In this document: piece after piece, positions 1 to 64,000 of the stretch | How the letters are laid out: the number at the start of each line of letters is the position of its first letter | Position numbering within the stretch: the stretch's first letter is position 1 | Assembly (NCBI RefSeq): GCF_000143415.4 | Contig: NW_003314266.1 | Coordinates: forward strand, 3,813,674-3,877,673 | Source of the DNA: Selaginella moellendorffii | Lineage: Eukaryota; Plantae; Lycopodiophyta | Reading direction: 5' to 3' | DNA: 64,000 nucleotides | Notes under the pieces: generated by a model | What the model saw: the letters and a program-made list of their open reading frames with translations, nothing else | What the model was told of the DNA's origin: nothing | Database searches by the model: none | Program-made: the position numbers and the translations under genes

Positions 1-1044
1 GGTATCCAAGTAGGTAGTGCCACCCACACTTGGACTGGGAGCATCGGCCAGTCGATCTCCCGGGGGAACTAGAGCCGGCTCTTGAACACTTCACCAAGCT
101 ACCCCGCTTGTCGGTCCGTGTTCACTCTAGTCTTGGACTTCCCAGTGGGCAGCTCATCACCCAACACTGGGTCCGGCCGTCCTGGGCCAAACTGGCCTTT
201 CCTGGCCAAACTGGCTCCACTGCAGTCCTCCCCCTACTATACTTTTGGAGCTCACCAAACCCCCCAGGGTCTGGGAGACGAACGCTTTGGGCTTTCACCC
301 TCTCAGGCTCCGGACTCGGACTCGGACTCGGACTCGGACTCGGACTTGGGCTCGGGCTCGGTCTCGGCCTCGGCCTCGGTCTCGGTCTCGGTCCCGATCT
401 TGGTCTTGGTCTCGGTCTCGGTCTCGGTCCCGGTCTCGGTCTCGACTTCGGACTCCATCTCGGACTCCATCTCGGACTCCATCTCGGACTCCATCTCGGG
501 TCCATCTCAGGTCCATCTCGGACTCCATCTCGGACTCCATCTCGGGTCCATCTCGGACTCCATCTCGGACTCCATTTCGGGTCCATCTCGGGTCCACCTC
601 GGACTCCATCTCGGACTCCATCTCGGACTCCATCTCGGACTCCATCTCGGGTCCATCTCGGACTCCACTTCGGACTCCAACTCGGGTCCATCTCGGGTCC
701 ACCTCGGACTCCACTTCGGACTCCTTCTCGGACTCCATCTTGGACTCCACTTCGGACTCCAACTCGGGTCCATCTCGAACTCCACTTCGGACTCCAACTC
801 GGGTCCATCTCGGACTCCCACGTGTCATGTGTTGGCCCTTTTGGGTCCCTTTTTGGAGCCTCGCCTTTTGCTCGCTTCGTGCTCGTTCCTCGAGCACTTC
901 GTTGGGAGTTCCACTCCCGCTCTTGACTTTTCAAGTTGGAGCTTTTGGTCCAAACGTGTTACGCTCGTTTGGCTCTCGCTTCAGCCACTACCATGTGGCG
1001 CCCTTCCAGCTCCACTTTGGGGCCTAGGGATTTTGTGTCTCACA
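1..1044 (-). repeat. 3' LTR of B1 (partial)
   Basis: Matches 5886-7012; ends ...GTCTCACA next to the PPT; contains a GAGTCC-based tandem array. Confidence 0.9.
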
Positions 1045-1155
1045 ACTCCACCACCCATAGACGAAGTTCGATGTCCTCATCGAACGGTAAACCATTTTGT
1101 AAAGTAACACTCGCGTGTGTTACCATTTCCATCCTTGGCACCTAGCCAATATTTG

Positions 1156-1280
1156 TCAATGGTTTGACATTGAAGGCTCACCATGCCTTCTCCATATTCG
1201 TCAATGGTTTGACATTGAAGGCTCACCATGCCTTTTGCATATGCCTCCATGGTTTGACACCAAAGGCTCACCATGCCTTG
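1156..1280. repeat. Three tandem copies of a 45-bp unit in the B1 interior
   Basis: TCAATGGTTTGACATTGAAGGCTCACCATGCC... starts at 1156, 1201 and 1246; B2 has only one diverged copy. Confidence 0.85.
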
Positions 1281-2292
1281 CCTATCCTCTAAGGAGGGTA
1301 GTCTCTCCAACTTAGAGACTGATTGGACCACATGTAGTGGTTCTCTCCTTTTATTGGTTTAGTCCTCGCTAAACCTCTTAGAGACCATTCTCTAAGTCAA
1401 TCCCACTACTCCTTCTCGAGTAGTCTTGATTTCCATCGATATAACCTTTGCACTTTGGAACTTTGAATTTTGACTTCTTGGAGTCAATTTCCTAGGTGTC
1501 TCCGACACCTTGCCTTGCACCTTTTTGTGCAACTCCACTTCCCATCCTAGGAAGTTCTCTACTCGAGGGCACCATCATCCTCTTTTCTATTTCGTGCCAA
1601 AGTTCCAGTTATCATACTTTGTGCTAGGGCTGTTCATGGCCCTATCATTTGGCTACCTTACCGCTCCCTCCCTTGGAGCTTCCACTTTTGCCAAATCGGA
1701 GCATTTCGGAATCCCTCCTTGGAAACACACTTCCTTTCCCGCAACTTGTTAGCGTCCAACACATTAGTGTTCCTCGCCTAACTTTGTCACTTGGATTCCT
1801 TCCAAGGGATTCCACGGCCCTATCTTGGCCACTCATCTTTTGCTCCTATCCGTTGATCGTTGCACCAAGCAACATCGAATCTCTACCTCCCTTCTTGAGG
1901 TATTGTTTCGGTTCCATAGCAAAGACTCTTCTTTGCCAAGTCCGGAGGATGTTCACCCCTAGTACGTCTCTTTAGCATCTTCTGCTATGGGCTCTATCCA
2001 CGGCCCAACTTCGTGACCCTCCCATGGGTCTTTTATAGAGACTACTTTCCTCGGACTCACTATGCCATCGCACGGACATAGTTTATTTCCCTTAGGTGCT
2101 CTTCCCACTTGGTCATCACGACCAAGCCACACCACCTTAAACAGTTCAATTTCAACATTTTGAACCAGGAACTTCATTCCTTAGCCAACCAAGGACCTTG
2201 TCCTTATCTGGCCATAAGATCACCTAGTGATCTCACCTTGGCACCTTAACAGAGTTGCCAAGAGGTACTTGGTCTTCTAGACCTCCAAGTTG

Positions 2293-2702
2293 TTGACTAT
2301 AACCCCGGGGGCATCCCCCACACTTGGCGGTGCACCCAAGCCAGCCCTTACGGCCAAGGGTTCATAGCAACTGAGATTAGGTGTCCCCATCTCACTCACC
2401 ACGACCTTGGTGCCACTTGCACCAAAGCGTTCAAGTTAGATATGCTAAGCTTTCACACTAAGCAATCTAACTGTGCATCACGACTCCGAGGCATCCCTCG
2501 CTTGGCGGTGTGCCCAAACCAGTCTCCCCACTGAGAGTCCATGACCACCGAAATATGAGTGTCCTCATATTCCAAACCATCACCACGCCCTAGTGATTTG
2601 GGACTCGAACCCAAGCACTAGAGGGTCGGGACTCGAACCCAACCTCCGTATATGCATCTACGGACGGCATCACACAAGATGCCTGGCGTGACTCCCCACG
2701 CC
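2293..2702 (-). other. Structured cis-RNA cassette in B1 (GGAG hairpin, two T-loop hairpins, two multibranch modules)
   Basis: Reverse complement of 39646-40057; homologous hairpins with compensatory changes occur in the family A 3' UTR. Confidence 0.65.
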
Positions 2703-5193
2703 GGTGCACCAACTTATTTTTAAAGCGCGCTACAGATCACAGCTTAGGAACCTAGTTCCCCCACACTGCCAAGTCCTCTCACTTGACATATCTGTGATCA
2801 TGCATGGACTCCTCCATGCTTGGCCCCATGGGCCCACCCTTTTTGAAGTTATCACCTTCAACTAGGGTACTTGTTCCCCTGACTTGCCAATCTCGCTTAG
2901 CAAGTCATCCGGCCACCGTAACATGGTTCATGCATAAGCGTGGAAGTCCTTAACCATCAACTTTCGTTCAAAGCCCTCTCTTTGAACACTCGGGAACTAC
3001 TTCCCTAACCTTGACAGCCTTGCCTCATGGCAAGCTTCAAGACCACGCTTCTGCTGCGCCACTCTGATTTTGCGCGTTCTATGAACCATTTACACTTGGC
3101 CTTTCTAGGTACTAAGTTACCTAGAATCGTCTTTAGGAACCTTGAAGGAACTCTGTCCCTTAGCTTGCTAAGGCCTCCCTTTTTGCAAGCTTTCCAATTG
3201 CCACATAGTCTAACATGGACAATTCCATATTTTAGACTCTCCATGGCATCACGGTTGCTAGCGGCAACACCCTCGAGCCCCCACTTGATTCTCCACTCCC
3301 AGCTGGCATAACCAACCTTGGTTATGCCCTTCGATTTCTATGGTTCAGTTCCATCCCAATACTACTTGCCTTTTGGCCCCATATGTTTCCTTTGGTTATT
3401 TTCCTCCAGACCAGGAGGATAGCTTTGCACTTTCTATCATGCCTTAGCAAGTATTCTTAGGGATGAACCTACCCAATAGCCCAGGGAGTGGTTCCTCAAT
3501 CCGGGTATGCTCACCTTATAATCCCACACACTGGGATTACATTGTTGCTTATGGGCCTTTCCATGCCCATCACTAGCCTTGCCAAAATTCCATTTTTGGC
3601 TTTGTCCAACTCGGGTAGACAGTCCTCTCCTGTCTCCGCAACCTTGGACATTAAGATAGCACCTTCTATCCATCATTCGCTAGGGACTTAGTCCCTTGGG
3701 CTTTATCCATTGCCCTCGCGACATCAAACACCACCTTCTGGTGTTCTAGAGTGTTCGGGTGTCCCAATGATGGCTTTCTTGACAATGAGTATTTCCTTTT
3801 ATGACATTGACTTACTATATCGCAACACAAGCAATTTATCCCTCGTAAGGGTGTATCTGACTTCCCTATGCTATTAAGAAGTCTTGGGTAGCTACCTTCT
3901 ACCCGTTCAACCAGTTATTTTGCACCTCTTGCTTAGTTGCCTCATAGTTGTCAAGTCCTACAACTCATTGTTTGGTGCTTTCACACCTCCATCATTATCT
4001 GGGTCACCACACTCCAACTACATGCTCTGCAACTTAAGCTATGCTATTCCCATTTCCATTGGGATTCCTTTGGCAAGGGGTTCTCATGAACCCACCAACA
4101 TAGCCTCAAGGTATCACACCTTGGCACATTTGGTGTCTCCACACCATCGGCTCCACGAGCCTACCTCTATGACATTTCCCCTTCGTGTCTAAGTCTTTGC
4201 CAAGACCAACACCGCTCTTTCTCATGCCAACCATCCGTTAGCACTACACCATAGAGGTCACACACAACTTTATGTCAAAGTTGTTTTCTTCTGGGAACAC
4301 CTTTCCCATAACTTTAGCATGGCACATTTTGCCATCGATGAGATACCCTCTGTTCTCATCCTTGGATCCTATGATCCCCCCCCCATCCTTTGTGGGGTAC
4401 AACACACCACAGTCTAAATGCTTCCATCAGTCCTTTTAGGACCATCCGTTGACTCTACTTGAGTTATCCAGCAGTTTTGGACTTGGTTAATCCACAGACC
4501 CGTAAGGTCCTACTTGTGAGGCACTAGCTCACTGGAATACACTTCTTGCATTCCTGTCCTACTCAAAAGGACTATTTTCACAAGTGTTACTCCGACACTT
4601 GATTTTGTTCTCTGGGGGGCAACTTTTGCCCCTTAGGACTACTTGTCTATGCGATGAGAATACCAACTCATCCACTTAATACACCCCTAACTCCTTGGGT
4701 TGTTCCAGCATTTATTAGAGGTAGCCCCGGCTACCATTTCGAGGACTCGTGTCCTCATCCATACTTGACCTCTCACGGTCATCCATTCCGGTCTCATCTT
4801 CATAAGCACCAGCCTCAACCATGTGAGGATAAACTTGTGACTCCTTTATTGTTTTTGGAGTCTCTATCTTCCCCGTGATCCCAACTATAGTTGTTTACCC
4901 CAACTACATTAGCCCGTTTGCTGAGTCAAATGCTCATCTGAATTACCTCCTCAACTCAATGAGGAAAACCTTGCACTGTTCCCAAGATCCCAAAGTCGTT
5001 CCATTATTGGCCCCTTTTCTATCCACCACCTTGTCTACAAGTTCACACATGAACTGTAATAGAGAGCCATGTCTTCCCGACCTGCTACTCCTCAAGGATA
5101 GGCCTACTTCGCGGACCTTCCGTTGCCAACACCAGTGGTGATATACTTAAGTACCAATAAAAGTCGGACTAAGGAACAGCTCCGATACCAAAT

Positions 5194-7012
5194 TGTAAGC
5201 GACTAATTTTTCCATTCTACTTTAGTCACTTAACCACACCTCCGACCACTTGGAGGAGTCTCATTCATAACCTCCATAAGTCCAACTCAGGACTTGGGGC
5301 TTGCTAGCCCCGAGAATGGCATCCATGCCACTCAACCTTAGCACTTGGTCCAAGTGCTCCACGTGTCCGATCCCATGATCGACACCCCAAGGTACCACCA
5401 ACGTATCGGCCCATTACGTTAAGGCCATGCCCAATTACGTTGGTCACACTGGTGGTCCAACACCACCTGCATTCCAATCCCGTCTCTCAAAGACTGGGTC
5501 ATCCGTCCATGAGGGATCATCCCAGATCCACTCCTTAACATCCTTAGGATGCCCACAGATATGGGGAATAGCCTTCCCCAATATCTCTGTTCCGGTCCCC
5601 ACCAAGTCCCTTTCTATCCTTGGCTGTGTTCGCCAACACTGCCACTGGATCAAGGCCCACCAGCCCGACCACTAAGTCCCACTATCCTCGAGGACTTCCT
5701 CATTGTGTGACTGTGTCCTTGGTCACCCCACCAGAGGGCTACCCCTCTTCCTTTCCACAGTTTGGGACTTTGGGACACCATTTCGGAACACCGTGGCCTT
5801 ACGCGAGCCACCTGGGTACTCTCCTCGCCTTCTGCCCTTGGGTGCTCTAGCCATGGGCTTAGAGCGGGTTCCATTGAGCCACACCAGTATCCAAGTAGGT
5901 AGTGCCACCCACACTTGGACTGGGAGCATCGGCCAGTCGATCTCCCGGGGGAACTAGAGCCGGCTCTTGAACACTTCACCAAGCTACCCCGCTTGTCAGT
6001 CTATGTTCACTCTAGTCTTGGACTTCCCAGTGGGCAGCTCATCACCCAACACTGGGTCCGGCCTTCCTGGGCCAAATTGGCCTTTCCTGGCCAAACTGGC
6101 TCCACTGCAGTCCTCCCCCTACTATACTTTTGGAGCTCACCAAACCCCCCAGGGTCTGGGAGACGAACGCTTTGGGCTTTCACCCTCTTAGGCTCTGGAC
6201 TCGGACTCGGACTCGGACTCGGACTCGGACTCGGACTCGGACTCAGACTCGGACTCAGACTCGGACTCAGACTCGGACTTGGGCTCGGGCTCGGTCTCGG
6301 CCTCGGCCTCGGTCTCGGTCTCGGTCCCGATCTCGGTCTCGGTCTCGGTCTTGGTCTCGGTCCCGGTCTCGGTCCCGGTCTCGGTCTCGACTTCGGACTC
6401 CATCTCAGACTCCATCTCGGACTCCATCTCGGACTCCATCTCGGGTCCATCTCAGGTCCATCTCGGACTCCATCTCGGACTCCATCTCGGGTCCATCTCG
6501 GACTCCATCTCGGACTCCATTTCGGGTCCATCTCGGGTCCACCTCGGACTCCATCTCGGACTCCATCTCGGACTCCATCTCGGGTCCATCTCGGACTCCA
6601 CTTCGGACTCCAACTCGGGTCCATCTTGGGTCCACCTCGGACTCCACTTCGGACTCCTTCTCGGACTCCATCTCGGACTCCACTTCGGACTCCAACTCGG
6701 GTCCATCTCGGACTCCACTTCGGACTCCAACTCGGGTCCATCTCGAACTCCACTTCGGACTCCAACTCGGGTCCATCTCGAACTCTCACGTGTCATGTGT
6801 TGGCCCTTTTGGGTCCCTTTTTGGAGCCTTGCCTTTTGCTCGCTTCGTGCTCGTTCCTCGAGCACTTCGTTGGGAGTTCCACTCCCGCTCTTGACTTTTC
6901 AAGTCGGAGCTTTTGGTCCAAACGTGTTACGCTCGTTTGGCTCTCGCTTCAGCCACTACCATGTGGCGCCCTTCCAGCTCCACTTTGGGGCCTAGGGATT
7001 TTGTGTCTCACA
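5194..7012 (-). repeat. 5' LTR of B1 (1819 bp)
   Basis: TG...CA ends; PBS adjacent at 5179-5190 after a 3-nt spacer. Confidence 0.92.
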
Positions 7013-8310
7013 GGTATCAAAACTAATCCTTAGTCCAACTCCTATTGGTGCTCAAGTATATCACCACTTCTGTTGGAAGGTCCTAGGAGTGAGCATATCC
7101 TTGAGGAGTAGTAGGTTGGGAGGACATGGCTCTCCACTACAGTTTATGTGTGAACTTGTAGGCAAAATGGTGGATAGAAAAAGGATAATAAGGAAATAAC
7201 TTTGGGATCTTAGGAACAGTATAAAATTTTCCTTAAAGAGTTGAGGATGTGATCTAGATGAGCATTTAACTTAGCAAATTGACTAATGTAGTTATAATAA
7301 ACAACTATAGTTGGGATCATGGGGAAGATAAAGACTCCAAAACAATAAAGGAGTTACAAAATTACCCTTAAATAATTGAGGCTGGTGCTCATGAATTTGA
7401 GATCAAAATTAATGACCGTGGGAGGTCAAATACGGATGAGGACACACGTCCTTGAAATGGTAGCCCGGGCTGCCTTTTATAAATGCTAGAACAAACCTAA
7501 GGAGTTGGGGGTGTACTTAGAGGATGAGTTGGTATTCTCATCATATGGACAGATAGTTGTAAAGGGCAAAAGTAACTTATAAGGAACCGGAAATAATCAA
7601 GTGTCAAAGTAACACTTACAAAGATGGTTCTTGTTAGTAGGACATGAATACAAGAAGATGTATTCTAGTGAATGGGCACCTCAAAAATAGCCAAGAGGCT
7701 AGGACCTTTTAGGTTGTCGAATTAGCAAAGTTCAAAAAGCTAGATAACTTGAGTGGAGTCAAAGAATGATCCTAGAGGACTAATGGAAGCATTTGGACTG
7801 AGGTGTGTTATACCCTACAAGGGACAATATCCAAGTATGGGAACAGTGTATATCTCATAGATGGTGAAAAGTGTTATACTAAAGTCGTAGGAAAGATGTT
7901 CCCAAAAGAAAACAACTTTAATTCAGAGTTGTGTGTGAACACTATGGTGTAGTGCTAACAGATAGTTGGCATGAAAAATAACTATATTGGTTTTTAAACA
8001 CAAGTAAAAAGTGTCATAAAAGTGGGCTCGTGGAACCGATGGCATGGAGATATCGAATGTGCTAAAGCGTGATGCCTTGAGGTTAAGTTCGCAGGTTCAT
8101 GAGAACCCCTTCCCATAGGAACCCTAATGGAAATGAGAATGGCATAGGCTAAGCTGAAAAGCATGCAATTGAAGTGTAGTGACCCAAATAATGATGGAGA
8201 TGTGGAAGCATCAGCAATGAGTTGTAGAACTTAACAACTATAAGGTAATTAAGCAAAAGGTAAATAATTGATTAAATTGGTAGAAGTTAACCACCCAAGA
8301 CTTCTTTGTA
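7013..8310 (+). mobile_element. Decayed internal region of an older B-family element, starting at its PBS
   Basis: GGTATCAAAACTAATCCTTAGTCC... aligns with 37166 onward (GGTATCGGAGCTGTTCCTTAGTCC) through about 38475, with many transitions. Confidence 0.75.
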
Positions 8311-9943
8311 AGCAACCAAAGGGAACGACTTGAGAGACGATCCATGGGATCCAGGGAAAGGGCCCATGAATAAGAGTGCACCCCCTTTTCCAATTGGTTT
8401 CATTTATCACACGATGCTACAGAAAATAACTTAGACTTGGCTCAAAACTCTAGAAAAACAATGAAATTGTAACTCAAAAGAAAAAGTAGAGCAAAGTGTA
8501 TATGATGCAATAAACGACAGTGAAAATAAACTCTAGACACTCGATAAATTGACACTCAAAGGTTGCATTAGCATGGGGAAGAAAAAAATTAAAGAGTGAT
8601 TAATAAGAAGCTTTAGAAATGCACAAATCTGGATGATGGGTAGCTTTGTTTGTGTTTTAAAGCCACTCAAAAGCAAGATCCTACAAAGATGCATAAAATG
8701 GTGTGAATTCTCATCACACAAAGCTTCCACATCAAATCATGTTCATTCACTGAAAGAAAAATATGTGTATGTTGTGGCTCCCAGCAAATTGGCCTCCAAG
8801 AAACCACTCCCCAAATAGTTGGTAGCAAGATCTAGGAGCCCATCAAATGAATTGGTGCAATCTCTCCCCAAAACTCAAGCTTAAAGTGAAGGAAGATGTG
8901 TGTAGAAAGAAAAATGAAAACCAAAAGAAAAATGGTGAGAACTCCCTCATCCCTTTACCAAATCATGAGCATCTATTCTTGTTGGAAAGAAAAGCCCAAG
9001 ATCTACACACCCAAAGAAATAATACCTCAAATGAATCAAATTTGAGGGAGAAAATTTTGCTGATAAGTCGTGATGCCCTAAGAACACTCTAAGAAGATGA
9101 AATCTTGCTCTAATTCTCAAAAATCTCTCCATGGGAAGAATTCTTACCACTCTTAGCCTATCCTCTCCAGAATCTCTACTCCAAACCCTGTGGATCTTCT
9201 CTATCGATCAAGAAATGCTACAAAAAGAAAAAAGATGGGTGTCATATTAGGTTCACCATATTGAGGTGAGACACCTCAATGCTCCTTTTTTCTGTAACTT
9301 TGCTCAGATCCTAAGCTCTCTCTCCATAACTCTAACTCAAGATACAAAGTGCTGAACCTTGATATTTCACCCTCATGTAGTTTTTATACAACTACTAAGA
9401 ATATTCTAAAGGTCAGAATATTCTCTCTCTCAAGATGCCTATGGCTGGAACAGAGCTACTCTGGAATAAGAGATTTAGGCATATAATTTCAAATTGTGAC
9501 CATGGTGGCAAACTTAGGATTTGTTGTTTATTAGTGTAGAACCACTTCCTTTATGGTAATGTTTAATGTATTGCCATACCTTACAAATTTGTGTGTGAGA
9601 GATGGCTTTTAAACTTGTAGAACAACTTCAGCTCTTAGTTATGCTCTAGCAAGTAAGAATTAAGAAGTTAGTGATAGCTATGTAAGAATCAAAAATGTTT
9701 TGTGTTAATGATAACCAGAAATAGAGTAGACTTTATTTGAGAAATCTGGCTTTTAGTTCTTTTCTGTTATTATTAAAAATTATTAAAAATAACAACTTTT
9801 GCTAATTGAATTCATAAAATTGCATTACCTCTGCTATTATATGACCCTCTATAAAGATGTCACCTTCTCATTTCAATTTCTTTTACCTTTATTGTAGTTT
9901 ACCATTTAATAAAGAAGATTAAATTACATAAATTATTTTCTTT

Positions 9944-10873
9944 TTATTTGTTTATAGATATAGATTTATTTTTTTCTTTCGGCCTTGTCCATATAGAAAT
10001 TTGATTATTTGTATCATATACAGTAACATGACCTGTATTTTCTACACATAATGAAAATGTAACCCAAATATTCTTCCAATAAATATCATAAGACCATATA
10101 ACATTATGATATTGATCATAAATAACAAGATTTCCATCTTTTTGAAAATGTAGAAAACATCCAATACCTTTTCCTGATGTTTCAGTATCCCAAATAGAAA
10201 TTTTTCCATAATATAATACAAGATTGCAATCAAATTTCATATATAAAATAAATACTAAATTTGGTGATTGAAGAAATTTTCCTTCTTCAAGATGAGAAAA
10301 AAATGAATAATTTGGTCCACTTTTAATACAAGTTTTATATAGAATACAATCTGTTTCTTCATATGAAGTAAAACTATTAATATCTAAAAAATGTTTTGAA
10401 AAACTCTTATTATCTTTATCTAATATATATGATATAGAAAATCTTCTATGTATATACTCTACAGATCCATATGTTACTAAATCTTTCTCCACATAATTTT
10501 CCAATATTTGGGTGAATTTCTTTTCTAATGCCTTACCATTACTTCTAAGAAAAAGAAAAGGAACAACTGAACAAAATATGTAAAAAGTCTTTCTTGAAAT
10601 TTGTCTATCAAGAACACTTATTGTAATAAGTAAGCTATAATCTTGTTCATGTAAAATTTTAGAATAAGAAAATCCTATTAAAATATCTGTTCGTTTTCCT
10701 ACTTCTTTAATAAGACCTCTAATAGTTGGTATTATTACTTTTTGTCTAAAATCAATTGAAATAACCCCTGCTGGATTTTCATAAATTTTTTGAATACAAG
10801 CAGAATAATTGAGGATGAAAAATAAAAAATAAATATAAATCATATTTGTGTTGGGATAAAATATAAAAAACAT
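9944..10873 (-). CDS. Putative secreted protein with a C-terminal bulb-type (B/GNA) mannose-binding lectin domain; intronless
   Basis: 309-aa ORF in very AT-rich DNA. Hydrophobic N-terminus (MIYIYFLFFILNYSAC); C-terminal repeats DCNLVLY..IWDT and QKDGNLVIY..VIWS, the latter a perfect QxDxNxVxY motif. Confidence 0.75.
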   Translation of the reverse strand: MFFIFYPNTNMIYIYFLFFILNYSACIQKIYENPAGVISIDFRQKVIIPTIRGLIKEVGKRTDILIGFSYSKILHEQDYSLLITISVLDRQISRKTFYIFCSVVPFLFLRSNGKALEKKFTQILENYVEKDLVTYGSVEYIHRRFSISYILDKDNKSFSKHFLDINSFTSYEETDCILYKTCIKSGPNYSFFSHLEEGKFLQSPNLVFILYMKFDCNLVLYYGKISIWDTETSGKGIGCFLHFQKDGNLVIYDQYHNVIWSYDIYWKNIWVTFSLCVENTGHVTVYDTNNQISIWTRPKEKNKSISINK

Positions 10874-13800
10874 AGATATAATATGTAAAAGTAAGTTATA
10901 ATATGAAATATATCGAGTAACATATATACATAGTCTATGTTTATGTTTTTAGTTGGGCATGAAGGATTTAAAAAATGCAATAATAATAATAATAATAATG
11001 TATTTTTATTATTTAAATAGATTTATCGTTAATAAGTGCCATATGTAATCTGTTCACATACTATTTTGTCCTTAATGTATCTTAAAAATTTAAAATATAA
11101 TACTTATATAATATAACTCATTATTGAAAATAACCTAGACTCAATTAAGAATAGTTTTGATCATGTATCTGCCATCTATATATTTATTGGAGAATATTTT
11201 GTCATCACTACTGACACTGAAACTCAAGTTTCAAACTTTAAACCTCTACTCTTGGGATGCCAATTCAACAAACATGCTATATATATATCAATATATACAT
11301 CAGATTGAGTATGTTAAAAAATTTACAATAGTAATCTATTACTTTTCTTATTGTTTGTTTTATCCTTTTTAGTGTTGATCTACACTATAAAATCTCGAAA
11401 ACATTTACTTGAGGGAGTTCTAATATCTCCTATTTGCAAAGTTATTGCTTTTTATATCATCTTGATCAGCTTTTGATAGAAAAAATTATATCTGATGTTT
11501 AACCATTATGCTTTAAAGAGTTTTAGATCATGAAAATTTGAGTTTGATAGAAAAGATATAGAATAGAAATCACTTCTCATTCATAAGTGACTAAATTTTC
11601 TATTCTATTTTAATCACTTATTCACACTTTTAACCACTTAGAGGAATCTTATTCACAACTTCCCTTTATCCTAACTTAGGGTACTTGCTAAGATTCTAAA
11701 AGTGGCCTTAAAACCATAATAAATTCACACTCATTCCAAGTGTTTTATGTGTTTAAATTTTATTTCAAACATCCAAAGGTACCATTGATGTACTAATATT
11801 TTACACTAAATCTATGTCCATTCCCACTATCTTGTTGGTAATTGAAGACCATTTGTTTCATAGTTTTATCTCTCTAAGACAAAATTATCTATCTATGAGT
11901 GGTCATTTTATAACCACTCTTTAACATTCTTAAAATGCTCTAAAACATGGGGGAACAACATCCTCTAATATCCTTTCTTTAATCCCCATTAAATCCCTCT
12001 CTATTTATGGTAGTGCTCACCAACACTACCACTAGTTTAGGGCTCAAAAGCCCATCCACTAAGTCTCACTAGCCTTTAGGAGTTATTCATCACATAATTA
12101 TATCTTTGGTTACTATGTAAGAGGATCACTCCTTTTACTTTCCACCATTAAGGATTTTGAAATGATATTTCAAAACACTACAACCCACTGTAGACTTTTA
12201 AATACTTTCCCTACCTTCTACCACCAAGTGCCCCACTATATAGTTAGAGTGAGGTTCCAATGAGCCACACAATGTATCCAAATAGGTATTGCCACTTACA
12301 CTTGGATTGGGAGTATTGATCATTTAATTTTTTGGAGGAGATAAAGCTAGTTCATGAACATTTCATTAAATCACCTCACTTGTTCATTTATATTCACTTT
12401 AGTTTTAAACTCTCCAATATTTATATGATTATCCAATACATGAGTATAACCTTCCTTGATTACATTGGAGTATTACCCCCTATTATCCTACAAAGATTTA
12501 TTAAACCCCTCAAGGTCTAAAAGATAATCAATTCAGGCTTTCACCCCATTGGATATGTTTAGCATTGTACATGTCTAGCCCCAGATATATCTAACCTTGG
12601 ATATATCAGACTTTGGATATGTTTGGCCTCAAATATATCTGGCACTTTATTGTAAGCCACAAATTTTTCCTTTCCAATTTGCCAGCTTACCTCGTCTATC
12701 CGTCCAACACTGCCTTGGCTTTTGCTAAGTTCCCTTGCCAAAGTTCTCGCCTATGGTACCAGCTCCTACTTGGTTTCAGCTACTCACTGCACGAGCAACG
12801 GAGTGTTAGCCATCTTTCCACGGATTCCCAATTCACTCTCAATCCCCATCCCCGGGTTAGACTGGACTTAAGGTTCGGCTACCCTCCCCGCAAGCACAAA
12901 CAGCCAAGCACACCAAGCTTCCAGGTTCCTAACATCCCTTGGTACCACAAGACTTGATCATGGGACCCTCTAAATCCCAAGTCTTGAGTGCAACACTTGC
13001 TTCGGGACGCCGGGGCAAAACACCGTGGCCTAACGGCCCAGTATGGGTACCTCTCGCCCCCCACTTCCATCCCGAAGGAAGGCCCAAGCCCCTAGGAAGG
13101 GCGAGGACCAATGAGCCGCATGGTACTCAAGTGGGGCACCACTCCACATGAGCCGGGAGCACCGCAATCGGTTTCCCTTTCGGGAGCGGGAGCTGCTCTT
13201 GAGCACTTCCTTGGATGGCCCCTCCGGCACCAGCCAAGTCCATGCTCACTCCCACCCAAGGCCCCTTAGTCCCAGTCCCAACCTCAAGTCGGTTTGGAAG
13301 CCCAACTGGAGAGTCCCTTCAAAACTGGTTCCTGGACCTCACTATCCCTACTATACTTTTGGAACCCCCTGCAGCCCCCCCCTCCTGGGGGACGCACGCT
13401 TTGGGCTTTCACCCCTTGACCCGTATTAGTATTTGGACTTAGTCTCTGGCTCGATCTCGGATCCGATTTCGGATCCGACTTCGGATTCGGTTTCGGACTC
13501 GATCGCGGACTCGATCTCGGACCCGATCTCGGGCCCGACCTCGGACTCGACTTCGGACTCGGTCTCGGACCCGATTTCGGATCTCGGACTCCGTCTCGAA
13601 CTCGGTCTCGAACTCGGACTCGAACTCGGTCCCTGAGTCGGTCTTGGACTCGATTCCGGACTCTATCTCGAACTCGGTCCTAGAGTCGGTCTTGGACTCG
13701 ATCTTTGACTTGGTCCCATCCGATGAACTCTTTGTCATTTTGGTCATGCTTTCGGGGTTCCCTTAGCCTACGACACCTCGGCGAGTTGGTTCCTTACAAC

Positions 13801-14205
13801 TCCACCACCCATAGAAGAAGTTCGATGCCCACATCGAACGTCTCTTTTTTTTTTATCCTACGACTTGTTGACCATGTCTCCGGGGGCATCCCCCCACTTA
13901 GCGGTGTGCCTAAGTTAGCCTCCCCGGCCAAGAGCTCATGACAACGGAATATAGGTGTCCCTATACTCCTCCCCTCACCACGCCCTAATATGGGGTCGGG
14001 ACTTGAACCCAGCCTTGCTTTACTAGGGGGTTGGGACTCGAACCCAACCTCCGTAGAATACGTCTACGGTTTCGACATCCCCGCAGGGAGTCGGGCGTAG
14101 CTCCCTACGCCTGGTCGACCTAGCTAACCCATGCTAATTAGCTTACCTTCGGCGCGCCTTCGGGTCCCAACATATGCCATTGCTCAACTTCTCAAATTGA
14201 TACTT

Positions 14206-17200
14206 TTAATTGAACTTTGCATAAGTACATAGAGTTCTGCCATGCAGAAATTCCTCCACTAGATCTCGCGCGTTCGCTAGGTTCTCCTCCGGTTCCCATG
14301 TTGCTTCGCAGTGTGGAAATCCTTTCCACTTCACATGGAACTCTCTCACCTCGCGTCCTTGTCGCTTGCTCTTGCGCGCATTGAGGATGGCCTCGACTTC
14401 GTATTCCTCCTCCCCTTGGATAACCTCAGGTAAAGGTCTTACTTGGTCCTTGCGAAGCGGATCCTCAAAATACGGCTTGAGTAAATTCACGTGGAACACG
14501 GGATGCATCTTCCCCATCTCTCGAGGAAGTCGGAGACGGTAAGCCACTTTACTGATTCGAGCCTCAATCTCGTAAGGCCCCGTGAACCTGCTTAAGGAAC
14601 TCAAGATTTATTCATTTACAAGAATATATGCATTTTTACCTTTGGGTCAACTTCCGGCTGATCCCACTTGGTAGCCTGAGGTTCTTGGTGTTCAGCCACA
14701 CCTTCTCCCCAGCTTGGAACTCCACATCTCGACGCTTTTGGTTTGCGTACTTAGTTTGCCTTTGTTGAGCCCGTTCCAAGGAATCCCTCACTAGATTCCA
14801 AATGTTGAGTCTTTTCGCCGTGAATGCCTCCACTGCGGGTAACTCTCCATGATACTCGGCCACGCCGAGTTCCACAGGACCTTCAATAGCTCGCCCATTG
14901 ATGACTTCCCATGGACTCACCCCGATGCTCGAATGTGGTGAGTTGTTATAACACATTTCCGCAAGTCCCAAATGACTTACCCAGTCGGTCTGGTCTCCCG
15001 AGACATAGCATCGCAAATAATCCTCCAGCTGCCTATTCACCCTTTCCGTTTGTCCGTCTGTCAAGAAGTGTTAGTGCCATCAATCTTGACTCAATACCCA
15101 TTACCTGTCTGTGGGTGATAGGCCGTGCTGAATTTCAACTTGGTGCGATACTGTTCTAGGAGTGTCCTCCAGAACCTACTGGTGAAGATTTTATCTCGAT
15201 CTGAGATAATCTCTTCCGGCCTTCCCCGCACTCGAACCACTTGTTCGAAGAACAGCTTCGCCACACCTTCCGCATCCACATCCGTTGTGGTGGGTATGAA
15301 ATGTGCCATCTTTGAAAATCGGTCCACCACCACGAATATCGCATCGAACCCCTCGCTTGGGGGTAGTCCCGTGATGAAGTCCATCGTGAGACATTTCCAC
15401 GGACGATCTGGAATGGGGATGCTTTGCAACAAGCCCCCACTAGCCTTCGTCACGGCTTTGACCTGCTGACATGTTGGACATGTCTTTACATAGTCTTGGA
15501 CGTCCTTAGCCATATCTGGCCAGTGATACTTCCTTTTGAGTAAGCCCATCGTCTTGGGCACTCCGCCGTGTCCCGCGAGAGGTCTGTCATGACACTCTTC
15601 CAAGGCTACTTTCCTTAGTTCCCCTTCTGGAACATACACCCTCGTTTGCTTGTAATATATGAGTCCGTTGCGTTTCGCATAGCCCGTTTTCTCTTCCGTT
15701 GGCAGCTCACCTCTCTGGTGAGCTTCCCGCGCCTCCAGATTCCTCAGCAACACTTCTTGTGCTAGACCATCACTCTCGTATGTGGTCCGCACATCGTCCC
15801 AAAAGGTTGCTGTCGCGCTAGATATCGCCAACTTCAAGCTCGCTTTTCGACTTAGCGCATCTGCCACGATGTTGCTCTTCCCAGGCTTGTACAGGATCTC
15901 GCAATCAAACTCGGCCAAAGCATTGGCCCACCGACCTTGTTTTCCCCTTAGGTCGGGCTGTGACAAGAAGTGTTTTGTTGCCACATTGTCCGTGTAAACC
16001 TTGAAGTGTCTCCCAAGGTAGTGTCGCCACTCCTTGAGCGCTTTGACCACCGCAAACAATTCCTTCTCGTGGGCAGGCCACTTCCGTTGAGCCTTGTCCA
16101 GCTTCTTCGAGAAGAACGCTATTGGATATTTGTCTTGCTTCAAAACTGCGCCCAACGCAAAGTCCGAAGCATCCGTGTCTACCTCAAAGTCCTTACCAAA
16201 GTCTGGTAATGCCAACACCGGAGCCTTCCTCAACTTCCCTTTGAGGTGGACGAATGCCGCCTCGCATTCCGCTGTCCATACCATCTTCCCTTTTCCTGTT
16301 TGGTCCGTTAAGGGCAGGGCTACTCTCGAATAGTGTTTGATAAACTTTCGATAGTAGTTGCATACCCCCAGGAACGCCCTCAACTCATGTACATTCGATG
16401 GTCGTTCCCATTCCTGGATCGCTTGGACCTTCTCTGGGTCCACCTTGAGCCCGTCCTGGCCCACCACATGCCCGAGAAACTTTACCTCTTGTTGAGCAAA
16501 GTCACATTTGCTCTCTTTAGCATACAGTTTGTGTTCCCTTAGTTTCTCAAACACCTTCGCCAAGTGTTCGGCATGCTCCTCTAGCGTCTCGCTATAGATC
16601 AGGATGTCGTCAATATAGACGACCACGAAGCGATCCAGATAGGGTACAAAGATGTGGTTCATCAACGCCGAAAACGTTGCCGGCGCATTGCACAACCCAA
16701 AGGGCATCACCAAAAACTCAAAGCTCCCATACCTCGTTCGACAGGTTGTCTTCTCGACATCTTCCTCAGCTACCCTGATCTGGTAGTATCCTGACCTTAG
16801 GTCAATCCTCGAGAAGTATTTTGCCTTTCCCAACCTATCGAACAGGTCCTCAATCCTTGGCAAAGGGTACTTGTTCTTCTTGGTATACTTGTTGAGCAAC
16901 CGGTAGTCTATGCACATGCGCATAGATCCATCTTTCTTTTTCATAAATAGCACCAGCGCCCTATACGGCGACTTGCTCAACCTAACATACCCTTTGTTCA
17001 CCAACTCCTCTAGTTGGCTCTTGAGCTCCTTGAGTTCTTTTTCGTTCAATCGATAGGGTGGACGAACCACCGCCTCAGCACCCTCGACCAGCTCAATCTT
17101 ATGTTCTATCGGTCGTGCGGGGGGCAACCCCGCCGGTAGCTCCTCTGGCATGGTATCTTGGAATTGGTCTAGCACCTGCTGGATCACTAAAGGTACTTCT

Positions 17201-18978
17201 TCCGTTCTTGTCTTTTTGTCACTCTTCACCGAGAGTAAGCACAAAAAGGCTGCCTTAGTTCCTTTAGTGAGTTGTCCTCTCGTGGACACCAGGTTTAAGC
17301 ATGACTCTTTGGCCTTGCTTTGCCCTACCTTTAGATCCTGGGCCTCCACCCTAGATCTTCTTCCTTGGGCATTCGCCAATACCACAAGGTTCCTACCTTG
17401 TCCATGCAGGGCTACCACGAACCGATTAAACCAATCCATTCTGAAGATCACGTCAAATCCCGCCATGTCCAAGACGGTGAAATCCATGTCCACTTTCCAT
17501 GTCCCCACTTCGACTCTCGCTTGTCGAAGTATCTCATCAGTGCTTTGGCTACCCTGAACAAACTCTATAGTCTTTGGTTCGCCTAGCCGCTGCACCGTTA
17601 GTCCGGCTTGCCGGACTATGTCTGCAGCCACAAAATTATCCGAAGCACCCGTGTCAATAAGGATCTTAACAAAGCTACCTCCGAGCTTCCCTCGGAGGGC
17701 TAGTAGATGTCGCGAACGACTCTCTACCAAAGTTGCTCGTGTAATGAGTAACTTTGAGTTAGGGACTGGATCACATACCTCAGTTTGGACTTCACCCGAC
17801 TTGATGGCCATATTGGCTCTGGCCTTCTTCGGGTAGGGACATTCCCTCGAGAAGTGTCCCGCTTCGCCGCAGTTGTAGCATACGTTGTTGCCCACGCTGC
17901 TATACGACTTGACCTTCTTATCCGTGGGTTTGTCTCTTTTCGCTTGACTTCCCCACGTACTCGCTCGCTGGCCACCGGATTTGCCTTTCCGGAACCCCGA
18001 GGACTCATTCTTAGAGAAACTCTTCTTGAATTTCCCCTTGCTATATGTTCCCCTCGGTTTCGCCCCTTTGTGAAACGTGGATCCCGACCCCGTCGTGTTC
18101 CCCTTTCGCAGGTTATCGTTGAAATGCACCTTGATGGCCGCATCCAACGCTTCCTTGTAGTTGGTCGGGTTCCAGCGCATCACCTCACCGCGAGCCCAGG
18201 TTTGCAAACCTGATATAAAGGCATGGAACGCATCCATATCCCCCATGTCCGTGACAAGTATCCTCTTTGCCATGAACCCATTCACATATTCCTGGATGGT
18301 TCCAGTCTGCTTCAGCCTACTCAACTCATCTCTCAGATGCAGAGTGGCATTCGGAGGAACGTATGTCGCGCGGATCCTCGCCTTCATCATGTCCCAGGTG
18401 GCCACCGGTCCTTCGTTGGCCTCCGTTGTTCTCCACCAAGACTTGGCATTATCTGCCAAGTATGGTTTTGCACATGGGACCTTCTCCGAGCTCGGTAACC
18501 GCAACGCTCGGAAGTAGTCCTCCATATCGTAAAACCAATCCTCTACAACCTTATAGTCGTTCACTCCCTTGAACACCGGTGGGGGCTTTGGTTTGTACTT
18601 GGGAACTGCCTGAGGGACTGATTCCACTTCGGTCTGTTCGACCTTGTCTGGTTTTGCCTCAGTCCCTGCCGAAGGGTCCGCACCTTCTGCGCTGCCAACG
18701 TCCGCAGTCTTTCACTTTTTCTTCCGCTTCTCGTCACGCTTTAACTTGCGTACGAGAGTCTCCAGCAGGGCATTGGTCTGTGCCAACTGTCCTTCTAGCA
18801 CGTCCAATCGAGCCTTGGACGACCGAACCTTGCCACCGGACTCCTATTTGGAAGTTTCCTCACTGGAGTCCTCCTCATGCAAGGATTCCTCATCCCTAGC
18901 CTCTTGTTCAACCGGAGGCTCCAGCTCCGGCGGAGGTTCCGTCTCCGCCTGGGTTCGCTTACGCCCTGCCCTTGCCAT
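14206..18978 (-). CDS. gag-pol: A1 gag-pol polyprotein, exons 18978-15105, 15057-14640, 14587-14206; two premature stops in N-terminal Gag
   Basis: CCHC knuckle [14 protein letters not shown]; protease LIDTGA; RT YIDD; RNase H DASD; IN HHCC plus D(LTMDF), D(IISDRD), E(QTER); GPY motif; chromodomain [23 protein letters not shown]. Relative to A2, CAG>TAG (~18845) and CGA>TGA (~18714). Confidence 0.92.
14588..14639 (-). other. Integrase intron 2 (52 nt, GT-AG), A1
   Basis: AG|GTAAAA...TAAGCAG|G; removal restores KLTQR-FTGPY. Confidence 0.88.
15058..15104 (-). other. Integrase intron 1 (47 nt, GT-AG), A1
   Basis: Removal restores [12 protein letters not shown]; contains a CTAAC branch-point-like motif and an in-frame stop. 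Confidence 0.88.
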
Positions 18979-21774
18979 CTCCCAGCAATCCGCCTCTATC
19001 CTTCGCTAGAACTGAGATAAAGGCTCCGATACCAAATTGTAAGCCACAAATTTTTCCTTTCCAATTTGCCAGCTTACCTCGTCTATCCGTCCAACACTGC
19101 CTTGGCTTTTGCTAAGTTCCCTTGCCAAGGTTCTCGCCTATGGTACCAGCTCCTACTTGGTTTCAGCTACTCACTGCACGAGCAACGGAGTGTTAGCCAT
19201 CTTTCCACGGATTCCCAATTCACTCTCAATCCCCCTCCCCGGGTTAGACTGGACTTAAGGTTCGGCTACCCTCCCCGCAAGCACAAACAGCCAAGCACAC
19301 CAAGCTTCCAGGTTCCTAACATCCCTTGGTACCACAAGACTTGATCATGGGACCCTCTAAATCCCAAGTCTTGAGTGCAACACTTGCTTCGGGACGCCGG
19401 GGCGAAACACCGTGGCCTAACGGCCCGGTATGGGTACCTCTCGCCCCCCACTTCCATCCCGAAGGAAGGCCCAAGCCCCTAGGAAGGGCGAGGACCAATG
19501 AGCCGCATGGTACTCAAGTGGGGCACCACTCCACATGAGCCGGGAGCACCGCAATCGGTTTCCCTTTCGGGAGCGGGAGCTGCTCTTGAGCACTTCCTTG
19601 GATGGCCCCTCCGGCACCAGCCAAGCCCATGCTCACTCCCACCCAAGGCCCCTTAGTCCCAGTCCCAACCTCAAGTCGGTTTGGAAGCCCAACTGGAGAG
19701 TCCCTTCAAAACTGGTTCCTGGACCTCACTATCCCTACTATACTTTTGGAACCCCCTGCAGCCCCCCCCTCCTGGGGGACGCACGCTTTGGGCTTTCACC
19801 CCTTGACCCGTATTAGTATTTGGACTTAGTCTCTGGCTCGATCTCGGATCCGATTTCGGATCCGACTTCGGATTCGGTTTCGGACTCGATCGCGGACTCG
19901 ATCTCGGACCCGATCTCGGGCCCGACCTCGGACTCGACTTCGGATCTCGGACTCCGTCTCGAACTCGGTCTCGAACTCGGACTCGAACTCGGTCCCCGAG
20001 TCGGTCTTGGACTCGATTCCGGACTCTATCTCGAACTCGGTCTTAGAGTCGGTCTTGGACTCGATCTTTGACTTGGTCCCATCCGATGAACTCTTTGTCA
20101 TTTTGGTCATGCTTTCGAGGTTCCCTTAGCCTACGACACCTCGGCGAGTTGGTTCCTTACATTTATACACTTGGTTGAGATGATTTTGATATCATTCCAC
20201 TTTGAGTCGTGGGGTTCTAAAACTTTAGTCTTGACACTTCCACATATCACAACACTTGCCACGTGTCAGCTGTTTTTATATCCCTTTCTTAAGAGTCTTT
20301 TATCAATCACTTCTTGCTCATTCCTTGAGTGTTTCTTATAGAGTTCCATTCCTACTCTTGATTTTTCAAGTTGGAGCTTTTGTCTAACATATTATGCTCA
20401 TTAGACTTCTGTTTTGCCCACTACCATATGGCACACCTTTGACTCCATTTTGTGAATTAGGGATTTGTGTCTTTACAACTCTACCACTTATAAACAAAGT
20501 TGATGTCCTCATTAAATGATAACCTATTTTCTAAAGTAACCCTATCAAAAATTACTATTTTATCTTTTTTCACCAAACTACTATTTGTCAATGCTTTAAC
20601 ACTAAAGGCTCATCATGCCTTAAAGAGTATATACTTTCTAACTTATAGACTCAACAACTCACTTATGATGGTTCCTTCTTATTGTTGGTTTAGATCCCAT
20701 TAAACCCACTAAAGATACTTTCTCTATCTCAACTTTACTATTCACTCTAGAGTAGTTTTAGACCATATCAACATGAAAATTGCCCTTTGGATCTTTGATA
20801 TTTAACTTCTTATATCAATTTTTCTAGGTGTTTCTGACACCTTCCCATACACACTATTGTTGTGAATACACTCTACTTCCTCATCCTAAGGAATTCCTCA
20901 CTTGTGGACACCATCATCCTCTCTTTCATCCTATAATAGCCTAGGCATTAAATTCCACCCATCATATACTAAAACTTTTTAAGGAGTTTTTTTTTAGTCT
21001 TATCTGTAGTTCAATCCCATTGCCTTTAGTGCTCTTATATCTATCTTCCTAATTAACTACATCTTCTTATAATGTCTCTATTTGGGTTATCTGACCCCAC
21101 ATGATTAAAGTTTATCTTAGGATCTCTCAATCCTTTATTTCTACCCTCTTATTAAATTACTTAAGTGTTATCATATTTTATATTAAGTTTACTTATAGCA
21201 TAATGGCCAAAAATGGGCTCAAGAAAATACTAGAACAAAACCAAATGATAAGTTAAGTGAGAAACCTTTAAAAAGTGGGTGCTAACAAATATGTAGGGAA
21301 AGTTATAAGATTCTAAAGGAAAAAAAAGCTTGGATGCTCCAATTTAGGGAAAAATAAAAGCTTCAAGAGAGGTTTATTACTTTTATTCTTTAGTCATTAC
21401 ACTAAGTAGTATAAAATCACTATTTAGTCCTTAGGGAGCAAAAACTCTATTTTGTTAAGTTTATAGGGTTTTCACCCCTTTGTAAATCTTGCCAACACTC
21501 TACAGGCTCTATCCATAGCCCAATCTTCTAACCCTTTTATGGGTCCTTTGGAGTTTACTTTCTTGTATTCACAATATTATGTATTATATTAGACTATTTC
21601 ACTTTAAATATTTTTCTCACTTAGTCACTATGACCAAATCACACTATACCATTTGTTTAAATCACTACTTTGAACCAAGAATTATGTTCCTTGACCTAAC
21701 AAAGAGTTTGTCCTTGACTAGCCATAGGATCACTTTGTGATCTAAGATAGATACTTTAACATGTTTACCAATAG

Positions 21775-21970
21775 TGTTAGGGCGTGGGCACTTAGAGAGA
21801 GTGAGAGTGTGAGAGTGAGAGAAAGAATATTCTGATTCCTAAAATATTCCTCATCCTCTTTGTATAAAACCCTTGCCCTACAAGGGTAAAAAAGAGGGGC
21901 ATTTGTGGAGCATTGGAGCATTTCTTATATTTGAGCAAACATTAGGGGAGTGCCTTTCATTCCCCCAACA
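21775..21970. repeat. Short (~195 bp) TGTT...AACA element, probable solo LTR; related copy at ~25165-25362
   Basis: Both copies share GAATATTCT(G/A)ATTCC..AAATATTCCTC..TTTGTATAAAA and a similar 3' end; TSD not clean. Confidence 0.45.
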
Positions 21971-22190
21971 ATATGTATTAGGTCTAATCAACCTTTGAGT
22001 TATTAACCACAACCTCAAGGGCATCCCCCACACTTAGTGCCGAAGCCAACCCTTCTAATCAAGGGTCTATGGCAATTAAAATTGGGTATCCTTATCCCAT
22101 TCACTACATCCCTAAGACCATTTGCACTAGATTATTCAAGTTAGATATGTTGAGTTTTCATATTAAGTATACTAACTATGGATCACAACT

Positions 22191-25164
22191 TGTAAAACAC
22201 AAATCCATAAGTCCCAAAGTAGAGCTAAAGTGTGGCACATAACAATGGCCAAAGTGGAAGTTTAGTGAGCATAATAAGTTTGGACTAAAAGCTTCAACTC
22301 AAAAAGTTGAGAGCAAGAGTGGAACTTCTAAAGAAGTGCATGAGGAATGAGCACAACGTAATCAATAAGTGAGTCTTTAGAAAAGGACACAAGAAAGACT
22401 AATATATAATAAATGTCAAGACATGTGGAAATGTTATGATCGAATCTGAGACCAAGTTCATGATTAAATTCAAGATCTAGTCTAAGACTAAGTCCAGGAT
22501 AGAGGCCAAAATAGAGTTTGAGTCTAAGACTAAGATTGAGACCAAGACCGGTTCCACTAGGGTCCTCCCCCTACTATCCCACAGGGACTTACCAAACCCC
22601 CTAGGGTCTGGGAGATTATCACTTTGGGCTTTCACCCTTGACTCAGATTTGGACTCAAATTTGATTTCGGATTCAAACTTAGTCTTGGTCTCAATGGTTA
22701 TAGTAAACAACTATAGTTGAGATCACAAAAAGAATAAGGACTCCTAGACAATAAAAAAGACATAAGATTATCCTTAGGTAATTGAGGATGGTGCTCAAGA
22801 ATTTAAGATTGAAGTTGATGAATATAGAAGGTCAAATATGGATGATGACATAGTGCATGTGGTTTTCACCTTTAATCCTATAGTGATTTACTATAGGATA
22901 ACCACGAAGTGGAACCTAAACCCTTCATATGCCACTTGTCACATGCCACGTGTCCAAAGACAGTAGAGCAGAACCCAAGTTTTAGAGCTTTGGGCCACTA
23001 AATGAAGATATGGAGCTAAACTCCCAAGCTTGTAGTTAAGGAGTGAAGGAACCGAAACACGGAATAACTTTTGAATATTCAGCCCAAGGAGTAAAGAGAT
23101 AAAAGCACAAAGTGACTTAGAATAGTCCTAGAGCATCCTGCATCCCAATGCCAAGACTAGCATACAAAATGGAGCTAAACAGAATTTGGTGTTATTTCAG
23201 TATACTGATGGCCTAACGCAAGGATATGGGTATTCCACTAGCTAGCATGGTGTGGAACTTGGGCTTAGACCCAAGCTAGATGTAAAAAAAAGACAAACAC
23301 ACAAGCTAGAGTTAGACTATGCCTCAAGTTAGTCAGCCATGCTTGACATACCCACTATCCTTATTATACATTTGAAACCCCCTACAGCCCCCCCCCCACC
23401 CCACCCCTCTAGAGGAACATATGCTTTGGGCTTTGGGCTTTGACCCTTAGCTACCGTTAGTACTAATCTAGGACAAACTTGAAACTTACTAAATATGAAC
23501 TATCCTTAAATTGCAAATTTGAACACAAAACCAACACTAATGTGTTCATGACAATCTCTACATTCTGTAGATATGCCAAATAAATAGATCTAGATACTTT
23601 CCATAAATAACAATTGGGACCGGAACAAAACCAACACAAAGGGCATGATAGTGAGGGTTTTTGGCAAACAAGGTAAGCTATCATCTAGCAAGTATTGAGG
23701 GACTAATTTCAATATCTCAGGGGTTCTTGATACTAACAAGTGCAAGCCAATAACAGGAGTTTCTCAAACTAGGCCAAGTTTGCTCAGCAAGAAGCATATA
23801 GAAGTTCTTACCTTATGTTTATCCAATTTTAATATATGGCCATTGACTAGTTTCTAAACTAGCTCAAGTGGGAACTATAAAGGAACCAACAATACTGACC
23901 TCCTGCCATCGTGGCAGTAAGGAAAAAATATCTGAAAGGACTAACCAATAAATAACTTTCGATACCTAAAGTTACATTTGTAACAATATATTATTGAAAT
24001 GGTAGTTGAGGCTACCTTTAATAAATGTTAGAACAACCTAAGGAGTTGAAGGTGTATTTGAAGGATAAGTCAACATCTTTATAATATTGAAGGATAGTTC
24101 TAAGGGACAAAAGTAGCCCATATAGAACAAGGGATAATCAAGTGTTGAAGTAACACTTCTGAGAATAATTTATATGAATAAAATATAAATACAAGAATTT
24201 GTATTTAACAGTAGTAACACATCAAAAGTAGCTATGAAGCTATAACTTTATGGGTCATGAGACTAATAAAGTCTAAAATCTAAATAACTTAAGGGACTCA
24301 AAGAATGGTTCCAAAGGCTTGGATGAAACATATTTGGAATGAGGTGTATTATCCCCAATTAAAGACTAAAAAGATCATAAGATCTAAGTATGAGAATAGT
24401 GAGTATTTCATTAATGGCAAAAGGTGTTATGTTAAAGCAACTTTTGCAAAAGTTATGTTTGCACACAATGGTGAAGGCTAACTAATAATTAGCATAGAAA
24501 ATGGCAGAAGTATGGTCTTGGTGAAAAACATAGACACAAACGAAGTGTATCATAAAAATAAGCTCATAGAGCCATGTGGAAACACCAATTATCGGAAGGG
24601 AAGATATCTTGAGGTCATGTTAGCTAGTTTGTGAATACTCCTTGCTAAAGTAATATCAATGGAAAAGGAATTGATATAACTTAAGCTAGAAGGTATGGGA
24701 TTTGAGTGTTTTGACCTAAATATTGATGGAATTGTGAAAGTATTGATAATGAGTTGTAGGAAATGATAAGTATGATGCAACTAAGCAAAAGTTTGGTATA
24801 ATTGATTGAAGTAGTGGAAGCTAACTTTATATGACTCTTTATTAAGATAGGAAGGAGGCTAAATATATTTCATAAAGGATAAATTACTTATATTATGATA
24901 TAATGAGTTAGGATTGTAAAAGGAAATGTTCATTGTCTAAGAATTCCATCATAACGATATGTAAGCACCTTAAAACACTAAGTATTGTTTAGTATCATGA
25001 GGGTATTAAATAAGGTCCAAAAGACTAAGTTATTAAAGAATAATAGATAACAAAGGAGGTTTGTCTACCCAAAGTGGATAAGACAAAGGATTTTAGCATG
25101 GATAAAAATATATATATATATATATATAGAGGCTTATAGGTAGCAATGTTAATCTTGGTGTGTG
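22191..25164 (+). mobile_element. Fragmented old B-family LTR start and internal region
   Basis: TGTAAAACACAAATCC resembles the B LTR start; 22700-22857 and 23990-25160 align loosely with 37455-38820. Confidence 0.55.
22858..23985 (-). mobile_element. Decayed solo LTR of a third A-related family (E)
   Basis: TG...CA ends; interrupts colinear B internal sequence; contains the A/B-type promoter core at 23355-23460. Confidence 0.6.
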
Positions 25165-26098
25165 TGTTAAGATGTAGAGCATAGCTCAAAGCACTAGGAA
25201 TATTCTAATTCCAAAAATATTCCTCTCTTTTTGTATAAAAGCCCCACAAATGAGCAGGGGTAAAGGAGGGTATTTAGGGCAATAGGAAAAAGCTTAAGTT
25301 CATGATAGAGGCATAAAAAGTTTAAGTTAAAAAAGTTGGGAGAATGCCCTTATCTTCCAACATCAATATAATAGACTAGACTAACTTTTTTGGAAAGTCT
25401 TGAATAGCATTATATACTTTCCACCTTTTGTTTTGACTATGTATTCTTTTGCAAGCACAATGATGTACTTTGTGAATAGAATCTCATACAAGCGTTTGAG
25501 CCAAGCTTATTTTACGCTACTTCTACTTGGAAATGGTATAAATAAATTTAATTGCTTTATGCTTTTTTGCTAGCTTCCTATGCATCTTTGTGGAAATAGT
25601 CCTGATTCTATCATTCATGTCTCCAACTCTCCTCTCAAGATTGAAATTAAATTTCTTAAGGTTTTCAATCTCATTCAAGGTGAGCATGACCCCATTAGCA
25701 ATCGACCATTCTTGAGGTATTGTAACAAGTTTAGTCAATATAGTGTCTTCAAGCTATTTCATATAGTTGGCATTAGTTTTGCAACAATATAGCCAACACT
25801 ATCTTAGCTTGGTTTCGTTCCCCATAGAAATATGGGGCTAGAATAGAAATAAATTTGTCACCACGGATCCAAGTCTAACATTTGCCCCTTAGAAGCATCC
25901 CCACACACTTTACATTAAATTTTACTAGCACTTAGCAAATTGCCCATTGCCTCGACTCTATGCTACAATAAGTAATTTCAAGGATTGGCACCATAAGCAG
26001 GAGGAGTTGGACCATGTGCCGTGAATGCCGCCATCAATTGAGTTTGGTTGTTCAATTGCAAACGCATAGCATCAAGCAATTGAACCAACTGCTGCTCT

Positions 26099-26468
26099 TG
26101 TCGCGAATGTGACTTCGGGTATCGAAAGTTACCTGTCGACTAGTCCTTACGGACACTCTTACCTTACTACCACGATGGCAGGAGGTCGGTATTGTTGGAC
26201 CCTTTATTAGTCCCTCTTGTGCTAGTGGAGTTAACTGGGCATTTTGAGTGTACTTAGACCGGACAAGCATAAGGAAGGAATTCCTACGTATTATTAGCTA
26301 AGCATACTTAGCTTGGTAAGGAGTTCCCGTGACTTCAGGTATCGAAAGTTACCTGTCAACTAGTCCTTACGGACACTCCGACCTCCTGCCATCGTGGCAG
26401 TAAGGTAAGAGTGTCCGTAAAGACTAGTCGACAGGTAACTTTCAATACCCGAAGTCACATTCGCGACA
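26099..26468. mobile_element. 370-bp foldback/MITE-like element with 91-bp TIRs, TGT...ACA ends and a 5-bp TSD (element D)
   Basis: TIRs at 26099-26189 and 26378-26468; TSD GCTCT at 26094-26098 and 26469-26473; C2 gag sequence resumes on both sides. Confidence 0.88.
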
Positions 26469-26840
26469 GCTCTAGAGTCAAAGGAGGAGATTGTGGATCG
26501 GCCATGAAGATGAACTAAAAAGAAAGAGCAAAAGAAGAGAAATGACAAAAAGCTGGAAAGAAATGGTAGATCTAGACAATGCAAAAAGCTAGATCTAAAC
26601 CAAAATCCTGAAAAGAAAGAACAAAAGAAAGGAAATGGAAAAAGCTAGATCTAGACAATGCAAAAGCTAAATCTAAACCAAAATCCCAAATCCAAGCACT
26701 CCTCAGGGATAATCAAAGGTGCCCCTCATCTCCACCAATGTGAGTGCCTGGAATATGGAAAAGGAATACAGAAATGTGCATATCAATTAGCCCAAAAACC
26801 CTAACTTATATACAAGAGCGAGTGGTCCGGATTGAAACCA

Positions 26841-29050
26841 CGTCTACACTTGCGTCGTGCGGCAGATCCAGTTTTCATTCTTTATGGCAACGGCCATACA
26901 CATGCATGTGCACGAGATGAGGTGGACCTAATTGTGCGTGTGGGCGATCTCGAGCTTGAGTTGCAGTTGTTGCAAGTGGTGCCGAGTCAAGCTTTTGACC
27001 TCATTCTTGGTATGGATTGGTTACAACGCAATCATGCCAAGTGTGACTTTGAGGCTTCTCCCCCTTGTCTCATACTTCCTTATGTTTCATCCATTCCTTT
27101 CACTTCTGTACCTCTTCGTCCCTCTATTTCTACCTCTGCTTCCATTACTTTTGTTTCCCCACTATTTCCTCTTGTGTTTCTATCTTGTTCTACTCTTCCC
27201 TTTTCCGATCCCTTCGATGATCTTTGTGTTGCAGCTGTTGACCAGCTCATGAAGGAGTATTCTAATCTCTTTGAATTTGACCTATCGTCTGGGGCCAAGA
27301 TTGCCACACGTCATCCCATTCCAACCGGGGATGCTCATCCAATCAAGGTTCCTGTTCGTTGTCAGTCACCCAAGGAGATCAAGATTTTACGTGCAAATGT
27401 CAAAGAGATGTTGGAGAAGGGTGTTATTCGGAAGTCGCGGAGTCCTTGGGCATGTGAACCTCATCTTGTGACGAAGCCTGATGGGAGTATTTGTTTCTGC
27501 ATTGACTATCGTCCGTTAAATGAAGTGACGATCCCGGATGTGTACCCTCTTCCTCACACTGCTGATCTCTTGGATCGTTTGGGGCGAAGTTGTTGGTTCA
27601 CCAAGCTAGATCTTACTTCTGGGTACTAGCAAGTACCGATGGCCGACGAAGATATTCCTAAGATTGCTTTTCGTACACCGTTTGGTTTGTACGAGTTCTT
27701 GGTGATGCCGTTTGGTTTGAACAATGCTTCAACAACTTTCCAGCGGATGATGGACGAGGTTCTTTGTGATATGCCAGAGGTGACTGTTGACTTCATTGAT
27801 GATGTCTTGATTCACTCGAAGGGGACGTGGGCAGAGCACGTTCGTGATGTGTGTAAAGTGTTGGATCGGCTACGGGATGTTGGTTTAAAGCTGAAGTGGT
27901 CAAAGTGCGTGTTTGGGTTCAAGGACACAACTTATCTTGGGTACCGTATTTCTCGTGAGGGTTTACAAGTTGATCTTGACAAACTTGTGGTTGTTCTAAA
28001 GTTCCCTACTCCGAAGTGTGTGAATGATGTGCAGCGCTTCTTGGGCAAGGTGCAGTATCTCAGTCGTTTTGTGGATCATCTTTCTGATTGCACTGCACCG
28101 TTGCGAACGTTGCGGAAGTCATCAACGTCATCTTTCATCTAGTCTTCAGATTGTGAGCGGGCGTTTGTGGATCTCAAAGAGCTGTTGATGACTCCTCCGG
28201 TTTTGGCATATCCTGACTACACTCAACCTTTTATTTTACGCGTTGATGCTTTTGATATTGGTCTTGGAGGTGTGTTAATGCAAGAGAGCCCGAGTGTGCC
28301 TGGTCAACATCATCCCATTGCATATATAAGCCGTACGTTACAACCAGCAGAGGTGAATTACTCCACGACAGAGAAGGAGTGTTTAACGGTAGTTTGGGGT
28401 TTCGAGAAACTTCATGCATATCTACATGGTTCTCAGACGTTACTTGAAGGTGACCATGCTGCCGTTATTTCATTATTGAAGCGGAATAACCTGGTTGGTC
28501 ATACTACTCGGTGGGCTTTAAAGCTTCAGATATATGATTTTGATGTTGTTCATCACTCAGGGAGTTCTATGGCTGATGCTGATGCCCTTTCTCGAGCTCC
28601 TCTTCCTTCTCCACTTTCTTCTCATGTTTCTGATGAGCCTATTGTTCCAGCATCTGTGGATTTTCTAAACGAGGATTCAGTGCCGTCGGCGGTTGCTGTA
28701 CTTAATGTTCAGTGTCCACAAGGCACAGAGCAAGATCTACCTTCTCTTGATGAGGTTCGCGAGGCTCAAAAGATTGAGCCATGGATTCGAAGGCTTTAAG
28801 ATGCGTTTGAGGATCTTGCATCACTTGCTGATGACTTGCCTTTCCGGCATTTACATTCTCAATATCGCCTTGAAGATGGCCTTCTTTATTTTGTGGGGAT
28901 GGATCCTGATGATCATTTACGACTGGTGGTGCCTTCTATCTTTATTCCACGGTTTCTCCATGCCTACCATGATTCTCCTATTCTAGGTGGGCATATGGGA
29001 ATCGTCGTGTGACCGAGAAACTGCACAGGTCTTTCTATTGGCCAGAGATG
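26841..29050 (+). pseudogene. pol: Family C pol fragment (PR end, RT, RNase H, start of IN) with stops, inverted relative to the C2 LTR it interrupts
   Basis: ILGMDWL, CIDYRPLN, DLTSGY, MPFGL, FIDD, EKECL, ADALSR motifs; paralogous to 30715-32423 and 49282-49775. Confidence 0.88.
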
Positions 29051-29122
29051 CCAATCCGACGGCTACCAAAATCCCACTATGCTAATATTAGTATACAGTA
29101 TCGTAGCTGTACACTTGGCCTT

Positions 29123-29126
<4 letters not shown>

Positions 29127-29178
<52 letters not shown>
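29127..29178. repeat. Compound microsatellite (CA)n(TA)n(TG)n between two head-to-head C elements
   Basis: Read directly from the sequence. Confidence 0.95.
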
Positions 29179-29181
<3 letters not shown>

Positions 29182-29585
29182 AAAGGCCAAGTGTACAGCT
29201 ATGATGCCATATATTAATACTAACGTAGTGAGATTTTGGTGGCCGTCGGATTGGTTTCAATCCGGACCACTCACTCCTGTATATAAGGTAGGGTTTTTGG
29301 GCTAATTGAGATGCACATTTCTGTATTCCCTTTCCATATCCAAGCACTCACATTGGTGGAGGTGAGGGGCACCTTTGATTGTCCCTAAGGAATGCTTAGA
29401 TTTAGGATTTTGGTTTAGATCTAGCTTTTGCATTGTCTAGATCTAACTTTTTCCATTTCCTTTCTTTTGTTCTTTCCTTTCAGGATTTTGGTTTAGATCT
29501 AGCTTTTTACATTGTTTAGATGTACCATTTCCTTCTAGCTTTTTGTCATTTCTCTTTTTTTGCTCTTTCTTTTTCATTCGTCTTC

Positions 29586-32423
29586 ATGGCAGGTCAACAA
29601 TTTCCTCCTTTGACTCTGGAGCAGCAGTTGGTACAATTGCTTGATGCTATGCGCTTGCAATTGAACAACCAAACTCAGTTGATAGTGGCATTCACGGCAT
29701 GTGGTACAACTCCTCTTGCTCTTGGTGCCAATCCTCACATTCGGCTGGAGTTCTTTTGCGGGAATCCTAGAGATGATGTGTACCATTGGTTCAATCACTT
29801 CATGGTGATTGCCATATATCATTCTTGGGATGATGCTCGACATTTGCGTGAGTTTCCCACGTGTCTCCAAGGGACGGCGTTGCAGTGGTACAATGGTTTG
29901 AGCACAGCCACTTGTGGGGATTGGAGTGTTCTCCCGAACGTCTTCAAATGCACCTTCGGACATGCCAATGACTGTGATGATGCCTTCCAACAATTGCATC
30001 GTCTTTGCCAAGGGCCATCTGAGTCGGTGATGCAATTTGGCGTTCGTTTCCGAAGTCTTTTGCTTCGTGTGGAGCCAAATATGTCGGAGCGGATTAAGCT
30101 AGGAATGTTGTGGCCAGCACTTCGTTAAGATCTTGTCGGACTTGTGCATGCACTTGCTCTCACCACCCTTGACAATGCTTTTCTCTTAGCACAACATTAT
30201 GAGGTGTCGCCTCTTCCACTTCTTGTTGCACGTCCTTTAGCTTATAGGTGATGGTCCTGTTCCAATGGAGGTTGATGCTGCTGCTGCTTGAGTCCAAGGA
30301 CAAGGGTGAGGACGTGGTCGTGGCCGTGATGTTCACTACTGGGCGTGTGATGAAGTTGGTCATACTTATCGGTGTTGTTGGTGTTTTCTGGATTGGCGAC
30401 CTCCATTTCCTGGGTGGAAACCTTGGCATCAGCAACATCATGTTGGTGCTGCTGCAGTGGATGGTTTGGACACCGAGATACATCTGGGAAACAAGGAGTC
30501 GCGTGAGCAATGGAGAGACCTTGCGCGAATAAATCAGTGACCCCTCCATCTTTCTTTTGGGAGTATCATCAAGGGGTTCACTTGGCACCGGTTCATCCAG
30601 TGTTTACTTTTCAAGCTCGTTTTTATAACAAGAGGTCTCCTATTATTCTCTCTGTGTTGGTTGATACAGGTTTGAGTTTATCTTCTATTGCTCGACTTGT
30701 TGCCACACGTTGCCATCTACACTTGTGTCGTGCGGCGGAACTAGTTTTTATTCTTTATAGCAACGGCCGTACACATGCATGTGCACAGAATGAGGTGGAC
30801 CTGGTTGTGCGTGTGGGCGATCTCGAGCTTGAGTTGCAATCATTGCGGGTGGTGCCGAGTCAAGCTTTTGACCTCATTCTTAGTATGGATTGGTTGCAAT
30901 GCGATCATGCCAAGTGTGATTTTGAGGCTTCTCCCCCTTGTCTCATACTTCCTTATGTTTCATCCATTTGTCTCACTTCTGTACCTCTTTGTCCCTCTAC
31001 TTTTACCTCTGCTTGCATTACTTTTGTTTCCCCATTATTTCCTCCTATGTTTCCATCTTGTTCTGCTCTTCCCTTTTCTGATCCCTCTAACGATCTTTGT
31101 GTTGCAGCGGTGGACCGGCTCATAAAGGAGTATTCTGATCTTTTTTGAATTTGACCTTGGGGCCAAGATTGCCATACGTCATCCAATTCCAACCGGGGAT
31201 GCTCGTCCAATCAAGGTTCCCGTTCATCGTTGGTCACCCAAGGAGATCAAGATTTTACGTGCAAATGTCAAGGAGATGTTGAAGAAGGGTGTTATTCGAA
31301 AGTTGTGGAGTCCTTGGGTATATGAACCTCATTTTATGACGAAGCCTGATGGGAGTATTCGTTTCTACATTGACTATCATCCGTTAAACGAAGTGACAAT
31401 CCCAGATGTGTACCCTCTTCCTCACACTGCTGATCTCTTGGATCATCTGGGGCGAAGTCGTTGGTTCACCAAACTAAATTTTGCTTCTGGGTATTGGCCG
31501 ATGGCCGAAGAAGATATTCCTAAGACTGCTTTTTATACACCATTTGGTTTGTACGAGTTCTTGGTGATGCCGTTTGGTTTAAACAATGCTCCAGAAACTT
31601 TTCAGCAGATGATGGATGAGGTTAGTTGTGATATGCCAGAGGTGACTACTGACTTCATTGATGATGTCTTGATTCACTCGGAGGGGACATGGGCAGAGCA
31701 CATTCGTGATGTGTGTAAAGTGTTGGATCAGCTACGAGATGTTGGTTTAAAGCTGAAGCGGTCAAAGTGCGTGTTTGGGTCCAAGGACACAACTTATCTT
31801 GGGTACCGTATTTCTCATGAGGGTTTGCAAGTTGATCTTGACAAACTTGTGATTGTTCTAAAGTTCCTTACTCCAAAGTGTGTGAATGATGTGCAGCGCT
31901 TCTTGGGCAAAGTGTAGTATCTCGATCGTTTTGTGGATCATCTTTCTGATCGCACTGCACCGTTGCGAGTGCTGCTGAGTCATCAACATCATCTTTCATC
32001 TGGTCTCCGGATTGTGAGCAGGCGTTCGAGGATCTCAAAGAGCTATTGACGACTCCTCCGGTTTTGGCATATCCTAACTACACTCGACCTTTTATTTTGC
32101 ACGTGGATGCTTTTGCCATTGGTCTTGGAGGTGTGTTAATGCAAGAGAGCTTGAGTGTGCTTGGTTAGCGCCATCCCATTGTGTATATAATCCGTATATT
32201 ACAACTAGCAGAAATGAACTACTCCACAACAGAGAAGGAGTGTTTAGCAGTAGTTTAGGTTTCGAGAAATTTCATACATATCTACATGGTTCTCGGACGT
32301 TACTTAAAGGTGATCATGCTGCTGTTACTTCATTATTGAAGCGGAAGAACCTGGTTGGTCGTATTGTTCAATGAGCTTTAAAGCTTCAGATATATGATTT
32401 TGATATTGTTCATCACTCAGGGA
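29586..32423 (+). pseudogene. gag-pol: C1 gag-PR-RT-RNase H, multiple stops and frameshifts
   Basis: Gag LQGTALQWY; protease LVDTG; RT MPFGL and FIDD. Confidence 0.88.
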
Positions 32424-32824
32424 TGTAAGGAACCAACTCGCCGAAGTGTCGTAGGCTAAAGGAACCCCGAAAGCATGACCAAAATGACAAAGAGTTCATC
32501 GGATGGGACCAAGTCGAAGATTGAGTCCAAGACCGACTCTAGGACCGAGTTCGAGATCGGGTCCGGAATCGAGTCCAAGACCGACTCGGGGACCAAGTTC
32601 GAGTCCGAGTTCGAGACCGAGTTCGAGACGGAGTCCGAGATCCGAAATCGGGTCCGAGACCGAGTCCGAGGTCGAGACCGAGTCCGAGGTCGAGTCCGAG
32701 GTCGGGTCCGAGATCGGGTCCGAGATCGAGTCCGAGATCGAGTCCGAAACCGAATCCGAAGTCGGATCCGAAATCGGGTTCGAGATTGAGCTAGAGACTA
32801 AGTCCAAATACTAATACGGGTCAA

Positions 32825-32893
32825 GGGGTGAAAGCCCAAAGCGTGCGTCTCCTAGGGGGGGGGGGCTGCAGGGGGTTCCAAAAGTATAGTAGG
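32825..32893 (+). promoter_or_regulatory. Putative LTR promoter core shared by A, B and E LTRs
   Basis: GGGTGAAAGCCCAAAGCG...CCAAAAGTATAGTAGGG is conserved between otherwise dissimilar A and B LTRs (compare 36170-36240), directly downstream of the GAGTCC array; TATA-like. Confidence 0.5.
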
Positions 32894-33648
32894 GATAGTG
32901 AGGTCCAGGAACCAGTTTTGAAGGGACTCTCCAGTTGGGCTTCCAAACCGACTTGAGGTTGCGACTGGGACCGAGGGGCCTTGGGTGGGAGTGAGCATGG
33001 ACTTGGCTGGTGCCGGAGGGGCCATCCAAGGAAGTGCTCAAGAGCAGCTCCCACTCCCGAAAGGGAAACCGATTGCGGTGCTCCTGGCTCATGTGGAGTG
33101 GTGCCCCACTTGAGTACCATGCGGCTCATTGGTCCTCGCCCTTCCTAGGGGCTTGGGCCTTCCTTCGGGATGGAAGTGGGGGGCTAGAGGTACCCATACC
33201 GGGCCGCTAGGCCACGGTGTTTCGCCCCGGCGTCCCGAAGCAAGTGTTGCACTCAAGACTTGGGATTTAGAGGGTCCCATGATCAAGTCTTGTGGTACCA
33301 AAGGATGTTAGGAACCTGGAAGCTTGGTGTGTTTGGCTGTTTGTGCTTGCGGGGAGTGTAGCCAAACCTTAAGTCCAGTCTAACCCGGGGAGGGGGATTG
33401 GGAGTGATTTGGGAATCCGTGGATGGATGGCTAACACTCCGTTGCTCGTGCAGTGAGTAGCTGAGACCAAGTAGGAGCTGGTACCATAGGCGAGAACCTT
33501 GGCAAGGGAACTTAGCAAAAGCCAAGGCAGTGTTGGACAGATAGTCGAGGTAAGCTGGCAAATTGGAAAGGAAAAATTTGTGGCTTACAATTTGGTATCG
33601 GAGCCTTTATCTCAGTTCTAGCGAAGGATAGAGGCGGATTGCTGGGAG

Positions 33649-35334
33649 ATGGCAAGGGCAGGGCGTAAGCGAACCCAGGCGGAGACGGAACCTCCGCCAG
33701 AGCTGGAGCCTCCGGTTGAACAAGAGGCTATGGATGAGGAATCCTTGCATGAGGAGGACTCCAGTGAGGAAACTTCCAAACAGGAGTCCGGTGGCGAGGT
33801 TCGGTCGTCCAAGGCTCGATTGGACGTGCTAGAAGGACAGTTGGCACAGACCAATGCCCTGCTGGAGACTCTCGTACGCAAGTTAAAGCATGACGAGAAG
33901 CAGAAGAAAAAGCGAAAGACTGCGGATGCTGGCAGTGCAGAAGGTGCGGACCCTTCGGCAGGGACTGAGGCAAAACCAGACAAGGTCGAACAGACCGAAG
34001 TGGAATCAGTCCCTCAGGCAGTTCCCAAGTACAAACCAAAGCCCCCACCAGTGTTCAAGGGAGTGAACGACTATAAGGTTGTGGAGGATTGGTTTTACGA
34101 TATGGAGGACTACTTCCGAGCGTTGCAGTTACCGAGCTTGGAGAAGGTCCCATGTGCAAAACCATACTTGGCAGATAATGCCAAGTCTTGGTGGAGAACA
34201 ACGGAGGCCAACGAAGGACCGGTGGCCACCTGGGACATGATGAAGGCGAGGATCCGCGCGACATACGTTCCTCCGAATGCCACTCTACATCTGAGAGATG
34301 AGTTGAGTAGGCTGAAGCAGACTGGAACCATCCAGGAATATGTGAATGGGTTCATGGCAAAGAGGATACTTGTCACGGACATGGGGGATATGGATGCGTT
34401 CCATGCCTTTATATCAGGTTTGCAAACCTGGGCTCGCGGTGAGGTGATGCGCTGGAACCCGACCAACTACAAGGAAGCGTTGGATGCGGCCATCAAGGTG
34501 CATTTCAACGATAACCTGCGAAAGGGGAACACGACGGGGTCGGGATCCACGTTTCACAAAGGGGCGAAACCGAGGGGAACATATAGCAAGGGGAAATTCA
34601 AGAAGAGTTTCTCTAAGAATGAGTCCTCGGGGTTTCGGAAAGGCAAATCCGGTGGCCAGCGAGCGAGTACGTGGGGAAGTCAAGCGAAAAGAGACAAACC
34701 CACGGATAAGAAGGTCAAGTCGTATAGCAGCGTGGGCAACAACGTATGCTACAACTGCGGCGAAGCAGGACACTTCTCGAGGGAATGTCCCTACCCGAAG
34801 AAGGCCAGAGCCAATATGGCCATCAAGTCGGGTGAAGTCCAAACTGAGGTATGTGATCCAGTCCCTAACTCAAAGTTACTCATTACACGAGCAACTTTGG
34901 TAGAGAGTCGTTCGCGACATCTACTAGCCCTCCGAGGGAAGCTCGGAGGTAGCTTTGTTAAGATCCTTATTGACACGGGTGCTTCGGATAATTTTGTGGC
35001 TGCAGACATAGTCCGGCAAGCCGGACTAACGGTGCAACGGCTAGGCGAACCAAGGACTATAGAGTTTGTTCAGGGTAGCCAAAGCACCGATGAGGTACTT
35101 CGACAAGCGAGAGTCGAAGTGGGGACATGGAAAGTGGACATGGATTTCACCGTCTTGGACATGGCGGGATTTGACGTGATCTTCGGAATGGATTGGTTTA
35201 ACCGGTTCGTGGTAGCCCTGCATGGACAAGGTAGGAACCTTGTGGTATTGGCGAATGCCCAAGGAAGAAGATCTAGGGTGGAGGCCCAGGATCTAAAGGT
35301 AGGGCAAAGCAAGGCCAAAGAGTCATGCTTAAAC
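33649..35334 (+). CDS. gag-pol: A2 gag-protease portion, interrupted by B2
   Basis: Open from ATG 33649; CCHC and LIDTGA motifs; frame continues at 43055 after B2. Confidence 0.92.
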
Positions 35335-38300
35335 TATGAGACACAAAATCCCTAGGCCCCAAAGTGGAGCCGGAAAGGGTGCCACGTGGTAGTGGCTGAA
35401 GCGAGAGCTAAACGAGCGTAACACGTTTGGACCAAAAGCTCCGACTCGAAAAGTCAAGAGCGGGAGTGGAACTCCCAACGAAGTGCTCAAGGAACGAGCA
35501 CGAAGCGAGCAAAAAGCGAGGCTCCAAAAAGGGACCCAAAAGGACCAACACATGACACGTGGAAGTGTCCGAGATGGACTCGAGTTGGAGTCCGAAGTGG
35601 AGTCCGAGATGGACCCGAGTTGGAGTCCGAAGTGGAGTCCGAGATGGACCCGAGTTGGAGTCTGAAGTGGAGTCCGAGATGGACCCAAGTTGGAGTCCGA
35701 AGCGGAGTCCGAGATGGAGTCCAAGATGGAGTCCAAGATGGAGTCCGAAGTGGAGTCCGAGATGGAGTCCGAAGTGGAGTCCGAGGTGGACCCGAGATGG
35801 ACCCGAGTTGGAGTCCGAGGTGGACCCGAGATGGACCCGAAATGGAGTCCGAGATGGAGTCCGAGATGGACCCGAGATGGAGTCCGAGATGGAGTCCGAG
35901 ATGGACCCGAAATGGAGTCCGAGATGGACCCGAGATGGAGTCCGAGATGGACCCAAGATGGAGTCCGAGATGGAGTCCGAGATGGAGTCCGAAGTCGAGA
36001 CCGAGACCGGGACCGAGACCGAGACCGAGACCGAGATCGGGACCGAGACCGAGACCGAGGCCGAGGCCAAGACCGAGCCCGAGCCCGAGTTCGAGTCCGA
36101 GTCCGAGTTCGAGTTCGAGTCCGAGTCCGAGTCCGAGTCCGAGTCCGAGTCCGAGTCCGGAGCCTGAGAGGGTGAAAGCCCAAAGCGTTTGTCTCCCAGA
36201 CCCTGGGGGGTTTGGTGAGCTCCAAAAGTATAGTAGGGGGAGGACTGCAGTGGAGCCAGTTTGGCCAGGAAAGGCCAGTTTGGCCCAGGAAGGCCGGACC
36301 CAGTGTTGGGTGATGAGCTGCCCACTGGGAAGTCCAAGACTAGAGTGAACACAGACCGACAAGCGGGGTAGCTTGGTGAAGTGTTCAAGAGCCGGCTCTA
36401 GTTCCCCCGGGAGATCGACTGGCCAATGCTCCCAGTCCAAGTGTGGGTGGCACTACCTACTTGGATACTGGTGTGGCTCAACGGAACCCGCTCTAAGCCC
36501 ATGGCTAGAGCACCCAAGGGCAGAAGGCGAGGAGAGTACCTAGGTGGCTCGCGTAAGGCCACGGTGTTCCGAAATGTTGTCCCAAAGGCCCAGACTGTGG
36601 AAAGGAAGAGGAGCAGTCCTCTGGGGTAGTGACCAAGGACACAGTCGTGTGGTGAGGAAGTCCCAAAGGACCGTGGGACTTAGTGGTCAGGCCTGTGGGT
36701 CTCGATCCAGTGGCAGTGTTGGCAAACACGGCCAGGGGCAACAAGGGACTTAGTGGGGACTGACAGAGGGATATTGGGGAAGGCTATTCCCCTTGTCGGT
36801 GGGCATCCTAAGGATGCTAAGGAGTGGATCTGAGATGACCACTCACGGATGGTTTGCCTAGTCTTGGAGAGCTAAGACGGTGATGCAAGTGGTATTGGAC
36901 TACCAGTGTGGCAAAGGTGATTGGGCATGGCCTTAGTGTAATGGGCTGCTATGTCGGTGGTACCTTTGAGTGTCGGTCATGGGATCGGACACGTGGAGCA
37001 CTTGGACCAAGTGCAAATGTTGAGTGGCATGGATGCCATTCTCGGGGCTAGCAAGTCCCAAGTCCTGGATTGGACTTATGGAGGTTGTGAATGAGACTCC
37101 TCCAAGTGGTCAGAGGTGTGGTTAAGTGACTAAAGTAGAATGGAAAATTTAGTCGCTTACAATTTGGTATCGGAGCTGTTCCTTAGTCCGACTTTTATTG
37201 GTGCTCAAGTATATCACCACTAGTGTTGGCATCGGAAGGTCCGAGGAGTGGGCCTATCCTTGAGGAGTAGCAAGTCGGGAAGACATGGCTCTCCATTACA
37301 GTTCATGTGTGAACTTGTAGACGAGGTGGTGGATAGAAAAGGGCCAATAATGGAACGACTTTGGGATCTTGGGAACAATGCAAGGTTTTCCTCATTGAGT
37401 TGAGGATGTGATCCGGATGAGCATTTGTCTCAGCAAATTGGCTAAGGTTGTTGTGGTAAACAACTAAAGTTGGGATCACAGGAAAGATAAAGACTCCAAA
37501 ACAATAAAGGAGTCACAAGATTATCCTCATATAGTTGAGGTTGGTGCTCATGAATGTGAGACCAGAGGTAATGACCGTGGGAGGTCAAATACGGAAGAGG
37601 ACTCAAATCCTTGAAATGGTAGCCGGGGCTACCTTTAATAAATGCTGGAACAACCCATGGAGTTGGGGGGTGTACTTAGAGATGAGTGGTATTCTCATCG
37701 CATGGACAAGTAGTCCTAAGGGGCAAAAGTTGCCCCCAGAGAACAAAATCAAGTGTCGGAGTAACACTTGTGAAAATAATCCTTTTGAGTAGGATAGGAA
37801 TGCAAGAAGTGTATTCCAGTGAGCTAGTGCCTCACAAGTAGGACCTTAAGGGTCTGTGGATTAACCAAGTCCAAAACTACTGATGACTCAAGTAGAGTCA
37901 AGGGATGGTCCTAAAAGGACTGATGGAAGCATTTGGACTGAGGTGTGTTGTACCCCACAAAGGATGGGGGGGGATCATAGGATCCAAGGATGAGAACAGA
38001 GGGTATCTCATCGATGGCAAAATGTGCCATGCTAAAGTTATGGGAAAGGTGTTCTCAGAAGAAAACAACTTTGACACAAAGTTGTGTGTGACCTCTATAG
38101 TGCAGTGCTAACGGATGGTTGGCATGAGAAAGAGCGGTGTTGGTCTTGGCAAAGACATAAACACGAAGGGGAAGTGTCATAGAGGTAGGCTCGTGGAGCC
38201 GATGGTGTGGAGACACCAAATATGCCAAGGTGTGATACCTTGAGGCTATGTTGGTGGGTTCATGAGAACCCCTTGCCAAAAGAATCCCAATGGAAATGGG

Positions 38301-41300
38301 AATGGCATAGCCTAAGCTGCAGAACATGCAGTTGGAGTGTGGTGACCCAGATAATGATGGAGGTGTGAAAGCACCAAATAATGAGTTGTAGGACTTGACA
38401 ACTATGAGGCAACTAAGCAAGAGGTGCAAAATAACTGGTTGAACGGGTAGAAGGTAGCTACCCAAGACTTCTTAATAGCATAGGGAAGTCGGATACACCC
38501 TTATGGGGGATAAGTTGCTTGTGTTGCGATATAGTAAGTCAATGTCATAAAAGGAAATACTCATTGTCAAGAAAGCCATCATTGGGACACCCGAACACTC
38601 TAGAACACCAGAAGGTGGTGTTTGATGTCGCGAGGGCAATGGATAAAGCCCAAGGGACTAAGTCCCTAGCGAATGATGGATAGAAGGTGCTATCCAAATG
38701 TCCAAGGTTGCGGAGACAGGAGAGGACTGTCTACCCGAGTTAGACAAAGCCAAAAATGGAATTTTGGCAAGGCTAGTGATGGGCATGTAAAGGCCCATAA
38801 GCAACAATGTAATCCCAGTGTGTGGGATTATAAGGTGAGCATACCCGGATTGAGGAACCACTCCTTGGGCTATTGGGTAGGTTCATCCCTAAGAATACTT
38901 GCTAAGGCATGATAGAAAGTGCAAAGCTATCCTCTTGGTCTGGAGGAGAATAACCAAAGGAACCATATGGGGCCAAAAGACAAGTAGTATTGGGATGGAA
39001 CTGAGCCATAGAAATCAAAAGGCATATCCCACAATGGTTATGCAAGTTGGGAGTGGAGAATCAAGAGGGTGCTCGAGGATGTTGTTGCTAGTAACCGTGA
39101 GGCCATAGAGAGTCGAAAATATGGAATTGTCCATGTTAGACTATATGGCAACTATAAAGCTTGCGAAAAGGGAGGCCTTAGCAAGCTGAGGGACAGAGTT
39201 CCTTCAAGGTTCCCAAAGACGATTCTAGGTAGCTTAGTACCTAGAAAGGCCAAGTGTAAATGGTTCATGGAACACGCGAAATCAGAGTGGCGCAGCAGAA
39301 GCGTGGTCTTGAAGCTTGCCATGAGGCAAGGCTATCAAGGTTAGAGAAGTAGTACCCGAGTGTTCAAAGAGAGGGCTTTGAACGAAAGTCGATGGTCAAG
39401 GACTTTCACGCTTATGCATGAACCATGTTACAGTGGTCGGAGGACTTGCCAAGCGAGATTGGCATGTCGGGGGAACAAATACCCTAATTGAAGGTGATAA
39501 CTTCAAAAAGGGTGGGCCATGGGGCTGAGCATGGAGGAGTCCATGCATGATCACAGACATGTCAAGTGAGAGGACTTGGCAGTGCAGAGGAACTAGGTTC
39601 CTAAGCTGTGATCTGTAGCGCGCTTTAAATATAAATTGGTGCACCGGCGTGGGGAGTCACGCCAGGCATCCGGTGTGATGCCATCCGTAGATGCATATAC
39701 GGAGGTTGGGTTCGAGTCCCGACCCTCTAGTGCTTGGGTTCGAGTCCCAAATCACTAGGGCGTGGTGATGGTTTGGAATATGAGGACACTCATTTTTCGG
39801 TGGTCATGGACTCTCAATGAGGAGATTGGCTTGGGCACACCGCCAAGCGGGGGATGCCCCGGAGTCGTGATGCACGGTTAGATTGCTTAGTGTGAAAGCT
39901 TAGCATATCTAACTTGAACGCTTTGGTGCAAGTGGCACCAAGGACGTGGTGAATGAGATGGGGACACCCAGTCTCAGTTGCTATGGACCCTTGGCCGGAA
40001 GGGCTGGCTTGGGCGCACCGCCAAGTGTGGGGGATGCCCCCGGGGTCGTAGTTAACAAGTTAAAGGTCTGGAAGACCTAGTACCTATTGGCAAACCTGTT
40101 AAGGTGCCGAGGTGAGATCACTAGGTGATCTTGTGGCTAAATAAAGACAAGGTCCTTGTTTGGGTGAAGGAATAAGGTTCCTAGTTCAAAGTGTTGATTT
40201 GAACTATTGATGATGGTGTGGCTTGGTCAAGGTGACCAAGTGGGAAAAGCACCTTATGGAAATGAGCTATGTCATTGCGATGGCATAATGTGTCCAAGGA
40301 AAGTAGTCTCTAAAGAGACCCATAGGAGGGTCACAAAGTTGGGCCGTAGATAGAGCCCACAACAGAAGAGGCTAAAAGAGACTTACTAGGGGTGAACACC
40401 CTAGTCTTGGCAAAGCAGAGCCTTTGCTATGGAATCCAGAAGAATACCTCAAGGAGGGAGGTAGAGATTCGATGTTGCTTGGTGCAACAATCAACGGATA
40501 GGAGCAAAAGATGAGTTGCCAAGATAGGGCCGTGGAATCCCTTGGAGGGAATCCAAGTGAAAAAGTTAGGCGAGGAACACTAATGTGTTGGACGCTAACA
40601 AGTTGCGGGAAAGGAAATGTGTTTCCAAGGAGGGATTCTGAATTGCTCCGATTTGGCGAAAGTGGAAGCTCCAAGGGAGGGAGCGGTAAGGTAGCCAAAT
40701 GATAGGGCCATGGACAGCCCTAGCACAAAGTATGATAAATGGAACTTAGTGCCCAAGGTGGCACGAAATAGAAGAGAAGATGGTGATGCCCTCAAGTAAT
40801 GAACTTCCTATGATGGGGAAGTGGAGTTGCACAATCTGTGCAATGCAAGGTGTTGGAGACACCTAGGAAATTGACTTCCAAAAAGTCAAAAGAGTAAAAG
40901 TTCCAAAGTGCAAAGGTTATAGCGCTGGAAAGTGAAACCACTTGAGAACGAGTAGTGGGATCGAGTTAGAGAAGGTGTCTCTAATAGGTTTAGTGAGAAC
41001 TAAACCAATAAAAGGAGAGAACCACCACAGGTGGTCAAATGAGCCTCTAAGTTGGAGAGGCTATGCTCCTTAAAGGATGGACAAGGCATGGTGAGCTTTT
41101 GGTGTCAAACTATAAACAAAGATTGGCTAGGTGCCAAGGATGGAAATGGTAACACGTGTGGGTGTTACTTTATGAAAGGGTTTACCGTTCGATGAGGACA
41201 TCGAACTTCGTCTATGGGTGGTGGAGTTGTGAGACACAAAATCCCTAGGCCCCAAAGTGGAGCCGGAAAGGGTGCCACGTGGTAGTGGCTGAAGCGAGAG

Positions 41301-43049
41301 CTAAACGAGCGTAACACGTTTGGACCAAAAGCTCCGACTCGAAAAGTCAAGAGCAGGAGTGGAACTCCCAACGAAGTGCTCAAGGAACGAGCACGAAGCG
41401 AGCAAAAAGCGAGGCTCCAAAAAGGGACCCAAAAGGACCAACACATGACACGTGGAAGTGTCCGAGATGGACTCGAGTTGGAGTCCGAAGTGGAGTCTGA
41501 GATGGACCCGAGTTGGAGTCCGAAGTGGAGTCCGAGATGGACCCGAGTTGGAGTCTAAAGTGGAGTCCGAGATGGACCCAAGTTGGAGTCCGAAGCGGAG
41601 TCCGAGATGGAGTCCAAGATGGAGTCCAAGATGGAGTCCGAAGTGGAGTCCGAGATGGAGTCCGAAGTGGAGTCCGAGGTGGACCCGAGATGGACCCGAG
41701 TTGGAGTCCGAGGTGGACCCGAGATGGACCCGAAATGGAGTCCGAGATGGAGTCCGAGATGGACCCGAAATGGAGTCCGAGATGGACCCGAGATGGAGTC
41801 CGAGATGGACCCAAGATGGAGTCCGAGATGGAGTCCGAGATGCAGTCCGAAGTCGAGACCGAGACCGGGACCGAGACCGAGACCGAGACCGAGATCGGGA
41901 CCGAGACCGAGACCGAGGCCGAGGCCAAGACCGAGCCCGAGCCCGAGTTCGAGTCCGAGTCCGAGTCCGAGTCCGAGTCCGAGTCCGAGTCTAAGTCCGA
42001 GTCCAAGTCCGAGTCCGAGTCCGAGTCCGAGTCCGAGTCCGAGTCCGGAGCCTGAGAGGGTGAAAGCCCAAAGCGTTCGTCTCCCAGACCCTGGGGGGTT
42101 TGGTGAGCTCCAAAAGTATAGTAGGGGGAGGACTGCAGTGGAGCCAGTTTGGCCAGGAGAGGCCAGTTTGGCCCAGGAAGGCCGGACCCAGTGTTGGGTG
42201 ATGAGCTGCCCACTGGGAAGTCCAAGACTAGAGTGAACACAGACCGACAAGCGGGGTAGCTTGGTGAAGTGTTCAAGAGCCGGCTCTAGTTCCCCCGGGA
42301 GATCGACTGGCCGATGCTCCCAGTCCAAGTGTGGGTGGCACTACCTACTTGGATACTGGTGTGGCTCAACAGAACCCGCTCTAAGCCCATGGCTAGAGCA
42401 CCCAAGGGCAGAAGGCGAGGAGAGTACCTAGGTGGCTCGCGTAAGGCCACGGTGTTCCGAAATGTTGTCCCAAAGGCCCAGACTGTGGAAAGGAAGAGGA
42501 GCAGTCCTCTGGGGTAGTGACCAAGGACACAGTCGTGTGGTGAGGAAGTCCCAAAGGACCGTGGGACTTAGTGGTCAGGCCTGTGGGTCTCGATCCAGTG
42601 GCAGTGTTGGCAAACACGGCCAGGGGCAACAAGGGACTTAGTGGGGACTGACAGAGGGATATTGGGGAAGGCTATTCCCCTTGTCGGTGGGCATCCTAAG
42701 GATGCTAAGGAGTGGATTTGAGATGACCACTCACGGATGGTTTGCCTAGTCTTGGAGAGCTAAGACGGTGATGCAAGTGGTATTGGACTACCAGTGTGGC
42801 AAAGGTGATTGGGCATGGCCTTAGTGTAATGGGCTACTATGTCGGTGGTACCTTTGAGTGTCGGTCATGGGATCGGACACGTGGAGCACTTGGACCAAGT
42901 GCAAATGTTGAGTGGCATGGATGCCATTCTCGGGGCTAGCAAGTCCCAAGTCCTGGATTGGACTTATGGAGGTTGTGAATGAGACTCCTCCAAGTGGTCA
43001 GAGGTGTGGTTAAGTGACTAAAGTAGAATGGAAAATTTAGTCGCTTACA
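35335..43049 (+). mobile_element. Non-autonomous LARD-like element B2
   Basis: LTRs at 35335-37161 (TG mutated to TA) and 41228-43049; TSD TAAAC at 35330-35334 and 43050-43054; PBS at 37165-37176; PPT at 41213-41227; no long ORF inside. Confidence 0.95.
39646..40057 (+). other. Structured cis-RNA cassette in B2
   Basis: GGCGTGG-GGAG-TCACGCC hairpin, two GGGTTCGAGTCCC hairpins, and modules at 39757-39875 and 39941-40057. Confidence 0.65.
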
Positions 43050-43054
43050 TAAAC

Positions 43055-46000
43055 CTGGTGTCCACGAGAGGACAACTCACTAAAGGAACTAAGGCAGCCT
43101 TTTTGTGCTTACTCTCGGTGAAGAGTGACAAAAAGACAAGAACGGAAGAAGTACCTTTAGTTATCCAGCAGGTGCTGGACCAATTCCAGGATACCATGCT
43201 GGAGGAGTTACCGGCGGGGTTGCCCCCCGCACGACCGATAGAACATAAGATTGAGCTGGTCAAGGGTGCTGAGGCGGTGGTTCGTCCACCCTATCAATTG
43301 AACAAAAAAGAACTCAAGGAGCTCAAAAGCCAACTAGAGGAGTTGGTGGACAAAGGGTATGTTAGGTTGAGCAAGTCGCCATATGGGGTGCCGGTGCTAT
43401 TTGTGAAAAAGAAAGATGGATCTATGCGCATGTGCATAGACTACCGGTTGCTCAACAAGTATACCAAGAAGAACAAGTACCCTTTGCCAAGGATCGAGGA
43501 CCTGTTCGATAGGTTGGGAAAGGCAAAATACTTCTCGAGGATTGACCTAAGGTCAGGATACTACCAGATCAGGGTAGCTGAGGAAGATGTCGAGAAGACA
43601 ACCTGTCGAACGAGGTATGGGAGCTTTGAGTTTCTGGTGATGCCCTTTGGGCTGTGCAATGCGCCGGCAACGTTTTCGGCGTTGATGAACCACATCTTTA
43701 TACCCTATCTGGATCACTTCGTGGTCGTCTATATCGACGATATCCTGATCTATAGCGAGACGCTAGAGGAGCATGCCGAACACTTAGCGAAGGTGTTTGA
43801 GAAACTAAGGGAACACAAACTGTATGCTAAAGAGAGCAAATGTGACTTTGCTCAACAAGAGGTAAAGTTTCTCGGGCATGTGGTGGGCCAGGACAGGCTC
43901 AAGGTGGACCCGGAGAAGGTCCAAGCGATCCAGGAATGGGAGCGGCCTTCGAATGTACATGAGTTGAGGGCGTTCTTGGGGCTATGCAACTACTATCGAA
44001 AGTTTATCATACACTATTCGAGAGTAGCCCTACCCTTAACGGACCAAACAGGAAAAGGGAAGATGGTATGGACAGCGGAATGCGAGGCAGCATTCGTCCA
44101 CCTCAAAGGGAAGTTGAGGAAGGCTCCGGTGTTGGCATTACCAGATTTTGGTAAGGACTTTGAGGTAGACACGGATGCTTCGGACTTTGCGTTGGGCGCA
44201 ATTTTGAAGCAAGACAACCATCCAATAGCGTTCTTCTCGAAGAAGTTGGACAAGGCTCAAAGGAAGTGGCCTGCCCACGAGAAGGAATTGTTTGCGGTGG
44301 TCAAGGCGCTCAAGGAGTGGCGACACTACCTTGGGAGACACTTCAAGGTTTACACGGACAATGTGGCAACGAAACACTTCTTGTCACAGCCCGACCTGAG
44401 AGGGAAACAAGGTTGGTGGGCCAATGCCTTGGCCGAGTTTGATTGCGAGATTCTGTACAAGCCTGGGAAGAGCAACATCGTGGCAGATGCGCTAAGTCGA
44501 AAAGCGAGCTTGAGGTTGGCGATATCCAGCGCAATAGCAACCTTCTGGGACGATGTGCGGACAGCATATGAGAATGATGGTCTAGCACAAGAAGTGTTGT
44601 TGAGGAATCTGGAGGCGCGGGAAGCTCACCAGAGAGATGAGCTGCCAACGGAAGAGAAAACGGGCTATGCGGAACGCAACGGACTCATTTATTACAAGCA
44701 ACGAGGGTATATGTTCCAGAAGGGGGACTAAGGAAGGTAGCCTTAGAAGAGTGTCATGACGGACCTCTTGCGGGACACGGCGGAGTGCCCAAGACGATGG
44801 GCTTACTCAAGAGGAAGTACCATTGGCTAGATATGGCTAAGGACGTCCAAGACTATGTAAAGACATGTCCAACATGTCAGCAAGTCAAAGCCGTGACTAA
44901 GGCTAGTGGGGGCTTGTTGCAAAGCATCCCAATTCCAGATCGTCCGTGGAAATGTCTTACGATGGACTTCATCACGGGACTACCCCCAAGCGAGGGGTTC
45001 GATGCGATATTCGTGGTGGTGGACCGATTTTCAAAGATGGCACATTTCATACCCACCACAACGGATGTGGATGCGGAAGGTGTGGCGAAGCTGTTCTTCG
45101 AACAAGTGGTTCGAGTGCGGGGAAGGCCGGAAGAGATTATCTCAGATCGAGATAAGATCTTCACCAGTAGGTTCTGGAGGACACTCCTAGAACAGTATCG
45201 CACCAAGTTGAAATTCAGCACGGCCTATCACCCACAGACAGGTAATGGGTATTGAGTCAAGATTGATGGCACTAACACTTCTTGACAGACGGACAAACGG
45301 AAAGGGTGAATAGGCAGCTGGAGGATTATTTGCGATGCTATGTCTCGGGAGACCAGACCGACTGGGTAAGTCATTTGGGACTTGCGGAAATGTGTTATAA
45401 CAACTCACCACATTCGAGCATCGGGGTGAGTCCATGGGAAGTCATCAATGGGCGAGCTATTGAAGGTCCTGTGGAACTCGGCGTGGCCGAGTATCATGGA
45501 GAGTTACCCGCAGTGGAGGCATTCACGGCGAAAAGACTCAACATTTGGAATCTAGTGAGGGATTCCTTGGAACGGGCTCAACAAAGGCAAACTAAGTACG
45601 CAAACCAAAAGCGTCGAGATGTGGAGTTCCAAGCTGGGGAGAAGGTGTGGCTGAACACCAAGAACCTCAGGCTACCAAGTGGGATCAGCCGGAAGTTGAC
45701 CCAAAGGTAAAAATGCATATATTCTTGTAAATGAATAAATCTTGAGTTCCTTAAGCAGGTTCGCAGGGCCTTACGAGATTGAGGCTCGAATCAGTAAAGT
45801 GGCTTACCGTCTCCGACTTCCTCGAGAGATGGGGAAGATGCATCCCGTGTTCCACGTGAACTTACTCAAGCCGTATTTTGAGGATCCGCTTCGCAAGGAC
45901 CAAGTAAGACCTTTACCTGAGGTTATCCAAGGGGAGGAGGAATACGAAGTCGAGGCCATCCTCAATGCGCGCAAGAGCAAGCGACAAGGACGCGAGGTGA

Positions 46001-46140
46001 GAGAGTTCCATGTGAAGTGGAAAGGATTTCCACACTGCGAAGCAACATGGGAACCGGAGGAGAACCTAGCGAACGCGCGAGATCTAGTGGAGGAATTTCT
46101 GCATGGCAGAACTCTATGTACTTATGCAAAGTTCAATTAA
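43055..46140 (+). pseudogene. pol: A2 RT-RNase H-integrase-chromodomain; 1-nt frameshift near 44700; introns 45242-45288 and 45707-45758
   Basis: Same motifs as A1; TACAAGCAACG versus TACAAGCAAACG in A1. Confidence 0.9.
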
Positions 46141-46180
46141 AAGTATCAATTTGAGAAGTTGAGCAATGGCATATGTTAGG

Positions 46181-46547
46181 ACCCGAAGGCGCGCCGAAGG
46201 TAAGCTAATTAGCATGGGTTAGCTAGGTCGACCAGGCGTAGGGAGCTACGCCCGACTCCCTGCGGGGATGTCGAAACCGTAGACGTATTCTACGGAGGTT
46301 GGGTTCGAGTCCCAACCCCCTAGTAAAGCAAGGCTGGGTTCAAGTCCCGACCCCATATTAGGGCGTGGTGAGGGGAGGAGTATAGGGACACCTATATTCC
46401 GTTGTCATGAGCTCTTGGCCGGGGAGGCTAACTTAGGCACACCGCTAAGTGGGGGGATGCCCCCGGAGACATGGTCAACAAGTCGTAGGATAAAAAAAAA
46501 AGAGACGTTCGATGTGGGCATCGAACTTCTTCTATGGGTGGTGGAGT
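46181..46547 (+). other. Structured 3' UTR cassette of family A (also 13799-14165 minus and ~47765-48128)
   Basis: GGAG hairpin 46235-46252; T-loop hairpins 46297-46317 and 46332-46352; module 46360-46479; pre-PPT hairpin 46507-46526. Confidence 0.65.
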
Positions 46548-48128
46548 TGTAAGGAACCAACTCGCCGAGGTGTCGTAGGCTAAAGGATGCGATATTCGTG
46601 GTGGTGGATCGATTTTCGAAGATGGCACATTTCATACCCACCATAATGGAAGTGGATGCGGAAGGTGTGGCGAAGCTGTTCTTTGAACAAGTGGTTCGAG
46701 TGCGGGGAAGGCCAGAAGAGATTATCTCAGATCGATATAAGATCTTCACTAGTAGGTTCTGGAGGACCCTCCTGGAACAGTATCGCACCAAGTTGAAATT
46801 CAGCACAGCCTATCACCCACAGACAGGTATGGGGTATTAAGTCAAGTTTGGTGGTCCTAACACTTCTTAACAGACGGACAAACGGAAAGGGTGAATAGGC
46901 AGCTGGAGGATTATTTGCGATGCTATGTCTCGGGAGACCAGACCGATTGGGTAAGTCATTTGGGACTTGCAGAAATGTGTTATAACAACTCACCACATTC
47001 GAGTATCGGGGTGAGTCCATGGGAAATCATCAATGGGCGAGTTATTGAAGGTCCTGTGGAACTCGGCGTGGCCGAGTATCATGGAGAGTTACCCGCAGTG
47101 GAGGCATTCACGGCGGAAAGACTCAACATTTGGAATCTAGTGAGGGATTCCTTGGAACGGGCTCAGCAAAGGCAAACCAAGTACGCGAACCTAAAGCGCC
47201 GGGACGTAGATTTCCAAGCTGGGGAGAAGGTGTGGCTGAACACCAAGAACCTCAGGCTACCAAGTGGGATCAGCCGAAAGTTGACCCAAAGGTAAAAATG
47301 CATGTATTCCTGCAAATGAATTGATCTTGAGTTCCTTAAGCAGGTTCGCGGGGCCTTACGAGATTGAGGCACGAATCGGTAAAGTGGCTTACCGACTCCG
47401 ACTTCCTCGAGAAATGGGGAAGATGCACCCAGTGTTCCATGTGAACTTACTCAAGCCGTACTTTGAGGATCCGCTTCGCAAGGACCAAGTAAGACCTTTA
47501 CCTGAGGTTATCCAAGGGGAAAAGGAATACGAAGTCGAGGCCATCCTCAATGCGCGCAAGAGCAAGCGACAAGGACGCGAGGTGAGAGAGTTCCATGTGA
47601 AGTGGAAAGGATTTCTACACTGCGAAGCAACATGGGAACCGGAGGAGAACCTAGCGAACGCGCGAGATCTAGTGGAGGAATTTCTGCAAGGCAGAACTCT
47701 ATGTACTTATGCAAAGTTCAATTAAAAATATATATTTGCAAAGTTGAGCAAGTGGCATATGTTGGGACCCGAAGGCGCGCCGAAGGTAAGCTAATTAGCA
47801 TGGGTTAGCTAGGTCGACCAGGCGTAGGGAGCTACGCCCGACTCCCTGCGGGGATGTCGAATCCGTAGACGTATTCTACGGAGGTTGGGTTCGAGTCCCA
47901 ACCCCCTAGTAAAGCAAGGCTGGGTTCAAGTCCCGACCCTATACTAGGGCGTGGTGAGGTGAGGAGTATAGGGACACCTATACTCCGTTGTCATGGGCTC
48001 TTGGCCGGGGAGGCTAACTTAGGCACACCGCTAAGTGGGGGGATGCCCCCGGAGACATGGTCAACAAGTCGTAGGATAAAACGAGACGTTCGATGTGGGC
48101 ATCGAACTTCTTCTATGGGTGGTGGAGT
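46548..48128 (+). repeat. 40-nt LTR stub followed by a second, diverged copy of integrase core, chromodomain, 3' UTR and PPT (introns 46827-46873 and 47292-47343)
   Basis: TGTAAGG...GCTAAAGGA (46548-46587) joins via GA to GATGCGATATTC, equivalent to 45001. Confidence 0.92.
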
Positions 48129-49281
48129 TGTAAGGAACCAACTCGCCGAGGTGTCGTAGGCTAAAGGAACCCCGAAAGCATGACCAAAATGACAAAGAGT
48201 TCATCGGATGGGACCAAGTCGAAGATCGAGTCCAAGACCGACTCTAGGACCGAGTTCGAGATCGGGTCCGGAATCGAGTCCAAGACCGACTCGGGGACCG
48301 AGTTCGAGTCCGAGTTCAAGACCGAGTTCGAGACGGAGTCCGAGATCCGAAATCGGGTCCGAGACCGAGTCCGAGGTCGAGTCCGAGGTCGGGTCCGAGA
48401 TCGGGTCCGAGATCGAGTCCGAGATCGAGTCCGAAACCGAATCCGAAGTCGGATCCGAAATCGGGTCCGAGATCGAGCCAGAGACTAAGTCCAAATACTA
48501 ATACGGGTCAAGGGGTGAAAGCCCAAAGCGTGCGTCTCCCAGGGGGGGGGGGGGGGGCTGCAGGGGGTTCCAAAAGTATAGTAGGGATAGTGAGGTCCAG
48601 AAACCAGTTTTGAAGGGACTCTCCAGGTTGGCTTCCAAACCGACTTGAGGTTGAGACTGGGACCGAGGGGCCTTGGGTGGGAGTGAGCATGGACTTGGCT
48701 GGTGCCGGAGGGGCCATCCAAGGAAGTGCTCAAGAGCAGCTCCCACTCCCGAAAGGGAAACCGATTACGGTGCTCCCGGCTCATGTGGAGTGGTGCCCCA
48801 CTTGAGTACCATGCGGCTCATTGGTCCTCGCCCTTCCTAGGGGCTTGGGCCTTCCTTCGGGATGGAAGTGGGGGGCCAGAGGTACCCATACCGGGCCGCT
48901 AGGCCACGGTGTTTCGCCCCGGCGTCCCGAAGCAAGTGTTGCACTCAAGACTTGGGATTTAGAGGGTCCCATGATCAAGTCTTGTGGTACCAAAGAATGT
49001 TAGGAACCTGGAAGCTTGGTGTGCTTGGCTGTTTGTGCTTGCGGGGAGTGTAGCCGAACCTTAAGTCTAGTCTAACCCGGGGAGGGGGATTGGGAGTGAT
49101 TTGGGAATCCGTGGATGGATGGCTAACACTCCGTTGCTCATGCAGTGAGTAGCTGAGACCAAGTAGGAGCTGGTACCATAGGCGAGAACCTTGGCAAGGG
49201 AACTTAGCAAAAGCCAAGGCAGTGTTGGACGGATAGTCGAGGTAAGCTGGCAAATTGGAAAGGAAAAATTTGTGGCTTACA

Positions 49282-50822
49282 AGGGAGTTCTATGGCTGAT
49301 GCTGATGCCCTTTCTCGAGCTCCTCTTCCTTGTCCATTCTCTTCTCATGTTTTTGACAAGCCTGTTATTCTAGCCTTTGTGGATTTTCTAGACGAGGATT
49401 CTGTGCTGTTGGTAGTTGCTGTACTTGATGTTCTGTGTGCACAAGGGGCAAAGCAAGATCTACCTTCTTTTGATGAGGTTCGCGAGGCTAAAAATATTGA
49501 ACCGTGGATTCAAAGGCTTCGAGATGGGTTTGAGAATCCTGCATCACTTGCTGATGGCTTGCATTTCCAGCATTTACATTCTCAATATCGCCTTGAAGAC
49601 GGCCTTATTTATTTTGTGGGGATAAATCCTGATGATCATTTACGGCTGGTGGTGCCTTCTATCGTTATTCCGCGGTTTCTCCATGCCTACCATGATTCTT
49701 CTGTTCTAGGTGGGCATATGGGACATTGTCGTGTAATGGAGAAGCTGCACAAGTCTTTCTATTAGCCGAAGATGCGACGTGATATTATCCAGTATGTGCG
49801 TAGTTGCGTTTGGTGCCAAGCTCGTAATACTCCCCCTCAAGTTGCGAAATGACGGTTGGAGTCAATTGTAGTTTCCCATCCATTTGAGTTGGTAGTGTTT
49901 GATCTTATGGGACCTTTTCCACGGTCGACTGTTAGCAATGAGTATGTTATTATTGCTTTTGACTACTTGACTTGTTGGGTGGAAGTTGGTGCTCTTGCTA
50001 GTGCCTTTGCAACTGCTGTTGGATACTTCCTCCTCAATCAAGTGGTGTTCCAACATTCTTGTCTAGAGCGGATTCTTTCGGATAATGGTCCCGCATTTAT
50101 GGCTGAGGCATTTCATGTTTTAACGTCTTGGCTGGGGATACGCCACACTTTCACGAGTGCTTATCATCCACAATCAGATGGTTTGGTGAAACGGCTCGTT
50201 CGGACATTCAAGGGGATGATTGCGAAGTATGTGAACTTTCAGCATTCGGATTGAGATAGTTATTTGCCGTCTCTTCGGTATGCATATGTCACAGGGGTGC
50301 AGAGTTCTGTTGGTTCTTCACCATATAAACTTTTATATGGTCATGATCCAATATTACCAACAGAACTAAGTTTATCTTCGCGATTGCCACGAGTTACGGA
50401 TGCTAGGTCGTGGGATCAGTATTTGACGAGCATTCTTCCACTTTTCTGAGCAGAGTTTGCCGAACACTTAGGCCGTATACAAGTGGGACAACAACGGCAG
50501 TACAACTCCCATCATCGTCCACCTGTGGAGTACAAAGCGGATGATTTGGTGTTTCCATTTTCCCCATCTTACGGTATGTGGTTTATCTAAGGGGCTCCTT
50601 GTGCAGTGGAAAGGACCGTATCGAGTGTTGCAGCAAGTTGGACCACAAGTTTATGAGGTTCGGCATGACGTTCAGCAGGCTGATCCTCCAAAGATTGTGC
50701 ATGTGCAGTGGTTGAAATGCTTTATACAAAGGGATCAAGAGCAATTAATACCACCTATAGATCTGCCGATGCCTCCTCCTGACGTTCCTCCAGATCCCAG
50801 CCCATCTACAAGAGAACCCTAA
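49282..50822 (+). pseudogene. pol: C1 RNase H end and integrase, degenerate, no introns evident
   Basis: ADALSR, DLMGPF, SDNG, contiguous AYHPQSDGLV, WKGPY. Confidence 0.88.
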
Positions 50823-51059
50823 TGGTCTTCCATTATTCCGAGAGGAGGGGATGATGTGAGGGCCAAGTGTAAGGCTACGATGCCATATACTAATATTAGC
50901 GTAGTGGGATTTTGGTAGCCGTTGGATTGGTTTCAATCCGGACCACTTGCTCCTGTATAAGCTAGGGTTTTTGGGCTAATTGAGATGCACATTTTTGTAT
51001 TCCCTTTCCATATTCCAAGCACTCACACACACACACAGAAATATATATATATATGACAG

Positions 51060-54000
51060 TGCTATCATATCATATACAATTGTTTAGAAGATGTTGAAAG
51101 AGGAGATGGCAACACACAAGTGCTACAAAGTGATGGTGATAGGTGAGAATGATAATTTGCAATTATGATATTTGGCACTAACACTGTCATTGATATTGAC
51201 ATATAACAAATTTTTCATTTCATGTAAGTATGCAATTAACCTTCTTCTACCTCATCATCAATATATTGATTCTTTTTATGCTTCCTCCTATATTAGTATT
51301 GTGGGGAAGATTCATGTTACATTTGTTGAGCCATGGCTTTTGCATAGTTGAGGAGACTTCCAAAGCCTTCAATTCTAAAAACTCTAGATGACTGTGATCT
51401 ATAAAATAAAACTAAATATATATTGAAATCTTAATAAACATAATTTACCTCCTTGAGGTTGGAGGCAATTCACGAAATCCTTTAAGTTGGCATTTGAAAA
51501 AATAATGTTTTTCAATAGCAAACACTGACTTACCAAAGTCATATGCTACCTCCACTAACCCCTACCTATTGTGCAATTAATCACAACACCACTGATGGGC
51601 AATAGAGGTTAAGAAAGACTTGCATCGCTGATGGAATTTGAAATCAATACTCTGGAAATGTGTTGTGGATCTGCTCATCCACAAGGTTGGGTATGATGTT
51701 AGTGGAACTATCATACCTAGGCAAAATACATACTACACACTCACTATCATAAAACTTGTTATATGTGTTTTTGCAAAAGACATGATAGATCCACATCATA
51801 ACCTGGAAAATAAGAAAGTTTAGAAGATAGATAAAAATATAAAATACGTACTCACTTTTTTAAGCTTCCCTTGGACACCCCTAATATTGATGTCAATAGA
51901 ATCCATGATACACCCAAAAGAGAATGACTTGAAAAGAACTTCTATTGCACATATCATAAGCTTATACATCCAATTGGGGTTGTTCGGTAAGATGAAGATA
52001 ACATGGCCAACTTCAAGCATAAGTGCTTCGGACAAAAACAATGCATCACGCATGTGGTCAGGTGTGAGAAAGTTCTAATCCTTAACTTTCCTATCAATAT
52101 CTGAACGATCATTTGGAAAGTCTAAGAGAATGAAGTTCGCAACTAGGAGCAAAGGCTTTTGTATCTTTTAGCACCAATGGTTGAATTGGCACCATATATC
52201 CATGTTCATGTTGTCTTCTATGAATGATGTTAACAATCTACTGTAGAAGCCAATGAAAACACTCATAATGCTTTATTGTGTTATTGAGGAAACAAGACAA
52301 ACCTATAGAAGAGCTAAGTGAATGAAAAAGGCAATGAATAATATACTATTGTCATATGGCATGTTGTTGATGAGAGTTCTTCCAACTCCTCATTATGAAC
52401 ATCTTGTCAAGCTAGAATGAAATTACTATCAACAATAATTGCTGCAAAAACCATATATTACCACTTTTGGTTTGTAAAATTCACTTTTGCTTACCTTGAG
52501 GTCGACATGATATTCTATGAACCACTTGATCATTGTTATTTATTGGTGGAACCTGATCTGGATCTTAGCTATTTAATGGTTGAATTGGAGTTTGATCCTA
52601 GTTGTCTAGTGGTGGAACGTGAATGATCTAGAGCTTCTTCATCCTCCTTTCCATCGTTACTTGCATCACTATTGTTGCCACTATTAACAACTTCCTCCTA
52701 GTCTAATGTAAAGGTTTCCTTCCTTAGGAGCTCTAACTCCTAAAGGCATTCTATCATCTGTGCTTTTAAAACTCTCACAAACATTGTTAGGTACATTCTT
52801 CTATCGCTTACACCCTTTACAACAAGTCGAGTATTGGTACCTCAAATGACATACCTCTATATCGAAGATATCTGTAAACAATATATATTTAAAAAAAGTC
52901 TTAGAAATCATGTTATACCTGTAAGCTGCATGTCATATGAAATAAGGTTAACCATGTTGGCAATCATAAGTTGTTGTGATTGTAGACTTCTTTGGCAGCC
53001 ACCCCTCTTCGATCCTTTCCAATGATGTGTTGATGTAGGTGTCGAAAGACATGAATGTGCCATTTGGATCATCACCAATGTACAGTGCCAAGAACTTTTC
53101 ACCTTCACCTATAGTTTGCGTGATATAGATAGCCCTTCTCATCATGTTCTCAAATAGTTTTGGCTATCCTTTTTTTTTGTTCATCAAGCAAACATTAAGG
53201 AATTCCAGAGCCTCTATCTGTTGCTTATATAAAAGCTTTAATTTTGTGATATTGTAAATCATAGCATCTGGAGTTTTGTTCACTACAAAAGTAACATATG
53301 TGTAATTCAGAAAAATAAAGCGTGATAAAAAACTTACGTTTATGAGAAGCAATTTTGACTATAGTCTTTAGCCACTTCTTCAGCTAACGATTGTCTGCAA
53401 TGCATATTAATTTCTTCAACTTTGAAGACTTTGCATGCTGAATTTTATGCTCAATTTGTACGAGCTTAGCCGAGAGCTCTTCCCGACTCTTCTTTAGATG
53501 CACAAGTTCATAAACATCTTGCTTGACCTTCACCAAAGGCTAGAAACCAAAACAATAAAAATAAGCCCTTATAAAGTGAAAGGGAAAGACATATCTTGCA
53601 CTATACAGTGAGCATAAAATTGATTAAGTTGTTGAACCATGTTGTACCATCATTTTAAATGTATGAGTGCCAAACAAGTGTTGTGAGATTATCACCATAA
53701 TGTTGGCAAATGTCATTCTTACTCAAGTCTACCAAAAATTGAAGTTGCTTAATGTCATGGACAAGGTTTTACTTTTGAACAGTGAACTACCCAAGCTTGC
53801 ATTTAAACATGTTATAACAAGTTAAAATGGAGTTAGAGATGAAATTATAAAATTACACATTGATTTTTTGGCAAGCCAAGATAAGTTTCTTGATATCCAG
53901 AGATCCCCTTGCATAGACATGGCCAACTGGAACTTTGATATGATAGGTGGGATCATTGCGAAAATGATCGTCAATACACTTCATCCAAGCCGTTACTATT

Positions 54001-55240
54001 AATAATTTGGAACATTATCCTTGTAAGCTATCGAGTCTTAAGATATTTAATAAGCATGTTATCAAATTCAAGGGATTTCCTCCTCCAAATAAGATTCTAG
54101 TTATTCACAATCTTAGGTGTGACAGTAATGATCTTCGTTGTTCTTGGCTTGCAAAAAGAGACTAGAAACATACCATTTGTTGTAAAGCCATTCTATTTGA
54201 ACAAGTTGTATATGTCCAGGTTGACATACTTGGATGCTATGCATACAAGGTTTGTCTGTTGCAAATGGCAAAGAGGGATTTCTCTGATTAAGTCACAAGG
54301 GCTTGGCCACTTGAGCGCCTCAAGTGTTTAGTGAACTGCTTTTTCCCTTGTTCACATAACAACCTCTTGAAAGCACTTATCCATCATATTATTAGGAAGG
54401 TTTGCAACTCTTTTAGCTCCAAGTTATTCATCAAGTTCCCTATCATGAACACCATTAAATTGCCCAACTTTAGGTATTTGTGCTGGTGGTGGGCTAGTGA
54501 GGAGTAAAGGTGGACGTGGTAGTGGTGATGTGGTGGTGATGGTGGTGGAGGCAATGGTGGTAGTGGTGGTGGCAATAGTGGGGGTAGCAGTGGTGATGGT
54601 GGTAGTGGAGGTGGTGATGGAGGAGGAAATGGTGGGGGTGGCAGTGATGATGGTTATGGTGGACGTGGCGATGGTGGTGGAGGTAGTGCATCTCTAAGCA
54701 ATTGTGTCTTTATTAATGTGCTAATGGACATATTGATTGTAATATCTTTATTAGTGTTGAATTCAGCTTTTCATGTTTTCTTAGCTCTAACAACCTTTTT
54801 AGGTGGTTCTATTTTCCTTTTTTACAAGAGAAGAAATTTTGTTAGTCAAACTAAACAAAGATAATAAAAGATTCAAACAATCAAAGACAAAAAGAAAAAA
54901 TATCAAGCAAGCACAAACTCCACCTCGAGCACTTTGGCTGCCTAAGAAGCCAAAGTGCCTGAGGTGGCCAACCCGAGTTCAACCTCAAGCACTTTGATGG
55001 CCCAAGGGGCCAAAGTTATTTGAATAACCTCAGCCCCCTAGGTGGGTAGCCCAAGTTTGACCTCGAGCATTTTGATGGCCCAATGGGCCAAGATTATTTG
55101 AATAACCTTGACCCCTCGAGCGGCCAAAGTACCTGAGGTGGTCGGCCCAAGCTTGAGCTTTTGTACACTCCACTCACGGCTCAAATAGTAACCTAATCTT
55201 GGCAGCTACTAATCTTGACAGCTGCCCTAACCCTAACCAT
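51060..55240 (-). mobile_element. Unassigned decayed TE-like region with a Pro-rich low-complexity tract (54500-54690) and imperfect tandem repeats (54920-55160)
   Basis: Fragmented ORFs only; may be an accessory gene of the adjacent Mutator-like remnant. Confidence 0.3.
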
Positions 55241-56499
55241 TCATTCCGAATAAGCTAAATCTCAACCATCACGATATCTTCGATCTTATTTTATCTTATC
55301 ATTATTATTATATGTGAATTATGGTTCTTTATTTTGTATATTTTAATGACGATTTAACTAGCACCTATCAATATTTCTGTTATTAGAGATATGATATTAT
55401 ATTATTTTTTTCCAAATTATCTAGAAAAGATACATTCTCATCAATATTTTTTACATATTTTGGAATCATTACAAAACTTTAAAGAGCATAAATAAGGCAC
55501 ATTAAAATATTTTGTAGTATATTAATCTATAAATGGATGAATCCTCACCCAGAAATTTATTTTGTGTTGTATTAGATCCTAAAAAATAGGCATGTGCTTT
55601 AAATGTCATTGAGCAATATTCACAATTATGGATAAAACTTGAGTTATACTAAGAATCAAATCTATCATTGAAGAATAAGATTTGACAATATTTATTATCA
55701 TTTAGCATTTAAAATTTGACAACTTAGCACATCACATATGCTGACAGTTGGATTGGATCTTTTAGATTGACATGCTACAACAGAATATCATTACTAATAT
55801 TATTATTGATTATCAAACTTCATGTGTTGAAACTCCTTCCTTGGATCTATGTGCATACATGCATCAGACATCATAATAGATGACACTAATATTAATATTG
55901 TCACACTTGCACATGTTAAATTTGCTATAAAATTTAAATTCATTTTATATGTTGTCTCTTTATGCTAAATCCATAGTGAAACATAATTAAAATTTAAGAA
56001 GAGCAATAAAAAGAATGTCAGAGAAAATTCCAAAACCTATTGAGAAGGATAGATAGGTTTCTTCTATATTTTTCAGATCACCCACCTCTTTCATTCTATT
56101 AAAGTATTGTTTTCAAAAGTTTTTTATGTTAGCCTCTTAATCTTTGTTTTAGCTCTATTTTTTTAGAGGTTGTGATTTGCAACAACACTTGTATAATTGC
56201 ATGCTTAGAGTTTTTTCTTTTCAGTGTGGGTGAGGGCAAACAACAATAGGATTTGAAGAATTCTAAGTTGAAGAAGATTTGGATTTTTGGATTTCCAATC
56301 AAAGTGCTAAAATATACTATAGCAAAAGTGAATGTGAAGTAAGAGTCAGTTGTTATCCTTTTATCCTCTTTTAGTTCAAATGGAGAAATTATATTAGTGT
56401 CAATGCCGAATTCTCCAACTTTAGCAATATTCAAAGCCATTAGCAATGCTTTCCAATTTTTACGCATTTCAATTGATGTGTACTTATTTTATATAGGCT

Positions 56500-58380
56500 T
56501 GTGAGCGAGCTTTTATCCTACAATGGCAACATTTTCTTCGAGCTACCACCTCTTGTCAATTGTATAGGTTCCAAATAGAAGGGGATGAAACTAAGCAGGA
56601 TATCCACAATTAGTGCAAGATCAAGATCACACACTTCTAACATTTCGAAAGCACAATGTTTATAGTTCATTATGGTGTGTATTTAAATTATATGGATGAA
56701 GCATGCAATCAAGATCGCTGTAGAAATTCTATATTTTTCAAAGGGTCTGTAATCAATCTTTCTATCTGTGACACCATTGCTATTGGATTCAAATGTCGAT
56801 TCTGCAAAACTACTCCTCTATGTCATGTTATCTACAAAGCTAAAATGTACTACTTTCTTCCATGGGATGGAATGGTTGGAAGAGCTACAATGCATATTGG
56901 CACACATATGCATCCAATGAAAGAAGGGATACAAAAGAGTTCTCTCAACTGTTTTAAAGATGTGTAAAAAGAAACTATGAGAAACTCATCTATAAGTTCG
57001 AAGCATGTTCAAAATACCATCCTCAAGGATTTTATTGCAAATACCTTACTCAATCTGAGCTGCCAAAAGACTCAACTAAACAAGGCTAGCTTGCAAGATT
57101 TACTACGAAGAGTACAACTTGCTACTAGCCTAAGAAAGTATGTTTATTGTATTTCATATGGTACAATAATATTTATTTTCTAACATTATATTGTTTAGGA
57201 TAAAATTTTGGATGTGTGAATCTTGAGAGAGGAAGTTGCAATAAAAAATTGACTCCATCCTTGAACTGAAATGGACCTATCCATACGAGCTCATTTATGA
57301 AAGTTTGTTTCTAGACTAAGTTGTGAATAAGTAAGAGCATCCCTTCGTTTTCAAGATGTCTATAATAGGCCTTACCTCTAGTGTAGATCTTATCTCCCAA
57401 ATAGACATGTTTAGGTTTAGTGACCTTGGAAATGCATAGATACATTTTGACCATATAGAGTGTGTATCAGGTTGGACAACTATGGGAGCTCATGTGTATG
57501 ATCCAAGTAATTTTTATTCTCATTATATTGAAATGGTTGTAATATTTGTGTTTTCACAAGCTATGTTATAACTTGACAATTGCAATAGCAAAGCTTAAAG
57601 TAGAAAACCAAATAGACCAGGAAATATTTTGGAAGTCCCTATTTGATATTATACTAAAGTAGACTAGTAAACTTGCAAACTTTCGCAATTTCATGGTAGA
57701 TAAGGCTGGTGCAAATTAAAATGGCGTTTGAGTAGTTTTTGGGAATGGTCAGCCATTGGAAGGTCGTGAGAGGACTTGTGAGTTTTATTGGGCTCAAAGC
57801 CTAAACCAACATTACCACCTTATCAAACCAGAGTTTCAATCAATGTTTAAAGAGTTGTGCAAACAATGGCAAGTTGCATCTTCTGAAGAAGAGCATGAGG
57901 CAAAAGCAAATAAGATTTGAATGTGGTGGCATAAAGATAAGTTGTTTACCACAACTTGAATCATAGTTAGGGTGGTGGGAAGTTAAGATGTTCTAGTGGG
58001 GACATCACTCTCTTCAAGTTGGTTTCTATTAGTTTTTCTTCTCATTTTATTGCTTCTTAATATTGCCTTTTTTATTAGGATTAACCACTTGAGGACCTCG
58101 CATACACCCCAACTGTGAATCTCTCCAAAAGTAAGCATTCCCTTGAGGTAGGGAAAGGGAAGATGAGTTTATATAAAGTTTAACTATCAAATTTAATATG
58201 TGCTATAAAGTAATCTTCAAAAGCTTTAGCATTCAAGGAAGGCAAATACATGGGAACATAGCCTTTTATTGAGATATTACATGATAGGATGAAGAGAAAA
58301 TTAACTCCACCCACTCGAACAGTGGCAACTGCAATTGAGGAAGTGGTCCAAGACACATCTATGGAGTACACTCCTTAGGC
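56500..58380 (+). pseudogene. Decayed Mutator-like (DDE) transposase with a Cys/His-rich N-terminal part
   Basis: Fragments CRFC..HMHP, FVFKMS, FDH..WTTMGAHVYDP, NFMVDKAGAN, RERTCEFYWAQSL, with stops and probable small introns; family assignment is from motif recall. Confidence 0.5.
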
Positions 58381-58396
58381 TTCTATTGGTGATATA

Positions 58397-58681
58397 TGCT
58401 TTATTTTGATAAAGTGGAACTTATTCAGTAAAGTGGAACATTAATTAGCATGTGTCCACATGCCATTTCCTAGTACTTAATTAATATTTATTAATATTGC
58501 TATCAGTTTTTTAATTTATTTTTTATATTTCACAATATTATAACACAAAATTATATGAAAAGTTTTTAATTTATAAATTATAAAGCTAAAACTTCAATTT
58601 TTTATTGTTGTTATAAAAATGGCATGTGGCCACACACCATAAGTGGGATAATGAAAAGTTCCACTTTAACAAAATAAAGCA
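58397..58681. mobile_element. MITE with ~25-bp TIRs flanked by TA (Tc1/mariner, Stowaway-like)
   Basis: TGCTTTATTTTGATAAAGTGGAAC ... GTTCCACTTTAACAAAATAAAGCA; AT-rich interior. Confidence 0.7.
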
Positions 58682-58689
58682 TATATAGG

Positions 58690-61103
58690 GATTTTATCTC
58701 ATGAAAACAAGATTAAACACTGTGATGCTATTGACCAATACATAACAGCACAATTGCTTGATCCTCAAAATGAACCTGAAATTTCTAAAATAATTATATC
58801 TCATATGATACATGGTCCATGTGGGCCTCTTTACCCTGTATGGAAAATGGCACTTGCTCAAAAGGTTATCCAAAAAAATTTAATTATGAAACTACTTTTA
58901 GTATTGATGGATATCCAGATTATTATAGATCTGATAATGGCCGTACATTTCTAAAAAATGGGTGTTATATTGATAATCATTGGGTAGTGCTTTATAATAA
59001 ATACCTTTGTAAAAAATATAATGCTCATATTAATATTAAAATTTGTGCTACTATAAAAAGTATTAAATATTTATTTTAATATGTTTATAAAGGTCATGAT
59101 TGTGCTACAATTGAAATCCATTTAGCAACCCAACAACTTAATAATATTTTAAATTGGGATGAAATCTCAACATTTTTAAATACACGTTATGTATCTGCTC
59201 CAGAGGCAATATGGAGACTTTTTAAATTTAAAATGCATGGTCATTCAACCCCTATAATCCGTCTTCCTATCCATCTTCCAAATTTTCAAAACGTCTATTT
59301 TATAGAAGGTTCTGAACAAATAGCACTTCAAAAAGCTACTCAAAATGGTACGATGTTGAAAAAATGGTTTGAATTAAATATAAATCAATCAATCAATTGC
59401 TAGACAAATGCTAGACAATATACATATCCTGAAATCAACAAATCAATATTGATTGATTGATTAATACAAATGCTAGACAATATACATATCTTGAAATCCC
59501 TTTATATTATACATTTAACCCTTATACTCATAACTAGCAAATTTGACATACAATAAATGTCATTCCCCGAATGTATTTTGTGTCGCCATCTAATGTTGAA
59601 CTATATCATTTACGTCTTATTTTACATCTGAAAATATTGTTAACTCAACACAAATATATCAAAATGTTGAACAAAATATTCCTCGATTTAATCAAGAACA
59701 GTTATATATTTTTAATGATATTTTTAATGTTATTGATCACCCAGCTAAGCATAATCGATACATTTTCATTGATGGCCCTGGTAGTACTCGTAAAACATTT
59801 CTTCTTAACACTTTTATAAATATTTTACAACTGAAAAAAAATAAATGTTGTTAGCATGGCTTGGACAAGAATTGCAAATACTTTATTTTATAATGGCCGA
59901 ACTTCACATATTACTTTTAAACTTCCTGTTCCAATAAATTAAACATCAACTTCTGCTATAACTGCTAATAGTGAAGTAGGTATAAGAATTTAAACCACTA
60001 ATGTATTGTTATGGGATGAAATAAATATGGTTTATACTCATGCATTCACTGCTGTTGATCGAGTGTTGCGAGACCTAAAAAATACATCATTACCTTTTGG
60101 TGGCATAATTGTTGTCACTAGTGGGGACTTTAGATAGACACTTCCAGTCATTCCACATGGACATAGAGCACAAATTGTTTCAAGTTCTGTAAAAATGAAT
60201 AAATTATAGAAATTATTTAGAAAGTTATCTTTGAAAACAAATATATGACTTGCTGAAAGTGATAAATCATGGTTTAAATGGTTTCTCAAAGTTGGAAATG
60301 GTGAAAATTTTGAAAATTTACCATCTTTACCTTCTAACTCCATTTTATTACCTTATACACAACTAATTTATTCATTAATTATTGATTTTGTCTACCCTTT
60401 AGTACTTGATATTTCAAACCCTTATATTGCAACCAATTGAGTCATACTTACCCCACTTAACGATGATACATTTGCAATCAACAACACTATTGTCTCTAAA
60501 TTACAAGGTGATACATACATCTACAAAAGCATTGATTTTGTTAACACTGAACATCCTGAAAAATTTCCAATAGAATTCTTAAATTTTATCACATCTTCTA
60601 GTCTCCCACCACATAAACTCTCTCTCAAACAAGGTGTTATTTTTATCTTCCTAAGAAATATGTTTCTATCAGCATGACTATGCAACGGCACACATCTCAT
60701 CCTGAAAAATGCACTACCAAATGTTTTAGATTGTGAAATTGTGATGGGGCAATTTAAAAGGACAAGAGTTTTTATCCCAAGTATCACACTAATACTATCA
60801 AATACAGAAATTCCATTCAAAATGTCCAGACGACAATTTCCAATTTGTTTGGGTTACTGCTTAACAATTTCCAAATGCCAAAGACAAATATTTGACCGAG
60901 TTAGAGTTTCCTTGCCCCACCCAATTTTCACTCATTGGCAACTTTATGTGACTTTATCAAGATGCACATCACACTTGGGCATTAAAATTCAAAACACCAC
61001 ACACCAAAGCCCCTTCCTCAAGATCCTTTTGTTTTTACAATTAACACTATCTATAAAGAGGTTTAATATGTAAACCACCTAGCATTTGTTGGGCAAGTAC
61101 TCG
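58690..61103 (+). mobile_element. Helitron Rep/PIF1-helicase remnant (pseudogene)
   Basis: HMIHGPCG, CSKGYPK, NAHIN..C..IKYLF*YVYKGHD; decayed Walker A DGPGST, WDE, PFGG..GDF, RRQFP..LTISKCQ, QLYVTLSR; possible decayed 3' hairpin at 61078-61093. Confidence 0.85.
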
Positions 61104-61649
61104 TATTAAACATAGAATCTAGCACATCTGGTCTTCTATCCTCCGCTTAAGCTATGACAATTTAGCAAAGAGATCCATTCCAAAGACTCTAGGTCAAGTC
61201 CTCCATGGTCTTGGTCAGTGCGTCAGAACGAAAAACTCCTGCGTCCCAAGGGATCTGCAAACCCGTGTGCATGACACGCAGGAGCTCCTTGATTGCCTAG
61301 TTGCCTCCTTGTAAGCCTCTAGAACCGACTCGGCCCTGCTAACCAGCGCCGTCGCCAGTGCCACTGGCAATTCCCCGTCCTGGCCGGTATCTAATTGCTC
61401 TAGAATCGGCAGAAGCCGCTCGCAAAACCCCACAAAGCTCCGGACACTCAAGCTTAGTCCCAGCACTGTGCTGGAAATCCTGTCGATCCGATCAAGAACC
61501 TAGCCCAGACCGATCAATCCGCCGCTGTGCCGCAATCCCATCTCTGGCTATCAGGGCGTTAGGGCAGTTTTTCCCTACATCGTACGGAGTGTCCGCCACG
61601 CAAATTATTAACTGATTATCTTCTGATTTATGGTGCGATCAATTTTCAT

Positions 61650-63716
61650 TTAATATGAAGTCGAGTTTTGATATCTCGAGAGCAAAGGTTCTCTGCAATC
61701 CATTTTAGCATCCAGCAAATTTACCACCTGAGAAAGTTAAGAAACTTGCATAAGAAATGCCATTGATGGAGATTTCTAAGTTCTTACTCGTTCCATGTTG
61801 GGCCTTTCATCTGGCGCTCTTCGCACACACAAAAATGCTGTGTACATCATTCTTCTCATCTCATGGGCATTGAGAATTGTCAAATTTGGATCCACCAGCT
61901 CATGAGTAGCACCGGTTTTCTCAAGAAAATGTGCCTGTTTAACAAGTTATCATCGATTATCACCTGTGAAAGATCCATACCCAATGTACCAAGCTTTGCT
62001 CTTTTGATGTAAGTGTGAAATCAATGGGAGCTCTTCCAGAAATTAGCTCTAAGAGCACCACTCCAAATGCATGAACATCCGTTTTTTCATTGCCATATCC
62101 ATGAACCATGTACTCTGGAGCCATATAACTACGAGCATTCACACATTTACAGTAAGCGAGTTTGTAAAGAAAATCTTACCCAAAAGTTCCAACGAGTCCA
62201 CTGGTTGCCTCGTTACTCCATCTTGCAAAGCCAAAATCTGAGATTTGTGCATCAAAGTCATGAGAGAGCAATATGTTGGAACTCTTCACATCTTGATGGA
62301 TTATATGATGAGGAGCAAGATTATGAAGGTGGTGAAGGCCTCTTCCAGCTCCAAGTGCTACTTTTTGTCTCTTTTTCCAGCTTAATACCTTTCTTTTACC
62401 TGGAAAACATATTATAAAAATGAAAAAAAGAAAAGGAAATAACTGACCATAAAGATGATCTTGAAGGCTCCCATTTTGCAAAAACTTGTAGACCAGCAGC
62501 CTGTGTGTTCCTTCAGAACAGAAGCCAATAAGCGATACCAGGTTCTGGTGACGAATGTAAGATATGAACTTGATTTCTCTTGAGAATTCTCGTTGACCGG
62601 AGTTGCTATTTAGCAAATGTTTCACCGCAACAATGGTTCCATGTTGAAGAGTTGCCTTGTAAACATGAGAACAACCCCCACTTCCAACCAAGTTTTCTGG
62701 AAAGATAAAAATAGTTTTGGAAAATATCGAATATAAATAATTTGGTTACCCATTGCAAAGTGTCCAGTGGCTTGGAGCAACTCCTCGTATGAGAATTCTT
62801 TGACAGATACATTTTCTGATTTTGGATTTCTTGAGAGAGTTCGGTCTTTAAGCACCGTGGTGGGTGAGCCTGATTCTGAGGACCATGATAAATCAGAACT
62901 TATATCAGCTGAGAAACTCAAGACTGTTTCCATAGAACATGAGCTTGATGATGCTCCGCTACTCCGTCTTGAGTTTTGGCTCTCTTCCTTTTCCAACTTA
63001 TTCTCCTTTTGAAGTAAGGATTTTAGTGTGTGATCTTTGCCTTTAAAACAAAATCATTAACAAGAGAAGCAAACGATATCTATACTCACAATTAGCACAA
63101 CCAGATTTGACTTGCATCACTTTTCCCTTGCGAACGACCATGACAGAACAGTAGGAAGGTAAATTTCTTACACAAGTTTTTCCAATTTTGCTCATGGTCC
63201 TGAACAAAGAACCACAGATTTTTATGATGTAAACCGAAAACAAACCTGGAAATAAATTGCCTTTGCGAATTCCCAAGAACAACCAATGTTGCTTTGATTT
63301 TTCTGGCCTCTTGAACGATTCCATTGCAAATATCTGAGCTCTGGACTACTACTGATGAAACAGTCACCTGTTTTTTACAAATGCATCAATAGAAATTCAC
63401 ATGTAAAACTCAAACCTTTGGAGTTCTCAAATGAATGTCAAGCAAAGCTTGACAAATGGCCCTGTCGAAAGATAATCCAGCTTGATACCTTTGCAAGTCC
63501 TCTGTAGTAGCTTTGAAGAAATAAGAGGCACTTGAAACTTGAGTGAAATTATTTACCTGAGCTTTGAAACACATGCAAGAAAGTGATGTGATCTTTCCTC
63601 TGTGCAAACTTGGATAACAAGAGCTTGAGAATTCCATGAATCTCGCCAGTTTCCTTAACAGCCACCAAGATTCTAGCACTCGAATTGAGAAACTGCTTCA
63701 ACCTTTTAGATCCCAT
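61650..63716 (-). CDS. Host receptor-like cytoplasmic kinase with an N-terminal USP-like domain (RLCK-VI-like), 10 exons
   Basis: GT-AG introns at 63511-63556, 63368-63415, 63200-63245, 63041-63089, 62697-62749, 62400-62447, 62129-62179, 61935-61980 and 61728-61787 give one frame: ILVAV..ITFLHV..LVVLG (USP-like), [40 protein letters not shown]. Start codon and first acceptor are uncertain. Confidence 0.88.
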
Positions 63717-64000
63717 TTTTTCGATTATGGAAAGATTCACTACTCTTTCGTCGCCTTCTTCGTTGACACCGTCCAAAATGCAGGCCAAGCCAAGACACCT
63801 GCCGGCAGAATCGAGGATTTTCTCTCTTGATCTGAAAATGTAGCTCTACAAATGGAGAGGAAGAGTGAAAGATTGCTAGAACTTGAAGATCTTTTCCATG
63901 CTTTCATCATTGCAAAAGTTAGGAGCACAAATCTTTGTGACTTGAGGCTAAAGCCAAGAAAAAAAACAGATTATCTTAGAAAAAACAGTGTGAATATACC

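Follow-up and report, generated by a model that had tools for sequence, protein, structure and literature searches.

A predicted cis-acting RNA structure common to an autonomous chromovirus and a non-coding LTR element of Selaginella moellendorffii

The window analysed here, a stretch of 64,000 nucleotides of Selaginella moellendorffii DNA with positions counted from its first letter, contains LTR elements that are nested in one another, as seen by self-comparison. Two families are described below, the autonomous element A and the non-coding element B. Copies of them in the window, together with the two introns of A, are as follows.

12651-20161, minus strand: A1, a full-length SM1-Galahad-like Ty3 chromovirus (7511 bp) flanked by a 5-bp target duplication; its LTRs are 99.3% identical
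32424-49281, plus strand: A2, of the same family as A1, with B2 inserted within it and an internal duplication
35335-43049, plus strand: B2, a non-coding LTR element with 1.8-kb LTRs, a 4.07-kb interior, and a 5-bp target duplication
15058-15104, minus strand (A1), and 45242-45288 (A2): integrase intron 1, 47 nt, GT-AG
14588-14639, minus strand (A1), and 45707-45758 (A2): integrase intron 2, 52 nt, GT-AG

A2 is inserted into an older third Ty3 element (26843-32423 and 49282-50860) that is partly duplicated and carries no module of the kind described below. The window also includes a near-perfect inverted repeat (29083-29222) with (CA)n(TA)n(TG)n at its centre and several sub-threshold Rfam miRNA matches, as well as a host gene for a receptor-like cytoplasmic kinase (RLCK; 61670-63900, minus strand), which carries an N-terminal extension and is interrupted by many introns of ~50-60 nt.

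Element A codes for Gag, a CCHC knuckle, protease, RT, RNase H, and integrase, with the chromodomain located within a frame of 103 codons. If reading begins at the first ATG, 1295 codons precede the stop in intron 1; in A1 two premature stops occur before that point, and in A2 the first 562 codons are open. A2 contains a 1.59-kb internal tandem duplication (45001-46587 is repeated as 46586-48168). Judged from the sequence and from established knowledge of integrases, intron 1 splits the motif immediately ahead of the last catalytic glutamate. The closest single-frame relatives, among the best 120 of 7947 matches, are chromovirus polyproteins of ~1530 aa with 52-56% identity. According to its published description, SM1-Galahad, a Selaginella moellendorffii element of the Galadriel clade, is 7.5 kb long, with LTRs above 1 kb that include poly-G, a tRNA-Met PBS, a 1295-aa first frame, and a downstream 309-bp frame with a chromodomain (PMC3350952). 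Element A matches it in size, LTRs, PBS, 1295-aa ORF, and 309-bp chromodomain ORF, a comparison of dimensions between unaligned sequences. Section 2.1 of that description presents separate short ORFs, with no mention of an intron, a 3' RNA structure, or a non-coding partner, and the words 'intron' and 'non-autonomous' do not occur in its main text (PMC3350952). Both families are very abundant: one DNA run placed 31,440 contigs on a 1.8-kb part of A and 13,789 on a 431-nt part of B, although such depth does not equal copy number. A GTAAGC donor is present in the U5 of A just upstream of the PBS (~19077, minus strand; 33550) and is absent in B.

Large retrotransposon derivatives (LARDs), of which Sukkula and Dasheng are examples, are the class that element B looks like, as a partner of A. 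B has LTRs, a PBS, a PPT, a target duplication, and an interior of several kb without protein domains; the interior of B2 gave no tblastn match to the proteins of A at E 1, and its longest stop-free sense frame is 110 codons. Element B lacks the integrase introns and has no GTRAG donor near its PBS. The PBS and PPT of B2 are the same as those of A, and the LTRs of the two elements are homologous, R/U5 included. Internally, besides the short PBS, A and B match only in a 236-nt block at 71% identity, in a further module copy (m2), and in 42 nt at the PPT, with nothing in common detected by blastn in the leaders that follow the PBS. B resembles LARDs in its long LTRs, PBS, PPT, target duplication, and 4-kb non-coding interior that in most windows folds better than shuffles, and it differs from them by a discrete module that is common with the helper and doubled in the parasite. 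Across the interior (37162-41227) all 34 windows of 120 nt have z <=0, five of them <=-4.5. A 27-nt piece of B (39281-39307, also near 3067 on the minus strand) looks like the D-arm and 5' acceptor strand of tRNA-iMet, the primer, and it ends in GCGUGGU, which is identical to motif a. The U3 of the LTRs of A and B (35567-36160, 19820-20080) is made up of 6-nt units (GAGTCC, GAGTTC, GAGACC), some of which read as B-box-like GTTCGAGTCC.

The module that A and B have in common is present in eight copies in the window, three in A, two in each of two B elements, and one decayed.

46360-46479, plus strand: module of A2
47946-48065, plus strand: module of the third A copy, in A2, from the 1.59-kb internal duplication
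47821-48065, plus strand: full block, second copy in A2, internal tandem duplication
13867-13986, minus strand: module of A1
13867-14111, minus strand: full block of A1, between the integrase-chromodomain stop and the PPT
39646-39875, plus strand: full block of B2, upstream hairpins with module m1 (39757-39875)
39941-40056, plus strand: module m2 of B2, without upstream hairpins, 64 nt from m1
2292-2702, minus strand: block and m2 of B1, with module copies at about 2292-2591
21999-22112, minus strand: decayed m2-type copy, module at 21999-22101, loop Y partly deleted, 61 bits

A covariance model (R1) built from four sequences, two of A and two of B-m2, detected all eight copies, the held-out ones included, with 73 bits for m1 (rough E 1e-16) and 61 bits for the decayed copy, compared with 11.5 bits at the best other site. 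The module lies at 46360-46479 in A2 and in tandem in B, as the preliminary description of this DNA had it, and the decayed copy placed there at ~22010-22130 is also present, on the minus strand. The ~120-nt unit of that description proved too small, since the module is the 3' half of a block of ~245 nt, while its duplication in B does involve the 3' half only. Its statement that the surrounding sequence is unalignable fails on the 5' side, where an alignment of 236 nt at 71% joins A to B-m1; the LTRs and the 42 nt before the PPT align as well. In A1 the block lies 85 nt past the stop and 52 nt before the PPT, whereas in B it lies 1.1 kb before the PPT and is therefore not tied to plus-strand priming. 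Two ideas about the decayed copy were abandoned. Its apparent compensations, including that of its motif a with its LTR island, were rejected on account of saturation with C-to-T and G-to-A changes, and the idea that the decayed element had moved with m2 alone was dropped, as the upstream LTR piece is inverted.

The fold predicted for the module, given here for A2, consists of a leading invariant motif, a hairpin, and a four-way junction.

46364-46371, plus strand: motif a, invariant (CGUGGUGA), the same in 7/7 intact copies and with no variant at >=6% of depth in B
46377-46400, plus strand: hairpin W with a GACA tetraloop
46401-46479, plus strand: four-way junction of P2 and arms X, Y, and Z
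46401-46415 with 46465-46479, plus strand: closing stem P2
46416-46430, plus strand: arm X with a variable purine loop
46431-46450, plus strand: arm Y with loop GCACACCG at 46437-46444
46451-46464, plus strand: arm Z with a GAUG loop

Almost no linker bases separate P2, X, Y, and Z in the predicted junction. Single copies fold with z values of -1.3 to -3.5 (five copies). When seven copies were refolded without the leading motif, the full four-way junction was the minimum-energy fold in five of them; in B2-m2, W, P2, and X were kept and Y and Z paired differently. With the leading motif included, several copies favour other folds. The four stems named previously do exist, the changes between copies keep them paired, and their loops persist, although three details of that fold need to be amended. 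The loop of the first hairpin is a GACA tetraloop closed by a G-C pair rather than GGACAC. A fifth helix, X (46416-46430), which also covaries, had been missed, and it is this helix that turns the multibranch fold into a four-way junction. The last hairpin fits a GAUG tetraloop rather than an AUG triloop, since the change G39850A (94% of depth) is accompanied by C39859T (92%).

Comparison of the copies supports this arrangement. In an alignment of seven distinct rows, 12 of the 34 pairs show double changes, a count reached in 0/500 shuffles, and 95.8% of 236 cells pair, as against 34-48% for slid partners; these figures are tilted in favour of the structure, to which the alignment had been fitted, and the independent lineages number only three or four. 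None of the 500 shuffles, a control that ignores relatedness, reaches four of the five measures, whereas the fifth, 'further pair types', did not rise above the shuffles (474 of 500). Three other comparisons, those of pair types, loops, and genomic variants, are less affected by these limits. Among the paired cells G·U is far more frequent than A·C (33 vs 3, in 14 columns vs 3), the pattern that folding of the sense RNA would produce. The loops of W, Y, and Z are identical between three lineages at 15-16 of 16 positions, while the paired columns match at 43/66, 47/66, and 53/68.

Copies beyond the window were read as variants of one DNA run, at >=6% of depth, over B 39640-40070. Of the 34 variants found there, 13 are at unpaired and 21 at paired positions, and among the latter 15 keep the pair, three are compensated by a change in the partner, and three, at 7-10% of depth, break it. 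For the 19 paired-site transitions, 15 keep the pair (P 0.03 against a chance of 0.557); on a lenient count 18 keep or restore it (P 0.0002) and one breaks it. All eight paired-site variants above 40% of depth keep or restore pairing. No variant site (0/33) falls within the 56 motif positions (P 0.008), the motifs having been picked from copies of the same family. A cis-acting RNA common to A and B, as first proposed, is supported by the double changes, the G·U bias, and the compensated variants. The sequence comparisons support a selected sense-strand RNA structure that would be common to the autonomous A and the non-coding B, and for the module, the 3' half of the block, the predicted structure is well supported.

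The upstream half of the block is predicted to form a series of hairpins.

46235-46252, plus strand: hairpin of 7 bp with a GGAG tetraloop, one double change between A and B
46253-46273, plus strand: second hairpin, predicted in A and B, poorly alignable
46277-46295, plus strand: CCGUA/UACGG hairpin, with the loop palindrome ACGU in A and AUGCAU in B
46297-46317, plus strand: T-loop hairpin 1, 7 bp, loop UUCGAGU
46319-46362, plus strand: T-loop hairpin 2, 6-bp basal stem, loop UUCAAGU in A and UUCGAGU in B

This half folds with z values of -3.8 and -4.0, and in its 30 alignable pairs every one of the 120 cells is paired; the single double change (1/30) is not above shuffles. Two T-arms with a UUCRAN loop are found per block in 5/5 full blocks. 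T-loop hairpin 1 also fits the Pol III B-box consensus. The region could instead be mainly a DNA element or a relic, with tandem B-boxes recruiting TFIIIC in a captured piece derived from a tRNA or SINE and common to A and B by descent. Two perfect B-box-like T-loops would fit such an origin, as would the run 46277-46317, which resembles an anticodon arm, variable region, and T-arm, the 27-nt piece of B (39281-39307) that looks like the 5' end of the primer tRNA, and the weak covariation in the upstream half. On the other hand, the half of the block that is duplicated has no B-box, the strand-biased G·U pairs and compensated changes indicate RNA, and B has lost all coding relics yet kept the block. 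The block also contains no complete tRNA cloverleaf with D-arm and acceptor stem (ARAGORN found 0 genes, and no match to RF00005 was obtained in Rfam). An explanation mainly by DNA or descent seems unlikely.

Apart from the block, a small hairpin is found just before the PPT, at 41189-41207 in B (GAUG-AGGA-CAUC) and at 46506-46526 in A. It recurs in the distant chromoviruses L086-L091, L093, L097, and L112, and its strict pattern is matched by 8/80 metagenome loci. The latter are the loci kept of 507, and 60/80 of them have >=400 nt downstream.

The module was likewise sought among known RNAs and in other loci. A search of Rfam (4227 families) gave no match at the block up to E 10 except two weak unrelated ones, and the fold fits none of these families. 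No description of the module was found in the searched part of the literature outside subscription journals and Repbase. With R1, 0 matches were obtained in 90 other loci (320 kb), and no T-loop motif was seen within 700 nt downstream; this is a weak negative, since most of these loci are distant chromoviruses. A pattern scan of viral contigs gave five matches, all lacking the rest of the module; the related loci in such contigs number 79, mostly distant reverse-transcriptase relatives, and 10/79 were included in the R1 search.

A self-cleaving ribozyme of a new class had also been suggested, and this reading is left without support, as no Rfam family and no class core common to A and B was found. 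A compact multi-helix fold with invariant loops and a possible pseudoknot would be in keeping with such an activity. One probable-RNA contig, labelled with a second organism, starts 2 nt ahead of motif a (13984, minus strand) and extends into the LTR, although contigs cannot show RNA ends. Neither an Rfam ribozyme match at the module nor, by class-specific patterns, a sense-strand hammerhead, twister, pistol, hairpin, or HDV core common to A and B was detected, and a cut between pol and the PPT would presumably split or destroy the template. Ribozyme activity is very improbable.

The two invariant parts of the module could contact each other. GUGGUG of motif a is complementary to CACCGC of loop Y (6 bp, -9.6 kcal/mol as a free duplex). 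The CACC/GGTG pairing put forward earlier is therefore compatible with the sequences, with both strands invariant and covariation consequently uninformative. Much of the invariance of motif a and loop Y is explained by this mutual complementarity. A further partner for both is present in the LTRs.

33209-33221, plus strand: LTR island of 13 nt with the same sequence in both elements; motif a and loop Y are each complementary to it
36556, 42444, and 48901, plus strand, and 19418, 13031, and 5799, minus strand: further copies of the LTR island

The island lies ~330 nt past a TATA-like box common to A and B. Motif a (CGUGGU) and loop Y (ACACCG) might pair with the two halves of the island, GCCACGGUGU, and such a 5'-3' clamp would close the RNA for the start of reverse transcription, in the manner of CYC5/CYC3 of Ty1, with the local pseudoknot of motif a and loop Y as an alternative state. 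A and B have 12 identical LTR islands, one of which, this 13-mer, has 6-bp partners for both motifs, a coincidence seen in 17/20,000 shuffles (0.00085, in a test chosen after the pairing was seen). The predicted duplexes have energies of about -10 to -11 kcal/mol, and an A-to-G change in the loop of m2 leaves the pair as G·U. End-to-end contact is required in Ty1 and Ty3 (PMC4974528). Against the clamp, all three sequences are invariant and hence show no covariation, and the island takes part in a predicted local hairpin of A and, in part, of B. The clamp pairing was not selected in two-strand folding, a method that cannot model kissing loops, and related elements do without a 3' block. Pairing with the LTR island is a lead from the sequences, and the clamp as a whole seems unlikely.

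The introns of A bear on what the module may do. Both are present in 3/3 copies of the 3' end of A in the window, and no DNA joint skips either of them (15 shown of 16 joints). RNA of A is scarce, with nine reads of 9.2 million in one run and none in another; for B there are 0 reads and one probable-RNA contig. One 150-nt read of A appears to skip exactly intron 1, as judged from depths of 0.8, 0.9, 0.33, and 0.43 in 61-nt bins of one RNA run, which is below the limit of three reads, and another includes sequence of intron 2. With the introns kept in all three copies, no intron-free joint among the DNA joints shown, and one read that seems to be spliced, unspliced RNA is the likely template from which A is copied.

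Of the functions considered, we favour that of an export or stability signal that would let unspliced genomic RNA reach the cytoplasm for copying, to which, by analogy with other elements, we assign a probability of about 0.4. A would be copied from RNA still holding its introns, and such RNA would normally be degraded or fail to leave the nucleus. Together with the T-loops, the invariant loops GACA, CACCG, and GAUG might bind a host export factor or the Gag of the element itself, and B would keep and double the signal in competing for the same route. Non-coding ETn has retained the MTE of its partner MusD. Export or licensing was put first because, in other LTR elements, structured stretches found at this site serve as export signals. 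The MPMV CTE lies directly upstream of the PPT (PMC11379458), and the RTE of IAP and the MTE of MusD, the latter with a pseudoknot and kissing loops, are described as export elements (PMC12786077). As in these cases, a structured cis-RNA of an LTR element lies between the last ORF and the PPT, where it would assist the movement of unspliced RNA, and A is likely a host element replicating via intron-retaining RNA. The module differs from CTE, RTE, and MTE in having no sequence or Rfam similarity to them and in its tRNA-like T-loops and four-way junction. Its plant host also sets it apart, as plants are described as not using the TAP/NXF1 receptor (PMC12786077). Export is also at odds with B, the integrase introns of which are missing and which nevertheless doubles the module.

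The occurrence of the block in relatives of A is in keeping with a connection to the introns. In two clade relatives, L090 (91% to P0053) and L112 (76% to P0065), the integrase is uninterrupted and the PPT follows the stop within ~20 nt, so that the block is missing. Block and introns appear to occur together in the lineage of A, in a sample of two relatives at 54-55% protein identity.

Packaging comes close behind export as a possible, if somewhat less probable, function. The nucleocapsid proteins of HIV-1 and MLV bind at GGAG and GACG tetraloops, and packaging-type purine tetraloops are found in the HIV-1 SL3 and MLV GACG hairpins. The zinc-knuckle nucleocapsid of A might bind the purine tetraloops (GGAG, GACA) and the junction of the block, and B may have doubled the 3' half to win packaging in trans. 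The Gag of A does have a CCHC knuckle, and, once the short PBS and the 42 nt next to the PPT are set aside, the block is the only internal sequence common to A and B. Having no coding relic, B presumably must be packaged in trans, and this non-autonomous partner does keep the module. Packaging of Ty3 depends on UTRs or POL (PMC4974528). By contrast, known packaging and dimerisation signals are mostly at the 5' end (PMC11381356), while the block is in the 3' UTR; the homologous R/U5 of the A and B LTRs could hold the packaging signal instead, and both relatives, L090 and L112, lack a 3' UTR. The module is similar to retroviral and Ty packaging and cyclisation signals in its purine tetraloops on long stems and possible 5'-end pairing (PMC4974528, PMC11381356), and differs from them in its 3' location and four-way junction. 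The block cannot select unspliced over spliced RNA, since it is present in both alike. Export and packaging may be coupled, because Ty1 Gag itself promotes export (PMC12786077).

It may be speculated that these features combine, with a tRNA-mimicking block whose junction would alternate between two states, the local pseudoknot and a clamp in two parts on the 5' LTR, and would thereby single out full-length unspliced RNA to be exported and passed on to Gag. Such a block would have been gained together with the introns, and the parasite would have doubled the clamp so as to outcompete its helper. This composite is rather doubtful as a whole. Judged from sequence, the export signal that we favour, like the packaging signal next to it, would make the module a cis-element that works like those in the transport or packaging of other retroelements, yet is a member of no described family.

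In a 2025 review, the export of LTR retrotransposon RNA in plants is said not to have been studied directly (PMC12786077), and packaging sequences are imprecisely defined even for yeast Ty1 and Ty3 (PMC4974528). The 120-nt module with its defined predicted fold, its natural compensated variants, and its helper/parasite pair offers a testable handle on the export or packaging of plant retroelement RNA, and on how non-coding LARDs exploit their helpers.
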